From positions 1 to 61,875 of the forward strand of contig JBAJNK010000009.1 of the NCBI GenBank assembly GCA_036881805.1: 61,875 nt of DNA, in the 5' to 3' direction. Source of the DNA: Flavobacteriales bacterium (lineage in GTDB: Bacteria; Bacteroidota; Bacteroidia; Flavobacteriales; JANQLC01). A program made the translations under genes and the position numbers. The notes under the pieces were generated by a model. It ran no database searches. It saw only the letters and a list, made by a program, of their open reading frames with translations, and was not told where the DNA came from. Shown here in pieces: positions 1-61,875 of the stretch (positions are counted from its first letter, which is position 1; the number at the start of each line of letters is the position of its first letter).

Positions 1-1
1 A

Positions 2-193
2 GAAAAAGTAGCGCAGTCCGGCGATGGTTGGACCATCAAAACCGCAGATGGAAAAGCGTCGGCCCACTTTGAACACAATGTGGCCATCGCAAATGGGAAG
101 CCCCAAATTTTGTCTAGCTTTCGATATATCCGCGATGCGTTCGGTTTAAAGGATACGACTTACCCGACCGATGCCAAATCCAGAAGCAGATAA
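2..193 (+). CDS. map: methionine aminopeptidase type I, C-terminal fragment (gene runs off the 5' window edge)
   Basis: The frame starting at nt 2 is open from the window edge to TAA at 191-193. The translation ...SGDGWTIKTADGKASAHFEHNVAIANGKPQILS... matches the conserved MetAP-I C-terminus. Confidence 0.6.
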   Translation, partial: EKVAQSGDGWTIKTADGKASAHFEHNVAIANGKPQILSSFRYIRDAFGLKDTTYPTDAKSRSR

Positions 194-427
194 AAATGGT
201 ACGGTAACCCGTTATTTCTCATCGCGTTTGTGCAAGGTGTTTCAAAGTGGATGAAATGACACGGATAGAACGCCTTACAGAAAAGCTGTCGTATAGTATG
301 AAGACAAAGTAATCGGGAGCATCATATCAAAACGCTATCATTGAACAGCTGGATTCAGACGGTACGCACCTATCATCGGTAAGAGATACCAACCCCTGAG
401 CCAGTTTTGAGAAGGTCCGTACTATGT

Positions 428-1207
428 TTAAGCTTTTCCGTCCGGTCTTACTTTCAAAAAATCCGGAGACTGTTCTATGGCGTCCATCACCTTATCTAAA
501 ATGTCGCGCGTGCTCTCGTTTTCACAATCGATCTGAAGTGGCTTTTTAAAGCGCATGGTTTGGGTTACCCCCTTCTTTTTTAGCACGATTCCAGTCTTGC
601 CGTAGGCCCTTCTAAATCCATCGATAACCACAGGCACCACAATGGGTTTTTTGCGCTTGATGATATGGGCTGTGCCCATCCGCCCCGGCGTGAAAGCCTG
701 GGTCGTTCCTTGTGGAAAAGTAATCACCCAACCATCGCTCAAGGCTTTTTCAATATTTTCTGGGTCGTGCCGGTCGATGACGCGTTCTACCGCTTTGCCA
801 GCACTGCGCCAGGAGCGCTTGACGGTAATCGCGCCGGTGTATTTAAAGATTTTGGGCAACAATCCTTTATTCATGGTTTCCTTAGCGGCTACGTAATATA
901 GGTTTAGCTTTGGATTCAAGAGGTAAATCGGATTTTTGATGGTATTGATAAAGCCGTTTTTCACACTGCAAAACACATGATACATCGCAAAGACGTCGGC
1001 AAAGTAGGTCTGGTGGTTGGAAACGATCAACACATGGGTATTCGGCAAGTCGACCAAATGCTCGGTTCCACTGATTTTCAACTCGTTAAATCCGTTGTAT
1101 CGGTTATAGGTAAAGGAACCGAATACAAAAATAATCAACCGCTTAATCCACAGTAGGTTACCAAAAATATCGGTATTGAACCCATATCGTTTATACCGCT
1201 TTTTCAT
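428..1207 (-). CDS. 1-acyl-sn-glycerol-3-phosphate (lysophospholipid) acyltransferase family protein
   Basis: 259-aa ORF. It has the acyltransferase NHQTYFAD (H-x4-D) block and the FPQGT block typical of the PlsC/LPLAT family. Confidence 0.7.
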   Translation of the reverse strand: MKKRYKRYGFNTDIFGNLLWIKRLIIFVFGSFTYNRYNGFNELKISGTEHLVDLPNTHVLIVSNHQTYFADVFAMYHVFCSVKNGFINTIKNPIYLLNPKLNLYYVAAKETMNKGLLPKIFKYTGAITVKRSWRSAGKAVERVIDRHDPENIEKALSDGWVITFPQGTTQAFTPGRMGTAHIIKRKKPIVVPVVIDGFRRAYGKTGIVLKKKGVTQTMRFKKPLQIDCENESTRDILDKVMDAIEQSPDFLKVRPDGKA

Positions 1208-1541
1208 CTGACAGGTTTACAAACGGTCTTAAAGCCATCTAATCTACCACTGCACTAAAAACCGAGCTATGCGCAATATTGTGCTCAAAGCGTTTAAAAT
1301 TCATAAAAATCCCAGCCATGCGTTTCGGATTGCAAATGTCGGAAAATCATGTCGGCTTTTAAATTGGGGACTGGAAAACTCCCCTTGCCTTTGAATCGTT
1401 TTTCTCTTTATGCTTTTAAGGGGCTCCGATACCCTGGACGGCCTTGATGTACGCCTATAGCTGCCATCTGCGCACAAATCTCATTTTTTACCTATGTTTG
1501 CACAACGGTTCGCTGGCCCGAGTACAAAATATGCCCCATTT

Positions 1542-2483
1542 ATGACCTTAACACAGCTGCGCTATGCTTTGAGTGTAGCAAAATACGGTAATTTCACCTT
1601 GGCTGCTAAAGAGATCTTTGTCACACAGCCCACCCTGAGTATGCAAGTAAAAAAGCTCGAGGATGAATTGGGCGTAACCCTATTCGATCGAAATAAGAAA
1701 CCCGTCGTCCCTACGGAAATCGGGACTCAAATCTTGGCACAGGCTCGCGTCATCCTGAATGAATCATCGCGCATACGGGATTTGGTCGATCGGGAAAAGG
1801 GCGTCGCAACTGGTGATTTTACGCTGGGGATTATTCCCACCATAGCGCCCGCTTTGCTTCCGCTGTTCTTACAACCATTCTTAGAAAAATACACCCAAGT
1901 CAATTTACACATAAGAGAATTGCAAACCGATTCGGTAATCCGAAGCCTGAAAGACGGACAAATCGATGCCGGTATCGCCGCTACACCACTGGATCAACCC
2001 GGGCTTGTCGAAAGCCCCCTCTACGTCGAGCCTTTTGTGGGTTACGTTCCGGAAAACCATAGGCTGTCGGGCAAAAAACAGCTCAGCGTGAACGATTTGA
2101 ACATTCGAGACATCCTACTGCTTAAAAGCGGACATTGTTTTAGAAATAATGTGGTTAATCTATGCGATGCGTTGCCTGGCGCACACAAAAGGGCAAACAT
2201 CGACAGCGGTAGCTTTGAAACCATGGTTCGCCTCTCTAACCAAGGCTTTGGTATGACCCTCTTACCCTATTTAACGGCTTCCAAGCTGTGTGGGGAAGAG
2301 AAGCGATATATGAAAAACTTTACCCCACCCGTACCCTCGCGTGAAGTGAGCATGCTCTATAATGAGGCTGCGCTCAAACTGCATACGATTCAGGCCCTGG
2401 CTGAGACGATCGATAACGCCATCAAAACGCTGATCTTTTTGGAAGATGCTCAGGTGATCAGCCCCCTGCAAAAACCGCTGTGA
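1542..2483 (+). CDS. oxyR: LysR-family redox regulator, OxyR-like
   Basis: N-terminal wHTH MTLTQLRYALSVAKYGNFTLAAKEIFVTQPTLSMQVKKLE. The Cys pair context GHCFRNNVVNLC resembles OxyR. I moved the start to ATG 1542 because a TAtgTTTG -7-like box (1493-1500) overlaps the ATG at 1494 used by the ORF track. Confidence 0.7.
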   Translation: MTLTQLRYALSVAKYGNFTLAAKEIFVTQPTLSMQVKKLEDELGVTLFDRNKKPVVPTEIGTQILAQARVILNESSRIRDLVDREKGVATGDFTLGIIPTIAPALLPLFLQPFLEKYTQVNLHIRELQTDSVIRSLKDGQIDAGIAATPLDQPGLVESPLYVEPFVGYVPENHRLSGKKQLSVNDLNIRDILLLKSGHCFRNNVVNLCDALPGAHKRANIDSGSFETMVRLSNQGFGMTLLPYLTASKLCGEEKRYMKNFTPPVPSREVSMLYNEAALKLHTIQALAETIDNAIKTLIFLEDAQVISPLQKPL

Positions 2484-2554
2484 TCTGCAGGGCGAGAATA
2501 CGGCGATGGCCACTACGAGCAAGCCTATCCATGAGCAAGTGCCGCCCTTTCACT

Positions 2555-2900
2555 ACACACGGACGGACACAAAAGAGATAGCGCTCGCTTTTCAAACCGA
2601 CCCAGTTCGACTGTATAGTAAAAGCCGGCGCAGCTTATACAGGTATAGAAAACGAGATTACCCTTTTTCAAACCCTTATAAAAGAACAGAAAAATAAGCC
2701 TCCTTTTCAAGCCCCTACAAAAGGACAAAAGCAAAAAAATACCGCTGTTTAAGCTGCTAAAAACGGATGAATACAAAAAAGCAATCCCCTATTTTCAAAC
2801 GCTCACAAAAGGAGAAACACAGAAAAATAGTATCCGCTTTTGTACCCCTACAGCATAAAGCCAAAAAGACGAGACCGGCTTTTCAGTCCGATGTTTTTAT
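2555..2900 (-). repeat. array A of the ~44-bp TTTGAAAAG/GGGCTT/ATTTTTT intergenic repeat family (units read on the minus strand)
   Basis: The plus strand shows reverse-complement units such as aaaaataagcctccttttcaagcc, aaaaaagcaatcccctattttcaaacgc and aaaaagacgagaccggcttttcagtcc. A long-module copy lies at about 2600-2660. The array sits between convergent oxyR and cca. Confidence 0.75.
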
Positions 2901-2924
2901 CCCCGAGTTCGAGTGGGTTGTTGT

Positions 2925-4361
2925 TTAATGAAACCGCACAACTGGCTTTAACCCCATATCCGCACCTTTTTTAAGCATAAAGTCGTAGGCGGCTCGGTAC
3001 TCGTTGGGTATCTCGCCTTCCAGGATAGCCTCTCGGATAGCGGTTTTTATGATTCCGATTTCACGTCCGGGATGGAGGTTAAAAGCGCTCATAATCGCCT
3101 TTCCATCTATGGGCGGCTGCCAATTGCGGATGTGGTCGCGTCTTTCCACCGCTTTAAGGCGTTGGCGTACCCGCTCAAAATTGCTTTTGTACTGCTCGTA
3201 GCGCTTTTTATTTTTCGTGGTGATATCGGCATCGCAGAGCATCATCAGGTCTTCGATGTCCGAATCGGCATCGAAGAGCAAGCGGCGAATGGCGGAGTCC
3301 GTGGCTTTGTCGTCCACCAGGGCGATCGGTCGTGAACTCAGGGTGACGAGCTTTCTGACGTACTTTACGGGTTTGCCAAGCGGTAGTTTTAGACGCCGAA
3401 ATATTTTTGAGACCATTTTACCACCGATATATTCGTGTCCGTGAAACGTCCAGCCGATTTTTTTATCGAATTTTTTGGTGGGTGCCTTGCCGATATCGTG
3501 CAGCAAAGCAGCCCAGCGCAGCCAGAGATCAACCGTGTTTGGACTGATGTTATCCACCACTTCTAAGGTGTGGTAGAAATTATCCTTGTGCGTTTGTCCA
3601 TCCCTTTCATCTATGCCTTTGAGCGCTTGCAATTCGGGGAGTATATAGGGCAGTAAGCCGCTTTTTTCCAACAGCAATAGGCCGTGTGAAGGTTTTTCAC
3701 TCAGCATGATTTGGTTGAATTCGTCTGCGATTCGCTCCATTGAGACGATCGCGATGCGCGCTTTATTTTTGCTGAGGGCTTGGAAGGATTCTCGCTCGAT
3801 GGAAAACCCGAGTTGAGCGGCCAAGCGAATGGCGCGCAGCATGCGCAGTGGGTCATCTGAATAGGTGATATCGGGGTCCAGCGGCGTGCGGATCAGCCGC
3901 TTTTTTAAATCCCCCAGCCCGTTAAACGGATCGACTAACAGGCCGTGATTTGCTCGGTGTAAGCCGATGGCCAGTGTATTGATGGTGAAATCCCGGCGGT
4001 TTTGATCGACTCGCAAATTGCCCGCTTCCACGATGGGCTTGCGGCTGTTGGGGCGGTAGGATTCCCTTCGCGCCCCGACGAATTCGATTTTTAGATCCCC
4101 AAATTTGAGCATGGCTGTGCCAAAGTTTTTGAAGACCGATACACCGATCTTTCCCGGTAACAACTGCGCTGTTTTTTCCGCCAGTTCGATCCCACTGCCG
4201 ATACAGACGATATCGATATCGCTTTTCTGGTCGCGATCTAATAAGAAGTCCCTGACGAATCCGCCGACCACATAAGTTTCGAGTTGTAGTGCTTCGGCAG
4301 CTCGAGAGAGGGTTTTAAAGATGGGCGCATCTATGGCTTCGGATAACTGTATGGATGGCAT
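2925..4361 (-). CDS. cca: CCA-adding tRNA nucleotidyltransferase / poly(A) polymerase family protein with HD domain
   Basis: 478 aa. Motifs seen: GGFVRDFLL...DIDIV nucleotidyltransferase head, RRDFTINTLA, and a C-terminal HD motif LLHDIGK. Confidence 0.75.
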   Translation of the reverse strand: MPSIQLSEAIDAPIFKTLSRAAEALQLETYVVGGFVRDFLLDRDQKSDIDIVCIGSGIELAEKTAQLLPGKIGVSVFKNFGTAMLKFGDLKIEFVGARRESYRPNSRKPIVEAGNLRVDQNRRDFTINTLAIGLHRANHGLLVDPFNGLGDLKKRLIRTPLDPDITYSDDPLRMLRAIRLAAQLGFSIERESFQALSKNKARIAIVSMERIADEFNQIMLSEKPSHGLLLLEKSGLLPYILPELQALKGIDERDGQTHKDNFYHTLEVVDNISPNTVDLWLRWAALLHDIGKAPTKKFDKKIGWTFHGHEYIGGKMVSKIFRRLKLPLGKPVKYVRKLVTLSSRPIALVDDKATDSAIRRLLFDADSDIEDLMMLCDADITTKNKKRYEQYKSNFERVRQRLKAVERRDHIRNWQPPIDGKAIMSAFNLHPGREIGIIKTAIREAILEGEIPNEYRAAYDFMLKKGADMGLKPVVRFH

Positions 4362-4362
4362 A

Positions 4363-4956
4363 TCACTTTCTCAGGATTTTGAATCGCCCGTCTCTGCCCA
4401 ATTTGATGACGACAGAACCGGCAAACCGGGCTTTTTTTTCTCGTCGCAAAGGTACGCTATAGTCCACCGCTTCCAAAATGCCTGTGTCGATTTCGCCAAA
4501 GCGCATGGGGGATGGCAAGCCACTGCGGTTGGCCGAAGTGGATACCAACGGCCGGTTGAATCGGTGAATCAATTTCCCAAGCCATTTGTCATGCGTCAGT
4601 CGAATGCCGAGGGAACCATCTGCTGCCAGTAGGTTGGGTGCTACATTTTCCGCTTTCTCATAGACGAGCGTTAAGGGCTTTTGGGCGGAACGCATCAGGC
4701 TCCAAGCGCGATCTGGAATTTCGGGTACCAGTCGCATCAAACGGCGTTCACTTTCCACCAGTACGATCAGGGACTTGCCTTGGGGTCGTTTCTTGATGGC
4801 ATAGACCTTTTCTACCGCCCTTTCGGCTGTCGCATCGCAGCCCAGGCCCCAAATCGTGTCGGTGGGGTAGAGGATGACACCGCCGCGCTTCAGTGTGGAA
4901 ACAGCTCGATCCACGATTTTACCCCCAGTCACCGCAGGCCTCGTCTTAAGAGCCAA
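4363..4956 (-). CDS. tsaC: L-threonylcarbamoyladenylate synthase (Sua5/YciO/YrdC family)
   Basis: 197 aa. It has GGVILYPTDTIWGLGCDA and STSANRSG blocks typical of the YrdC fold. Confidence 0.8.
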   Translation of the reverse strand: MALKTRPAVTGGKIVDRAVSTLKRGGVILYPTDTIWGLGCDATAERAVEKVYAIKKRPQGKSLIVLVESERRLMRLVPEIPDRAWSLMRSAQKPLTLVYEKAENVAPNLLAADGSLGIRLTHDKWLGKLIHRFNRPLVSTSANRSGLPSPMRFGEIDTGILEAVDYSVPLRREKKARFAGSVVIKLGRDGRFKILRK

Positions 4957-5708
4957 TATTTCACATAGCGCGTAAAGACGCCATAGGCTAGTACTGTGGC
5001 GAGAATAAATCCTTGGATTCCATCCAGAAAGCCCAAACGGATGATGTAATGGTGAAAAAAACGAAAGGCTGGCTTTACGATAAAGTGAAAGAGGTTGAGC
5101 GGTTTATTCTTTTCTTTTAATTCTTTCGCCTGTAGCCATTTGTAGTGTCCCGTCTTCTCGGTGTAGTGGTCAAATGACCTGTAGCTATAGTTCTCCATTT
5201 TATTTTTTAAAAAGCCCACCGGGCCATCTATATGCATTTTTTCGTGTACCAAACCGGTGTAATGGGCTTTATCGCGCTGAAACAAGCAGATCTTTTTATA
5301 CGTTTGCCAGCCGCTGTACTTAATTCTTCGACCCATAAAGTGGTATGTGGAATATATCCAGTAACCTGCTTTCACATACGGTGCTTGTAGTGTAGTTTGT
5401 ATCTCTCGTCGCAAGTCCGGTGTGACTTCCTCATCTGCATCTACGATCAAAACCCAGGCGTGAGATGCTTGTCGGATGGCGAAATTTTTTTGCGCCGAGA
5501 AATTGTCGAATTTCCGCTTGATTATCCGTGCCCCCTGTCTTTTCGCTATGGCGGCGGTTTGATCGGTGCTTTCCGAGTCGATTAGTATGACTTCATCCGC
5601 AAAACGAACGGATTGCAAAGCGCGCTCGATTACAGCGGCTTCATTGAGCGCAGGTATAATAGCGGTTAGTGGCATAAGCGTATTAAAAGTCATAAATTTG
5701 CCATGCAA
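4929..5708 (-). CDS. family 2 glycosyltransferase (LPS-core type)
   Basis: 259 aa. GT2 motifs seen: IIPALNEA...IDSESTDQT...VDADE (DxD). Confidence 0.7.
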   Translation of the reverse strand: MHGKFMTFNTLMPLTAIIPALNEAAVIERALQSVRFADEVILIDSESTDQTAAIAKRQGARIIKRKFDNFSAQKNFAIRQASHAWVLIVDADEEVTPDLRREIQTTLQAPYVKAGYWIYSTYHFMGRRIKYSGWQTYKKICLFQRDKAHYTGLVHEKMHIDGPVGFLKNKMENYSYRSFDHYTEKTGHYKWLQAKELKEKNKPLNLFHFIVKPAFRFFHHYIIRLGFLDGIQGFILATVLAYGVFTRYVKYWLLRRGLR

Positions 5709-5728
5709 TATAGTATAAAACGAAACGT

Positions 5729-6553
5729 ATGGCGCTGAAACTATCTGTTATTATCAGCACGTATAATACGCCGGAGTGGCTGGAGAAGGTTTTGTACGCT
5801 TATGAAAATCAGCGCTTCAAGTCCTTTGAGTTATTGATAGCAGACGATGGTTCTGACGCGGAAACCGGGTTGTTAATCGACGATTTTAAGAAGCGGGGCA
5901 AGCTTACCTTAGTACGTGTATGGCAAACCGATAAGGGATTCCGAAAATCTGAGATACTGAATAAGGCTATTGTAAAGACGCAATCCGATTACCTCGTCTT
6001 TTCAGATGGAGACTGCATTCCCAGATCTGATTTTCTAATGGTTCACTACGAGAAGCGCAGAAGAAATCACTTCGTGTCAGGCGGTTATTTTAAGCTGCCC
6101 TTGCGCCTATCGAAATCCATTTCAAAAGCCGATATTGAAGCGCAGCGCTGCTTTGATTTGGCATGGTTGAAACAAAGGGGGGTAAAAAACAGCTTTAAAA
6201 ATAATAAATTGAGTAAAAACCGTCGGTGGACTCGCTTTTTAGATCGGGTAACCCCGACGGAGGCAACTTGGAACGGTCACAACGCCAGCGGCTGGAGATC
6301 CGATATTGTGGCGGCCAATGGATTTGATCAGCGAATGCGCTATGGCGGCCAAGACAGGGAGCTCGGAGAGCGGATGATGAATGGGGGCATAAAAGCGATT
6401 CAGGCCCGGTATTCGGCTATATGTGTACACTTGGATCACGTTAGGCCCTATGTCGATGAAACCGATCTCAGAAACAATATGAAGATCAGACGGAAAGTCA
6501 AAGCCGCGAGAAAGACCTTTACCCCTTATGGCATTGAAAAGCGCGGCTTATAG
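5729..6553 (+). CDS. family 2 glycosyltransferase
   Basis: 274 aa. Motifs seen: SVIISTYNTPEWLEKVL, LIADDGSD, SDGDCIP. Confidence 0.7.
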   Translation: MALKLSVIISTYNTPEWLEKVLYAYENQRFKSFELLIADDGSDAETGLLIDDFKKRGKLTLVRVWQTDKGFRKSEILNKAIVKTQSDYLVFSDGDCIPRSDFLMVHYEKRRRNHFVSGGYFKLPLRLSKSISKADIEAQRCFDLAWLKQRGVKNSFKNNKLSKNRRWTRFLDRVTPTEATWNGHNASGWRSDIVAANGFDQRMRYGGQDRELGERMMNGGIKAIQARYSAICVHLDHVRPYVDETDLRNNMKIRRKVKAARKTFTPYGIEKRGL

Positions 6554-6642
6554 GTAAGGGATGTAGGGTATTCGCCGATCGGTGTTTTGCTCGACAATTT
6601 CCGTTGTAAAATGGCTTTTCCTTTGCAAGGCTGTCATCTCAT

Positions 6643-6673
6643 TTTGCAATTGAATCGGTTCCCGATATATTTG
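6643..6673 (+). promoter_or_regulatory. Bacteroidota sigma-A type promoter for ruvX-def
   Basis: TTTG (6643-6646), a 19-nt spacer, then TAtaTTTG (6666-6673). This matches the -33 TTTG / -7 TAnnTTTG consensus. The ATG lies at 6682, so the mRNA would be nearly leaderless. Confidence 0.5.
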
Positions 6674-6681
6674 CAGGCAGT

Positions 6682-7095
6682 ATGCCGCGGGTTATCGGGA
6701 TAGACTTTGGTATAAAACGAGTGGGCTTAGCCGTTACAGATCCCATGCAGCTTATCGCTTCGGGATTGACAAGCGTTTCTGCCGCCGCGATTTTTTCATA
6801 CTTGGCGTCCTATCTCAAGTCTGAATCGGTGGACTGTTTTGTGGTGGGTTTGCCGCGACGGATGAGTTACGAGTGCTCTGAAAGCGAGCCGTATATTTTG
6901 AAATTTATTGAAAACTTGAAAGCGCATTTTCCCGGCATTCCCGTACGGCGGGTCGATGAGCGCTTTACATCTAAAATCGCTGTGCAGAGCATGATAGCGG
7001 GCGGACTCAAGAAAAAAAAGCGCCGCGACAAGGCCCGGGTCGATGAGATCAGCGCCACCTTGATTTTGCAGAGCTATTTGGAACGAAAAAAGTAG
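6682..7095 (+). CDS. ruvX: Holliday-junction-resolvase-like pre-16S rRNA nuclease YqgF/RuvX
   Basis: 137 aa. The N-terminus VIGIDFGIKRVGLAVTD and the DERFTS block are typical of YqgF. Confidence 0.85.
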   Translation: MPRVIGIDFGIKRVGLAVTDPMQLIASGLTSVSAAAIFSYLASYLKSESVDCFVVGLPRRMSYECSESEPYILKFIENLKAHFPGIPVRRVDERFTSKIAVQSMIAGGLKKKKRRDKARVDEISATLILQSYLERKK

Positions 7096-7097
7096 AG

Positions 7098-7673
7098 ATG
7101 ATACGACCCATCATAGCCTATGGAGACCCGATTTTAAGGCAGAAATCCGCCCGAGTGCCTGCGGATTACCCAGACTTGAAAAACCTAATCGCCGATATGT
7201 TTGAGACCATGTATCACGCATCTGGTGTGGGCTTGGCGGCTCCGCAAATCGGGAAGCCCATGCGCTTGTTCATCGTCGATTTGACACCCTTTGCTACAGA
7301 TGAGGCAAACGCCCATATGAAAGGCTTTAAAAGGATTTTTATCAATGCCGAAAAAATTGAGGAAAGCGGTGAAGGGTGGCAGTTTAACGAGGGCTGCCTC
7401 AGCTTACCCACCATTCGCGAAGATGTCGTGAGACCGGCCTCGATAACGCTCGCATACGATGATGGGGATTTCAACCGAAAGCGCGAGACTTTTGACGGTC
7501 TGATCGCCCGCGTGTTACAACACGAGTACGACCATACCGAGGGTATTCTGTTTACGGACAAATTATCGCCTTTGAAAAAACGCTTGCTAAAGGGTAAATT
7601 GAACGACATCGCTAGGGGAAGCGTAGATGTAAACTATCCCATGCGATTTCCGCTCGGTGGAAAGGCCAGATGA
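7098..7673 (+). CDS. def: peptide deformylase
   Basis: The three deformylase motifs GVGLAAPQIG, EGCLSLP and HEYDHTEG are present. Confidence 0.9.
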   Translation: MIRPIIAYGDPILRQKSARVPADYPDLKNLIADMFETMYHASGVGLAAPQIGKPMRLFIVDLTPFATDEANAHMKGFKRIFINAEKIEESGEGWQFNEGCLSLPTIREDVVRPASITLAYDDGDFNRKRETFDGLIARVLQHEYDHTEGILFTDKLSPLKKRLLKGKLNDIARGSVDVNYPMRFPLGGKAR

Positions 7674-8305
7674 CGATCTAGATTTTATCGGTTCTATTAA
7701 ACCCTTGGGGTGGTGATGTATACGCTCGATGCAGTGATTCTGCTTTTGGAACCCTTTCAGAAAGTCTGTGAAAAATGCACTTCCCATATTAAATTTGTAG
7801 GGTATTATATCTCGCGAACTGTGGGTGCGTGCATTGGAGGTAAAATAATGGCAGTTTTGGCAAGCATGATGTATTTTTTAATCTGTTCAACCTGAGGATT
7901 GTGAAAAACACCTTACAGCTTATGCGATGGCAGCAGTGGGGGTGAGAGCGCAGTTTGGAATGCCTTTTAACATGGCAATCGCCTTCTTTCAACCTGTTGG
8001 GGATTTTTCGTCTGGCGTATAAGGCGAGAGGCGATGCGGTGGTCATCGCTTCGGCTTCTTGCGCCGAATGGGTCGAGCCCTTTGCCGATTATTGGCAGGT
8101 GAATTTTATCGGTACCGAGCTCCAATACAGGTCGGGCGTCTTTACCGGAAGCATTCAGGGCAAAAATTGCTGCGGCGCAGAAAAGCTCAAACGGCTTGGT
8201 GAAAGCTACGACTTTGAAGAGTTTTACAAGAAGATCGCTTTTGGTAACGGCCGGGGTGATCGAGCCTTGGCCGCTTGGGCAGATGGGTTTACTCGGGTGA
8301 TATAA
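7670..8305 (+). pseudogene. HAD-IB family hydrolase, degraded (several frame breaks and lost catalytic motifs)
   Basis: ATG at 7670 overlaps the def stop and is followed by TAG after 3 codons. DFIGSI replaces the DxDGT motif. The middle part is in a second frame (ORF 7710-7895). The C-terminal 116 aa (7955-8305) reads GDAVVIASAS...GKNCCGAEK...GNGRGD, which is HAD-IB-like, with GDSxGD degenerated to GNGRGD. Confidence 0.45.
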
Positions 8306-9758
8306 CCTTGTAAATCCAGTAGGCCTTCGGGATATGTGTAAGCGGTTTAAAAGTGTTTTCGCTTAGTTTGAACTTCCCCAGAAAGCCTTTCCTTACGACT
8401 AAGTAATCAAAATGGTTTTGGATGCAGAATTGGGTTATATAGCGCTTGCGGTAGGTTTCTGTCATTTTGTGCTTCAATACCATTTCGGTATTCATAATTA
8501 CAGCATTTTGATCGGCAGCGATGTCGTAATCTGTAAAGTTGGGATTAAAGACGATTGAGGGGGCGGCTAGGACCTTACTGTGCTTAGGTATGATTTGGTT
8601 TACCGTTTTATAGGCACGGTATATATCGGTGTTCTTTTTGAAGATAAATAAACCGCATTGGTGCATGGCAATGGAGAAGCTGCAACCCAAGACCAAGATG
8701 GCGATTGGCTGGGCGTAGCCTTTTCTGGAAAGCGCTATTGAAATCACATAAGTGATTAAAACAATGGCGTACGGATATGGATAGATGTTGTAGAAGGGTA
8801 TGGTGCCACTTACTGAAAAGAAATAAAGCATGAGGATTAACAGGACTAAGTAACGAATCTCGGCTTTTAAAACTGTAATCTTATTTCTAAGTAGAAAGAA
8901 CAGGGATAAAACAAGAGGGATGCTGTAGGCGAGTTCGTTAATGCCTCTAAAAAATAAATTGTTCAGCTTGCGCCATGAGATGAGAATGTTCCGCTCGTTA
9001 TGTAAGAGCACAGCGCGACTCGTTCTGAGCTGTTCCCACCAGATGAGATAGCCGTGGTCATATGCCACATCGGCAAAATACAAGAGACAGATCGAAGCGC
9101 CTAGGCCAAAGAGGAGGACAGTTCTAAAATTCTTATGGTATAAAGCGATGTAGGCTATGCCGCTTAGTATGAAAACCAAACCGTTTAGGTTGAGCAAAGT
9201 TGCTATACCGGCAAAGAGTCCAGCGAGAAAGAGAGACTTTCTTCCGCTGTTGTACGACAAATACCGGAATGATAGATAACCGAAAAGCGTTACGACCAGC
9301 TCCGGCCTATACATAAAAGACAACCGGATTAGATTGGGTAATACCAGAAGGTAAAACAATAGGATTAACCTGGAAATATTTTTGTTTGGCAGCCGGTTTC
9401 TGTAGTCGTACAGGACGATAAGTATTAAAGCGACATAAGCAGCTAGGCTTATGGATTTTAAGAGATAGGGGTTGAATTGGCCACTCAGGTAGATCAGCAA
9501 ACCACCCAACCAGATAAGCAATTTGTGATAACTGTAAACAGCTGTGTTATCCATTCCCAGTGACTGGTAATAGAGATGAAAGAGCTTTGTCCTGACTACG
9601 CCATGCTCGGCAAAGGAATGAGCGTATTCGCCCAGCCATCCATCGTCTATAAAAATGGACCGGTGGTACAAGCTGCATAAAAAGAGAAGGGCCAGCAGGG
9701 AAATCAGGATTTTTAAAGCGGTTTTGCCGCTTGTGGTAGGGCGTTTTGGTTTTTTCAT
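8289..9758 (-). CDS. polytopic membrane glycosyltransferase, ArnT/PMT (GT39/GT83)-like
   Basis: 489 aa with at least 10 hydrophobic segments and an N-terminal loop DDGWLGEYAHSF. The assignment rests on overall architecture only. Confidence 0.5.
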   Translation of the reverse strand: MKKPKRPTTSGKTALKILISLLALLFLCSLYHRSIFIDDGWLGEYAHSFAEHGVVRTKLFHLYYQSLGMDNTAVYSYHKLLIWLGGLLIYLSGQFNPYLLKSISLAAYVALILIVLYDYRNRLPNKNISRLILLFYLLVLPNLIRLSFMYRPELVVTLFGYLSFRYLSYNSGRKSLFLAGLFAGIATLLNLNGLVFILSGIAYIALYHKNFRTVLLFGLGASICLLYFADVAYDHGYLIWWEQLRTSRAVLLHNERNILISWRKLNNLFFRGINELAYSIPLVLSLFFLLRNKITVLKAEIRYLVLLILMLYFFSVSGTIPFYNIYPYPYAIVLITYVISIALSRKGYAQPIAILVLGCSFSIAMHQCGLFIFKKNTDIYRAYKTVNQIIPKHSKVLAAPSIVFNPNFTDYDIAADQNAVIMNTEMVLKHKMTETYRKRYITQFCIQNHFDYLVVRKGFLGKFKLSENTFKPLTHIPKAYWIYKVISPE

Positions 9759-9828
9759 GATGCAGCTGATTTGGCGGGGAGGAATGCAAATGGATACGAT
9801 GTTTTAAATGATTGCGCTAGGGTGTCCA

Positions 9829-10435
9829 TTAATCCGAATCTCGGTCGTTTAATTTTGAGTTTTTAAATATGTAATCGTAGAATTGACCAAAGCCATGTCG
9901 AATCTTTTTTACTAAAAGAAATGAATTGTCGTTCATTAGCGCTTTTAAGTCATCTAATTTGTACTTGTTTTTGTACATATCATCATCGTGTATTTCTACC
10001 TGAGTGTAATTTACTTCAAAATCTCTGCTTCTGTTACTCCAAAGTCCTCTTTAATCTATCGCTTAAGGATTTATTGGGCTCAAAGCAATAAATAGCGCAT
10101 TCCTTATTCAAGCGTTTGAAGAGTTTTATCGATTGTCCTCGGTTTGCTCCGACGTCGATTGCGGTTGTTGGAAAAAACCGTTTTGCTCGTACCATTTGAT
10201 AAGTTCTGTTAAAGATCAGCGACTCATTTATCTCTACGATATTGGAGACGAAGTACCTCCAAATCCCAATAAATTTCATATCTCTCAATCCCGCTTCTAT
10301 CTCACGGCGGCAAATTACTAAATATTCCTTTTTCCCAAAGCACTTGCACGAGTCCTGCGATCGAGTTTGTCGTTTCTCTTTTTTAGCTCGATTCCTCGCA
10401 TTCTCAAAGGGAAGGCTACTCGGCCCATGCCTGGC
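9829..10435 (-). pseudogene. FkbM-family methyltransferase remnant with an internal deletion and frame break
   Basis: The N-terminal part (to the stop at 10034) carries AIDVGANRGQSI...CFEPN. The C-terminal part is in another frame (about 10030-9829) and reads FEVNYTQVEIHDDDMY...LKALMNDNSFLLVKK. The central KIDVEG-type block is absent and there is no ATG at the head of the open frame. Confidence 0.5.
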
Positions 10436-10487
10436 TCAGCTCGTGATCGTCTATAAAGCCCTGCGCCTCGTATGGCATGTGATCGAA

Positions 10488-12362
10488 TCACTTGGCTATT
10501 AAAATCGGTATGGGGGTGATGTGGCGCAGGTGATTCACCGTTTCCCCGAAGAAATAGTCGCGCCAGCCGCGGTGGCCATGGCTGCCGACGACTAACAAGT
10601 CGCAGTTTTCACGCATGGCGGTCTGTTTGATAAAATCGCAGCGGTTGCCATACCCCAGTCGGGTTTTAGCGGCCATTCCCAATGTTTCGATTTGCGCTTT
10701 ATAATGCCGCAAATATACCTCGTCTTCGCGAAATTCCAAATCATCGGGTTTGGAATCGGAATACACCGCTGCCGCGCTTTCAGCTACGTGGATGAGGATG
10801 AAGGTGGTGTCGGACCCTGAAAACCGCAAAGCGGTTTGAATCACCCTTTCATCATAGCGTGAAAAGTCCAGTGCCAGAGCGATTTTTTGCAAGCTGTTTG
10901 TAGATACGCGCAGGCTTAAATCCAGCGGTTTGGGGTGGACGAGTTTTCTCGCTCTCATCGCCTTTTTGACCGGCAGCAGCGGCCAAAAGGTAACGGCCAG
11001 CATCAAGCCGACAAAACCGAGACCCAAAGCGATAAACAAGCTTTTTAACCCGATCGATTCGGTTTCGGTAAAGTACTGCATCAACGAATCGATCACCAAT
11101 TTTAAGTTTAACCCAGCGATAACGGCTATAGTAATCCAGCCTATTACCTTCCAAATCGCATGGAGGGTAAATTCACCCATGGTCTTCCGGTCGCTCACGA
11201 AGTGGAGTAGGGGAATGATGGCAAAGGAGAGCTGCAAGCTCAACACGACCTGGCTGAGTATCAGTAAACCGTTTAACGACCGATCGCCAAAGAGCACCAG
11301 CGCGACCACAGCGGGTATGATGGCCAGCCCTCTGGACAGCAATCGCCTCGCTATCGGACTGATGCGCAGTTGCAAATAACCCTCCATGACGATTTGTCCG
11401 GCAAGCGTACCGGTAAGCGTGGAGCTCTGCCCGGCGGCGATCAGCGCAATGGCAAATAGGATGGAAGCCCATCGGGTGCCGAGCAATGGTGCGAGTAGGC
11501 GTTGTGCGTCCGCCAACTCGGCTAGGTGCATATATTCGGTATTGAAAAACACGGCACCTGCGAGGATTAAAATCGCCGCGTTGACCAAAAAAGCTAAGTT
11601 GAGCGCGATGGCGCTGTCCAGCAGGTTGAATCGCAGCGCCCGCCTTATGGCTTGCGGCTTGCGCACTGTTTTTCGGGATTGTACCAGCGCGGAGTGCAGG
11701 TATAAATTGTGGGGCATGACCGTAGCACCGATGATTCCAATGGTGATATACAATGCGGTCGCATTGGGAATGTCTGGCTTGAGCCCCGAGGCGATGGCTG
11801 AAAAGCTCGGCTTGGCCCAAAACAATTCCAAAGAGAAACAAATACCGATGATGAGGATCAAGGCGATGATAAAGGCCTCTACCTTTCGTATGCCCAATTT
11901 TTGCAGGTAAAAGATGAGAATGGTATCCAACAAGGTGATCAGCACACCCCATAGAAGGGGTAAGCCAAAGAGCATATTCAGGCCGATGGCTACCCCCATT
12001 ACCTCAGCCAAATCGGTCGCTATAATGGCCAGTTCGGCCAAGCCGTAGAGTATGTAATTCACCCCCCTTGGGAAACCGATCCGATTGGCCTGTGCCAGGT
12101 CTAGACCGCGGACGATCCCCAGTCGTGCGCTCAAACTCTGTAAGAAAAGCGCCATGAGATTGCTCATCAGCAAAACCCAAAGCAATTTGTACTCAAATTG
12201 CGCCCCCCCGGCTATATCGGTAGCCCAATTGCCCGGATCCATATACCCCACGCTGACCAAATAGGCGGGACCAAACCATGTGAAAAGCCTTTGCCAAGAA
12301 TTTTTCCGCGTATTCGGATCAATGCTGGCATGAAACTCGCTGAGGGATTTGTCTACCTTCAC
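10488..12362 (-). CDS. mntH: Nramp-family divalent metal (Mn/Fe) transporter fused to a C-terminal universal stress protein domain
   Basis: 624 aa with a GTG start. It has the DPGNWATDIAGG Nramp signature and about 11 TM segments. The last ~140 aa are UspA-like (ILIHV...LLVVGSHGHRGWRDYFFGETVNHL). Confidence 0.85.
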   Translation of the reverse strand: MKVDKSLSEFHASIDPNTRKNSWQRLFTWFGPAYLVSVGYMDPGNWATDIAGGAQFEYKLLWVLLMSNLMALFLQSLSARLGIVRGLDLAQANRIGFPRGVNYILYGLAELAIIATDLAEVMGVAIGLNMLFGLPLLWGVLITLLDTILIFYLQKLGIRKVEAFIIALILIIGICFSLELFWAKPSFSAIASGLKPDIPNATALYITIGIIGATVMPHNLYLHSALVQSRKTVRKPQAIRRALRFNLLDSAIALNLAFLVNAAILILAGAVFFNTEYMHLAELADAQRLLAPLLGTRWASILFAIALIAAGQSSTLTGTLAGQIVMEGYLQLRISPIARRLLSRGLAIIPAVVALVLFGDRSLNGLLILSQVVLSLQLSFAIIPLLHFVSDRKTMGEFTLHAIWKVIGWITIAVIAGLNLKLVIDSLMQYFTETESIGLKSLFIALGLGFVGLMLAVTFWPLLPVKKAMRARKLVHPKPLDLSLRVSTNSLQKIALALDFSRYDERVIQTALRFSGSDTTFILIHVAESAAAVYSDSKPDDLEFREDEVYLRHYKAQIETLGMAAKTRLGYGNRCDFIKQTAMRENCDLLVVGSHGHRGWRDYFFGETVNHLRHITPIPILIAK

Positions 12363-12444
12363 AATATGAAATGAGTCGCAAAGATAAGTTTTAGAAATAA
12401 ATATTTAGGTTAGTCTAAAAATTTTTAAGAAGTGTCTCTTATTT

Positions 12445-14043
12445 TTAAGCCTTGATTCGAGACTGAATCGCGTTTACCAGGGCGTAGAGAAATAGAAGTG
12501 CACCGATAAAAATGGCGATTCGTGCAATGTAGTCGCCGTAAAGGGTGTAAAACGTCTGCTGGGTTTGGATGCTGATGGTGCCGTTTAGGCACCCCCTTAT
12601 ATTGTAGTTGAGGCGCTTTTGGACAATGCCCCGTTCCGAGATGAAAGCCGAGACACCCGTATTGGCCGATCGCGCTACGCTGCGCCGGTTTTCAATAGCG
12701 CGAAGCCGGGCATAGGCCAGGTGTTGTCGGTAACCTTGTGTCTTTTCCCACCAGCCGTCATTCGTGATGATGCAAAGCCAATTGGCACCGTTTTTTACGT
12801 AACCGGTGACAAACTCCCCGAAAACCGATTCAAAACAAATGATGGGTGCAGCTACGAAATGGTTCGCAGCGTTTTTAAATACCGAGCGCGTTTTTTGGGT
12901 GGCGAGCGAAACCGATGTACTCCCCAGGTCGATCATGTTTCTTCCGAGTATTTTCTCGGTCAGCGACCGGTATGGGATCACCTCGACCGCTGCGACCAGC
13001 TTGGATTTGTGGTAAACCTGTAAACTGTCTTGTGCGTCGATTTGCAAAGCGGAGTTAAAGCTTTGAAACCCGCCCGATCCATCGGCAAATGGATTGGCAT
13101 CGTCGGGCAGTCGCTTGGCATTGCGGTAGATTTTTTGAGATTCCGCCCCCGTGATAAAAGCGGTTTGGGGGTGTTGCCATGTGAAATTTTTGATGAGTCG
13201 AATCGATGGATAGCGCATCGGATCGGACAGATCTATGGGTTTGTTCAGCGCCGTCTCAGGTGCGATGATATAGTCGAATCGTCCTGTGTCAGCCCGCTGG
13301 CTCAGGCTTATTAAATCTCGAGCAGTTTGTACATTGCTCTTGTGGAATTTTTCAGTATAGGGGTTTAAGTTCGGTTGTAGCACTAAAATGCTCGCGTTTT
13401 GCGCAGCTTCGCGATAGTGGGAGAAGATATAGGCGGAAGCCGCTATCGGCAGACCTATTTTTAAAATGCAAAAGCACAGCCCGCGCATGATATGGGCTTT
13501 GTCTTTGGTTTTGGAAAACTTCAAGAGACTTATAAATACACCGCTGTTGACCCACCAAACCCACAGCGAACCCCCAAAGGTGCCGGTGTATTCGTACCAT
13601 TGTATCCATTTGGGGTTTGCGGCAAAGCCGTTTCCCAAATTGAGCCAGGGCCAGGCAAATTCCCATATCAAGTGTAATTTTTCAAGTCCCAGCCAAGCGC
13701 ATACCAAAAAGAGCAGCGCCAAAGGTGGCCTGCACTTTCGCTTGGTAAAGGCATAAAGCCAGAAGACCAGGCTCATCAGCCCGGCGTTGACCAGCACGGT
13801 GAATAGCGCACCTGCTACAGTGGCGTAATGCAACCACCAGCTCGTTAAAAAATTCCAGATGACAAATGCGATGTAAGCCAATAGAAATACCTTGTACAAA
13901 GCGGCCCGTTGCACGTACAATTGGTGTTCCACCCAGAGCAGTGGGACGAATCCGATAAAGAGCAGGGCTGCAAAGCCACCTACTGGCCAAGACAGGTAGA
14001 GCAACAATCCGGTGAGTATAGAGGGTAGTACTTTCGGACGCAT
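12445..14043 (-). CDS. lnt: apolipoprotein N-acyltransferase
   Basis: 532 aa. It has an N-terminal polytopic domain plus a C-terminal CN-hydrolase domain (IIAPETAL, PIICFESVF). Confidence 0.85.
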   Translation of the reverse strand: MRPKVLPSILTGLLLYLSWPVGGFAALLFIGFVPLLWVEHQLYVQRAALYKVFLLAYIAFVIWNFLTSWWLHYATVAGALFTVLVNAGLMSLVFWLYAFTKRKCRPPLALLFLVCAWLGLEKLHLIWEFAWPWLNLGNGFAANPKWIQWYEYTGTFGGSLWVWWVNSGVFISLLKFSKTKDKAHIMRGLCFCILKIGLPIAASAYIFSHYREAAQNASILVLQPNLNPYTEKFHKSNVQTARDLISLSQRADTGRFDYIIAPETALNKPIDLSDPMRYPSIRLIKNFTWQHPQTAFITGAESQKIYRNAKRLPDDANPFADGSGGFQSFNSALQIDAQDSLQVYHKSKLVAAVEVIPYRSLTEKILGRNMIDLGSTSVSLATQKTRSVFKNAANHFVAAPIICFESVFGEFVTGYVKNGANWLCIITNDGWWEKTQGYRQHLAYARLRAIENRRSVARSANTGVSAFISERGIVQKRLNYNIRGCLNGTISIQTQQTFYTLYGDYIARIAIFIGALLFLYALVNAIQSRIKA

Positions 14044-14115
14044 CTATCGCGTTTGGGTGCAAAAGTAAGGCAGCCTTTTTTACAATTTTACTACTTTTGA
14101 AGAAAATATAAAAAA

Positions 14116-14832
14116 GTGTTTGGAAAGAGCGCGCTCCCCAATTTGTTGACACTCGGCAATTTGTTTTTCGGCTGCTTGGCTACGAGATCGGCTTTCCGAG
14201 GTGCGTTTACAGACGCGGCTGCCTTTGTGGCTCTTGGCCTGCTCCTGGATTTTCTCGATGGCCTAGTAGCCCGAATGCTAAAGGTGGATGGCGCGCTGGG
14301 CAAGCAGCTCGACTCGCTGGCCGACTTGGTCACTTTCGGCCTGGTACCCGGCGTTTTTATGTATGCCCTCATCGACCGAAGCCTAGATGGAACCCATGCA
14401 TACTTGCCTTATCTCGGCTTTGTCATTACCTTGTCTGCTGCGGTTCGCCTCGCCAAGTTTAACGTAGACATGCGGCAGAACGACTATTTTTTTGGTTTGC
14501 CCACACCGGCTAATGCCCTATACATCATTTCACTGATGATGATTTTAATATTTCAAAACACGCCGACGGTGGATAACCTGCTTTCCAATACCTATTTTCT
14601 ACTGTTTAATGTGTTGGTGAGCAGTGTATTCATGCTTTTGGATGTCAAATTATTTTCCCTGAAGGTCAAATCCATCAGCTGGAAGCGAAACGAGTTGCGC
14701 TATGCTTTTTTACTCATCTCAGCCCTGTTGATTTTGGGCCTGAAATTTCTAGCCATACCACTTATCGTAACGCTTTACATCGTACTATCCGCTGTGACGA
14801 GTATCACTCGTTTTAGCAATTGGTTAGATTGA
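14116..14832 (+). CDS. pssA: CDP-alcohol phosphatidyltransferase (phosphatidylserine synthase type)
   Basis: GTG start. DFLDGLVARMLKVDGALGKQLDSLADLVTFG matches D-x2-DG-x2-AR-x8-G-x3-D-x3-D. Confidence 0.75.
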   Translation: MFGKSALPNLLTLGNLFFGCLATRSAFRGAFTDAAAFVALGLLLDFLDGLVARMLKVDGALGKQLDSLADLVTFGLVPGVFMYALIDRSLDGTHAYLPYLGFVITLSAAVRLAKFNVDMRQNDYFFGLPTPANALYIISLMMILIFQNTPTVDNLLSNTYFLLFNVLVSSVFMLLDVKLFSLKVKSISWKRNELRYAFLLISALLILGLKFLAIPLIVTLYIVLSAVTSITRFSNWLD

Positions 14833-16107
14833 TTCCAAAACCCTTTCTAAAGCCATACTGCGCGACCCTTTGACGAGGACAAATCGGGCGGTTACAGCGC
14901 GGTTTGCTAAAGTTTTACAGAAGTCCTTGTATGTTTTGAATTTTTTGAGATTTTCAATCCCATGGGTATGGGTTTGATAAAATTGATTTCCGATGAGAGA
15001 GACCTGTGTAAAATCCAATTCCCGCAATAGATCGACGATGGATTGATGGGCGTTGGGGCTGGCATCCCCGAGTTCATACATATCGCCGAGAATAACCCAC
15101 TTGCGCCCGCTGCGGTTTTTAAATGCGGCCAAGCTGGCACGCATGCTGGAGGGGTTGGCGTTATAAGCATCCAAAATGATTTGGTAGGTGCCTCGATCGA
15201 CGATCTCAGAACGGTTTGAACCGGGCGTGTGGGCCTGAATCGCAGCCTGGATTTTGTTTGGTGCCACATCGAAGAAAAGCCCTATGGCTACGGCCGCTGC
15301 GATATTGGGTAGGTTGTAATGCCCGACCAGTCGGGATGAGATCGCCTCGTTTTGGTAGGCCAATTCGGCGAATGCTTTGTTTTTTTTGTACTGGAAGACC
15401 ACATCGGCACAGCTGTTTTGCCCAAATGTAAAGCGCTTGAGTCCCGCACTCTTTTGTACTTGTAACGCATCGTCGAGGTTTACGAAAGCCCGTCCACCGC
15501 TCGACTTGAGAAAATCATATAACTCACTTTTGCCCTTTACCACCCCTTCGAAGCCGCCAAAGCCCTCGAGGTGGGCTTGTCCAAAGTTGGTGATATAGCC
15601 CAGATCGGGCTCTGCTATCGCGCAGAGCCGCCCGATTTCGCTTTGACGACTGGCGCCCATCTCGACGATGGCAAATCGGTGTTCAGCATTTAAATCGAGT
15701 AGTGTGAGCGGGACGCCGATCGAGTTATTCCGGTTTCCAACCGTGGCCAGGGTCGGGTATTTTTGACTTAAAACGGCATGGATCAGTTCCTTAGTAGTGG
15801 TTTTTCCGTTGCTTCCCGTTACGGCCAGTAAGGTGGCGTTGAATTTCCGCCTGTGGTACCGAGCCAAACCTTGTAAGGCTTGAAGCGCATTCGGGAAATA
15901 AATGACTCGTGCATTTTCGTTTGGGACGGATTGGTCATCTACGACAGTCGCTAAGGCGCCGCTTTCAAGGGCCTGTAAGGCGAATTGATTGCCGTTGAAT
16001 GCAGGCCCTCGCAAGGCGAAAAAGAGTTGGTTTTTCTCAATCTTCCGCGTGTCGGTAGCAACGCCCTTGGATTTTAAAAATAGTGCGTATAGCTCTTGAA
16101 TTTCCAT
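14824..16107 (-). CDS. murF: UDP-N-acetylmuramoyl-tripeptide--D-alanyl-D-alanine ligase
   Basis: Mur ligase P-loop GSNGKTTTKE is present. I took the start at the internal ATG (MEIQELYALF) so the gene does not overlap the gldJ coding end. Confidence 0.85.
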   Translation of the reverse strand: MEIQELYALFLKSKGVATDTRKIEKNQLFFALRGPAFNGNQFALQALESGALATVVDDQSVPNENARVIYFPNALQALQGLARYHRRKFNATLLAVTGSNGKTTTKELIHAVLSQKYPTLATVGNRNNSIGVPLTLLDLNAEHRFAIVEMGASRQSEIGRLCAIAEPDLGYITNFGQAHLEGFGGFEGVVKGKSELYDFLKSSGGRAFVNLDDALQVQKSAGLKRFTFGQNSCADVVFQYKKNKAFAELAYQNEAISSRLVGHYNLPNIAAAVAIGLFFDVAPNKIQAAIQAHTPGSNRSEIVDRGTYQIILDAYNANPSSMRASLAAFKNRSGRKWVILGDMYELGDASPNAHQSIVDLLRELDFTQVSLIGNQFYQTHTHGIENLKKFKTYKDFCKTLANRAVTARFVLVKGSRSMALERVLESI

Positions 16108-16144
16108 CTGATAAGGGTGTGGGAAGGTCGAATGCGCGGTCCGC

Positions 16145-17671
16145 TCAGTTCCTTCTCGTCCTGCCTCGGGTCTTGTGTCCCACCCGATCCATTGCACACC
16201 GAAAACCAATCCAGGAAGTAGCTCGGTCCTCCCGCATAAACCGGCGTTCAGCGGGATCTAACCAGTAGGCGCGATCCCGCCAAGAACCCCCTTTGACCAC
16301 TCGAAATTCATCGTGGCTATCCGGAGTATTGCGGTTGTTTTGTCCCAGACCTGTCGGGGGGGAGTCGCCGCTGTAAAACGCACTGTCAGATGGGCTTGAC
16401 CCTTCTGGATACGCGTCTGTATCGCCTGACTTTTTATAGCGCACTTGGCCGGGTAAGTCGTGGTAGACCAGCTTACCATTGGGTAAGGTGTCATATGTAA
16501 CCGTTTCAGTGACCACGGCCGTTTTTCCATCTTTGCGCACCACCTTTGTAAAGGTGTTGCCCCTATAGTAATTGAGATCGTTGGTCTCTGTGTCGATGGT
16601 CGGTTTATATACGTCCGCAACCCATTCTGCTACATTGCCTTCCATGTCGTATAACCCGGCGTCGTTAGGCGGAAATGTCCGGGTTTCTGACGGGGCTGCA
16701 GCCCCGTCATTAGACCAACCCACTACACCGCTGTAGTCTCCAGCTCGCCTTTTAAAATTGGCGAGAAAATCACCTTTCTTACCGATGCGTCGGTTCCGCA
16801 ACTGCCTGATAGGGGATTCCCTCCCTTTTCGTATGTTGTAGACTCGTCTTTGATTTGGAACTACAGCTGCGTACTCCCACTCCACTTCGGTGGGCAGGCG
16901 GTAAGCGGGGAGCAATATACCATCTTCTCGTCTGACGACAGCGCTTTTCCGCTTGCCGCGTTTAGCCGATTTGCCCGAGGCGGTACGGGTATCCGTAGCG
17001 TCGCTTGCCACCGAATTCGAGGTTTCGACTTCGTTTAAATAGGCCTCGGTGGAAAAATGCGCGGCACCATGCGCCTCACCACTCTTTTCTTTGCTTATAT
17101 ACCCCGCCCGGGTCAAGATCCGTTCGTTTACGCGATCGGTTCGCCAGGCTGCATAACGATTGGCTTGAAGCCAATTGACGCCCACTACGGGGTAATAGCT
17201 GTAAGCCGGGTGTCGCAGGTAATTTTTTACATACACTTCGTTGTATGAAAGCGTATCGCGCCATACTGTGGTATCCGGCAAAGCGCTCAACCATATTTTG
17301 GAAAACCGTTCATCGCTCGGTGGGAATACCCTTTTGAGCCAGCTGAGGTATTCCCGATAGGCGATGTTGGTCACTTCTGTTTCGTCCATATAGAATGAAT
17401 GTACTTGTTGCCGTGTCGGTGCGTTATTCCAATTGTGCATGACATCTTCTCGGGTACGCCCCATGACGAAGGTGCCCCCCTCGATAAAGACCAATCCCGG
17501 TCCGGTTTTTTGTGCATCGTAACGGGTTTTGGCGTTAAGCGTTTCCACTGGATTGCTAATGTCCCAGCCCGTGGTTTCGGATTTCCCATTTCTGCCTCTT
17601 CCACCGAAAAAACGGCTACAGCTCGAGAGAACCAGGATTGATACGATGGAGATTAAAAGGCTTTTTGTCAT
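16145..17671 (-). CDS. gldJ: gliding motility lipoprotein GldJ (SUMF1/FGE-like domains)
   Basis: Lipoprotein signal MTKSLLISIVSILVLSSC. The block GPGLVFIEGGTFVMG...FYMDETEVTNIAYREYL is typical of GldJ. A TAaaTTTG -7-like box lies at 17725-17732 on the minus strand. Confidence 0.7.
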   Translation of the reverse strand: MTKSLLISIVSILVLSSCSRFFGGRGRNGKSETTGWDISNPVETLNAKTRYDAQKTGPGLVFIEGGTFVMGRTREDVMHNWNNAPTRQQVHSFYMDETEVTNIAYREYLSWLKRVFPPSDERFSKIWLSALPDTTVWRDTLSYNEVYVKNYLRHPAYSYYPVVGVNWLQANRYAAWRTDRVNERILTRAGYISKEKSGEAHGAAHFSTEAYLNEVETSNSVASDATDTRTASGKSAKRGKRKSAVVRREDGILLPAYRLPTEVEWEYAAVVPNQRRVYNIRKGRESPIRQLRNRRIGKKGDFLANFKRRAGDYSGVVGWSNDGAAAPSETRTFPPNDAGLYDMEGNVAEWVADVYKPTIDTETNDLNYYRGNTFTKVVRKDGKTAVVTETVTYDTLPNGKLVYHDLPGQVRYKKSGDTDAYPEGSSPSDSAFYSGDSPPTGLGQNNRNTPDSHDEFRVVKGGSWRDRAYWLDPAERRFMREDRATSWIGFRCAMDRVGHKTRGRTRRN

Positions 17672-17888
17672 ATCTACAGTATGATTTGTTAGACTTGTAT
17701 AGTTGCAAATTAAATACATTTGCACAAATTTACCTAATTTTAAATGCGCGGTGAATCCGAGGGGTTGAGCCGTGTGACATGAAGTACGTATTTTTTTGTT
17801 TCTTTTGATCACACCATTGCTACCGCTGGATTGGGTTTTGCGACATGGCTTATAAAAGCAGTTCTGCTCGGGGATTTTAAACGGATAT

Positions 17889-18371
17889 ATGCAGCGGAGT
17901 CAGATCATCAACTATACCGAATACCGATCTGTAGCGGAGTTAGACGAGGAGATGCAACTCCTCTTTAAACGCGTGGCAAAAGCACGAGAAAGCGCTTATG
18001 CACCTTATTCCAAATTTAAGGTAGGTGCTGCAATCCGTCTCGAAGGGGGGCAAATCATATGCGGGAACAACCAAGAGAATGCCGTTTATCCGGTGGGTCT
18101 ATGTGCCGAGCGAGTAGCCATTTTTCAAGCTGGTGCCTCGTATCCCGGCGTGCGTATCCGCGCCCTGGTCATACTCGCCGGTAGTGAACTAGCCCCTACC
18201 CATCGGCCTGTACCCCCTTGTGGAAGCTGCAGGCAAGCGATAGCTGAATATGAGCGCCGCCAGGGGTATCCCATTCGGATAGCCTGTAAAGGAGTGGGTG
18301 GGGGGCCTATATTGGAAGTGGGCACTGTTAGAGATTTACTGCCCTTTGGCTTCTCAAAAGACTTCTTGTAG
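17889..18371 (+). CDS. cdd: cytidine deaminase
   Basis: 160 aa with zinc ligand motifs CAERVAIF and PCGSCRQ. Confidence 0.85.
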   Translation: MQRSQIINYTEYRSVAELDEEMQLLFKRVAKARESAYAPYSKFKVGAAIRLEGGQIICGNNQENAVYPVGLCAERVAIFQAGASYPGVRIRALVILAGSELAPTHRPVPPCGSCRQAIAEYERRQGYPIRIACKGVGGGPILEVGTVRDLLPFGFSKDFL

Positions 18372-18438
18372 CCTGTTCCATACTTTACGATTAAAGTGTA
18401 AATTTGCCAGGCAGAAACACCAAGGATCTCCATGACTT

Positions 18439-19434
18439 ATGCGTAGCGTTACAAAAGAAACTTACCTCGGCTGGTATGCGGATATGCTTTTTTGGCGAAA
18501 GTTTGAGAACAAGTGTGCCGCTTTGTACATACAGCAAAAGATCAGGGGTTTCTTGCACCTGTACAGTGGGCAGGAAGCGATTTTAGCGGGTGCTTTGCAC
18601 GCGATGGATTTATCTCGAGATCGAATGATTACGGCATACCGGAATCACGTACAACCCATCGGTATGGGTGTGGATCCCAAGCGCGTCATGGCAGAATTAA
18701 TGGGGCGGGTTACCGGTACGTCAAAGGGTTTTGGCGGGTCGATGCACATTTTTTCAAAGGTGCACCGTTTTTATGGTGGTCACGGGATTGTGGGCGGTCA
18801 AATCCCGTTGGGAGCAGGCATCGCTTTTGCCGATAAGTATTTCGGTCGCAAAGCGGTAACCCTTTGTTTTATGGGCGATGGCGCTGTGCGTCAGGGGGCC
18901 TTTCACGAAACCTTAAACATGGCTATGAATTGGAAGCTCCCCGTAGTTTTCATCTGTGAAAACAACCATTATGCCATGGGAACCTCGGTAGCGCGTACGG
19001 CCAGTCATACGGATATTTATAAGCTCGGCATGGGCTATGAGATGCCTTCAGCGCCCGTCGACGGCATGAATCCCATACGTATGGCGGAGTCGGTTTACGA
19101 GGCAGTCGCGCGTGCACGCCGTGGAGACGGCCCTACTTTTTTGGAGGCTAAAACCTACCGTTACCGCGGGCATTCGATGAGTGATGCACAAGCTTACCGC
19201 ACCAAAGAAGAAGTAGAAGAATACAAAAAAATCGATCCGATCAATCAGGTATTGCAGGTTATTCAAGAGCGCAATTACGCTTCTGAAAAACAGATCGATG
19301 CCATCCGTGACCAGGTGGCGGAACGGGTAGCAGCATGTGTGGAGTTTGCTGAGCAATCGGCGTTTCCGCCGGCGGATTTGCTCTGTGAAGAGGTGTACGA
19401 ACAGAAGGAAATAGACTATGGCAGAAGTGATTAA
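18439..19434 (+). CDS. pdhA: pyruvate dehydrogenase E1 component alpha subunit
   Basis: 331 aa. It has the TPP motif MGDGAVRQG and the YRGHSMSD loop. A TAaaTTTG box lies at 18399-18406. Confidence 0.85.
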   Translation: MRSVTKETYLGWYADMLFWRKFENKCAALYIQQKIRGFLHLYSGQEAILAGALHAMDLSRDRMITAYRNHVQPIGMGVDPKRVMAELMGRVTGTSKGFGGSMHIFSKVHRFYGGHGIVGGQIPLGAGIAFADKYFGRKAVTLCFMGDGAVRQGAFHETLNMAMNWKLPVVFICENNHYAMGTSVARTASHTDIYKLGMGYEMPSAPVDGMNPIRMAESVYEAVARARRGDGPTFLEAKTYRYRGHSMSDAQAYRTKEEVEEYKKIDPINQVLQVIQERNYASEKQIDAIRDQVAERVAACVEFAEQSAFPPADLLCEEVYEQKEIDYGRSD

Positions 19435-20638
19435 AATGCCTCGCTTAAGCGACACGATGGAAGAAGGCTTGGTGACGCAGTGGCATAAGCGAGTAGGCGA
19501 TCGGGTTGAGGAAGGCGATATATTGGCCGAAATCGAGACCGATAAAGCCGTTCAGGAGTTTGAGTCTTTTTATACGGGTACGCTGCGCTACGTGGGTGTC
19601 AAGGAAGGGGAACGCGCATCTGTAGATGCCGTTTTGGCCGTTATTGGCGACGCGGATGAGGATATTAAGGGGCTTATCGCTCAGGGAGAAGATGGCGGTT
19701 CAGCGATTGGAAAGGCGGGCGTTGAAGAAAAAGCGGTGAAACCCGTCTCGGCTGCTGGAAAGGCGGGCGTTGAAGAAAAAGCGGTGAAACCCCTTACCGA
19801 TCGAATTTTGGCCTCCCCGCTGGCGAGAAAGATGGCTCGAGAAAGCGGTGTTGACTTGGGCCAGGTACAAGGAAGTGGTGACAACGGCAGAATCGTAAAA
19901 AGCGATGTAGCGCGCTTTAAGCCCGCTCGTCGACAAACCGCTTATATCCCACAGTCGGTTGAATCCCAGGAAGTCGCTGTATCGCAGCTGCGAAAAACCA
20001 TCGCTGCGCGCCTGACCGAATCGAAGTTTACCGCGCCGCATTACTACCTGAATATAGCGGTCGATATGGAAAACGCCTCGGTTTCGCGTGAGCAGGTCAA
20101 TGCTATGCCAGGGGCTGCGGTCTCTTTCAACGATGTGATCATCAAAGCCACGGCTATGGCTTTGCGCCAGCACCCCCAGGTAAACAGCAGTTGGGCAGGT
20201 GATACAGTTATCCAGCACGGCGACATTCATATCGGTATGGCTGTTGCAGTAGAAGCGGGCTTATTGGTCCCGGTCATTAAAAATGCGGATTACAAGGGTA
20301 TGCTGCAAATCTCAGCTGAGGCAAAAGACCTGGCCGAGAAGGCCAAAACGCGTAAAATTGCCGCAGACGAGATGACAGGCAGTACCTTTACCATCTCCAA
20401 CCTGGGTATGTTTGGCATCGAGTCTTTCACATCGATTATCAACCAGCCGAATTCTTGTATTTTATCGGTGGGTGCCATCGTGGAGAAACCCGTGGTGAAA
20501 AAGGGTCAAATCGCAGTAGGCCACACCCTGCAGTTGACTATGGCTTGTGATCACCGCACGGTGGATGGTGCGACAGCCGCTGCTTTTTTGCAAACGCTAA
20601 AGACTATGCTGGAAACGCCTTTGGCGATGCTGATGTAA
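19418..20638 (+). CDS. dihydrolipoamide acetyltransferase (2-oxo acid dehydrogenase E2)
   Basis: 406 aa. It has a lipoyl domain (EIETDKA), a peripheral subunit-binding domain (ILASPLARKMARESGVDL) and the catalytic DHRTVDG. The start overlaps the pdhA end by 17 nt. Confidence 0.85.
   Translation: MAEVIKMPRLSDTMEEGLVTQWHKRVGDRVEEGDILAEIETDKAVQEFESFYTGTLRYVGVKEGERASVDAVLAVIGDADEDIKGLIAQGEDGGSAIGKAGVEEKAVKPVSAAGKAGVEEKAVKPLTDRILASPLARKMARESGVDLGQVQGSGDNGRIVKSDVARFKPARRQTAYIPQSVESQEVAVSQLRKTIAARLTESKFTAPHYYLNIAVDMENASVSREQVNAMPGAAVSFNDVIIKATAMALRQHPQVNSSWAGDTVIQHGDIHIGMAVAVEAGLLVPVIKNADYKGMLQISAEAKDLAEKAKTRKIAADEMTGSTFTISNLGMFGIESFTSIINQPNSCILSVGAIVEKPVVKKGQIAVGHTLQLTMACDHRTVDGATAAAFLQTLKTMLETPLAMLM
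19709..19792 (+). repeat. perfect 36-nt direct repeat at 48-nt spacing inside the E2 linker
   Basis: ggaaaggcgggcgttgaagaaaaagcggtgaaaccc occurs at 19709-19744 and again at 19757-19792. It encodes GKAGVEEKAVKP twice. Confidence 0.9.
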
Positions 20639-20748
20639 GTCGCTGCTTTTCAAGGTACTTCAAATAATGCTGCAAATGAATTATCATATTGGTGGTAATT
20701 TTTTTTAAATAAAGCGGGTTTGTGCGAGATAATTCTTACCTTTCCCGC

Positions 20749-20940
20749 ATGAATACAGGTACAGTAAAATTCTTTAACAAAACCAAAGGTTTCGGTTTTA
20801 TTAAAGATCAGGAGTCAGATCAAGAGTACTTTGTGCACGTTACCGGCCTGATAGATGATATCGGTGATGGGGATGAGGTGACTTTTGAGCTTCAGGAAGG
20901 GAAAAAAGGATTGAATGCAGTAAATGTTCGCCAAGCGTGA
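20749..20940 (+). CDS. cold-shock domain protein (CspA family)
   Basis: 63 aa from the internal ATG. KGFGFI (RNP1) and FVHV (RNP2) are present. Confidence 0.85.
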   Translation: MNTGTVKFFNKTKGFGFIKDQESDQEYFVHVTGLIDDIGDGDEVTFELQEGKKGLNAVNVRQA

Positions 20941-20965
20941 CCGCTTGCTGTAGCAATGAATTTTT

Positions 20966-20992
20966 AAGCCTCGCTTCGGCGGGGCTTTTTTT
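20966..20992 (+). terminator. intrinsic terminator downstream of the csp gene
   Basis: aagcctcgc-ttcg-gcggggctt forms a 9-bp stem (one G-U pair) and is followed by a T-run. Confidence 0.6.
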
Positions 20993-21004
20993 GTAGGGAT
21001 GACG

Positions 21005-21815
21005 CGCTTGGAAGGGCTTGAAAAGGCGGGCTTATCTTTTGACTTTACCCCGCTTATTTTTTTGTTTCTGTCCTTTATGTCGGGGTGATTTTTTGTGTTC
21101 GTCCGTTGTAGCATCTGAAAGCGCAGGCTTACCGCTCTGTATTCACCTATGCGCAGCGATATGAAAAGGAACTTGTTTTTTGGTGCTCGTCCTGTGGGGC
21201 GGTCTGAGAGGTGGGCTTTTTTTATTTCTGTGCGCGTTCTTAAAATCCTAGAATTACTTTTTTTGCTCTTTTATTTTGGCTTGAAAAGTGGGTTTTATTT
21301 TTCGTCCCTGTGGTCAGCGCAGCTGACTTTTACCACATATTCAAACTGCGGCGGGTCTGTGAAAATTGGGCTCGTCTTTTGCTCTTGCTCCTGTGGGCAG
21401 CCTGAAGGGGGTACTTTTCTATTTCCGATTGACGGTTTGAAAAGATGGGCTTGCTCTTTTGTTTCTCAAATTCTGTGCGGGTTTGAAAGATCGGTCTTTT
21501 TTTGTGCTCGCCCCTGGGGCAGCGCAGTGCCTTTTATCGCATATTTGTCTCGCCTCTTTATCTGTGCGCAGTGGTTTAAGAAGTGGGATTGTTTTCGGGT
21601 GCTCCTCCGTGCGTGGTGGCTTAAAGAGATGGGCTTGTTTTGGGTTTCCAGTTGACGGTGTAAAAAGTGGGTTTTAATTTTTTGTTTTTGACTTTTTCTA
21701 GGGATTGAAAGAGGAAGGCTCGTTTTTTTGTATTCGTCTCTATGGGTCAGTTTGAAAGAGGTGCTTTTTTGTTTTTGCCCTTTTGATGGGTTGGCGGCTG
21801 AGATCGATCTTTTGG
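21005..21815 (+). repeat. array B (largest) of the ~44-bp intergenic repeat family, about 16 units plus two long modules
   Basis: TTGAAAAG-type cores lie near 21018, 21115, 21162, 21205, 21240, 21281, 21359, 21403, 21437, 21482, 21575, 21620, 21659, 21704, 21751 and 21794. Each is followed by GGGCTT-like and T-tract segments. Confidence 0.85.
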
Positions 21816-21819
21816 GCAG

Positions 21820-22188
21820 TCATTTTACCAGCACTACTTTATAAACCGTAGCAATGCTATCCCTTTCGCACATTTGAACCATTACATAAAGCGAATTTTG
21901 CGCTATTCTATAGATTTTACAGGGTGCTTTTCGCGGCTCGCTTTTGGAGAAGTCTACCCGGCCGTAGCGCAAGATATGTTGGATGCGAGCCGTGTCTATG
22001 TTTAGTTTTTTCATCTGCAGCTCGGCTTCTTTGCCATAGCGCGTTTTTCGTTCGCCGAGGCGTTGCAACACCCGAGCGTTTGGAAAATAGGCGCAACCCG
22101 TATATCGATTGCCAAAAAGTGTAAAGAGGAATACCGATCCCAGGGCTAAACCCATGGTGTAAAATGCCAATCTCTTTAAGAAGCTCAT
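21820..22188 (-). CDS. small membrane-anchored hypothetical protein (possibly DUF4258-like)
   Basis: 122 aa with one N-terminal hydrophobic helix. Its start abuts the stop codon of the upstream ald-like gene, which suggests co-transcription. The family assignment is tentative and from memory. Confidence 0.4.
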   Translation of the reverse strand: MSFLKRLAFYTMGLALGSVFLFTLFGNRYTGCAYFPNARVLQRLGERKTRYGKEAELQMKKLNIDTARIQHILRYGRVDFSKSEPRKAPCKIYRIAQNSLYVMVQMCERDSIATVYKVVLVK

Positions 22189-23388
22189 TTAAAAAATCAG
22201 TAAATCGATATCGGTGAAAGGCAGGTGAAACCATTGACTGACCTCGCGTTTGGTCATCACGCCTTTGTATAGATAAACCCCTTTTCGCAGCCCTGTATCG
22301 CATTTTAATAAGTTGTCCAGGCCGCCGTTCCTGCCCATCTCTATTATGTAGTTTGAGAGGTAATTACTCATCGCCATGCTCGCTGTACGCGATACGCGTG
22401 AGGCGATATTGGTTACGCCGTAGTGAATGACATCGTGTTTTACAAAGGTGGGGTGGTCGTGTGTGGTCACTTCTGAGGTCTCAAATGTACCGCCGTGATC
22501 GATGCTCACATCTATGATAATCGCTCCGTATTTCATTTCCCTAACGGTGTCTTCACCGACTAGAATGGGCGTTCTTTCGCCGCCTGCACGTATGGCTCCG
22601 ATGGCTACATCGCAGCGCTGTAATGCCTTTGTCAGACGCTTGGGATCGATCAGTGAAGTGAAAGTGCGGTGATTCAAGTTGTTTTGCAACTTTCTTAAAT
22701 TGGCTATGGAATGGTCGAAAACCTTAATTGAGGCGCCTAGGCCCAAAGCGGATTTGGCGGCGAATTCGCCTACCGTACCCGCGCCGAGAATAACCACTTC
22801 AGCCGGTGCGATACCCGCTGCGCTTCCCAGTAAAACACCGTTTCCCCCATTGGTGTTACTCATCAGTTCGCCGGCGATCAGTATGGATGTAGTACCGACT
22901 ATCTCGCTGATCGTTCGAACGATGAGCAAGCCACCGGTTTCATCCGAGATGAAATCTATCGCGATACCGGTGCTTTTTTTCTGTGCCAACGCTGTAAAAT
23001 ACGCTTGGGCACACGTGTTGATTTGCAATGCAGATATCAAGGTACTCCGCTCGGCCAACATTTGAATTTCCGCTTCGGCAGGGGGTTCTATCTTTAAGAC
23101 GACGGGTTGTGAAAAGACCGCCGCAGTTTCGTGCGATATCTTTGCGCCGGCTTCGGAATACTGGTGATCGGAATAACTCGCACCGGCTCCAGCTCCGGTT
23201 TCTACCAATACCTCGTGGCCATTGGCTATCAAAACGGATACGGCATCGGGCGTCAGGCCGATTCGCTTCTCTTGGAAGTGGGATTCTCTCGGAAGGCCGA
23301 TGCGGATTTTCTCTTTGCTAGGGCCGACTTCAAGCCTTTCGGCCTGGGGGATCAGTTCTTTCTTAGAAAAAGGAGAAAGCGATTCCAT
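22189..23388 (-). CDS. ald: alanine dehydrogenase / PNT-family NAD-binding dehydrogenase
   Basis: 399 aa with the Rossmann motif VILGAGTVGEFAAK and an AlaDH/PNT-like N- and C-domain layout. Confidence 0.7.
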   Translation of the reverse strand: MESLSPFSKKELIPQAERLEVGPSKEKIRIGLPRESHFQEKRIGLTPDAVSVLIANGHEVLVETGAGAGASYSDHQYSEAGAKISHETAAVFSQPVVLKIEPPAEAEIQMLAERSTLISALQINTCAQAYFTALAQKKSTGIAIDFISDETGGLLIVRTISEIVGTTSILIAGELMSNTNGGNGVLLGSAAGIAPAEVVILGAGTVGEFAAKSALGLGASIKVFDHSIANLRKLQNNLNHRTFTSLIDPKRLTKALQRCDVAIGAIRAGGERTPILVGEDTVREMKYGAIIIDVSIDHGGTFETSEVTTHDHPTFVKHDVIHYGVTNIASRVSRTASMAMSNYLSNYIIEMGRNGGLDNLLKCDTGLRKGVYLYKGVMTKREVSQWFHLPFTDIDLLIF

Positions 23389-23390
23389 AC

Positions 23391-23891
23391 TTACGCTTCA
23401 ATGATTACTGTGCGTTGGCCTCGATCGTTCGAGATGCGAATTTTCAAACTGTTTTCGGGCAAGAGGTTGGGTATTTTTTCAGGCCATTCCACCAGGCAAA
23501 ACCCGTCGCTGTAAAAATAATCTTCATATCCGATATCCAAAACCGCTCCTTCGGATTCAATGCGGTAAAAATCGAAGTGAAAAACCGGTCCTATCTCAGC
23601 TGAGAAATACTCGTTTACCATTGAAAATGTAGGACTGCTGACCCAATCTGCTACGCCGAGCAGCTGCAATAAGGCCTTGATGAAAGTGGTTTTTCCCGCC
23701 CCCATTTCACCGTAAAAAAGCCATACCTTCCGAGCTGAAAAACGCTTGAGTAAAACCTTTCCGATGGTCTTTAAATCAGAAAGTGCGACATTTTTATACT
23801 CCAAATCCGATTTTATTTGGGTGCTAATGTAACGAAAGCAACGATTATTTCCGCTAAGAATGTCCGCCGTGTGGGTAAGCGTTTTTGCCAT
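23391..23891 (-). CDS. tsaE: tRNA t6A37 biosynthesis ATPase TsaE
   Basis: Walker A GEMGAGKTT and the SPTF block are present. The start is uncertain; an internal ATG was chosen. Confidence 0.75.
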   Translation of the reverse strand: MAKTLTHTADILSGNNRCFRYISTQIKSDLEYKNVALSDLKTIGKVLLKRFSARKVWLFYGEMGAGKTTFIKALLQLLGVADWVSSPTFSMVNEYFSAEIGPVFHFDFYRIESEGAVLDIGYEDYFYSDGFCLVEWPEKIPNLLPENSLKIRISNDRGQRTVIIEA

Positions 23892-24071
23892 ATTTCGCAT
23901 AGCGGTAATAGTAGCTTGGACAGGAGGAGAAATCACTTTCTTTCGCGAATATAAATTTTGAGCTTAGATCGACCTTATTTTTTGTGGTCGGGATGACCGG
24001 TGTATTTTGGCTTGTGGCGTTTTTGTCAGTACTTTTGCACGGGTCTTGCATGCTGTAAAAACTATTGCACT

Positions 24072-25301
24072 TTGCGTAAAATCGATAGACTCAAAATATT
24101 TAACGACCCCGTTTATGGTTTTGTTTCCATTCCGAGTGAAACCATTTTTGACCTTATCGAACACCCGTATTTTCAACGTTTGAGGCGGATCAAGCAGCTG
24201 GGGCTCGGCTCGTTGGTATACCCAGGTGCTGACCACACCCGTTTTCACCACGCTTTGGGCTGCTTGCATTTGATGACAAAGGCTGTTCGCAGCCTGCGTC
24301 AAAAGGGGCATGAAATTACGCCGGAAGAAGAAGCGGGGGTGCAAATCGCTATTTTGCTCCACGATATGGGTCACGGCCCTTTTTCACATGCTTTGGAAGG
24401 CACTATTTTATCGGTTTCTCACGAGTGGCTATCACTCCGGCTTATGCATGCCTTAAATGAGGAGTTCAGCGGTAAATTGGATTTGGCCATTCAAATATTT
24501 ACCGATGTGTACCCCAAAAAATTTTTGCATCGGTTGGTCAGCGGCCAGCTGGACATCGATCGTTTGGATTATTTGAAAAGAGATAGTTTTTACACCGGTG
24601 TAAACGAAGGCGCTATTAATTCCGATCGGTTGATTTATATGATGAATGTACGCGATGGGGAATTGGTAGTCGATCAGAAGGGTATATATTCCGTTGAAAA
24701 ATTCTTAATCGCCCGCCGTTTGATGTACTGGCAAGTATACCTGCATAAAACATCTTTTGCCGCTGAACGGATGCTCATGGGAACGCTGCAAAGGGCTCGG
24801 GAAAGAGTAGCTGAAATAAAAACCCCTTGTCCGGATAGCTTATCGTATTTCCTCAAAAAGAAAACGACGAGAGACAATTTTAAACCGGCTGATCTAGCGC
24901 ATTTTGTCGCCTTAGATGATTTCGATATCGTGTACGCTTTGAAACAATGGCAAACCGCAGCAGACACCTCGCTCTCGCTGCTCTCGAAGAAATTGCTCAA
25001 ACGGGACCTCTTAAAAATTGTGGTAAAAGCGGCTGCTTTTGATAAAGCGATGGTCGATAAGCTCAAGGGCTCGGTGAAAAGAGATTTGGGGTTGTCGCCG
25101 GGGTATTTTGTATACGAAGGTAAAATCGAGAACCGCGCGTATCGGGATGAAAGTGATTCGATCGATATCTTGTACAAGGACGGATCCTTAGCAGACATCA
25201 GTGCAGCCTCAGACCAATTGAATATCTCGGCCTTGGCCCAGCCGGTCGTCAAAAATTATCTCTGTTACCCCAAAGAACTAGCCGGCTTTATCAATATGTA
25301 A
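24072..25301 (+). CDS. HD-domain metal-dependent phosphohydrolase
   Basis: HD motif HHALGC...LLHDMGHGPFSH. The conserved N-terminus KIFNDPVYGF begins just after a TTG at 24072. The ORF-track start at 24000 is probably too far upstream. Confidence 0.7.
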   Translation: MRKIDRLKIFNDPVYGFVSIPSETIFDLIEHPYFQRLRRIKQLGLGSLVYPGADHTRFHHALGCLHLMTKAVRSLRQKGHEITPEEEAGVQIAILLHDMGHGPFSHALEGTILSVSHEWLSLRLMHALNEEFSGKLDLAIQIFTDVYPKKFLHRLVSGQLDIDRLDYLKRDSFYTGVNEGAINSDRLIYMMNVRDGELVVDQKGIYSVEKFLIARRLMYWQVYLHKTSFAAERMLMGTLQRARERVAEIKTPCPDSLSYFLKKKTTRDNFKPADLAHFVALDDFDIVYALKQWQTAADTSLSLLSKKLLKRDLLKIVVKAAAFDKAMVDKLKGSVKRDLGLSPGYFVYEGKIENRAYRDESDSIDILYKDGSLADISAASDQLNISALAQPVVKNYLCYPKELAGFINM

Positions 25302-25322
25302 AAATGACTACTTTTGTCGCTG

Positions 25323-26369
25323 ATGAAGTTTTCAGCAATCGAGATAGCGCGGATTTTGCATGGCGAAGTACAGGGAGACCCAAATGTAAGGGTAGACAAA
25401 TTGACCAAGATAGAAGAAGCAAAAACCGGGAGCCTCTCTTTTTTGGCGAATCTAAAGTACAGCCACCATCTCTACCATACCGATGCGTCCATTGTAATTG
25501 TAAACAAAACCTTTGTACCTGAAAAGGCGGTCATGCCTACCTTAATTCGTGTGGATGACGCATACAAGGCCTTTTTCAAACTATTAAAGCTGTACAATCG
25601 GTCTGCGGTCGATCGATCGGGAATTGAAGATCACAGTTGCATAGCCCAATCCGCTCGCCTCGGTGATTCGGTTTACATCGGTGCTTTTGCTTATATCGGT
25701 GCGTATGTAAAGCTAGGCGATCGCGTTCGGATCCACCCCCATGTCTATGTGGGCGATGGTGTTGAGATCGGTCCGGATACCGAGGTTTTTTCCGGCGTTA
25801 AAATCTACTTCGATACCCGAATAGGGAAGCAGTGCAAGCTGCATAGCAATGCGGTGGTAGGTGCAGATGGCTTTGGTTTTGCGCCCAACAGCGAGAACTA
25901 TTACGACAAAATTCCGCAGACGGGCAACGTCATTATCGAAGACTTTGTCGAGATCGGCTCAGGGACTACCATAGATCGCGCCACATTGGGATCTACTGTG
26001 ATTCGAAAAGGGGTAAAACTCGACAATCAAATACAAGTCGCCCACAACGTCGACCTGGGTGCGCATACCGTAATTGCGGCGCAAACCGGTATAGCCGGCT
26101 CTACCAAGGTCGGTGAGAACTGTATGATCGGTGGACAGGTGGGCATTGCCGGTCACCTCAACATCGGCGACCGCGTAAAGATCGCAGCACAATCGGGCGT
26201 TATATCTGATTTGCCAGATGGCACGACCTGGTTTGGTTCGCCCGCCATGGCAGCCAAAGCGTATAGAAAATCTTTTGTCTGTTTCAGAAAGCTGCCCGAG
26301 GTGGTAAAGCGTTTGGAATTCTTAGAAAAACAAGTGAAAGAAATGAGAGTCGGTAAAGATGGCCGATAG
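25323..26369 (+). CDS. lpxD: UDP-3-O-acylglucosamine N-acyltransferase
   Basis: About 348 aa with hexapeptide-repeat left-handed beta-helix sequence. It sits directly upstream of lpxC/fabZ and lpxA. Confidence 0.9.
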   Translation: MKFSAIEIARILHGEVQGDPNVRVDKLTKIEEAKTGSLSFLANLKYSHHLYHTDASIVIVNKTFVPEKAVMPTLIRVDDAYKAFFKLLKLYNRSAVDRSGIEDHSCIAQSARLGDSVYIGAFAYIGAYVKLGDRVRIHPHVYVGDGVEIGPDTEVFSGVKIYFDTRIGKQCKLHSNAVVGADGFGFAPNSENYYDKIPQTGNVIIEDFVEIGSGTTIDRATLGSTVIRKGVKLDNQIQVAHNVDLGAHTVIAAQTGIAGSTKVGENCMIGGQVGIAGHLNIGDRVKIAAQSGVISDLPDGTTWFGSPAMAAKAYRKSFVCFRKLPEVVKRLEFLEKQVKEMRVGKDGR

Positions 26370-27750
26370 TCAAAAAACCATAGCCGGTGAAAAAACCTTG
26401 TCCGGTGTCGGATTGCACACAGGCAGGCGAGTCGAGGTGAGGCTTAAACCCGCCCAGCCCAATACGGGTTTTGTCTTTGTCAGAACCGACTTAGAAGGAA
26501 CCCCGAGCGTGGAGGCCCTGGCCAACTACGTTTGCGATACAGAGCGTGCCACGAGCCTAGAGAAAAGAGGTGTTCGCATACATACTACGGAACACATTTT
26601 GGCTGCGCTCGTCGGGATGGATCTGGATAATGTTTGCGTTGAGCTAGATGGGCCTGAGCTGCCGATTATGGATGGTTCTGCCAAGTATTTTACCCGAGCT
26701 GTCGAGTCGGCTGGCTTACGAGAACAGGAAGTGGAGCGGGTATACCACACGATTAAAGAGGTCGTCTCTTATACCCAACCTGAAACCGGCAGTGAGATTA
26801 TCGCCATGCCCTTTGATCGGTATCAAGTGACGACCATGGTTGACTTTGGTACCAAGGTTTTGGGTACCCAAAATGCGACGCTAGCAGATTTACGAGACTT
26901 TAAAACTGAAATTGCCAATGCGCGAACCTTTAGTTTTTTACGCGAGCTCGAGAAGCTACTGGATGCGGGTTTGATCAAAGGAGGCGATTTGAATAATGCC
27001 ATTATTTATATCGATAAGGAAATCTCGCCCGAAACGGAAGAAAAGCTCAAGAATATATTTAAAAAAGATTCCATCTCTATAAAACCCAATGGTATTTTAG
27101 ACAACCTTACCCTGCGCTATCCCAATGAAGCGGCGCGTCACAAATTACTGGACGTATTGGGGGACTTGGCATTGGCCGGGAAGCGTATCAAAGCAAAGGT
27201 GATCGCCACTAAGCCCGGCCATTTTGTCAATACGCAGTTTGCCAGAAAATTGCAGAAACACATAGAAATGGCTAGGCACACGCTTGTGCCCGAGTACGAT
27301 CTCTCTGTGCCCCCTTTCATGGATATCAACGATATCATGGCAAAATTGCCGCATCGCCCGCCTTTCCTCCTGGTGGATCGGGTAATTGAGATGGGCGACA
27401 ACCACATCGTCGGCCTTAAAAATGTAACCATGAATGAGCCCTTCTTCCAAGGGCACTTCCCCGGTGTGCCGCTGATGCCCGGCGTTTTGCAAATTGAGGC
27501 CATGGCTCAGGTAGGCGGGATTTTAGCCCTATCACAGGTCGAAGACCCCGAAAACTACCTCACCTACTTTATGAGGATCGATCACGTTCGTTTCAAACAA
27601 AAGGTTTTTCCAGGTGATGCGTTAATTTTTAAACTGGAATTGGTCTCTCCGATCCGCCGCGGTATATGCCATATGCAAGGCCGCGGTTACGTCGGTGAAA
27701 AACAGGTTGTAGAGGCGGAGCTCATGGCTCAAATAACCAAGGAAAAGTGA
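26359..27750 (+). CDS. lpxC/fabZ: bifunctional UDP-3-O-acyl-GlcNAc deacetylase / 3-hydroxyacyl-ACP dehydratase
   Basis: 463 aa. The N-terminal half is LpxC-like (HTTEHILAAL). The C-terminal hot-dog domain carries FFQGHFPGVPLMPGVL (FabZ). Confidence 0.9.
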   Translation: MADSQKTIAGEKTLSGVGLHTGRRVEVRLKPAQPNTGFVFVRTDLEGTPSVEALANYVCDTERATSLEKRGVRIHTTEHILAALVGMDLDNVCVELDGPELPIMDGSAKYFTRAVESAGLREQEVERVYHTIKEVVSYTQPETGSEIIAMPFDRYQVTTMVDFGTKVLGTQNATLADLRDFKTEIANARTFSFLRELEKLLDAGLIKGGDLNNAIIYIDKEISPETEEKLKNIFKKDSISIKPNGILDNLTLRYPNEAARHKLLDVLGDLALAGKRIKAKVIATKPGHFVNTQFARKLQKHIEMARHTLVPEYDLSVPPFMDINDIMAKLPHRPPFLLVDRVIEMGDNHIVGLKNVTMNEPFFQGHFPGVPLMPGVLQIEAMAQVGGILALSQVEDPENYLTYFMRIDHVRFKQKVFPGDALIFKLELVSPIRRGICHMQGRGYVGEKQVVEAELMAQITKEK

Positions 27751-27758
27751 TGGCGTAG

Positions 27759-28544
27759 ATGATTCAACCCCTAGCGTGTATAGACCCCGGTGCCACAGTC
27801 GCAAAAAATGTTGTGCTAGAACCCTTCGCAACGATCCAAAGGGATGTGGAAATCGGTGAAGGTACGTGGATCGGCTCAAACGCAACCATTATGGAAGGCG
27901 CGCGTATCGGGAAAAACTGTAATATCTTTCCCGGCGCTGTCATATCTGCTATCCCTCAAGATTTAAAGTTTAATGGCGAAAAGACCACGGTTGAGATCGG
28001 TGATCACACCACGATCCGAGAATGCGTAACCATCAATCGCGGTACGCTGCGCAGGCTCAAAACCAAAATTGGAAAAAACACCTTGATCATGGCTTATAGT
28101 CATATCGCACATGACTGCATAGTGGGAGATCATTGCATTTTTTCCAATAACAGCACCTTGGCCGGTCACATCACAGTAGGTGATTACGTCATTTTGGCGG
28201 GGATGACTGCCGTGCATCAATTCTGTACCATAGGGCGTCATGCCTTTGTCACGGGCGGCTCGCTGGTTCGAAAAGATGTGCCCCCTTATGTAAAGGCCGC
28301 ACGCGAACCCCTTTCCTATGTCGGCATCAATTCCATCGGTTTGCGCAGAAGGGGATTTACCGCTGAAAAGATCAGGGAAATACAGAATATCTATCGCGTT
28401 TTGTACCAAAAAAATCACAATACCTCTCAAGCGGTTGATATCATTGAAGCCGAGATGGAAGCCACTTCAGAGCGCGATGAGATCCTGATGTTTATCAAAG
28501 ATTCCAAACGGGGCGTTATGAAAGGGTACTTTACAAACAATTGA
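27759..28544 (+). CDS. lpxA: acyl-ACP--UDP-N-acetylglucosamine O-acyltransferase
   Basis: 261 aa with hexapeptide repeats, positioned in the lpx cluster. Confidence 0.9.
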   Translation: MIQPLACIDPGATVAKNVVLEPFATIQRDVEIGEGTWIGSNATIMEGARIGKNCNIFPGAVISAIPQDLKFNGEKTTVEIGDHTTIRECVTINRGTLRRLKTKIGKNTLIMAYSHIAHDCIVGDHCIFSNNSTLAGHITVGDYVILAGMTAVHQFCTIGRHAFVTGGSLVRKDVPPYVKAAREPLSYVGINSIGLRRRGFTAEKIREIQNIYRVLYQKNHNTSQAVDIIEAEMEATSERDEILMFIKDSKRGVMKGYFTNN

Positions 28545-28557
28545 TTAAAGTATAGAT

Positions 28558-29130
28558 ATGGCCACCACTGCGGACATCAGAAAGGGCTTGTGCATCGCTT
28601 ACAGCAAGGATATTTTTAAGGTCGTCGACTTTTTGCATGTGAAGCCCGGTAAAGGCCCCGCTTTTGTGCGGACAAAACTGAGGAGCTTGACCACTGGAAA
28701 GCTGTTGGAGAGCACTTTTTCGGCCGGCCATAGGATCGATGAAGTACGCGTAGAAACCCGAGCGTACCAATACCTATACGCAGACAACCATGGATTTCAC
28801 TTTATGAATACCGGCGATTACACCCAGGTTTATATCGATAAAAAATATGTGGACCACGCCGATCTCATGAAAGGTGGAGAGACGGTGCAAATCACTTGTA
28901 ACGCAGCAGACGAAACGCCGCTTTCAGTAGTACTGCCTGCCACTGTAAGGCTCCAAGTGACGCGGAGTGCTCCAGGCGTAAAGGGAAATACGGCTGCGCA
29001 TGCCACCAAGCCCGCCACTTTGGAAACCGGTGCTGAAGTACAGGTGCCCCTCTTTATTGAAGCCGGTGATTTTGTCGAGATCAACACGACAGATGGCTCT
29101 TACTCAGCGCGTGTCAACAAGGGTGGATAA
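28558..29130 (+). CDS. efp: elongation factor P
   Basis: 190 aa with the KPGKGPAFVRTKL loop. Confidence 0.9.
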   Translation: MATTADIRKGLCIAYSKDIFKVVDFLHVKPGKGPAFVRTKLRSLTTGKLLESTFSAGHRIDEVRVETRAYQYLYADNHGFHFMNTGDYTQVYIDKKYVDHADLMKGGETVQITCNAADETPLSVVLPATVRLQVTRSAPGVKGNTAAHATKPATLETGAEVQVPLFIEAGDFVEINTTDGSYSARVNKGG

Positions 29131-29181
29131 AAGCTATGCCCCAAAACAGGGGTACATATTAATTCGTATCTAAAATAAAAG

Positions 29182-30051
29182 ATGAGCATATTAGTCGACT
29201 CGAACTCCCGAATAATCGTACAGGGTTTTACCGGCTCGGAAGGGTCCTTTCATTCGGAACAGATGATCGCTTACGGCAGCTGTGTGGTGGGCGGCGTTAC
29301 CCCTGGAAAAGGCGGAGGTCAACATCTCGGCAAGCCGATTTTTAATACCGTAGATGAAGCGGTAAAAGCGACCGCTGCGGATGTGAGTATTCTCTTTGTT
29401 CCCCCGCCCTTTGCTGCCGATGCCATTATGGAGGCTGCTGATTCGGGTATCCGAGTCATCGTAGCCATTACCGAGGGGATTCCGGTGTCGGATATGGTCG
29501 GGGTAAAGCAATACCTGAGCGGTCGCACAGCTCGTTTGATCGGACCCAACTGTCCGGGTGTCATCACCCCGGGGGCGGTCAAGGCGGGAATCATGCCCGG
29601 TTTTGTGTTTAAGCCCGGCCGGGTCGGCGTGATATCCAGGTCTGGGACCTTGACCTACGAAGCGGCCAGTCAGGTGGTCCAGTCTAATTATGGCATTTCT
29701 ACGGCCATCGGTATCGGTGGTGATCCGATTATCGGTACGACGACTCGAGAAGCCTTAGCGCTCTTCATGGATGACGATGAAACGGATTGCGTGGTTGTGA
29801 TCGGTGAAATCGGCGGGCAGCTCGAAGCAGATGCCGCGCGTTGGTATAGCCAAAACCCCCAAAAACCGGTCGTGGGATTCATCGCTGGTCAAACCGCACC
29901 CAAAGGCCGAACGATGGGACATGCCGGTGCCATTGTAGGCGGTGCGGATGATACAGCACGAGCCAAAATGAAAATTATGACTGAAAACGGTATTCACGTA
30001 GTCGAATCACCAGCTGATATCGGCAAAGGCGTAGCTGCGGTTTTGGGATAA
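29182..30051 (+). CDS. sucD: succinate--CoA ligase alpha subunit
   Basis: 289 aa with SRSGTLTYE and GHAGAI (phosphohistidine loop). Confidence 0.9.
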
Positions 30052-30088
30052 TGCCCGGCTCGGATAAATACGGGAACTACAACTCGAT

Positions 30089-31180
30089 TCACAAATTTTT
30101 GGAAATGTACTGAACGATGCGAAATTCGGAAAAGAACTCTTTTAAAATCACTTTTAAAGCGGTATAAGCCGGGATGGCAATAATCATTCCGACGATGCCG
30201 AAAAGCGTTCCACTCGTTAAGATGACCAGGAAGATCTCCAAAGGGTGTGATTTGACACTGTTGGAATAGATGAGCGGTTGACTGACAAAATTATCGAATA
30301 CCTGTGCCAGCAAATAACCGCTCAAAATGTAGAGCGCTGTGGGAAGCGCACGGTTCATGAAGTTTTGCCCGATCTGGCTTGAGAGCGCCAACAGGGTCAT
30401 CAGGATACCACCGATAAAGGGCCCTAGGTAGGGGATTATATTGAGCAATGCGGCGAGAAAAGCGATGACGATGGCATTGGGGATTCCGAATACCAGCAGG
30501 ATCAGGGTGTAAAAGGCAAATAAGATGCTGAGCTGTAGGAAGAGGCCTAAGAAGTATTGGGAGAGCAGGCGGTGTATTTTGATCAAAGCCCGTTTTACGC
30601 TGGGTATGTATTTTTGAGGGATAAGCGCATAGATCGGGTCGCTCATATTTTTGTCGTTCAACATAAAGAAAAAGGATATGAACAACACCGAGAGTAGCCC
30701 TACGGTAAAATTTCCTATGACACCGAACAGCTGGTTTAGGAGGTTGGGTATGATTTGCAGGTTTTTAGAATTGAAGAACCCGTAATCCTTTAAATCGGTT
30801 AAAATGTGAATGTGGTATTGAGACAGATATGTATCCACCTGATCCAACCATTCGTCAACCCGCAGCTCAAACTCCTGTATATCGAGTAGAGAGAGGTTTT
30901 GTGATTGGCTCGATATAAGCGGTACGAGCAGGCCTACCGTTGTAGATACCACCGTTACGATGATAAGGAGGGTAGCGATCACGCTGGCGACATTTGGAAT
31001 TTTGAGTCTCTTCAAGACCTTGACCAATCTCGAACCGATAAGGGATACCACAGCTGCGATGGCTATATATGTGATGATTATGCGAATCGCATAGAGAAAC
31101 CAAACGCATACACACACAAAGAGTATTACAAAACAGGCTTGTAAAATGCCCTTGGCTATCTCATTGGTCTGCCACTTCAT
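30089..31180 (-). CDS. AI-2E family (PerM/UPF0118) transporter
   Basis: Polytopic membrane protein. I took the start at the internal ATG (MKWQTNEIAKG) because the upstream extension runs toward repeat array C. Confidence 0.7.
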   Translation of the reverse strand: MKWQTNEIAKGILQACFVILFVCVCVWFLYAIRIIITYIAIAAVVSLIGSRLVKVLKRLKIPNVASVIATLLIIVTVVSTTVGLLVPLISSQSQNLSLLDIQEFELRVDEWLDQVDTYLSQYHIHILTDLKDYGFFNSKNLQIIPNLLNQLFGVIGNFTVGLLSVLFISFFFMLNDKNMSDPIYALIPQKYIPSVKRALIKIHRLLSQYFLGLFLQLSILFAFYTLILLVFGIPNAIVIAFLAALLNIIPYLGPFIGGILMTLLALSSQIGQNFMNRALPTALYILSGYLLAQVFDNFVSQPLIYSNSVKSHPLEIFLVILTSGTLFGIVGMIIAIPAYTALKVILKEFFSEFRIVQYISKNL

Positions 31181-31254
31181 AGCGGCAAAGGTAAAAAAAT
31201 AAGGATCGGCTATAAGACCCTTAATGCAGCCTTGCTGAGGTGACACCTTTGCCC

Positions 31255-31520
31255 AATGGGGTTCAGTTTAAAAAGAGTCGTCAGCTATGCTGACTGCTAC
31301 ATATCCCGACTTGGATGGGGTCTGAAAAGGATACTTTTTTTGTTTTCTGATCTTTTGTGGTGATTTAAAAAGCGCGCTTATTTTTTCCCTTACGGATTAG
31401 AAAAGTCCAATGCTGTCTTTAAAAAAATTGAGTTCAGGTGATCTGAGAGTCGGAGCGCATCCCTTTGTTTTTGACCTTTTGGATCGATTTAAAAGGTCTA
31501 TTTTTCTGTGCTTGTCTCCT
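31255..31520 (+). repeat. array C of the ~44-bp intergenic repeat family
   Basis: Units include cagtttaaaaagag, gtctgaaaaggatactttttttg, gatttaaaaagcgcgcttatttttt and cgatttaaaaggtctattttt. It contains the long module gtcagctatgctgactgctacatatcccgacttgg. Confidence 0.75.
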
Positions 31521-31530
31521 ATATGATCGC

Positions 31531-33321
31531 TTAGAAAGTCAGTCCATCGTTTTGGATTAAATCGGCTGCTATGGATTTTCGCAATGCGATGGGATTGGGA
31601 AGGTGGGTATACCGGGTAAAGCGCTTTAGCCCCATGCGCATCATTTGCTGCTCGTCACCTTCGACAGTGGAAAGAATGGCTTCCCGCCCATTTTTACCGA
31701 GTTTTTCCAATGCGTTATACAGGTTGAGTCTTGCCATATAGACCTGGGTTTGCACGCGATCTGCACCCTTTTGCGCAGCGGCTTTCTTCGTAGCGAGTAG
31801 TGCGGATTCGGCTGTATAGGTTTCGATAACCATATCGGCTATATTCAGTAAGATCTGTTGCTGTTCTCGCAGCTTTGCACCGAATTTTTCCACCGCTTTT
31901 GCGGCTACCATCAAGACGGCTTTCTTCATCTCACCGACGAGCTCCAATTCTTCCGAGAGCAATTCGCTATAATCCGGTGTCTCAAAAGCGGGAATATCCA
32001 TGAGTTCTTTCCCGACCTTCAAGGCGGGTCCCATCAAATCCAACTGACCTTTCATCGCGCGTTTGACCAACATGCCTACCGTGAGCAGCCGGTTGATCTC
32101 ATTGGTGCCTTCGTAAATCCTCGCTATCCGCGCATCACGCCAGGCAGCTTCCATAGGGGTATCCGCCGAGAAGCCCATCCCACCGTAAATTTGGATTCCC
32201 GCATCGGAACAATCCTGTGCGGCTTCTGAGGCGTAAACCTTCAAAATGGCGCATTCGATGGCGTATTCTGCCACACTTTTTAATTCGGCTTCTGGTTCTC
32301 TGGCTTTTTTCAATGCTGCAATGGCTTCTTCTATATTGTGTCCCGTGCGGTAGCAGCTCGTTTCACTGGCGTAATAACGCGTAGCCATCTCTGCCAGTTT
32401 GTACTGAATCGCCCCAAACGCCGAGATGGGTTGCTCGAATTGTTTTCGCTTATTCGCATAGCGGATGCAGTTGCCAATCACGCGGCGTTGCGCATCTAAG
32501 CAAGCAGCTGCTAGTCTGATGCGCCCGATATTTAAAGCGTTTACCGCAATTTTGAATCCGCCGTTGCGCTCGCCGAGCAAGTGGTCGGCAGGTACCTTTG
32601 TTTCGTTGAAGAAGACCTGTCGGGTGGAAGAGGCTCGAATGCCCAGCTTGTTCGCTTCTTCACCCAGGGTGATGCCGTTGGGGTTATCCGGGTCGTATTC
32701 CACCACAAAACCCGTGATGTTTTTATCGTCTTCGATGCGTGCAAACACGATAAAGACGCGGGCGAAGCCCGCATTGGAGATCCATATTTTTTGTCCGGTT
32801 ATCGCGTAGTGTTTTCCATCTTCCGAGCGCACGGCTTTGGTTTTGCCAGAATTGGCATCCGAACCGGCATCCGGTTCGGTCAGGCAATAGGCACCAAACC
32901 ACTCACCACTGGTCAATTTGGGCAAGTATTTTTTCTTGATTTTCTCGCTACCGTAGATCAGTATGGGCGAGATGCTGATGCCCGTATGTGCCCCAAAAGC
33001 CGTTGCGATGGAGCCTGTACCGCCTGAAATGCGGTCGCAAACCAGCATGCTGGATACGAATCCCATACCCAAGCCGCCGTATGCTTCGGGAACGCCTACC
33101 TTCAGCAAGCCCAAATCGCCTGCTTTGCGCATGATTTCCTCGGTAAACGCATAGTCTTTGCATTCAAATCGTGCCTTGTTAGGCCAGATCTCTCTATCGA
33201 CAAATGCCGTGGTGGAGTCGGCCAGCATTTTTTGTTCTTCATCGAAATCACAACTGGTAAAAACGTCTTCAGCAAGCGTTTCCCGGATTAGAAATGTGCC
33301 GCCTGGGGTTCTACTACTCAT
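31531..33321 (-). CDS. fadE: long-form acyl-CoA dehydrogenase (FadE type)
   Basis: 596 aa with the ACAD N/M/C domains and a C-terminal extension. It is the last gene of the fadN-fadA-fadE operon. Confidence 0.85.
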   Translation of the reverse strand: MSSRTPGGTFLIRETLAEDVFTSCDFDEEQKMLADSTTAFVDREIWPNKARFECKDYAFTEEIMRKAGDLGLLKVGVPEAYGGLGMGFVSSMLVCDRISGGTGSIATAFGAHTGISISPILIYGSEKIKKKYLPKLTSGEWFGAYCLTEPDAGSDANSGKTKAVRSEDGKHYAITGQKIWISNAGFARVFIVFARIEDDKNITGFVVEYDPDNPNGITLGEEANKLGIRASSTRQVFFNETKVPADHLLGERNGGFKIAVNALNIGRIRLAAACLDAQRRVIGNCIRYANKRKQFEQPISAFGAIQYKLAEMATRYYASETSCYRTGHNIEEAIAALKKAREPEAELKSVAEYAIECAILKVYASEAAQDCSDAGIQIYGGMGFSADTPMEAAWRDARIARIYEGTNEINRLLTVGMLVKRAMKGQLDLMGPALKVGKELMDIPAFETPDYSELLSEELELVGEMKKAVLMVAAKAVEKFGAKLREQQQILLNIADMVIETYTAESALLATKKAAAQKGADRVQTQVYMARLNLYNALEKLGKNGREAILSTVEGDEQQMMRMGLKRFTRYTHLPNPIALRKSIAADLIQNDGLTF

Positions 33322-33340
33322 ATTTTCTATGTTTAAAGCA

Positions 33341-34522
33341 TTAGTTCAACAATTCAAAAATACTGGCAGCACCTTGGCCGGTACCCACACACATGGTGAC
33401 GAGCCCGTATCGGTTGCCGCGTTTCTGCATTTCGTTTAACAATTGCACGGTGAGTTTGGTACCCGTACAACCCAAGGGGTGTCCCAAAGCGATGGCACCT
33501 CCATTTACATTGGTGATCTCGGGATTGAGTTCCAACTGGCGAATAACGGCAAGCGATTGAGAAGCAAAGGCTTCGTTGAGTTCCACCAGTTCGATATCGC
33601 GCAGTTTCATTCCAGCGCTTTTCAAAGCTTTGGGAACCGCTTCTACCGGGGCTATACCCATGATGCGGGGTTCTACCCCTGCTGTGGCATAGGAGACCAA
33701 GCGAGCCAGGGGTTTCAGCTCATACCTTTTGACCATGGATTCAGACATTATCAATGTAAAGGCAGCGCCATCGGAGGTCTGCGAGGAATTTCCAGCGGTT
33801 ACCGTGCCCCCTTGTGCAAAGACGGGCCTCAGTTTGGCCAAGGCTTCCCGTGAGCTATCCGCGCGTGGGCCTTCATCTTTGGTAAAAGTGGTGGACCTCG
33901 TCGTCTTTTTACCGTTTTCCAGCGTTGTATATGCGATGTCTAGCGGGGCGATTTCACCCTCGAAACGGTTCTCAGCCTGCGCTTTGCACGCGCGTTGGTG
34001 TGAGGTAAAAGCAAATGCGTCCTGGTCTTCACGACTGACGTGGAATGCTTGGGCGACTGCCTCGGCGGTGAGTCCCATATTGTAGTAATAATCTTCGTGT
34101 CCTCGGTGGACCAATTGGTAAGCCGGTACGGGCTTGAAGCCGCCCATCGGTATATACGACATGCTCTCCGCACCGCCGGCGATGATGCATTCGCCCATGC
34201 CGTTTCGAATTTTGGCGACAGCTGTGGCGATGGATTCAGACCCCGATGCGCAGTAGCGGTTGATGGTAAGGCCCGGAACCGCGACGGTATCCAAGGCGAG
34301 CAGCGATATGATTCGCCCTATGTTTAAGCCTTGTTCTGCTTCAGGCATGGCATTTCCGACGATGACGTCGTCGATTTCGTCTTTGTTCAAATCGGGTACG
34401 TCTGCCAGCACGCGTTTAATGGTAGCTGCGGCCATCTCATCGGTGCGCGTAAAGCGCAGTGAACCGCGGGGTGCTCTGCCCACTGCCGTTCGATATCCGG
34501 TAACGATGTAGGCTTCTCTCAT
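33341..34522 (-). CDS. fadA: acetyl-CoA C-acyltransferase (3-ketoacyl-CoA thiolase)
   Basis: 393 aa with the thiolase Cys NRYCASG plus GGAIALGHPLGCTG and CVGTGQG. Confidence 0.9.
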   Translation of the reverse strand: MREAYIVTGYRTAVGRAPRGSLRFTRTDEMAAATIKRVLADVPDLNKDEIDDVIVGNAMPEAEQGLNIGRIISLLALDTVAVPGLTINRYCASGSESIATAVAKIRNGMGECIIAGGAESMSYIPMGGFKPVPAYQLVHRGHEDYYYNMGLTAEAVAQAFHVSREDQDAFAFTSHQRACKAQAENRFEGEIAPLDIAYTTLENGKKTTRSTTFTKDEGPRADSSREALAKLRPVFAQGGTVTAGNSSQTSDGAAFTLIMSESMVKRYELKPLARLVSYATAGVEPRIMGIAPVEAVPKALKSAGMKLRDIELVELNEAFASQSLAVIRQLELNPEITNVNGGAIALGHPLGCTGTKLTVQLLNEMQKRGNRYGLVTMCVGTGQGAASIFELLN

Positions 34523-34529
34523 CTCATTC

Positions 34530-36926
34530 TCAATTTCGCAATGGTTTTCCCGTTTTCAATATGTGTTGTATACGTGCTAAGGTTTTCTTTTCCGTACAGA
34601 GAGACAAGAAGGCTTCGCGTTCCAAGTCTAATAAATACTGTTCACTCACGTAAGTGGCTTCGGACAGATCGCCGCCAGCCATCACATAAGCCAGTTTTCC
34701 AGCTACCTTTTTGTCGTGCTCCGAGATGTAATTTCCGGCCGACAGACTGTCTGCGCCGACTAGAAATACACCCAACGCCTGTTTACCCAGCACTTTTACC
34801 GGTGTTGGAACCGGTTTGGTGTAGCCGTTTTCAGCCCTTGCCAAAGCGCATTGTTTGGCTGCGGCAATTCGCCGCTCATCCTGAACGACCACGAGGTCTC
34901 TGCCCGCTTTTAAGAAACCCGATGCAAATGCCTCATAAGCCGAAGTGGAAACCCGAGCCATGCCGATGGTGGTGAAGTGATCTCGCAGGCGATTGAGTTC
35001 TACATCCCCTTTGTGGAAGGTTTCAGCAGCGCGTTGGGTCATTTCTTTGGAACCGCCTCCAGCGGGGATTAGGCCTACACTGCACTCCACTAAGCCCATA
35101 TAGGTTTCCGCTGCAGCTACGACTCGATCTGCGTGTAAGCACAGTTCGCAACTGCCACCCAGCGTCATCGCATGGGGTGCGGCTACTACCGGGATAGCGC
35201 TGTAGCGGATGCGCATCAACGCATGCTGAAAAGTCTGTACCGCCCGGTTGAGTTCTTCGTATTCCCGCTCGACGGCCAGCATAAAAATCATACTTAGGTT
35301 GGCACCTGCGGAGAAATTTTGGCCCTGGTTGGCTATGACAACACCTTGAAAATCTCTTTCAGCGATTTCGATTCCTTTGTTTAGGCCCTGAATCACTTCG
35401 CCGCCGATTGCATTCATCTTGGATCGGAACTCGATATTGAGAATGCCATCGCCCAAATCTTCAATCGCACAACCTCGGTTTTTCCAAACCGTGGTAGTGG
35501 GACGTATGTTACTCAATGTGATGTAATGCGCCTGTCCGGGTATGGTTTGGTAATCGCCTGTTTTTATATCGTAGTAATACCGGGTACCCTTTTCGTCTAC
35601 CCGGTAGAAATTCGCCATGCCTTTGCGCTGCATCTCACCGACCCATTTGGCCACTTCACAGTGGTTTTCCTTCGCAATGCGAATGCCCACTCGTATCCCT
35701 ACGGCATCCCATATTTCAAATGGCCCTTGTCGCCAACCGAAACCGGCGCGTATGGCATCGTCGATTCGATACAGTTCATCTGCGATTTCGGGAATGCGGT
35801 GGCTCACGTAGGCGAACAAGCTGCCCAGGGTGCTGCGGTAAAATGCAGCGGCTTTGTCCGTTCCTTTGATTAAGAAGGGAAATCGATCGGAGATACCGTC
35901 GATTCGCTTGGCGCTTTCTAGCGCAGCAAATCGGACTTTCTTGCGCGCGCGGTAACGCATTGCGTCCAGGTCCAAACTGTGTATTTCGCTCTTCTCGCCT
36001 TTTGTCTTTCGGTAAAAACCCGAACCGGTTTTGGCGCCCAACCAGTTTTTATCCAACATATCTTGGATGTAATCCGGCGGGGAGAAGGTGGCGTTTTGTT
36101 CATCGCCTTTCAATTGCTGTAAGCCTTTGGCAACGCGTACCAAGGTGTCCAGGCCGACGACGTCTACCGTGCGAAAGGTAGCCGATTTGGGTCGGCCGAT
36201 TACCGGGCCGGTGAGCGCGTCGACTTCTTCGATGGTCAGATCGAATTTTTTTACCTCGTGAAACAGCTTCATAATGCTAAAGATGCCCACTCGGTTGGCG
36301 ATGAAAGCGGGTGTATCTTTGCATAAGACCGTGGTCTTTCCCAAGAATTTGGCACCGTACATCAGCAGGAAGTCGATCACCGCTTGCGAAGTGTGGGGGG
36401 CGGGGATCACTTCGAGCAGCTTTAGGTAGCGAGGTGGGTTGAAGAAGTGCGAACCGGCAAAGTGTTTTTGAAAATCTTCACTGCGACCCGCCGCCATGAG
36501 GCCGATGGGAATTCCAGATGTATTCGAGGTGATGAGCGTGCCCGGCCTTCGATACTTTTCAATTTTTTCAAAAACCGATCTCTTAATTTCTAAGCGCTCT
36601 ACCACCGCTTCGACAATCCAATCGACTGCGCTTAGCTCGGGTAAGTCGTCTTCTAAGTTTCCGGTTTGGATGCGCTTGATAAAAGCTTTATCGTATAGGG
36701 GGGCGGGCTTGGATTTAGCGGCTTGGGCCAAGTTTTCCACCGCCATGCGGTTGCGTACGGCTGGGTCTGTCCGGGCTAAGCCTTTGGCCTTTTCTCCTTC
36801 GGTGCATTCGCGCGGCACGACATCGAGCAAAAGCACCGCCACACCGATATTGGCAAAATGGCAGGCAATGCCCGATCCCATAATACCCGATCCGATGACG
36901 GCAACGCGGCTAATTCGCCTCTTCAT
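34530..36926 (-). CDS. fadN: 3-hydroxyacyl-CoA dehydrogenase / enoyl-CoA hydratase fusion (FadN type: dehydrogenase N-terminal, crotonase C-terminal)
   Basis: 798 aa. It has the N-terminal Rossmann motif IGSGIMGSGIA and a C-terminal crotonase-fold region. Confidence 0.85.
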   Translation of the reverse strand: MKRRISRVAVIGSGIMGSGIACHFANIGVAVLLLDVVPRECTEGEKAKGLARTDPAVRNRMAVENLAQAAKSKPAPLYDKAFIKRIQTGNLEDDLPELSAVDWIVEAVVERLEIKRSVFEKIEKYRRPGTLITSNTSGIPIGLMAAGRSEDFQKHFAGSHFFNPPRYLKLLEVIPAPHTSQAVIDFLLMYGAKFLGKTTVLCKDTPAFIANRVGIFSIMKLFHEVKKFDLTIEEVDALTGPVIGRPKSATFRTVDVVGLDTLVRVAKGLQQLKGDEQNATFSPPDYIQDMLDKNWLGAKTGSGFYRKTKGEKSEIHSLDLDAMRYRARKKVRFAALESAKRIDGISDRFPFLIKGTDKAAAFYRSTLGSLFAYVSHRIPEIADELYRIDDAIRAGFGWRQGPFEIWDAVGIRVGIRIAKENHCEVAKWVGEMQRKGMANFYRVDEKGTRYYYDIKTGDYQTIPGQAHYITLSNIRPTTTVWKNRGCAIEDLGDGILNIEFRSKMNAIGGEVIQGLNKGIEIAERDFQGVVIANQGQNFSAGANLSMIFMLAVEREYEELNRAVQTFQHALMRIRYSAIPVVAAPHAMTLGGSCELCLHADRVVAAAETYMGLVECSVGLIPAGGGSKEMTQRAAETFHKGDVELNRLRDHFTTIGMARVSTSAYEAFASGFLKAGRDLVVVQDERRIAAAKQCALARAENGYTKPVPTPVKVLGKQALGVFLVGADSLSAGNYISEHDKKVAGKLAYVMAGGDLSEATYVSEQYLLDLEREAFLSLCTEKKTLARIQHILKTGKPLRN

Positions 36927-37164
36927 GCGTTGTAGTGGATTTATAGGTTTGTTTTCTGCCGATCAAAATATATGGTTTTTCAGCGCCTTTATGTGCTGCA
37001 ATGCGCTCATTTTGTTGATTCACGGGAGTAAGGTACAAAAAATACGGCACTTACATAGTAAATTTTATCAGTTTTTGGTTGATCCCAGCGCTACCATTGT
37101 ACTTTCCTCGCCTGTAAAGCCTGTACGAAGGGCTTTAACCATTTGATCCCATTCTAAATAAAAG

Positions 37165-37800
37165 CGGCTAGCGCTTCAGATCGATCCCGCCGACCACAGG
37201 GACGGAAAATAAGCCCACTTTTTAAACCGACTCACAAGACAAATACCAAAGGTAAAAAAAAGCAAAAAAACAATTCTGGGATTTTAAGAACACGCACACA
37301 GGAATAAAAAAAGCCCCCTTCAGATGCCACACAGCACGAGCACCAAAAAATAAGACGCCACTTTTTAGAACAGCCTATAGCGGCAAACCCAAAAAAGCAA
37401 ATCCACCTTTTTAAACCATTGTGCACAGATAAAGAGGCGAGACAAATATGCGATAGCAGGCACTGCGCTGCCCCAGGGGCAAACACGAGGAGTAAGCCCC
37501 TTTTTAAATGACTCCCATTCCCATATGATTTACGTCAAGAGCACAAAAAAACAAACCCTGCTTTTCAGTTCGCCAACCGGAGCAAACACCGACTTTTTAA
37601 ACCGTCATAAAAAAGAGTAAGACCTAAAAAAACAAGGCTGGGGTTGCATTGGATTGCTATAGCCGTGCCGGGATAAAACCAAAAAACACTTTATTTTTCA
37701 AACCCGCACAAAAGGGTGGAACCCGAAAAATAAATCCTGCCTTCAAACTGCCCCACAGCAGACAAAGCCAAAAAATAAGGCTGACTTTTCAGCCAGCCTT
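37165..37800 (-). repeat. array D of the ~44-bp intergenic repeat family (units on the minus strand)
   Basis: The plus strand shows aaaataagcccactttttaaacc, aaaaaagcccccttcagatg, aaaaataagacgccactttttagaac, aaaaaagcaaatccacctttttaaacc and similar. It contains 69-nt and ~165-nt modules shared with array B. Confidence 0.85.
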
Positions 37801-37825
37801 GGGTATTCAAAAAAAGGGGTAACAC

Positions 37826-40228
37826 CTATCCATTGAGATGGAACGGCAAGATCAGCTTGAATGAGATATTTCTTCCCATTTGATACATGCCGGTTGCTGG
37901 ATTTTTACCTATGTATTTCAGACGGCTCATATGGTCTTGGTAGACTTTGTCAAACAAATTATCGGCGATCACATAAATACGAGCTGAGCTGTTTCCGCTC
38001 TTGTTTGTAAGGGTACACCCCATACTCGCGTGAAACAAGGTGTAGTCGGGTGTAGCGGTTTCTGTATCGTATAGCGTGTAGACGTGGTCTTGTTTAAAGT
38101 TGTAGTCTAGACCCAAGGTTAAAAATACAGACTGGAAAACGGCCTTGGGCTTATACACCGCCTTTATTTCCGAGCGCAGATCAGGTGCAGGGATGAAAGG
38201 CAGGTATTTTCCCGCCTTGCTCGCGTAATCCTGGAATTGTCCATTTACAAAGGAAAAGCTGTTGTTCCAATGCAACCAGGGCACTTCTTTCGGGTGTACT
38301 TTCAAGCCGGCTTCAGCGCCCCAAAGCTGCGCATCTCCCTGCTCGTATTCGAACAATTCCGCCTCGCCAATCATTCGCTTCTCGGGGTCCTTATGGATGT
38401 AAATGTAATCGGCTATGGCGTTGTAGAAGCCAGAGAGATTAAGGGTTAGCGCATCGCTATCACAGATCAAACCCAGGTCGAACTCCGCATCGGTTTCTGG
38501 GTCTAGATTTGGATTTCCCAGTTCATAGCGACTGGTACCTTCGTGGATTCCATTTGCGGAGAGTTCCTGTGAGTTGGGTGCTCTAAAGCCGCGTGCTGCA
38601 TTGAACTTCACAGTCAGATAGTCGTCGATCAGGTAACTGAGTCCCAGGCTGGCGCTCAGATCTGAGAAATCCGCTTTAAAGGCGTTAAAACCGGGCTCGA
38701 TACCGACTTGAGCGGGTTCGTCCACTTCTAAGGCTTTGCTGTTTATATGGCGCAGATCAAAGCGAAGGCCCCCCGCTAGATTCCATTTGTCGGCGATGGT
38801 TTTGCTCACATAGCTGTAGCCGCCGAAGTCGAATAAGTCGTAATTGGGGATCAAGTTTTCCTCGCCCTGGGTTTTATTGGTTTGGTACATGCCGTTCGCA
38901 CCCCATGTGATGTTCCAACCGCCGATCGGGCTCAGGTAGTATCGCGCGCCGTAATTATAGGTTCGCAGTAGCAGATCCAGGGCTGCGCCGCTTTCTTCCG
39001 CCTCTGCTTCCTGTTCTTCACCCTCGTCCGCCTCGGCTTCTGGTGCCTCAAACTCTTGCCTTTTGTCTCGTTGATAAGCCAGATCGATTTGCAGGCGATC
39101 GGAACCGACAAATAGGTTTTGCTCGAGTTGCACCCGGTAATGCCTGAGTCTTTGATAGGGCAGTCCGATGGCATAACTATCTAACTCGCTTTGCGATACC
39201 ACTTTATCCACTATTTTCCCTTCCTCCTTCACGGGTTTGGTAAATGCGCCGGTCTCGTCTCTTTCCCCTTCGATAATCCCGAGTTTTTGACCAAAGGAAT
39301 TGAAGAAGAGTTGCGTATTGCCCCAGTTGTAATCCCAACCCAAATCACCGGAGAATTCGAGGTTTTCAAATCCCGAATTGTACACGGTGCCATCCGCATC
39401 ATTCTTATAATTACCCGCTTGTTTGCGGTCTAAATCGATGCGCCAAAAAAGGGCGTCGAGCCTTCCAGAGTTGCTCACACCGTATTCTTGCATGTCGTTG
39501 TTGCTCTGGTATTGCGATTGTAAATGCCCGCTTATCGCACCGTCTTTCAGCTGTTCCTCGGTGATGAAGTTAATCACACCCCCTAGGGCATCCGAGCCGT
39601 ATAGCAAGCTGCTGGGCCCTTTGATAACCTCTGCGCGCTGTATGCCGAGTTCTCCGAGTTGAACGCCGTGTTCAGCGCCCCACTGTTGTTCCTCTTGCCG
39701 CACCCCGTTGTAAAGGGTTACCACGTGGTTGTATCCCAGGCCGCGAATGATGGGTTTGGAGATGGCAGGCCCGGTTTGTAAATCGTCGACACCGGGTATT
39801 TGGGTGATGGCATTGACGATATTGGAGCTGGCCTCCGCTTCCATGTCTTTGGCTTGAATAACGGCTGAACTTATGGGTGCACGGCGTTGGTCGATCGAAT
39901 GGGCAACCCCGGTTACGATGATTTCGTCCAACTCCCCACTGATTTCTTTCAAGTGGATGCTATAATTTGATTGATCTTCGTTAAAAAAGACGTTTTTTGA
40001 TTGATATCCCACCATGGTTACGACAAAGGTAAAGCGCCCTTTGTTGGGAGTCTGTATTGAAAATTTCCCATTTGCGTTCGTCGCGGTTCCCTTTTGAAGC
40101 GCTTTGCTGTATAGATTGGCGCCAGACAAGGGATTTCCAGAAGCATCGGTAACCGTTCCGGATATATCGTGTTGCGCCATAAGCGCGGTGTTCGCCAAAA
40201 AGGCGAGGCATATAGTTAATTTTTTCAT
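37826..40228 (-). CDS. TonB-dependent outer-membrane receptor with N-terminal carboxypeptidase-regulatory-like domain
   Basis: 800 aa. It has a signal peptide, ISGTVTDASGNPLSGANLY (CarbopepD_reg-like), a plug region, and a long beta-barrel portion containing an acidic insert EAPEAEADEGEEQEAEAEESG. Confidence 0.85.
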   Translation of the reverse strand: MKKLTICLAFLANTALMAQHDISGTVTDASGNPLSGANLYSKALQKGTATNANGKFSIQTPNKGRFTFVVTMVGYQSKNVFFNEDQSNYSIHLKEISGELDEIIVTGVAHSIDQRRAPISSAVIQAKDMEAEASSNIVNAITQIPGVDDLQTGPAISKPIIRGLGYNHVVTLYNGVRQEEQQWGAEHGVQLGELGIQRAEVIKGPSSLLYGSDALGGVINFITEEQLKDGAISGHLQSQYQSNNDMQEYGVSNSGRLDALFWRIDLDRKQAGNYKNDADGTVYNSGFENLEFSGDLGWDYNWGNTQLFFNSFGQKLGIIEGERDETGAFTKPVKEEGKIVDKVVSQSELDSYAIGLPYQRLRHYRVQLEQNLFVGSDRLQIDLAYQRDKRQEFEAPEAEADEGEEQEAEAEESGAALDLLLRTYNYGARYYLSPIGGWNITWGANGMYQTNKTQGEENLIPNYDLFDFGGYSYVSKTIADKWNLAGGLRFDLRHINSKALEVDEPAQVGIEPGFNAFKADFSDLSASLGLSYLIDDYLTVKFNAARGFRAPNSQELSANGIHEGTSRYELGNPNLDPETDAEFDLGLICDSDALTLNLSGFYNAIADYIYIHKDPEKRMIGEAELFEYEQGDAQLWGAEAGLKVHPKEVPWLHWNNSFSFVNGQFQDYASKAGKYLPFIPAPDLRSEIKAVYKPKAVFQSVFLTLGLDYNFKQDHVYTLYDTETATPDYTLFHASMGCTLTNKSGNSSARIYVIADNLFDKVYQDHMSRLKYIGKNPATGMYQMGRNISFKLILPFHLNG

Positions 40229-40513
40229 ATTTTTGAATGGATTTTTTGTAAAAGATTGATTTTGCTTCTTCAGGGGATTAAATCGAGTGAGGAGGCGCTT
40301 TGTTGGGGTTATTTGTCCAACGCAAACGGATGTGTACGCTGTGTTTTGGGTCGGTATCTCTTTCTCGGGTTACCCCGAGCTCGTCAGGGCGCAAAGAAAT
40401 GCGATCGCTAGCGGGATCCGGACTGCTATGCTGTGCTGAGTAAATCAAATCACCCGAGTGTTTGTCGATCGATTTTTTCTGAAAATCTTGCCTGTGTACA
40501 TCTTTCACGCGGC

Positions 40514-40546
40514 CAAAGGTAAGGATATTGAAAAATACGGCACAAA
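40514..40546 (-). promoter_or_regulatory. Bacteroidota-type promoter for the TonB-dependent receptor gene
   Basis: On the minus strand: TTTG (plus 40543-40546), a 21-nt spacer, then TAccTTTG (plus 40514-40521). It lies about 280 nt upstream of the ATG at 40228. Confidence 0.4.
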
Positions 40547-40675
40547 GGAATTTTATCGATTGCGCAGCCCGTTGTTCTTTTCATTTAAAACCCCAATTTA
40601 ATAGGGTAAACGGGTATAGAAAAACAGATAGTTTGTATTTTCGTAAGCTGGAATTACAGAAAAGAGCCATAGTTT

Positions 40676-43168
40676 ATGCGTGAAGGAGAGAAGTTGATCC
40701 CCATCAACATAGAGGATGAGATGAAGTCATCTTATATCGACTATTCCATGTCGGTAATCGTATCCCGTGCACTGCCCGACGTGCGAGATGGATTGAAACC
40801 CGTGCATCGCCGTGTGCTCTACGGCATGTACGAATTGGGCGTCTTATCCAATCGTGCGCACAAAAAATCGGCTCGGATCGTGGGGGAAGTCTTGGGTAAG
40901 TACCACCCCCATGGGGATACTTCTGTGTACGATACCACAGTTCGAATGGCACAGGACTGGTCCTTGCGTTACCCCTTGGTCGACGGGCAGGGCAACTTTG
41001 GCTCCATCGATGGCGACCCCCCTGCAGCCATGCGCTATACAGAAGCCCGGTTGCAGAAAATGGCTGAAGACCTCTTATTGGACATCGATAAAGAGACCAT
41101 AGGCTTTCAATTGAACTTCGACGATTCGCTCACCGAGCCCAAAGTGTTACCGGCTCGGGTACCCAACCTGATCGCCAATGGTGCTTCGGGCATTGCGGTC
41201 GGTATGGCTACCAATATGCCGCCGCACAATCTCTCGGAGGCCGTCGATGCGATAAGGGCTTATATCGACAACCGAGACATAGAGATAGCGGAGTTGATGC
41301 AGCATATCAAGGCGCCCGACTTCCCGACCGGGGGGGTGATTTACGGCTATGATGGGGTGCGAGAATCCTTTGAAACCGGCCGGGGTCGGATAGTCGTCCG
41401 GGCCAAGCCCGAATTCGAGGTGATAAACGGTCGGGATTGCATCGTCGTTTCAGAAATCCCCTACCAGGTAAACAAAGCGGACTTGATAAAGCGAACAGCC
41501 GACTTGGTCAACGAAAAGAAACTGGAGGGCATCTCGTCCATTCGCGATGAGTCCGACCGCAAAGGGATGCGCATCGTTTACGTATTGAAGCCAGAAACCA
41601 TTCCAAATGTTGTTTTAAACAAGCTCTTCAAGTATACCGCACTGCAGACTTTCTTCAGTGTGAACAACATTGCCTTGGTAAACGGTCGTCCGCAGACGCT
41701 GAATATCAAAGATATGATTGCGCATTTTGTCGATCACCGCCACGAGGTCGTCACGCGTCGCACCCAGTACGAATTGGATAGGGCGGAAGCACGTGCCCAT
41801 ATTCTGTCGGGCTTGCTCATCGCCTTGGATCAACTGGACGAAGTGATCGCATTGATTCGCGCTTCGCAAACCATAGGAGAGGCCCGGGCGGGATTGGAGC
41901 GTCAGTTCAGCTTGAGCGAAGCCCAAGCCCGTGCGATTTTGGATATGCGCTTGCAGAAGTTGACCGGTCTTGAACGCGATAAGGTAAGAGCGGAATACGA
42001 ACGGTTGCGGCAGACCATCGTCCATTTGAGAGAAATTTTGGGAGTCGAATCCCTGCGAATGAACATCATCCGAGAAGAGCTCCTCGAGATTAAAGAAAAA
42101 TATGGAGATGAACGACGCACAGCAATCAACTATGCGGGGGGAGCCGTAACCCTAGCGGATATGATCCCCGATGAAAATGTAGTGGTGACCGTTTCGCATT
42201 TGGGATATATCAAGCGCACACCTCTTTCCGAATACCGCGCACAGCATCGCGGCGGTGTTGGACACCGAGGGGCCACCACGCGCGAGGCGGACTTCTTAGA
42301 ACGCATTTTCGTAGCGACCAACCACCAGTACCTACTCTTATTTACCGAGATGGGCAAATGCTATTGGCTGCGCGTATATGAGGTACCTGAAGGTTCTAAA
42401 ATGTCAAAGGGGCGTGCGGTTCAGAATTTGATAAACATGGATAAAGGAGATAAGGTACGCGCCTTTATACACACGCATGATTTAAAGGAATCGGATTATA
42501 CGAATGGCCATTACGTCATGATGGTTACCAAAAAGGGTCAGGTAAAGAAAACCCTTTTGGAGCGGTATTCGCGTCCGCGTTCAAATGGTATTAACGCCAT
42601 TGCCATCAAAGGTGGCGATACCCTTATCGAGGCTAAATTAACCACTGGAAACAGTCAGGTACTGCTCGCGGTGAGAAGCGGTAAGGCCGTTCGTTTTGAA
42701 GAGGGCAAAACCCGCCCTATGGGTCGGGTAGCCTCGGGCGTACGAGGCATTACGCTCGCCGATGATAGGGATGAAGTAGTGGGGATGATATGTGTCGATG
42801 ACTTGCAGTCCGAGGTTTTGGTAGTCAGTGAAAATGGATATGGAAAGCGCTCGTGTCTATCGGACTATCGACTGACCAACCGGGGTGGAAAAGGTGTGAA
42901 GACCATCAATATCACCGAGAAAACCGGTAGCTTGGTCGCTGTTAAAAACGTGACTGACTCAGATGATTTGATCATAATCAATCGCTCAGGGGTAATGATT
43001 CGCGTGCGCGTATCCGGTTTGCGCGTCATGGGGCGCAATACGCAAGGGGTTAAGCTGATCAATTTGAAGGGTGGCGATCGGATTGCGGCGGTGGCTAAGG
43101 TGGAACTGGGCTCTGATGCAGGCGGGAATCGCGCTTTAGACCCGGACCCACAGCCAGATCAAAAGTGA
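40676..43168 (+). CDS. gyrA: DNA gyrase subunit A
   Basis: 830 aa with the active-site region [10 protein letters not shown], the QRDR-like [10 protein letters not shown], and C-terminal beta-pinwheel repeats. Confidence 0.95.
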
Positions 43169-43209
43169 GCCGGGCAGACGTAGTACAGGTATAATTTAAA
43201 CTCGATGAG

Positions 43210-44646
43210 ATGAAAAAAACGGGATTATGGGTAATGGGTATATGCTTAACAGGGGCGAGTGTTTTCGCCCAACAAGCAGAGATTAAAGCCGCGCAGCACG
43301 CGCTCGGTGAAAAAGATTATAAAACAGCCCAGGTGCATATCGACCGAGCGGGCGCGTTGCTGGTGCAAAATCGCAGCCGAATGAAAGATGATATAGTAGC
43401 CTCGTATTATTATACCAAGGGAAATGTATATATGGGAATTGCCGACAGCGCACCAGGTCTCAGTACCGGTGCGGATCCGGTGGTCATCGGGGCAAAAGCC
43501 TATATTCGATTGCGGGATTTTGAATCTGGAAAATCGCATCAGGCGAAAAATTCAGCCACCGGCAACTGGACGTACTTCGATTCGGAAAGCGATATGAAAA
43601 GCGCCATGGCGAGCGGGAATTACAAAAAAACACGTGTGCGCAACCGCACGGCAAAGTACACGCCCCAACTCGGTACAGCTTTGCAGCAAAGGCTTACCAG
43701 CTTGGACAAAGCCACACGGGATGCTTACGAGACAAAAGATTTTCAAAAGGCGAGTGGTGATTACGTCGCCTTGTATTATCTGAACGATGCGGCAAGTGGG
43801 GAAAAACGTCCTATTTATCTGTATTATGCCGCTATCACTGCTGCGCAGGGAAAAGATTTTAAAACCGCTGCAAAGCATTATCAGAATCTGTTGCGCATGG
43901 GTTATACCGGTATGGGTAAACGCTATACATTGATGAACACAAAAACCGGTAAACGCGAGCCGGTTTCAAGCAAAAAAGTGGGCGAATTAATGGAAAAAAC
44001 GGATGCATATACCGATTTGAAGGCGGAACAATTGCCCAACAAACAACCTGAAATATATCGGTTTGCAGCCTATTCGTACGAGCAATTGGGCGATACAGCG
44101 CAAGCGCTTGCACTGTTGAAAAAGGGCGTATCTGCGTTTCCCCATGATAAAAACCTAATGGGCGACCTGGGCAGTCTGTACGCACAGCGAGGAGATATGG
44201 ATTCGTACATTACAATTTTAAGAAAATGGGTTGCCGACGATCCAAACAATGCGCAGTTGTGCTGCGATATGGGGCGGGCATTGTACCGGAAGGGCGACCA
44301 CCAAGCGGCCGAAAAATATTATAGAAAAGCCATTGCCTTAAAACCGGATATGGGGGATGCCTACTTTTATTTAGCGGTTGTCGAACTGGCTCCTGAAAGT
44401 GAGATTATCGCTCAGGTGAATGAGTTGGGAAATTCCAAGGCTGATAACGCTGCGTATAAATCGCTCCAAAAAAAGCGTTCAGCGCTTTATAAAAGTGTCG
44501 TACCCCTATTGGAACAGGCTCGGAAGTATAACGCCTCGAGAAAAAGGGTTGTATTGCAAACCTTAAAAAAGATTTACGCCGATCAGAGTATGGATGCCAA
44601 GTACGAAGAAGTTCAGGCCGCCCTCAAAGCCCTGGATAACCAATAG
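43210..44646 (+). CDS. secreted tetratricopeptide-repeat protein
   Basis: 478 aa with a signal peptide. TPR-like A/Y/G-patterned helices run through the C-terminal half. Confidence 0.55.
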   Translation: MKKTGLWVMGICLTGASVFAQQAEIKAAQHALGEKDYKTAQVHIDRAGALLVQNRSRMKDDIVASYYYTKGNVYMGIADSAPGLSTGADPVVIGAKAYIRLRDFESGKSHQAKNSATGNWTYFDSESDMKSAMASGNYKKTRVRNRTAKYTPQLGTALQQRLTSLDKATRDAYETKDFQKASGDYVALYYLNDAASGEKRPIYLYYAAITAAQGKDFKTAAKHYQNLLRMGYTGMGKRYTLMNTKTGKREPVSSKKVGELMEKTDAYTDLKAEQLPNKQPEIYRFAAYSYEQLGDTAQALALLKKGVSAFPHDKNLMGDLGSLYAQRGDMDSYITILRKWVADDPNNAQLCCDMGRALYRKGDHQAAEKYYRKAIALKPDMGDAYFYLAVVELAPESEIIAQVNELGNSKADNAAYKSLQKKRSALYKSVVPLLEQARKYNASRKRVVLQTLKKIYADQSMDAKYEEVQAALKALDNQ

Positions 44647-44673
44647 CATTTTTTCAAGTGAGTCAAGTGGTTT

Positions 44674-44700
44674 ATCCGATGGTGTAATCGGATTTGTATC
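44674..44700 (+). terminator. hairpin downstream of the TPR gene (possible terminator)
   Basis: atccgat-ggtgta-atcggat forms a perfect 7-bp stem and is followed by tttgtat. The U-tract is weak. Confidence 0.3.
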
Positions 44701-45400
44701 GAAAAAAGCCCGTATCCAAAGGCTGGTGCGGCGGGTTGGTTTTAGGGGTCAGCCCGCTGACTCTTATTGTACATTCGGTTTGGGGCGGGTTTAAAAAAAG
44801 GGATTAATTTTCTGTTTTTTGTTCCCATCGGCTATCGGAACACACCCATGCTTTACAACTTTACTATCAACGCTTATCTTTTTGGTCTTGTCTGTGCTGT
44901 GTGTCAGTTGCCAAAGTCTAACCACATCGTCGATTGCGTAGGGGCGTTACAAACCCGGAATTACGCTTTTGTCTTTGCCCTATAGGGTATTTTAAAACGC
45001 GGGTTTTATTTTGGTTTTGTCATTTTGTGAGAATTTGAAAAGCGTTATCTCTTTGTTTTTTTCCCGTGGGGTTTAAGCTGACTTTTATTATATATCCCAA
45101 CTGGGAGGTGGCCTGAAAAGTAGGGCTTGTTTTTCTCCTTTCGCGGCGGTTTTAAAAAGCCATCCTTACTTTGTGTTTCTGTGTCGATTTGGAAAGGCGC
45201 ATTTCCCGCTTGGCAGCTAAAAAGGGCGGCTTATTTTTTGTACTTGTGGAGCGCCTGAGAGCTCAGTGTTTATCTTTTGTTTTTGATCTTTCATGTACAA
45301 TTTCCCTAGGCGTAGCGGTTTGAAAAGGAATACGCATCTTTTGATATTTGTTTTGCGCGGTGATCTGAAAAGGGAGAATTACGCTTTGTTCGCGTGCGGT
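44700..45400 (+). repeat. array E of the ~44-bp intergenic repeat family
   Basis: Units include gggtttaaaaaaagggattaatttt, gaatttgaaaagcgttatctctttg, ggcctgaaaagtagggcttgttttt, ggttttaaaaagcc, gctaaaaagggcggcttatttttt and ggtttgaaaaggaatacgc. Two long modules lie at 44748-44800 and 45070-45120. Confidence 0.8.
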
Positions 45401-45407
45401 TTCCGCC

Positions 45408-46595
45408 TTAGCCCAAGTTCTCCAAAACCATAGCAGAAGCGCCGCCCCCGCCGTTGCAAATGCCAGCGACGCCATATCTCGCATCGTTTTGTTTCAATGC
45501 GTTTAGCAGGGTGATCACAATGCGCGCGCCCGACATACCGAGCGGATGTCCCAGCGAAACCGCACCGCCGTTTACATTGATTTTTTCCAGCGCTAGTCCA
45601 AGGCATTTACCGAGAGCCAGTACGACCACTGAAAAGGCTTCATTTAATTCGTAATATTCGATATCCGTTTTTTTTAAACCCGCTTTTTTAATGGCTTTGT
45701 GAACCGCTTGGACTGGAGCCGTGGTAAACCACTTAGGCGCTTGGGCGGCATCTGCATAAGAGATGATCTGGGCCAAGGGCTTTATATGTAGCGCACCGGC
45801 TTTTTCTGCGCTCGTGATGACCAGTGCGGCTGCACCGTCATTTAAAGTACTCGCGTTGGCAGCTGTTATCGTGCCATCTCTTTTAAATACCGGTCGCAAT
45901 TGCGGTATCTTATCGATCTGAACGTTTTTATACTCTTCATCTGCTTTGAGGACTATGGGTTCTCCCCTGCGTTGGGGAATGGTAACCGGAATGACTTCAT
46001 CGGCAAACCGGCCCGATTTCCATGCCGCCGCCGCGCGCTTATACGACTCGATGGCAAACCCATCCTGATCGGCACGGCTAAAACCATAGGTTTCCGCGCA
46101 AGCCTCTGCGCACAACCCCATGTGAATGGAGTCGTACGCATCTGTGAGGCCGTCCTTTAGCAGCCCGTCGACCATTTCAAAGCCGCCTAATTTCTGTCCG
46201 CTACGCCCCTTATCAAAGTAGTGCGGTACCCGAGACATGCTTTCCATGCCGCCGGCGACCGCGATTTCCGCATCGCCACATTTAATCGCTTGAGTCGCAA
46301 ACGCAATGGCTTTCATGCCTGAGGCGCATACCTTATTTACCGTTGTACAGGGTGTGTGTTCGTGGATTCCCGCTCCCAAAGCAGCCTGGCGAGCCGGGGC
46401 CTGACCTGCATTGGCTTGCAAGGCGTTTCCCATAAAGACCTCATCGACGGTGGCTGGGTCCAAGTTTATTTTTTGCAGTGCATTTTCAATGGCTATACTA
46501 CCCAATTCGGTAGCCGTTAGGGTAGCGAGGCGTCCCATAAAACGCCCGATCGGCGTGCGTACTGCAGCTGCGATCACAACATTTTTATCACGCAT
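45408..46595 (-). CDS. acetyl-CoA C-acetyltransferase (thiolase II)
   Basis: 395 aa with VNKVCASGMKA, NGGAVSLGHPLGMSG and CNGGGGA. Confidence 0.9.
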   Translation of the reverse strand: MRDKNVVIAAAVRTPIGRFMGRLATLTATELGSIAIENALQKINLDPATVDEVFMGNALQANAGQAPARQAALGAGIHEHTPCTTVNKVCASGMKAIAFATQAIKCGDAEIAVAGGMESMSRVPHYFDKGRSGQKLGGFEMVDGLLKDGLTDAYDSIHMGLCAEACAETYGFSRADQDGFAIESYKRAAAAWKSGRFADEVIPVTIPQRRGEPIVLKADEEYKNVQIDKIPQLRPVFKRDGTITAANASTLNDGAAALVITSAEKAGALHIKPLAQIISYADAAQAPKWFTTAPVQAVHKAIKKAGLKKTDIEYYELNEAFSVVVLALGKCLGLALEKINVNGGAVSLGHPLGMSGARIVITLLNALKQNDARYGVAGICNGGGGASAMVLENLG

Positions 46596-46671
46596 ATTTT
46601 CCTGCTTGTGCGTTGGCGATTGACGCGTTCAAAGGTATTGATTTTTTAATACATTTGCGTTTTAACCCGGT

Positions 46672-48759
46672 ATGAACGGCCTGCTGATTTGGTACTATAA
46701 AAACAATGGTCTCATCTACAAAATTGTTTTGTTCCTCCTCACAGCGGCCTTTATCTCGTATTTCTTTCCGAGAAGGGGTCTTTTCAAATACGAATTTCAA
46801 AAGGGGAAGCCCTGGTTGCCCGAAGACTTGATCGCCCCCTTTGATTTTCCGCTGCTAAAAACGCCGGAAGCCCTCAAAGCGGAGCGTAGAGAGTTGATTC
46901 AAAACAAGCGCTATTACTTCAATTACAAACCGGCAATTGCCGCTGGTAAAATAGCCGATATACAAGAAGCGGTAGATATGTGGAATAGCGATACGGCTCA
47001 CATGGCTATCGATCAGCCGATTCTGGACAAGGGAAAACAACTCCTCAACAGCATCTATAGCCAGGGCATTGTACATCAAACGCCGCTATTGGCCGATTTG
47101 GATACGACCCAGATCGTTTACTTGATCGATTCAGATAGGGTGGTTGCGCCGGTTTCGTTCTCCCGGTTCTACACCTTGCGAAAAGCCGCAGCTCATATAG
47201 GCAAAGCGTTGAGATCGGCGCCGGGTTATTCGGAATCAAGCCCCTTTCGAGCGATTCTGATCAATGCACTCGAGCCCGACGTGTTCTTTGATAAAAGCCT
47301 TACCCAAAAAGCGTTGGATGAGCAGTTAAACCATGTCGCGACGACCCAAGGTGTCGTACAAAAAGGCACTCGCATTATTTCCAAAGGTGATATCGTGCAA
47401 AGTGATGCTTACAAAAAATTGATCGCTTTAAAAAGCGAATACGAGAATCAACTGTACAGCGAGAGCGATTATCACGAGATGCTCGCCGGGTATTTCATCC
47501 TCGTCGGAATATTGCTCTTCATGCTGTTGCTGTATCTGTATTATTATGAGCGAGATATATACGACCACAACTCCCAAGTCACCTTTATCATTTTTAATAT
47601 CGCCTTGATGGTTTTGCTCGCTATCGCGGTTAAACCGCTCACGGGTAATTTTATTTATCTCGTCCCCTTTTGTATGCTCCCCATCGTCATACGCGCTTTT
47701 TTCGATTCCCGAATGGCTTTGTTCGCGCATTGGGTAGCCATACTGATCGCGAGTTTTGTAGCGGCTAGCAGTTTTGAGTTTATCTACCTGCAGCTCACCG
47801 CCGGGGTGTTTACCACATTGACGACCAAGCGTATTTTTAAGCGGGGGGATTTGTTTTTTACCGCATTGCGGATCGTTTTGGTATACGCGGTCGCTTATTG
47901 TGGTCTAGCACTGTTGCAGGACCACCGTTTTCAGCGAGTGGACTATGTCAACCTCGCCTTTTTTGCTGGAAATGGACTCTTGATTTTGCTGGCACAGCCG
48001 CTCATTTATCTGTATGAAAAGGTTTTTGGATTGGTATCCAACATCTCTCTCCTCGAGCTATCAGACTCCAATTCACCCCTTTTGCGACAATTGAACCAAA
48101 AGGCTCCGGGCACCACGCAACACGCGCTCCAGGTGGCCAACCTAGCTGAACAAGCAGCCATGGAAGTAGGGGGAAACCCGCTTTTGGTGCGCATTGGCGC
48201 CTTGTACCACGATATTGGGAAAATGAATAATCCGACTTACTTCGTCGAAAATCAGAGCGCCATAGCCAACCCACATGAAAGCCTATCGCCCAAAGAGAGT
48301 GCGGCTACTATCATACGTCATGTGATCGACGGCATTGAATTGGCCAAGAAAAACAACATCCCAGATCGCGTTATCGATTTTATCCGTACCCACCACGGCA
48401 CGAGCCTGGTGTACTACTTCTTCGAAAAGTATAAAGAGCAAAATCCCGATGCCGAAATCGATGAAAGCGATTTTCGCTACCCGGGACCGATCCCATTTTC
48501 AAAAGAGACCATCATTGTTATGATGACCGACTCGATCGAAGCCGCTTCGCGTTCACTCAAACGAGCAGACGCCTTACAAATCAGCAACCTGGTGGATCGA
48601 GTGGTAGATAAACAACTCTCAGAAGGACAGTTTCTCAACGCCGAAATCACCATGAAAGAAATTCAGACTGTAAAAAAATTACTAAAAAAGAAGCTCATAA
48701 ACATCTTTCACGTGCGGATGGAGTACCCGGATCAGCATTTTGACAAAAAAAGTTTGTGA
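46672..48759 (+). CDS. 7TM-receptor-linked HDIG phosphohydrolase (PgpH-like)
   Basis: 695 aa. It has an N-terminal extracellular region, seven hydrophobic helices, and a C-terminal HD/HDIG domain (ALYHDIGK...THHG). Confidence 0.8.
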   Translation: MNGLLIWYYKNNGLIYKIVLFLLTAAFISYFFPRRGLFKYEFQKGKPWLPEDLIAPFDFPLLKTPEALKAERRELIQNKRYYFNYKPAIAAGKIADIQEAVDMWNSDTAHMAIDQPILDKGKQLLNSIYSQGIVHQTPLLADLDTTQIVYLIDSDRVVAPVSFSRFYTLRKAAAHIGKALRSAPGYSESSPFRAILINALEPDVFFDKSLTQKALDEQLNHVATTQGVVQKGTRIISKGDIVQSDAYKKLIALKSEYENQLYSESDYHEMLAGYFILVGILLFMLLLYLYYYERDIYDHNSQVTFIIFNIALMVLLAIAVKPLTGNFIYLVPFCMLPIVIRAFFDSRMALFAHWVAILIASFVAASSFEFIYLQLTAGVFTTLTTKRIFKRGDLFFTALRIVLVYAVAYCGLALLQDHRFQRVDYVNLAFFAGNGLLILLAQPLIYLYEKVFGLVSNISLLELSDSNSPLLRQLNQKAPGTTQHALQVANLAEQAAMEVGGNPLLVRIGALYHDIGKMNNPTYFVENQSAIANPHESLSPKESAATIIRHVIDGIELAKKNNIPDRVIDFIRTHHGTSLVYYFFEKYKEQNPDAEIDESDFRYPGPIPFSKETIIVMMTDSIEAASRSLKRADALQISNLVDRVVDKQLSEGQFLNAEITMKEIQTVKKLLKKKLINIFHVRMEYPDQHFDKKSL

Positions 48760-48819
48760 GGTTTTAAGCCCTACTTTAGATTTGCAGCCCGTTTGGGTGT
48801 CGATGTCATCCACGAGCTG

Positions 48820-48903
48820 GGAGAGGTGGCAGAGTGGTAATGCAGCAGATTGCTAATCTGTGATCGCGATAGCGATCCCGGGGTTCGAATCCCCGTCTCT
48901 CCG
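48820..48903 (+). tRNA. tRNA-Ser (anticodon GCU)
   Basis: Acceptor stem ggagagg / tctctcc. The anticodon arm is gcaga-ttGCTaa-tctgt. It has a long variable arm gatcgcgatagcgatcc and T-arm ccggggttcgaatccccg. No CCA is encoded. Confidence 0.9.
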
Positions 48904-48955
48904 CTATCCAATCTGCAATGGCACAACTTATGAAGTCAATCGGGTCTTTGTCACG

Positions 48956-50371
48956 ATGAAAATACTCTTAACCGGCGCTACCGGATACATCGGCAAGAGG
49001 CTATTGCCCGTTCTGTTGGATAGAGGCGATCGAGTCGTCTGCTGTGTGCGGGATGCCAATCGGTTTAACCCGCCTAGCTCGCTGGAGAAGCGCATTCAAA
49101 TTCTCGAAGTCGACTTCTTGGATAAAGCCTCGCTGGGCGGCATTCCAGAAGATATAGACGGTGCCTATTACCTGATGCACTCCATGTCTGCTTCGTCCGA
49201 TTACAAGAGTTTGGAGCTGATTTGTGCCCGCAACTTCAGGGCGGCCATGGGCAGCACCCGAGTCCAACACGTCGTTTACCTCAGTGGGATTGTGAACCCG
49301 GAATCCCTATCCGAACACCTGGCCTCGAGAAAGGCGGTAGAAGATGCGCTCGCCAAAGGGAACTATGCTTTTACGACCTTGCGATCGGGAATCATCATCG
49401 GATCTGGCAGTGCTTCATTCGAGATCATTCGGGATTTGGTGGAAAAGTTGCCCATCATGGTGGCGCCCAAGTGGATCGAGACCAAATGCCAGCCCATTGG
49501 GATCAGAGATGTGATCTGCTTGTTGGAAAGGACGCTTTTCCATACGGCTACATACGATAAGAGCTTTGACATAGGTGGGCCAGACATCCTCTCTTATAAG
49601 GATATGATGCTCGGCTATGCCAAGGTCAGGGGGCTTAAAAGGCAGATTTTTGTCGTTCCGGTGATGACTCCCAAGCTATCGAGTTATTGGCTGTATTTTG
49701 TAACGGCTACTTCTTACAAATTGGCTAGCGCCTTAGTGAGCAGTATGACAACGGAGGTAGTCTGTCGAAAAAATGAGTTAAATAAAGTATTACAAGTCGT
49801 TCCCATCGGCTATGTGGCGTCCCTGCATAAGACCTTATCGCGGATTGAGTACCATCGAATCCCCTCCAGTTGGAAAGATTCATTGATAAGCGGTGCGCTC
49901 AACGGCAACCTATCCGAGTTCCTCAGCGTACCCGTGCATAGTTGCTTTGTAGATACGCGGCATAAGCCGATGGTAAACCGCGAGCGGTGCATCGATAAAA
50001 TATGGTGTATTGGTGGTACGACGGGTTGGTACTATGCCAATTGGCTCTGGCAGCTCAGGGGGTTTATAGACAAGGTTTTTGGCGGGGTTGGATTGAGGCG
50101 GGGGCGAACGCATCAAAGCCGAGTGTCGGCCGGTGATGTGATTGATTTTTGGCGCGTGCTATACGCTGACAAGGCGCAAGGCCGGTTGCTGCTCTTTGCC
50201 GAAATGAAGCTACCCGGAGAAGCCTGGCTCGAATTTAAAGTGACAGGTGGCGTATTGTGGCAGACGGCTACTTTTCGTCCCAAAGGTATTGGGGGCAGGC
50301 TGTACTGGTATTGGGCCTATCCCCTGCACGCGGTCATTTTTAGGGGTTTGATCGCCAAACTGACCCAATAA
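48956..50371 (+). CDS. NAD(P)H-binding SDR-family protein with C-terminal DUF2867-like domain
   Basis: The start was moved to ATG 48956 (MKILLTGATGYIGKRL Rossmann motif) because the ORF-track start lies inside the tRNA-Ser gene. Confidence 0.7.
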   Translation: MKILLTGATGYIGKRLLPVLLDRGDRVVCCVRDANRFNPPSSLEKRIQILEVDFLDKASLGGIPEDIDGAYYLMHSMSASSDYKSLELICARNFRAAMGSTRVQHVVYLSGIVNPESLSEHLASRKAVEDALAKGNYAFTTLRSGIIIGSGSASFEIIRDLVEKLPIMVAPKWIETKCQPIGIRDVICLLERTLFHTATYDKSFDIGGPDILSYKDMMLGYAKVRGLKRQIFVVPVMTPKLSSYWLYFVTATSYKLASALVSSMTTEVVCRKNELNKVLQVVPIGYVASLHKTLSRIEYHRIPSSWKDSLISGALNGNLSEFLSVPVHSCFVDTRHKPMVNRERCIDKIWCIGGTTGWYYANWLWQLRGFIDKVFGGVGLRRGRTHQSRVSAGDVIDFWRVLYADKAQGRLLLFAEMKLPGEAWLEFKVTGGVLWQTATFRPKGIGGRLYWYWAYPLHAVIFRGLIAKLTQ

Positions 50372-50689
50372 GGTTGAGATGGGTGGGTCGCACTACAAGC
50401 GTTTGATCGTGAATCGGCGAGAGACAAAGATTGTAAGTCATTTCAGCACTCGGTTGTCATCTCTTTAGTAGGTAAAAAATCAAAGTGAACTGGGAATGAA
50501 AAAGGGGAGTAGGGTGTGATTTGAAATGCAATATATGTCCAGTATAAGCGCACAAGGTTTACAATGCCTAGTTCTTTCTGGGGTGAAGAATGCCGTCCGG
50601 GTAACCGAGGGGTAATTGCCTTGTAAATACGCCGGTCTGTAGAAGGAAAAGGTTTAGAATGGGCCTTCAATACGGATATTGGTATTCGT

Positions 50690-51065
50690 TCTGTACAGCG
50701 GTCTGAAAAGGGGGTATTTTTTTGATTTTGTCCGATATGGCAGTTTAAAAACGAGGCTTTATTTTTTCGTGCTCGTCCGTGCGTGGCGGTTTGAAAAATG
50801 GGGGTTTGGTTTTGATCTTTTGTGCGGGTTTAAAAAGTCGATCTTATTTTTTCGTTCTCGGCCATGCGTAGCAGTTTAAAAAGGGGCTTGCTTTTTTTCG
50901 TATCTGCCTGTATTGTGTTCTGTTTGCAAAAGTCCAATCACATCGCCAATCATATAGAAGCAGTTTGAGCGAGTAGTCTTATTTTTCTCCCTGTGGCCAG
51001 CTACACCGACTTTTATTATATACCCACTTGGAATCAGTCTGAAAAGGGGGCTCTTTTTTTGTAAA
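50690..51065 (+). repeat. array F of the ~44-bp intergenic repeat family
   Basis: Cores start at 50702, 50744, 50790, 50829, 50875, 50922, 50964 and 51038, giving spacings of 42, 46, 39, 46, 47, 42 and 74. The last interval contains a long module. Confidence 0.85.
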
Positions 51066-51091
51066 TGCCTTATTTTTGAGCCGCAAAGCCC

Positions 51092-51613
51092 ATGAAAGGC
51101 CATTATTATCTCGGACGCATCAGCCGCACGCACGGCAAGTGGGGTTCGGTCTTGATCGCACTAAACACAGATCAACCGGAACTGTACTACCGCAGCAAAA
51201 CCCTCTTTATCGAGCGAGCGGGCAGGCCCTTTCCACTGTCTATCGAAAAGATAAAACCGCTGCACCGAAACAAAATCAAAGTGGACTTTAAGGGTTACCA
51301 ATACGTCGATACAGCTGCCGAAGAATTGGTGGGCAAAGCGGTTTTCCTGCCGCTGAGCAGTTTGCCGGCCCTAAGCGGAAACCAATTCTACTACCACGAG
51401 GTGATCGGTTTCAACACCCTTACCCAAGGCCAGTCACTCGGTACAATCAAAAGGGTCAAAGAGATTGGTACAGCCCAGGATTTGTTTGTCATCGATTACG
51501 GGGGTAGCGAAATACTCGTACCGATTGTCGACGAATTCATCGAAAGGGTGGACCGCGAAAAGAGAGAAATACATTTAAAACTTCCAGCGGGCTTATTGGA
51601 TCTGTACCGCTAA
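51092..51613 (+). CDS. rimM: 16S rRNA processing protein RimM
   Basis: 173 aa. The N-terminus YLGRISRTHGKWGSV and the PRC-barrel-like C-terminus (ILVPIVDEFI) are typical of RimM. Confidence 0.8.
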   Translation: MKGHYYLGRISRTHGKWGSVLIALNTDQPELYYRSKTLFIERAGRPFPLSIEKIKPLHRNKIKVDFKGYQYVDTAAEELVGKAVFLPLSSLPALSGNQFYYHEVIGFNTLTQGQSLGTIKRVKEIGTAQDLFVIDYGGSEILVPIVDEFIERVDREKREIHLKLPAGLLDLYR

Positions 51614-52140
51614 ACGCGGCAAACTATTTTTTCAAATTCAAAGGCTTTTGCGCACCAAATCTGAGTTGTCTCGCGCTTTTCCTCCCTTTAAGAGATACCC
51701 CCATTCGCAGTGTAAGCCAATCGGCTTTCGATAATTTTTAGCGCGCCCGTGCCGACGCAATACATTCTAAATTAACGGTTCGCTATCAAACGCTTTTTCC
51801 AACCGATTTTTTAACCACATCACAGCTTCAACATCTACTGAAAATCGGCTACCTTTGTATCGATAATAGGCAGATCGAGATGAAAAATGTATTTCTCATT
51901 GCCGCAGCCCTGTTCGATATCATTAATGGGAGAGTTTCGATACGGCTGTGCGCTATCGGGGGGTCGTCCTCTTTTCCGGGCGCATTTACCTGCTCAGCAC
52001 AGCCGACATTTGGAAGCCAAACCTAAAATGCTCAGGGCTGATCACCCCTTTAGGCAGGCTATTCATGCTAGCCGGTTGGGGAAGCCTGCGCATCGGTTTT
52101 ATCACAAACACGCTTGCGTAATTTCAAAAACATCACTACC

Positions 52141-53729
52141 ATGACCGCCTCTGATAAAGTAAATATAAGGGCGTATGGCATTCGGAATGCCATAGCCCAT
52201 TACAACTTATCCCCAGACGAACTGCATCGCATTACCCTAGAAAAAAATATGGGTAGGGAAGCGAACTCCGGGGCCTTGGCCATCCATACCGGCCATTTTA
52301 CCGGGCGTTCACCCCAGGACCGCTTTATCGTAAAAGATTCGATCACCGCAGATGCGGTTTGGTGGGGTGACATCAACATGCCCTTCGATCCAAAAGCCTT
52401 TGACCACCTATACGACCGCGTAACGGCATACCTATCGGACAGCGCGCTGTACGTACGCGATGGGTACGTCTGTGCAGATGCGCGCTACCGGCTAAATATC
52501 AGGGCGATAAACGAATACCCCTGGAGCAATCTATTCGTTTACAATATGTTTTTACGCCCTTCGGCAGCTGATTTGCAAAACTTTAAAGCGGATTGGCTCA
52601 TCGTCAATGCGCCCGGTTTTCAGGCCGATCCCAAACGCGATAAAACACGACAGGAAAATTTTGCCATCCTGCACTTCAGCCGGAAAATCATACTCATCGG
52701 CGGCACAGGCTATACCGGTGAAATTAAAAAGGGCATCTTCTCAGCCTTAAATTTTCAGCTACCCACCGAGAGAAAAGTGCTGTCCATGCACTGTGCTGCC
52801 AACGTTGGAAAAAAGGGGATACGGCCATATTTTTCGGCTTGAGCGGTACCGGAAAGACAACCCTGTCAGCCGGCCCCAATCGAAGGCTGATCGGAGATGA
52901 CGAGCACGGTTGGACAGCAGACGATAAGATATTCAATTTTGAGGGTGGCTGCTACGCCAAAGTGATCGACTTATCTGAAGAAAAAGAGCCCGATATATAT
53001 CACGCCATCCGCAAAGGTGCGCTATTGGAAAATGTGGGATTCCGAAGGAATTCAAATAAAGTGGATTTCTCCGACCGACCCATCACCGAAAACACACGCG
53101 TGAGCTATCCCTTATACCACATCGACAACATCCAAAAACCAGCCATAGGAGAAAAACCCCAAAACGTCTTCTTCCTGACCGCCGACGCTTTTGGTGTGCT
53201 GCCCCCCATTTCCAAATTGACACCCGGACAAGCTGCCTTTCACTTTATATCGGGCTACACGGCTAAGGTAGCCGGAACCGAAGAAGGCATCGTAGAGCCG
53301 CTGCCCTCTTTTTCCGCTTGCTTCGGTGCGCCCTTTATGCCCCTACACCCCACGGTTTACGGCGATATGCTCAGCGAAAAGATCAAGCGGTTCGGTACGG
53401 CGGTATGGCTGATCAATACCGGTTGGAGCGGCGGTAGTTATGGAACGGGTTCACGGATTAAGCTGTGTTACACGCGTGCGATGATCCGCACTATTCTGGA
53501 AGGAGGGCTCGACGGCGTGGCCTACCGAACAGATCCGGTTTTTGGCTTGCAAATGCCCGATACCTGCCCGGGAGTACCCCGAGAAATATTAGATCCGAAA
53601 AATACCTGGACAGACGGAGCAGCCTATGATGTTGTGGCGCAGCAACTCGCCGCGGCTTTTCACCAAAACTTCAAAAAATTTGCAGCCCAAGCCAGCGATG
53701 AAATGCGTGCCGGCGGGGCCAAAATATAA
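52141..53729 (+). pseudogene. pckA: phosphoenolpyruvate carboxykinase (ATP), reading frame broken once at 52809-52818
   Basis: ORF 52141-52842 gives the N-terminal 233 aa ending ...MHCAANVGKKG. ORF 52839-53729 continues with SGTGKTTLSAGPNRRLIGDDEHGW (kinase-1a motif) in the -1 frame. Joining at the A6G4 run gives an uninterrupted product of about 529 aa. Confidence 0.85.
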
Positions 53730-53923
53730 CCAACCCCCATGCACCCGCCACATCGATCCCCCGACCAAAGCCCTTCTCGATTTTTTCCCCTGCTGTCAAC
53801 CCGATCTAATGCCTTGGGGTTTGCAGTCTACAATGGGAAATTAAAAAAATGGGCGCCTGACAGATTCAAATATCCAACCCTTATCACTACAAAATCGCAG
53901 GTATTCAACCCATACCCAATAAA

Positions 53924-53947
53924 AAGGCTAGCCTCTCGGCTAGCCTT
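53924..53947. terminator. bidirectional hairpin between convergent pckA and groEL
   Basis: aaggctagcc-tctc-ggctagcctt forms a perfect 10-bp stem. It is flanked by an A-run on one side and T-rich sequence on the other. Confidence 0.6.
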
Positions 53948-53976
53948 TCTGATCTATTAGCGCACACCATTGGGGG

Positions 53977-55629
<1,653 letters not shown>

Positions 55630-55639
55630 TTAATTGAGA

Positions 55640-55918
55640 TTAAACAATTGCCAAAATATCGGATTCGCGCATGATCAAGTAATCCGTACCCGCCCATTTT
55701 AGTTCCGTGCCCGCATATTTCCCATAGAGCACTTCATCTCCGACTTTCACGGTGAGGGGTTCATCTTTCTTTCCGCTTCCAACCGCAGCTACGGTTCCGC
55801 GTTGGGGTTTTTCCTTAGCCGTATCGGGAATGATAATCCCAGTAGCCGTCTTCGTCTCTGCAGGAGCGGGCTTAACCACCACGCGATCTGCCAAGGGTTT
55901 GATCTTCATTTCTCCCAT
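55640..55918 (-). CDS. groS: co-chaperonin GroES
   Basis: 92 aa. [11 protein letters not shown]...[12 protein letters not shown] matches the mobile loop region. Confidence 0.95.
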
Positions 55919-56451
55919 TTCTAAGAATATTTGTAAGGTTTAACGCTGCGATAAACCCCAAAAGCATGCCAATCAAATAGAGGTGAAAAATTGGCAGAAC
56001 AAACTGACAAATGCTACCGCCGGGGCCAAGCCTTAGAAAAAGTGTCAGTAACGCAAAGGGATGTGACTCCACTTCGAGATTCGACTTACAGCATCTGTAT
56101 TAAACTTGGGCTTACCAAATACTACCCCGGTTAATTTGTATCGTGTTTTTCCCTATTTAACCTGAGCCGAATTGCTTCTATCGCGCTTTTGCGCTCCTCG
56201 TTGCGCATCAGATTCCGCTTGTCGTTTCCAAATATAATCTATAGTTACGTCTCGCTGCGACTCGATACTTTTTAAGGTTCCTGTTGGATAAGTTCACTCT
56301 TATGGCATTTTTGGGTTGGACCAGCCCACCCGATAGCAAATTTAACTTTCATCGGGTAATCCACCAAGCGTATCGCCAGCGAAAATGCAAATTATTCTAG
56401 CGCCCTTTCAATTTATGATTAGACAAAACCACGCTAAGCCTTTTCAAGGGT

Positions 56452-56997
56452 TTATAGCTTATCATACCGAAGTTTTGCAGCGGGAACAAAATCACTGTCG
56501 CCGGATACCAGAATGATCTGTTCTACCTGGTTTTTTAGTGCCATCGAGGCAATGTCCAAACCCATTTTCATATCTAACTGCTTTTGTCTGAGGTCGAATT
56601 GAATATCTTCTTCTGTTAAATCACCCATAGCCAATTTCCCGTTCAAAAGCGCTTTGGTTTTATCCGGTCTAATTACCCATCCGTTTTTTTCTGCTAAAAC
56701 ACCGAGACGTACTGCGACTTTTCGTTTTTCCTTGCGTGCTTCAAGAAGATCTACTCTAAATTTGTACACTCCCGTTGTAGCAAAGTCGATTGACTTACCG
56801 GTCAATGGATTGTGTTGTTTCTTTTCGTAAGGCAGACAGTCGTAATATAAAATTCTATAGAGATCGTATGATTCTCCGTCCTGTCTTAGATGGCTAAGAC
56901 ACATTTTATGTAATCCTGCAGCTGTTTCTTTGGGGCCGAGATCGAGGGGCTCAGTTCGATAAATTGCAGTTCGCTTTTTATGCCCATTACAACTCAT
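56452..56997 (-). CDS. NYN (LabA-like) domain protein, apparently truncated or degenerate
   Basis: QKQLDMKMGLDIASMA and IILVSGDSDFVPAAKL blocks are typical of NYN/LabA nucleases. The ORF stops right after AAKL, where homologues as I recall them continue. The N-terminal Asp motif is not recognisable. The start was moved to ATG 56997 because the ORF-track start lies inside a terminator hairpin. Confidence 0.55.
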   Translation of the reverse strand: MSCNGHKKRTAIYRTEPLDLGPKETAAGLHKMCLSHLRQDGESYDLYRILYYDCLPYEKKQHNPLTGKSIDFATTGVYKFRVDLLEARKEKRKVAVRLGVLAEKNGWVIRPDKTKALLNGKLAMGDLTEEDIQFDLRQKQLDMKMGLDIASMALKNQVEQIILVSGDSDFVPAAKLRYDKL

Positions 56998-57017
56998 ATG
57001 CGCTATAGAGATCAACG

Positions 57018-57040
57018 ATAAAAAAGCCCAAGGGTTGGGC
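57018..57040 (-). terminator. intrinsic terminator (minus strand)
   Basis: The minus strand reads gcccaa-ccc-ttgggc followed by ttttttat. Confidence 0.55.
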
Positions 57041-57110
57041 ATTCTTGCTATGTTGTCGAGTGCTTGAAAAATATTTCAAGCATTGAGAATGCGTCGCCTT
57101 GGGCGCTATC
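57019..57110 (-). ncRNA. candidate small RNA or terminator-containing 5' leader of the NYN gene (~90 nt)
   Basis: It is bounded by a full -33/-7 promoter (57117-57148) and the terminator at 57018-57040. It contains the perfect 9-bp hairpin tgcttgaaa-N4-tttcaagca (57061-57082) and a gcgcc-caa-ggcg(a)c hairpin. Confidence 0.3.
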
Positions 57111-57116
57111 GCGATG

Positions 57117-57148
57117 CAAAGGTACGAATTTTATTTAAATCGCGCAAA
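57117..57148 (-). promoter_or_regulatory. Bacteroidota-type promoter (minus strand)
   Basis: On the minus strand: TTTG (plus 57145-57148), a 20-nt spacer, then TAccTTTG (plus 57117-57124). Confidence 0.4.
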
Positions 57149-57266
57149 ATAATATCTCGGTAGCTTTCACTGCATAAGGAATTTTAGTTTAAAATGGGAG
57201 GTGTTCTATGCTCGTCTCGCCTTTACCTTTCCGCCCAGACTTTATGTTTATCAAAGAGGCCTTATT

Positions 57267-57626
57267 TTATAGAGGTGTTGTACTGCCTGAGTCACTCGTG
57301 CTTTTTGTAGTCGGAACCGCAATGGATTTTGTCGGCGCCTGTACGGGAGGCTCCCGTCGCTCTATGCGGTTATCTAAGGAAGAGTCGAATCCGTTGCGCT
57401 GTATCGCAAAGTTCGACAAGAGGATCAGCGCCACCATAGCCGTAGCCAATATCCAAGTAGACCGATCCAAAAAATCGTTTGTTCTTTGTACACCAAACAT
57501 TTGACTCGCACTACCCGTCCCGCCAAAAGAACTGCTCAACCCACCCCCCTTTGGGTTTTGTACCATCACGATCAATATTAACAATACGCTGATAATGGCG
57601 ATTAATGCAGCAAATAGTAGGTACAC
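57267..57626 (-). CDS. secG: preprotein translocase subunit SecG
   Basis: 119 aa with two TM helices. LLILIVMVQNPKGGGLSSSFGG matches the SecG signature. Confidence 0.85.
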   Translation of the reverse strand: MYLLFAALIAIISVLLILIVMVQNPKGGGLSSSFGGTGSASQMFGVQRTNDFLDRSTWILATAMVALILLSNFAIQRNGFDSSLDNRIERREPPVQAPTKSIAVPTTKSTSDSGSTTPL

Positions 57627-57636
57627 GACAATCGGT

Positions 57637-58269
57637 TTACCCGGCCATTAATTTTTTGACCGATCTAATTTGGTCGGCAAAGTAACCACTTTTCTCCGGA
57701 TATTTCAAACCCAATATCTTATATGCTCTTAGGGCTTGACCATATTTTTTTTGTTCGATGTAGAGGCGAGCTAGGGTTTCGGTCATTAAGTCCGCGGACA
57801 ACACCGGGCTCTTTACGGGGTTTGCGTCGGGACGATCGGTTAGAAACTCATCGATGACAAGTGCTGTTTTTTCAAAATTCCATCCCTTTGCCGGATCGGT
57901 AGGGGCCGATCGCTCATCGGAATTCATCTTGTGAATTTGTCCCAGCCGGAGCCATTCATCGAAGGAATACCGCTCGTCAGGCTTACATGGAAGGGGCTTT
58001 TCCAGCTTCAAGTCCGCTGCCACAGCCCGATCTGGCACACCAGCTGCGATATAATCGAATAGGAAAGTCCGATTGGGACTGTACAGTGCGGTTTCTGCAA
58101 GCGTACCCTCGTATCGTGTGCTGTCGATATTGCGCAACCCCCGTAGGCGTAATATACGAGCGAGGGTGAAGTAGGGATACTGCACCAATGCGGCACCCAA
58201 CCGTTCGGTTTGTGCTTCTGTCACCGAAAGGGGATTTTTTACTAAGTGTTCCAGTTCAACCCATTGCAT
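57637..58269 (-). CDS. hypothetical protein with C-terminal TPR-like helix pair
   Basis: 210 aa with compact spacing inside the lptE-secG operon. The C-terminus ARLYIEQKKYGQALRAYKILGLKYPEKSGY is TPR-like. Confidence 0.4.
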   Translation of the reverse strand: MQWVELEHLVKNPLSVTEAQTERLGAALVQYPYFTLARILRLRGLRNIDSTRYEGTLAETALYSPNRTFLFDYIAAGVPDRAVAADLKLEKPLPCKPDERYSFDEWLRLGQIHKMNSDERSAPTDPAKGWNFEKTALVIDEFLTDRPDANPVKSPVLSADLMTETLARLYIEQKKYGQALRAYKILGLKYPEKSGYFADQIRSVKKLMAG

Positions 58270-58272
58270 GCG

Positions 58273-58776
58273 TTACCAATTGGCTACCGTGTTGCTAAAA
58301 ATTTTCTGTGCCAACCTGTCGTTAATGTCTTTTAGCATCTTACCCTGGAGGTTTAAAAGATCTTGGTCTCGCTCAAAATTTTCAGATTCGGTATACTCCC
58401 TTTCAAAGTTTTGCGCCTTATCATACTTGAGAAAATAGCGCACTTTTATCGTTACGGTAAGCCGGTTTTGATCAGCCTGCTCTTCTGAAACGACAGATGC
58501 TGGGTTGATCTGATAACCGGTAATCTCGCCTTCGATGGTAATGTCACCGTCTTCATTTGTAGGTGAAAGCGTAGTTCTCGTTTGAAAGAAATCTCGCAGT
58601 TCAGCCGTAAACGCCTGGCTTAAGTTGGGGTTTACAATCGACGCATAATTTGGAAATGTATTGACTTGAATCGTCTTCACTTGGGGAGGCAAATTGGCTC
58701 CGGTAAAGGAATAACAGCTCGATAGCAGCCATAAAGCGGCCATGAGATAGGCGTAGGGCATCTCCTTACAAGTCAT
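58273..58776 (-). CDS. lptE: LptE-like LPS-assembly lipoprotein
   Basis: It has the lipobox LLSSC followed by YSFTGANLPPQVKTIQVNTF. The start may be ATG 58776 or 58761. Confidence 0.5.
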   Translation of the reverse strand: MTCKEMPYAYLMAALWLLSSCYSFTGANLPPQVKTIQVNTFPNYASIVNPNLSQAFTAELRDFFQTRTTLSPTNEDGDITIEGEITGYQINPASVVSEEQADQNRLTVTIKVRYFLKYDKAQNFEREYTESENFERDQDLLNLQGKMLKDINDRLAQKIFSNTVANW

Positions 58777-60028
58777 GCTGTCTGATCTTTCGATATAAAG
58801 TTCGCTCTGAAATGCCCAATTCATCGGCTGCCTGCTTGCGTTTTCCCCTGCAACGAGCCAGTGCCTTTTTGATCAACTCGATCTCTTTACCTTGTAAAGA
58901 TAAGGATTCCTCGGGTTCTTCATGGCTGGGAATTTCCTCGTATTCGTGTATATCGTCAAAATTTTTCTCTCGCGATTCCCCAGCAGATACAGGCGCCTCG
59001 TACTTCATCAATGGCGTAGCGGTTTCAGACACCGGTTCAGGCTGACTGAATACCCGGTTGATCAGCTCTTGGTCTTCGACGTTAAAATCCGTACCCCGAT
59101 CTCTTTCGATGAGTTTCCGAGTTAATTTTTTCAAGTCGCTCAAATCGCTTTTCATTTCAAAGAGAAAGCGGTATAGTAAGTCGCGTTCGTCGCTGAAATC
59201 GCCTTGCGGTTTGGCTTGATTAACGATAGCCGGCAAATGGTTTTCCCGACCTTCAGGCAAATAGTATCCAACGACCTCCAGGCCTACTTGGGGATCGGTT
59301 TCCAATACGGAAACCTGCTCGGCAAAATTGCGCAGCTGGCGTATGTTGCCCGGCCAGGAAAAATTTTGAATATATTTTACCGCTTCTTCGCTCAAGCGAA
59401 TGACGGGTCTGTGGTATTTCTCTGAGAAATCCAGCGCAAATTTCCGGAATAACAAGTAGATGTCCGCCCGGCGTTCGCGAAGCGGTGGCAGCTGAATTTC
59501 TACCGTGTTCAAGCGGTAGTACAAATCCTCTCGAAATTTGCCCTTGGCGATGCTGTCGGACATATTTACATTGGTAGCAGCCACGATGCGCACATTGGTT
59601 TTTTGGATTTGGCTGGATCCCACTTTTAGGAATTCCCCGGTTTCCAGGACGCGCAGCAAGCGCACCTGTGTAGCAGGGGGCAATTCGCCCACCTCATCTA
59701 AGAAAACCGTGCCGCCGTCAGCCACTTCAAAGTATCCCCTTCGGGTAGCAGAGGCCCCGGTGAAAGCGCCTTTTTCATGTCCGAATAGCTCGCTGTCTAT
59801 GGTGCCCTCCGGTATGGCGCCGCAGTTTACAGCAATGTAAGCGTTGTGCTTTCGGGCGGAAAGGCTGTGGATGATCTTTGGAATGCTCTCCTTCCCCACG
59901 CCGCTCTCACCGCTTACCAGAACGGATATATTCGTCGGGGCTACCTGGATGGCCTTTTGGACAGCTCGATCGAGCTTTGGCGCTGTCCCGATAATTTGGA
60001 AGCGCTGTTTTATCGTTTGGACGTCCAT
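58766..60028 (-). CDS. sigma-54-dependent Fis-family transcriptional activator (no receiver domain)
   Basis: 420 aa. It has the AAA+ motifs GESGVGKE, GAFTGA and the ESELFGHEKGAF region, plus a C-terminal HTH AADELGISERTLYRKIRQ. Confidence 0.85.
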   Translation of the reverse strand: MDVQTIKQRFQIIGTAPKLDRAVQKAIQVAPTNISVLVSGESGVGKESIPKIIHSLSARKHNAYIAVNCGAIPEGTIDSELFGHEKGAFTGASATRRGYFEVADGGTVFLDEVGELPPATQVRLLRVLETGEFLKVGSSQIQKTNVRIVAATNVNMSDSIAKGKFREDLYYRLNTVEIQLPPLRERRADIYLLFRKFALDFSEKYHRPVIRLSEEAVKYIQNFSWPGNIRQLRNFAEQVSVLETDPQVGLEVVGYYLPEGRENHLPAIVNQAKPQGDFSDERDLLYRFLFEMKSDLSDLKKLTRKLIERDRGTDFNVEDQELINRVFSQPEPVSETATPLMKYEAPVSAGESREKNFDDIHEYEEIPSHEEPEESLSLQGKEIELIKKALARCRGKRKQAADELGISERTLYRKIRQHDL

Positions 60029-60037
60029 ACCGATCTG

Positions 60038-61444
60038 CTAAGCGAGTCCCACTGCGCTACCGATGAGCGTGGCAGGGGTGCAATCGCTTATCTCCACGCC
60101 GACCAAGTCACCGGGCTTATAGCCTGCCTTGGGAAAAACCACAACGGCATTTTGGGTATTCCTGCCATACCATTCGCCTTCACTTTTCTTGGAGGTGCCC
60201 TCGACCAAAACCGCTTGAACCCGCCCCAATTGTTCTTTCATACGCACTGATGAATGCAGTTGTTGCCTGGCGATAATCGCCCGCAGGCGTCTTTTTTTGA
60301 TGCTTTCGGGTATGTCATCAGCCAACTTTTTAGACGCAGCTGTGCCCGGGCGGTTTGAGTAGGCAAACATATGGCCGAAATGGTATTTCACATAGTCCAT
60401 CAGGCGGAGCGTATCGCGGTGGTCCGATTCCGTTTCAGAGCAGAAGCCGGCGATCATGTCGTGCGAGATACCACAGCCGGGTAAAATATCTCGGATTTTA
60501 TCGATGAGCCGCCTGTAGGACTGATGCGTGTATTGGCGGTTCATGAGTTTGAGAATGCGATTGCTACCGCTTTGCACAGGCAGATGGATGGACTTGCAAA
60601 TATTGTCGTGCGCAGCCATCACATGCAACACATCTTCGGTCATGTCTTGGGGGTTTGAGGTAGAAAAGCGAATGCGCATAGCGGGAACCGCTTGGGCGAC
60701 CAGCTCCAAAAGCTGGGCAAAACCCATGGCTGTGGCCTTTGCAAATTCCGAAGCGTATTTAAAATCCTTTTTTGGGCCGCCCCCGTACCACAGGTAGCTA
60801 TCTACATTTTGTCCCAGCAGGGTGACCTCCCTGTAGCCGCGCTGCCAAAGGTTTTTGCACTCGGCGACGATGCGCTGCGGGTCGCGACTTCGCTCGCGCC
60901 CCCGGGTGAAGGGCACCACGCAAAACGTGCACATATTGTCGCAACCGCGGGTGATGGAAACAAAGGCGCTTACGCCATTTGATCCCAGGCGAACCGGACT
61001 GACTTCAGCATAGGTCTCCGTTTTGGAGTGACCGACATTTACCGCACGGCTACCCGATTCTACCCCCTCCAAGAGATCGGGTAAGTCGCGATACGCATCG
61101 GGGCCGACGACCAAGTCCACCATTTTTTCCTGCAAAAATTCGGACTTTAACCGCGCTGCCATGCAGCCCAACACACCGACCTTCATTCGGGGATTTTTTC
61201 GCTTGGCTGCGCTGTAGTATTCCAGTCGCTTGCGAACGGTTTGTTCTGCTCTTTCTCGGATGGAACAAGTATTGAGCAATACCAAGTCGGCCTGATCCGA
61301 CTGCGAAGTAGTGCGGTAGCCATTTTCGCCGAGTATGGCCGCTGCGACTTCACTATCGGAAAAATTCATCTGGCAACCGTAGCTCTCGATAAAGAGTTTT
61401 TTATGGGCCTTTTGGCCTTCCACCATCTCTCGGGTTTCTCGCAT
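60038..61444 (-). CDS. miaB: tRNA-2-methylthio-N6-dimethylallyladenosine synthase
   Basis: 468 aa. It has the UPF0004 domain YGCQMN, the radical-SAM CDNMCTFCVVP motif and a TRAM C-terminus. A TAccTTTG box lies at 61466-61473 on the minus strand, 21 nt upstream of the ATG. Confidence 0.9.
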   Translation of the reverse strand: MRETREMVEGQKAHKKLFIESYGCQMNFSDSEVAAAILGENGYRTTSQSDQADLVLLNTCSIRERAEQTVRKRLEYYSAAKRKNPRMKVGVLGCMAARLKSEFLQEKMVDLVVGPDAYRDLPDLLEGVESGSRAVNVGHSKTETYAEVSPVRLGSNGVSAFVSITRGCDNMCTFCVVPFTRGRERSRDPQRIVAECKNLWQRGYREVTLLGQNVDSYLWYGGGPKKDFKYASEFAKATAMGFAQLLELVAQAVPAMRIRFSTSNPQDMTEDVLHVMAAHDNICKSIHLPVQSGSNRILKLMNRQYTHQSYRRLIDKIRDILPGCGISHDMIAGFCSETESDHRDTLRLMDYVKYHFGHMFAYSNRPGTAASKKLADDIPESIKKRRLRAIIARQQLHSSVRMKEQLGRVQAVLVEGTSKKSEGEWYGRNTQNAVVVFPKAGYKPGDLVGVEISDCTPATLIGSAVGLA

Positions 61445-61519
61445 CTACTTGTGACTTTGGAAATGCAAAGGTAGAAAATAGTGCCAATTTGACAGTGATT
61501 TATATATAAAATATGCGTG

Positions 61520-61875
61520 AGAAGTCGAAAAAAGCCGGTTTTGTTTCTCGTTCGCCTCTTTGGGGTTTAGTTTAAAGAGCGGAGTGATTTTTTGTATTCG
61601 TCCGGGCGCGGCAGTTTGAAAGGTGGGTCTTATTTCTTCGTCTTTGTTCCGCGCGAGTCAGTTTGAAAATGGAGGTACTTTTTTGCTTCTTATCTGAGGC
61701 TACGGCAGCTTTGTCGCACATTTATTTCGGGGGTGAGTCATGTTATTGGGGTTTAAAAGGAAGGGGCTTATTTTTTGTTTTTGCCTTCTTTGGGCTGGTT
61801 TAAAAAGGGATTTATTTCCATTTCCGATTGGCGGTTAAAAAGACGTATTGTTTTTCTGGTATTTGTCCTGTATGG
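61520..61875 (+). repeat. array G of the ~44-bp intergenic repeat family (runs off the 3' window edge)
   Basis: Units include ggtttagtttaaagagcggagtgatttttt, gcagtttgaaaggtgggtcttatttc, cagtttgaaaatggaggtactttttt, ggtttaaaaggaaggggcttatttttt, ggtttaaaaagggatttattt and cggttaaaaagacg. Confidence 0.8.

Follow-up and report, generated by a model that had tools for sequence, protein, structure and literature searches.

The seven arrays of short repeats described here are most likely non-adaptive DNA: interspersed, non-palindromic and confined to one small Flavobacteriales lineage. They were found in a stretch of 61,875 bp, hereafter the window, and we consider it probable, rather than assured, that they belong to a mosaic minisatellite family which spread in an old burst, may derive from a terminator and is now decaying neutrally under relaxed selection. 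The repeat family is unassigned, non-coding and previously undescribed, and our literature search found no paper on this repeat or on these assemblies and their sequencing runs.

An nhmmer profile, seeded with 17 hand-picked units and then iterated, returned 39 matches with E<1 in the window. All of them (39/39) fell within seven intergenic regions, head-to-tail and on a uniform strand within every array, and these are the places and orientations in which the original prediction had put its seven arrays (Table 1). Five shuffles of the window in 500-bp blocks gave 0, 0, 0, 1 and 0 profile matches, and five shuffles in 100-bp blocks inside the seven regions gave 0 in each; with controls near zero, the array signal reflects the motif and not base composition. 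When the search was restricted to the arrays, 63 units were recovered (Table 1; seven counted in A7), with a median start-to-start spacing of 46 bp (interquartile range 42–62; 64% within 37–50 bp). Spacings divide 20/23/13 modulo 3, in agreement with the expectation of a variable spacing that is no multiple of three. The summed array span of 3,430 bp, or 5.5% of the window, likewise agrees with the estimate of about 3.5 kb and 5–6%, and about seven of the gaps longer than 250 bp between genes hold arrays, as predicted, out of a total of 13–14 rather than roughly twelve. The core positions foreseen in A6 correspond to units at 50701, 50743, 50789, 50828, 50874, 50963 and 51037, except for 50922, which is a weaker core-like stretch in another module. 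Tandem Repeats Finder reported nothing in the window because the units, at only ~61% mutual identity (53% for composition-shuffled units), are too degenerate.

Table 1. Repeat arrays, linker modules and embedded elements in the window (positions in bp; array extents and unit counts from HMM matches and tiling, profile-match regions from nhmmer).
Feature	Position	Strand	Profile-match region	Content	Neighbouring genes
A1	2553..2888	-	2553-2887	8 units	Flanked by the 3' ends of two genes: LysR-type regulator, 1494-2483 (+); CCA-adding/poly(A) polymerase-type, 2925-4361 (-)
Cold-shock-gene intrinsic terminator	20966..20996	+		AAGCCTCGC-TTCG-GCGGGGCTT then T7	
A2 (focal)	21005..21815	+	21018-21780	16 units	3' of cold-shock-domain gene, 20722-20940, and its terminator; extends to the convergent gene's stop at 21820
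Hairpin insert, 30 nt	21306..21335	+		CCCTGTGG-TCAGC-GCA-GCTGA-CTTTTACCA; inside type b linker (L module)	
Hairpin insert, 26 nt	21514..21539	+		CTGGGGCAGCGCAGTGCCTTTTATCG; second L module of A2	
A3	31255..31530	+	31320-31517	4 units and one hairpin module	AI-2E transporter, 30089-31246 (-), and acyl-CoA dehydrogenase, 31531-33321 (-); array antisense to both
A4	37165..37800	-	37197-37792	12 units	TonB-dependent receptor gene, 37826-40228 (-); fadB, 34530-36926 (-)
A4 first unit	37777..37800	-		AAGGCTGGCTGAAAAGTCAGCCTT then ATTTTTT; doubles as the real TonB-receptor-gene terminator	
A5	44700..45407	+	44790-45382	9 units and two hairpin modules	Convergent TPR gene, 43210-44646 (+), and thiolase gene, 45408-46595 (-)
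A6	50690..51091	+	50702-51061	7 units, a/b dimer pattern (repeat family D14)	Upstream of rimM, 51092-51613 (+)
A7	61520..61875	+	61528-61870	At least 7 units, cut by the window edge	Upstream of MiaB-like radical-SAM gene, 60038-61444 (-)
Linker type a				GTTTTTGAyCTTTTGTGCGGG	
Linker type b				GTGCTCGTCCGTGCGTGGCGG	
Linker type L				Type b carrying a hairpin insert of 26-30 nt	
Fourth linker module				Centred on TTGCAAAAGTCCAATCACATCG	

The ~44-bp unit starts with the core TTTRAAAAG-N2-4-GGnCTT-A-T5-7 and continues with a linker, of which there are several types, and the arrays are mosaics of this common core and the linker modules. The consensus originally proposed is linker type b plus the core. 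Among paralogous units, core columns are 80–90% conserved and linker columns are near random, a pattern that could reflect past or weak selection and not a mixture of linker subfamilies. The unit strand is GT-rich, and its complement is C-rich, G-poor and folds poorly. A coding explanation fails, as had been anticipated: unit lengths are not multiples of three, which leaves no coupled small ORFs, and the 168-aa ORF at 21149-21655 is spurious, stop codons being scarce on the GT-rich strand.

Several other identities were tried and rejected. The gene tables covering the window contain no cas, transposase or RAYT gene, as the original prediction had stated, and RAYT genes are absent from the tables for about 10 kb beyond as well. 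It was also right in setting CRISPR aside: the units are contiguous and 61% identical, and Rfam CRISPR families stayed below threshold. The Rfam search it had proposed gave no family match to the arrays. At the gathering threshold, the window yielded solely a tRNA-Ser (48820-48903), and in E-value mode A2 and A4 gave only sub-threshold matches, all but two of those of A2 lying on the cold-shock-gene terminator and those of A4 being scattered and weak. The arrays are not promoter arrays, since the array-holding 7% of the sequence contains 4 of the 61 window matches to the Bacteroidetes -7 motif TAnnTTTG, which is no enrichment. Searches of plasmids and phages by blastn gave no match to the arrays.

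The host is an uncultured, marine-type Flavobacteriales bacterium. A scan of its relatives, which had been suggested as a check, found orthologous, colinear arrays at six matching sites in a sister species, a few units in the outgroup L206 and none in the more distant L082. The sister comes from the sample behind ERZ23496374 / SRR13209713, and the L206 lineage is represented by GCA_028280815.1. The A1 orthologue (L212) has 10 profile matches and the A2 orthologue (L214, 3530-4466, colinear) has 16, and the sister sequence at the A7 site is unrelated and holds no array. L206 carries about 9 units in 22 kb, about 8 of them at the A4 site, and its A5 gap is 192 bp long with a single unit. In L082, a MarR gene and a 566-aa gene occupy the A4 site, and tblastn of the window with these two proteins found no remnant of them in A4. 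Array abundance follows G+C content, with none in L082 (55%), few in L206 (51%) and many in the sister species (48–49%) and the window (48.5%). Further afield, 80 syntenic Flavobacteriaceae loci (1.6 Mb) gave one weak profile match and no arrays. A metagenome scan with the pattern GTTTRAAAN{8,16}TTTTTN{14,26}GTTTRAAA gave at least 120 loci and, among the matches listed, all were single chance matches and none was an array. A self-BLAST screen of other loci for analogous arrays did not recover the window's own arrays and was too insensitive. The lineage sample amounts to ~100 kb, and genome-wide abundance is an extrapolation from it.

Between the window species and its sister, alignable array blocks differ at 12% of positions and four-fold degenerate sites at 10.3%. 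By column, over 2,044 well-aligned array and flank positions (a filter that biases identity upward), mismatches reach 12.6% (35/278) in the high-information core, where 278 sites give a wide interval of roughly 9–17%, 17.1% in the low-information core and 11.7% (188/1608) elsewhere. There is no size constraint on the arrays: the lengths of array-bearing gaps, window against sister, are 441/842 bp for A1, 879/1039 for A2, 284/482 for A3, 899/635 for A4, 761/1292 for A5 and 720/1182 for A6, up to two-fold apart, and A7 is missing in the sister.

These comparisons bear directly on the possibility, which we hold to be unlikely, that the arrays are functional double-stranded DNA platforms: protein landing pads recognizing an A-tract/G-run/T-tract grammar, insulators or supercoil buffers. 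Function would be tied to motif grammar and copy number and not to exact sequence. About 12 core columns are kept across about 60 otherwise highly diverged units, whole intergenic spacers are filled, array orientation is independent of transcription, as such a function predicts, and the G+C content of the arrays is 39–45%, compared with 48.9% outside them. However, the core columns diverge at the pace of neutral sites between the sister species, and this lack of motif conservation makes a protein landing pad less likely; the array lengths and the missing A7 also argue against a platform, as do the closest outgroups with their few or no units. The phased curvature suggested in the original prediction was not borne out either. 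In a wedge model whose approximate parameters make the values approximate, the arrays reach 6.0–8.7 degrees per helical turn, against a window mean of 7.3, about 7 for shuffles and 24.7 for a phased A6 control.

Decay also describes the larger differences. Indels between window and sister arrays include 46, 132, 231, 274, 384 and 431 bp, several of them near whole-unit size; a 46-bp unit of A4 (37724-37769) is present in the window and not in the sister, and the 231-bp indel in A2 is bounded by the direct repeat TTTTGTTTCTGTCCT. There is no ongoing local duplication. On average, units share 0.60 identity with their immediate neighbours, 0.60 with units of their own array and 0.61 with those of other arrays; for 6 of 39 units the best partner is found in the unit's own array, which equals the chance expectation of 15%. 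No near-identical tandem copies occur in the window or sister genome sequence.

Quite unlikely, in our judgement, is a family that is still active, in which a recombinase, HUH/Y1 transposase or reverse transcriptase with its gene elsewhere would copy units, blocks or hairpin inserts to new places, or in which gene conversion between arrays would be frequent. Consistent with it, both hairpin inserts of A2 are precisely absent in the sister, so that they appear as precise indels between the two species; the 21514..21539 insert sits in an 87-bp block of A2 that shares 90% identity with positions 37486-37400 of A4; and the sister, but not the window, has a reverse-transcriptase gene. The presence of A7 in the window species only, together with a difference inside A7 between 99.9%-identical assemblies, could also indicate continuing activity. 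At about 61776, inside the T-run of a unit, the window departs from the other same-species assembly for its last ~100 bp; the other assembly carries different units past this point, and both contigs end soon after. This discrepancy is either an assembly branch or a genuine array polymorphism, and its position at contig ends weakens it as a sign of activity. Moreover, no unit pair exceeds about 91% identity in about 100 kb, most best matches being at 70–77%, the gene tables covering the window list no transposase, terminal inverted repeats are absent around the six arrays tested, and all indels can be read as deletions.

We attach similarly little probability to a more far-reaching idea, that the arrays are the bacterial equivalent of satellite DNA and have either a real role or a generator that is still active. 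A lineage-specific DNA-binding protein could coat the A-tract/G-run/T-tract grammar and partition the chromosome into insulated domains. Alternatively, a templated or recombinase-driven mechanism could still be adding units and small hairpin inserts; this, if true, would account for why A7 is species-specific, why the hairpin indels are precise and why the core motif has persisted so long.

An action on RNA synthesis appears very unlikely, whether as tandem weak polar terminators or pause sites (a wobble stem and U-run) or through Rho loading on a C-rich, unstructured complementary transcript. Every unit does end in a T-run, convergent genes flank three of the arrays, the complement of the unit strand is C-rich, G-poor and poorly folding, and two arrays start at a real terminator: for A4 this is its first unit, and for A2 the cold-shock-gene terminator immediately before it. 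The A4 first unit, scored as a unit by the profile and picked up by the terminator scan, forms a hairpin of -16.2 kcal/mol (z -4.5) and is kept in the sister species and in L206. The cold-shock-gene terminator has 9 pairs, 6 of them G-C, in the terminator scan, and its segment is 97% identical in the sister. These are exceptions: about two units aside, the arrays are not terminators, and the tandem weak terminators of the original prediction reduce to the strong hairpin of the A4 first unit. Folded singly, 39 units averaged a z of about 0 on either strand, and A6 (50690-51070), the sole array folded whole as RNA, was less stable than its shuffles (z +2.0 on one strand and +1.3 on the other). 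The four informative arrays are split between two co-directional with transcription and two antisense to it, and array sequences are not conserved. The hairpin modules show no structure in RNAalifold predictions, and in an explicit two-helix model the L-module stem is not maintained over its ten copies, with 63.5% of cells paired against 64.7% when shuffled. The A3 hairpin at 31280-31294 is a terminator when read on the minus strand (terminator scan).

The probability that metagenome assembly created the arrays, through collapse, expansion or chimeric joins, is close to nil. Contigs of several assemblies do end inside arrays (in A2 for L210, in A7 for the window and L216), and two same-species assemblies disagree over the window's last ~100 bp, but six arrays match base for base in an independent assembly of the same species (99.92% identity over 22.4 kb, 2 of 17 differences array-internal; A1 has the same sequence in L084) and orthologous, colinear arrays recur at six sites in the sister species, assembled from other samples.

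Under the preferred reading of an old, decaying burst, the core may be the remnant of a local-type intrinsic terminator, with GAAA in the loop, GGGCTT as the 3' arm and then a T-run. The 3' arm and T-run of the cold-shock-gene terminator resemble the unit core, its 3' half matching the core, and the A4 first unit is itself a terminator; judged from this resemblance, a terminator origin is possible. The remnant would have been amplified and spread to many intergenic sites in one burst, presumably after the split of the L206 lineage and before that of the window species and its sister. The arrays are now decaying, with substitutions at the neutral rate and with indels, some whole-unit or unit-like, one closely examined boundary lying between short direct repeats. 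Weak selection may have allowed them to persist. In this lineage, dN/dS is 0.09–0.18 (gyrA, fadB, thiolases and others), compared with 0.02–0.04 for fadB in other Flavobacteriaceae pairs. The PEPCK gene is split, HAD and FkbM gene fragments are present, and several genes look fragmented or frameshifted. Raised dN/dS and apparently damaged genes together indicate that purifying selection is weak in the lineage; its lower G+C content than that of relatives fits relaxed selection, while being insufficient by itself. Any present effect of the arrays would probably be generic, such as gene spacing or breakpoints for recombination or assembly.

Bacterial genomes are usually kept compact, and it is uncommon for decaying minisatellite arrays to make up about 5% of the DNA sampled from a lineage. 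The series of none, few and many arrays in the relatives parallels falling G+C content, and the array-bearing genomes also show raised dN/dS. These graded relatives offer a natural case study of the way non-coding repeat DNA can invade and later erode under weak selection. In practice, such arrays break metagenome assemblies, evade standard tandem-repeat finders and, with so few stops on their GT-rich strand, give rise to long spurious ORFs, as at 21149-21655. Should a function or an active generator be found, the case would become considerably more interesting.

Among known systems, Rho-independent terminators, as seen in this genome, have a loop, 3' arm and T-run that the unit core resembles, but most units lack a 5' arm and their hairpin stability does not exceed that of shuffles. 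BIMEs, which are clusters of REP elements, and the intergenic mosaic elements of Neisseria (NIMEs) are extragenic mosaics of a recurring short unit and few linker modules, often between convergent genes (PMC3184786). Their REP and dRS3 units, respectively, are palindromic or inverted repeats rich in G+C, and BIME units alternate in orientation. The BIME/REP-like mosaic proposed at the outset holds as far as the combination of a core with a small set of linker modules, often between convergent genes, is concerned. Membership does not hold, since the units are head-to-tail on one strand per array, GT-rich on that strand, hairpin-poor and without a stable palindromic stem-loop (the folding values given above). 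Mycobacterial interspersed repetitive units (MIRUs) are direct tandem repeats of 40–100 bp with no obvious palindromes, found at many mostly intergenic loci and varying in copy number among relatives (PMC5056196). By description, our arrays are alike in being direct, non-palindromic repeats in intergenic regions (63 units in seven of them, at a median spacing of 46 bp) whose copy number varies between relatives. They differ in belonging to a host unrelated to the mycobacterial phylum, in their far more degenerate units, in being longer and much denser (7 in 62 kb, where MIRUs have 41 loci in a 4.4-Mb genome), and in lacking both an orientation tied to flanking genes and overlapping small ORFs, as the antisense position of A3 and the modulo-3 split indicate. 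BrickBuilt, from the Bacteroidota member Porphyromonas gingivalis, is a minisatellite-containing MITE that is species-restricted, always intergenic and multicopy (PMC4596501). It has 23-nt bricks without spacers and leader and tail subunits that have inverted-repeat ends. The arrays described here have ~44-bp degenerate units and no common leader or tail seen, none of the six tested is flanked by inverted repeats, and they are not MITEs of this type; like BrickBuilt, however, they form a multicopy, lineage-restricted intergenic minisatellite of the Bacteroidota.

The arrays are best explained as a lineage-specific, mosaic, non-palindromic minisatellite family, which a single ancestral episode would have amplified and scattered and which would now be decaying neutrally. 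The stretch 20800-22000, when read through, is a long tract without a plausible gene in which TTTGAAAAG...GGGCTT...TTTTTT segments recur. Tandem Repeats Finder gave no report on it; seed-and-extend repeat finding returned many families with copies 60-80 % identical, most of the copies lying in seven intergenic regions, with a few scattered matches elsewhere. An nhmmer profile built from 17 aligned short units and then iterated (final core consensus TGAAAAGGGGGGCTTATTTTTTTGTGTTTGTCC) produced 39 matches in the window at E<1, all within the seven regions of the original prediction and uniform in strand inside each array. When the window was shuffled in blocks the profile gave 0-1 matches, and with 100-bp-block shuffles confined to the seven regions it gave zero, so the signal reflects a motif rather than composition. 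Searched alone, the arrays were tiled into 63 units with a median spacing of 46 bp (37-50 bp in 64 % of spacings, multiples of three not being favoured), and their spans add up to 3,430 bp (5.5 % of the window). Profile and tiling together bore out the predicted coordinates, orientations, consensus and total.

Arrays (A1-A7) and neighbouring features; sister species and relatives are named by contig
Feature	Coordinates	Strand	Observation
A1	2555-2900	-	
A2	21005-21815	+	follows cold-shock gene
A3	31255-31520	+	
A4	37165-37800	-	follows TonB-receptor gene
A5	44700-45400	+	follows TPR gene
A6	50690-51065	+	
A7	61520-61875	+	
HAD-family gene pieces	~7712-8301		gap 7673-8305; sister gap 249 bp, no gene called
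FkbM-type methyltransferase fragment	10034-10288		gap 9758-10488; motif IDVGANRGQS; sister gap 46 bp, no gene called
ORF through A2	21149-21655	+	168 aa, on unit strand
Closing stretch of A2	21798-21812		conserved in sister species' A2
Single-base indel	26336		near lpxD 3' end, between two same-species assemblies
Fatty-acid oxidation operon	31531-36926		acyl-CoA dehydrogenase, thiolase, fadB; bracketed by A3 and A4
Closing stretch of A4	~37180-37200	-	
Small conserved ORF	40290-40637	-	~93-110 aa, between TonB-receptor gene and gyrA
PEPCK (ATP-dependent PEP carboxykinase)	52114-53729		overlapping ORFs 52114-52842 (242 aa) and 52839-53729 (296 aa)
PEPCK, sister species	L211 18407-19996		intact, one 529-aa gene
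Reverse-transcriptase gene (RVT_1), sister species	L211 16692-18245		517 aa, between groEL and PEPCK gene
Window at RVT_1 site	53729-53977		248-bp gap only

When all units are pooled, the conserved columns are the T preceding the A-run, the A-run, GG, TT and the T-run, and the remaining columns are mostly near-random. The linkers, 3' of the T-run, are of several recurrent types. Type a is GTTTTTGAyCTTTTGTGCGGG and type b is GTGCTCGTCCGTGCGTGGCGG; in type L, which occurs at least once in every array, a hairpin of 26-30 nt with the consensus TCAGC-N3-GCTGA-CTTTTAyCACATAT is inserted into type b. A fourth, TTGCAAAAGTCCAATCACATCG-like module is common to A3, A5 and A6. Different arrays also have multi-unit blocks in common, such as 21504-21590 of A2 with 37486-37400 of A4 (90 % match) and 21172-21319 of A2 with 37354-37188 of A4 (75 %). 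The unit strand is T-/G-rich and C-poor (T 33-39 %, C 14-19 %), and G+C is 39-45 % in the arrays vs 48.9 % outside them. The ORF through A2 exists only because the GT-rich strand is stop-poor, and such ORFs may be annotated as hypothetical proteins (compare the 45-aa and 69-aa calls in contigs L081 and L208). Both A2 and A4 close with a GGCGG...GATCGATCT stretch that includes the palindrome GATCGATC; a tail module is one possibility for it, a methylation/restriction site another.

The genes on either side of the arrays are housekeeping genes of the usual Flavobacteriales kind. A second assembly of the same species, GCA_044670265.1, is 99.92 % identical to the window across 22.4 kb, and all arrays within this overlap are intact, with 2 of the 17 differences falling inside arrays; A1 is likewise the same in both. 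The arrays are therefore real, and an assembly artefact as their source is ruled out. They do disturb assembly, as contigs end within A2 and A7. The window and another same-species contig, L216 (99.9 % identical elsewhere), part inside the T-run of an A7 unit near 61776 and run on into different units (L216 1-250), both ending within ~250 bp. The disagreement comes either from a genuine polymorphism of the array or from an assembly branch caused by the repeats, and the final ~100 bp (61776-61875) should thus be treated with caution. At lpxD, the two assemblies give calls of 351 aa (window) and 344 aa.

Close relatives were located by cluster look-ups. The sister species (ENA ERZ23496374 scaffold_5, Logan SRR13209713) differs from the window at 4.8 % of coding nucleotides and 10.3 % of four-fold sites, and carries arrays at the same six sites; at its site corresponding to A7 no counterpart was found. 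The outgroup L206 (GCA_028280815.1; 31 % difference at four-fold sites) has ~8 units following its TonB-receptor gene plus a single unit following its TPR gene, and zero units were found in the more distant contig L082 (GyrA 81 % identical). Across 80 syntenic loci of other Flavobacteriaceae (1.6 Mb) there was one weak profile match, a metagenome pattern scan gave only chance matches among those listed, and plasmid and phage collections gave no match. The abundance of the family thus rises toward the window species, and the family is confined to a small clade. At the position matching the fatty-acid oxidation operon, L206 (5027-9261) lacks it, its AI-2E transporter and TonB-receptor genes being only 744 bp apart with units in the gap. 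In L082 (1-9424) the site of A4 is occupied by a MarR gene together with a gene of 566 aa; arrays therefore coincide with gene-order changes.

Orthologous arrays of window and sister are colinear in blocks, with 85-91 % identity inside the blocks. Across 2,044 well-aligned positions in arrays and flanks, mismatch was 12.6 % (35/278) in high-information core columns, 17.1 % in low-information core columns and 11.7 % outside the core, essentially the four-fold-site rate (10.3 %), and no purifying selection on the motif was detectable. Array-bearing gaps differ up to two-fold in length (window/sister 441/842, 879/1039, 284/482, 899/635, 761/1292 and 720/1182 bp). The indels include one 46-bp unit found in the window only and a 231-bp segment between direct repeats TTTTGTTTCTGTCCT; both A2 hairpin inserts are precisely absent from the sister species. 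That the arrays are a still-active element is improbable. Adjacent units are no closer than units of different arrays (identity 0.60 vs 0.61), the best partner of a unit lies in the same array in 6 of 39 cases (no more than chance), and neither window nor sister has near-identical tandem copies, so nothing points to units having been duplicated or homogenised locally in recent times. Core columns match their own consensus at ~80-90 %, and type-b linkers, judged by eye, look about as conserved. If linkers are as conserved as the core, per-unit divergence would be roughly 0.15-0.2 per site. As this lies between the per-lineage neutral distances to the sister (~0.065) and to L206 (~0.27), the amplification burst would fall between the two splits, which fits the observed distribution.

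The ratio dN/dS is 0.09-0.18 against the sister (gyrA, fadB, thiolases, TonB receptor and others) and 0.10-0.18 against L206. For fadB in pairs of other Flavobacteriaceae, dN/dS calculated in the same way is 0.02-0.04 (dS 0.24-0.7), values that the window lineage exceeds 4-8x even in gyrA. G+C falls from 55 % in L082 to 51 % in L206 and 48-49 % in sister and window. Several genes of the window also look damaged: PEPCK is split, and the HAD-family and FkbM-type pieces lie in gaps that are otherwise empty. Taken together, these observations point to relaxed selection in the lineage, under which it is plausible that useless DNA is tolerated. The split PEPCK reflects either a frameshift, which would make it a pseudogene, or an error of assembly. 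The small ORF before gyrA matches a 110-aa L082 protein (tblastn E = 4e-7), and in L206 there is a gene call for it, so the 448-bp TonB-receptor/gyrA "gap" is partly coding.

Functional readings fare less well than a neutrally decaying minisatellite family. A protein platform that depends on the grammar of the units has a low probability. Weak terminators or Rho-loading sites are likewise unlikely: among the predicted tandem terminators, a strong hairpin occurs only in the first A4 unit (-16.2 kcal/mol, z -4.5), where transcription of the TonB-receptor gene would terminate, and near A2 a separate terminator follows the cold-shock gene. Array orientation is independent of transcription; convergent genes flank three of the arrays, and the four orientation-informative ones divide into two co-directional with flanking genes and two antisense. 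The proposed REP/BIME-like nature is not supported and the arrays are not palindromic: A6 (50690-51070) folds worse than dinucleotide shuffles on both strands (z +2.0 and +1.3), and for units folded singly z averages ~0. For the type-L hairpin, compensatory change was not detected (63.5 % of cells paired vs 64.7 % in shuffles), RNAalifold gave no structure for the module, and no known RNA family was found for the arrays. Curved DNA fared no better, with background values under a wedge model of approximate parameters and 3x higher values in a phased A-tract control. Terminal inverted repeats were absent around all six arrays examined for them, and no transposase, RAYT or cas gene is listed in the gene tables covering the window. 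Promoter arrays were rejected, the Bacteroidetes -7 promoter motif showing no enrichment.

We infer from sequence that the unit core derives from a terminator, since it repeats the GAAA loop, the GGGCTT 3' arm and the T-run seen in the real terminators at the head of A2 and A4; the profile scores the real A4 terminator as a unit. Among known systems, mycobacterial MIRU (PMC5056196) are closest in architecture, BIMEs and NIMEs (PMC3184786) follow a similar mosaic logic, and the BrickBuilt minisatellite MITE (PMC4596501) is the nearest precedent within Bacteroidota. When the defining features of each were tested on the arrays, at least one failed in every case; the arrays therefore represent a family that is itself new, although its general kind is known, rather than a member of a named one.
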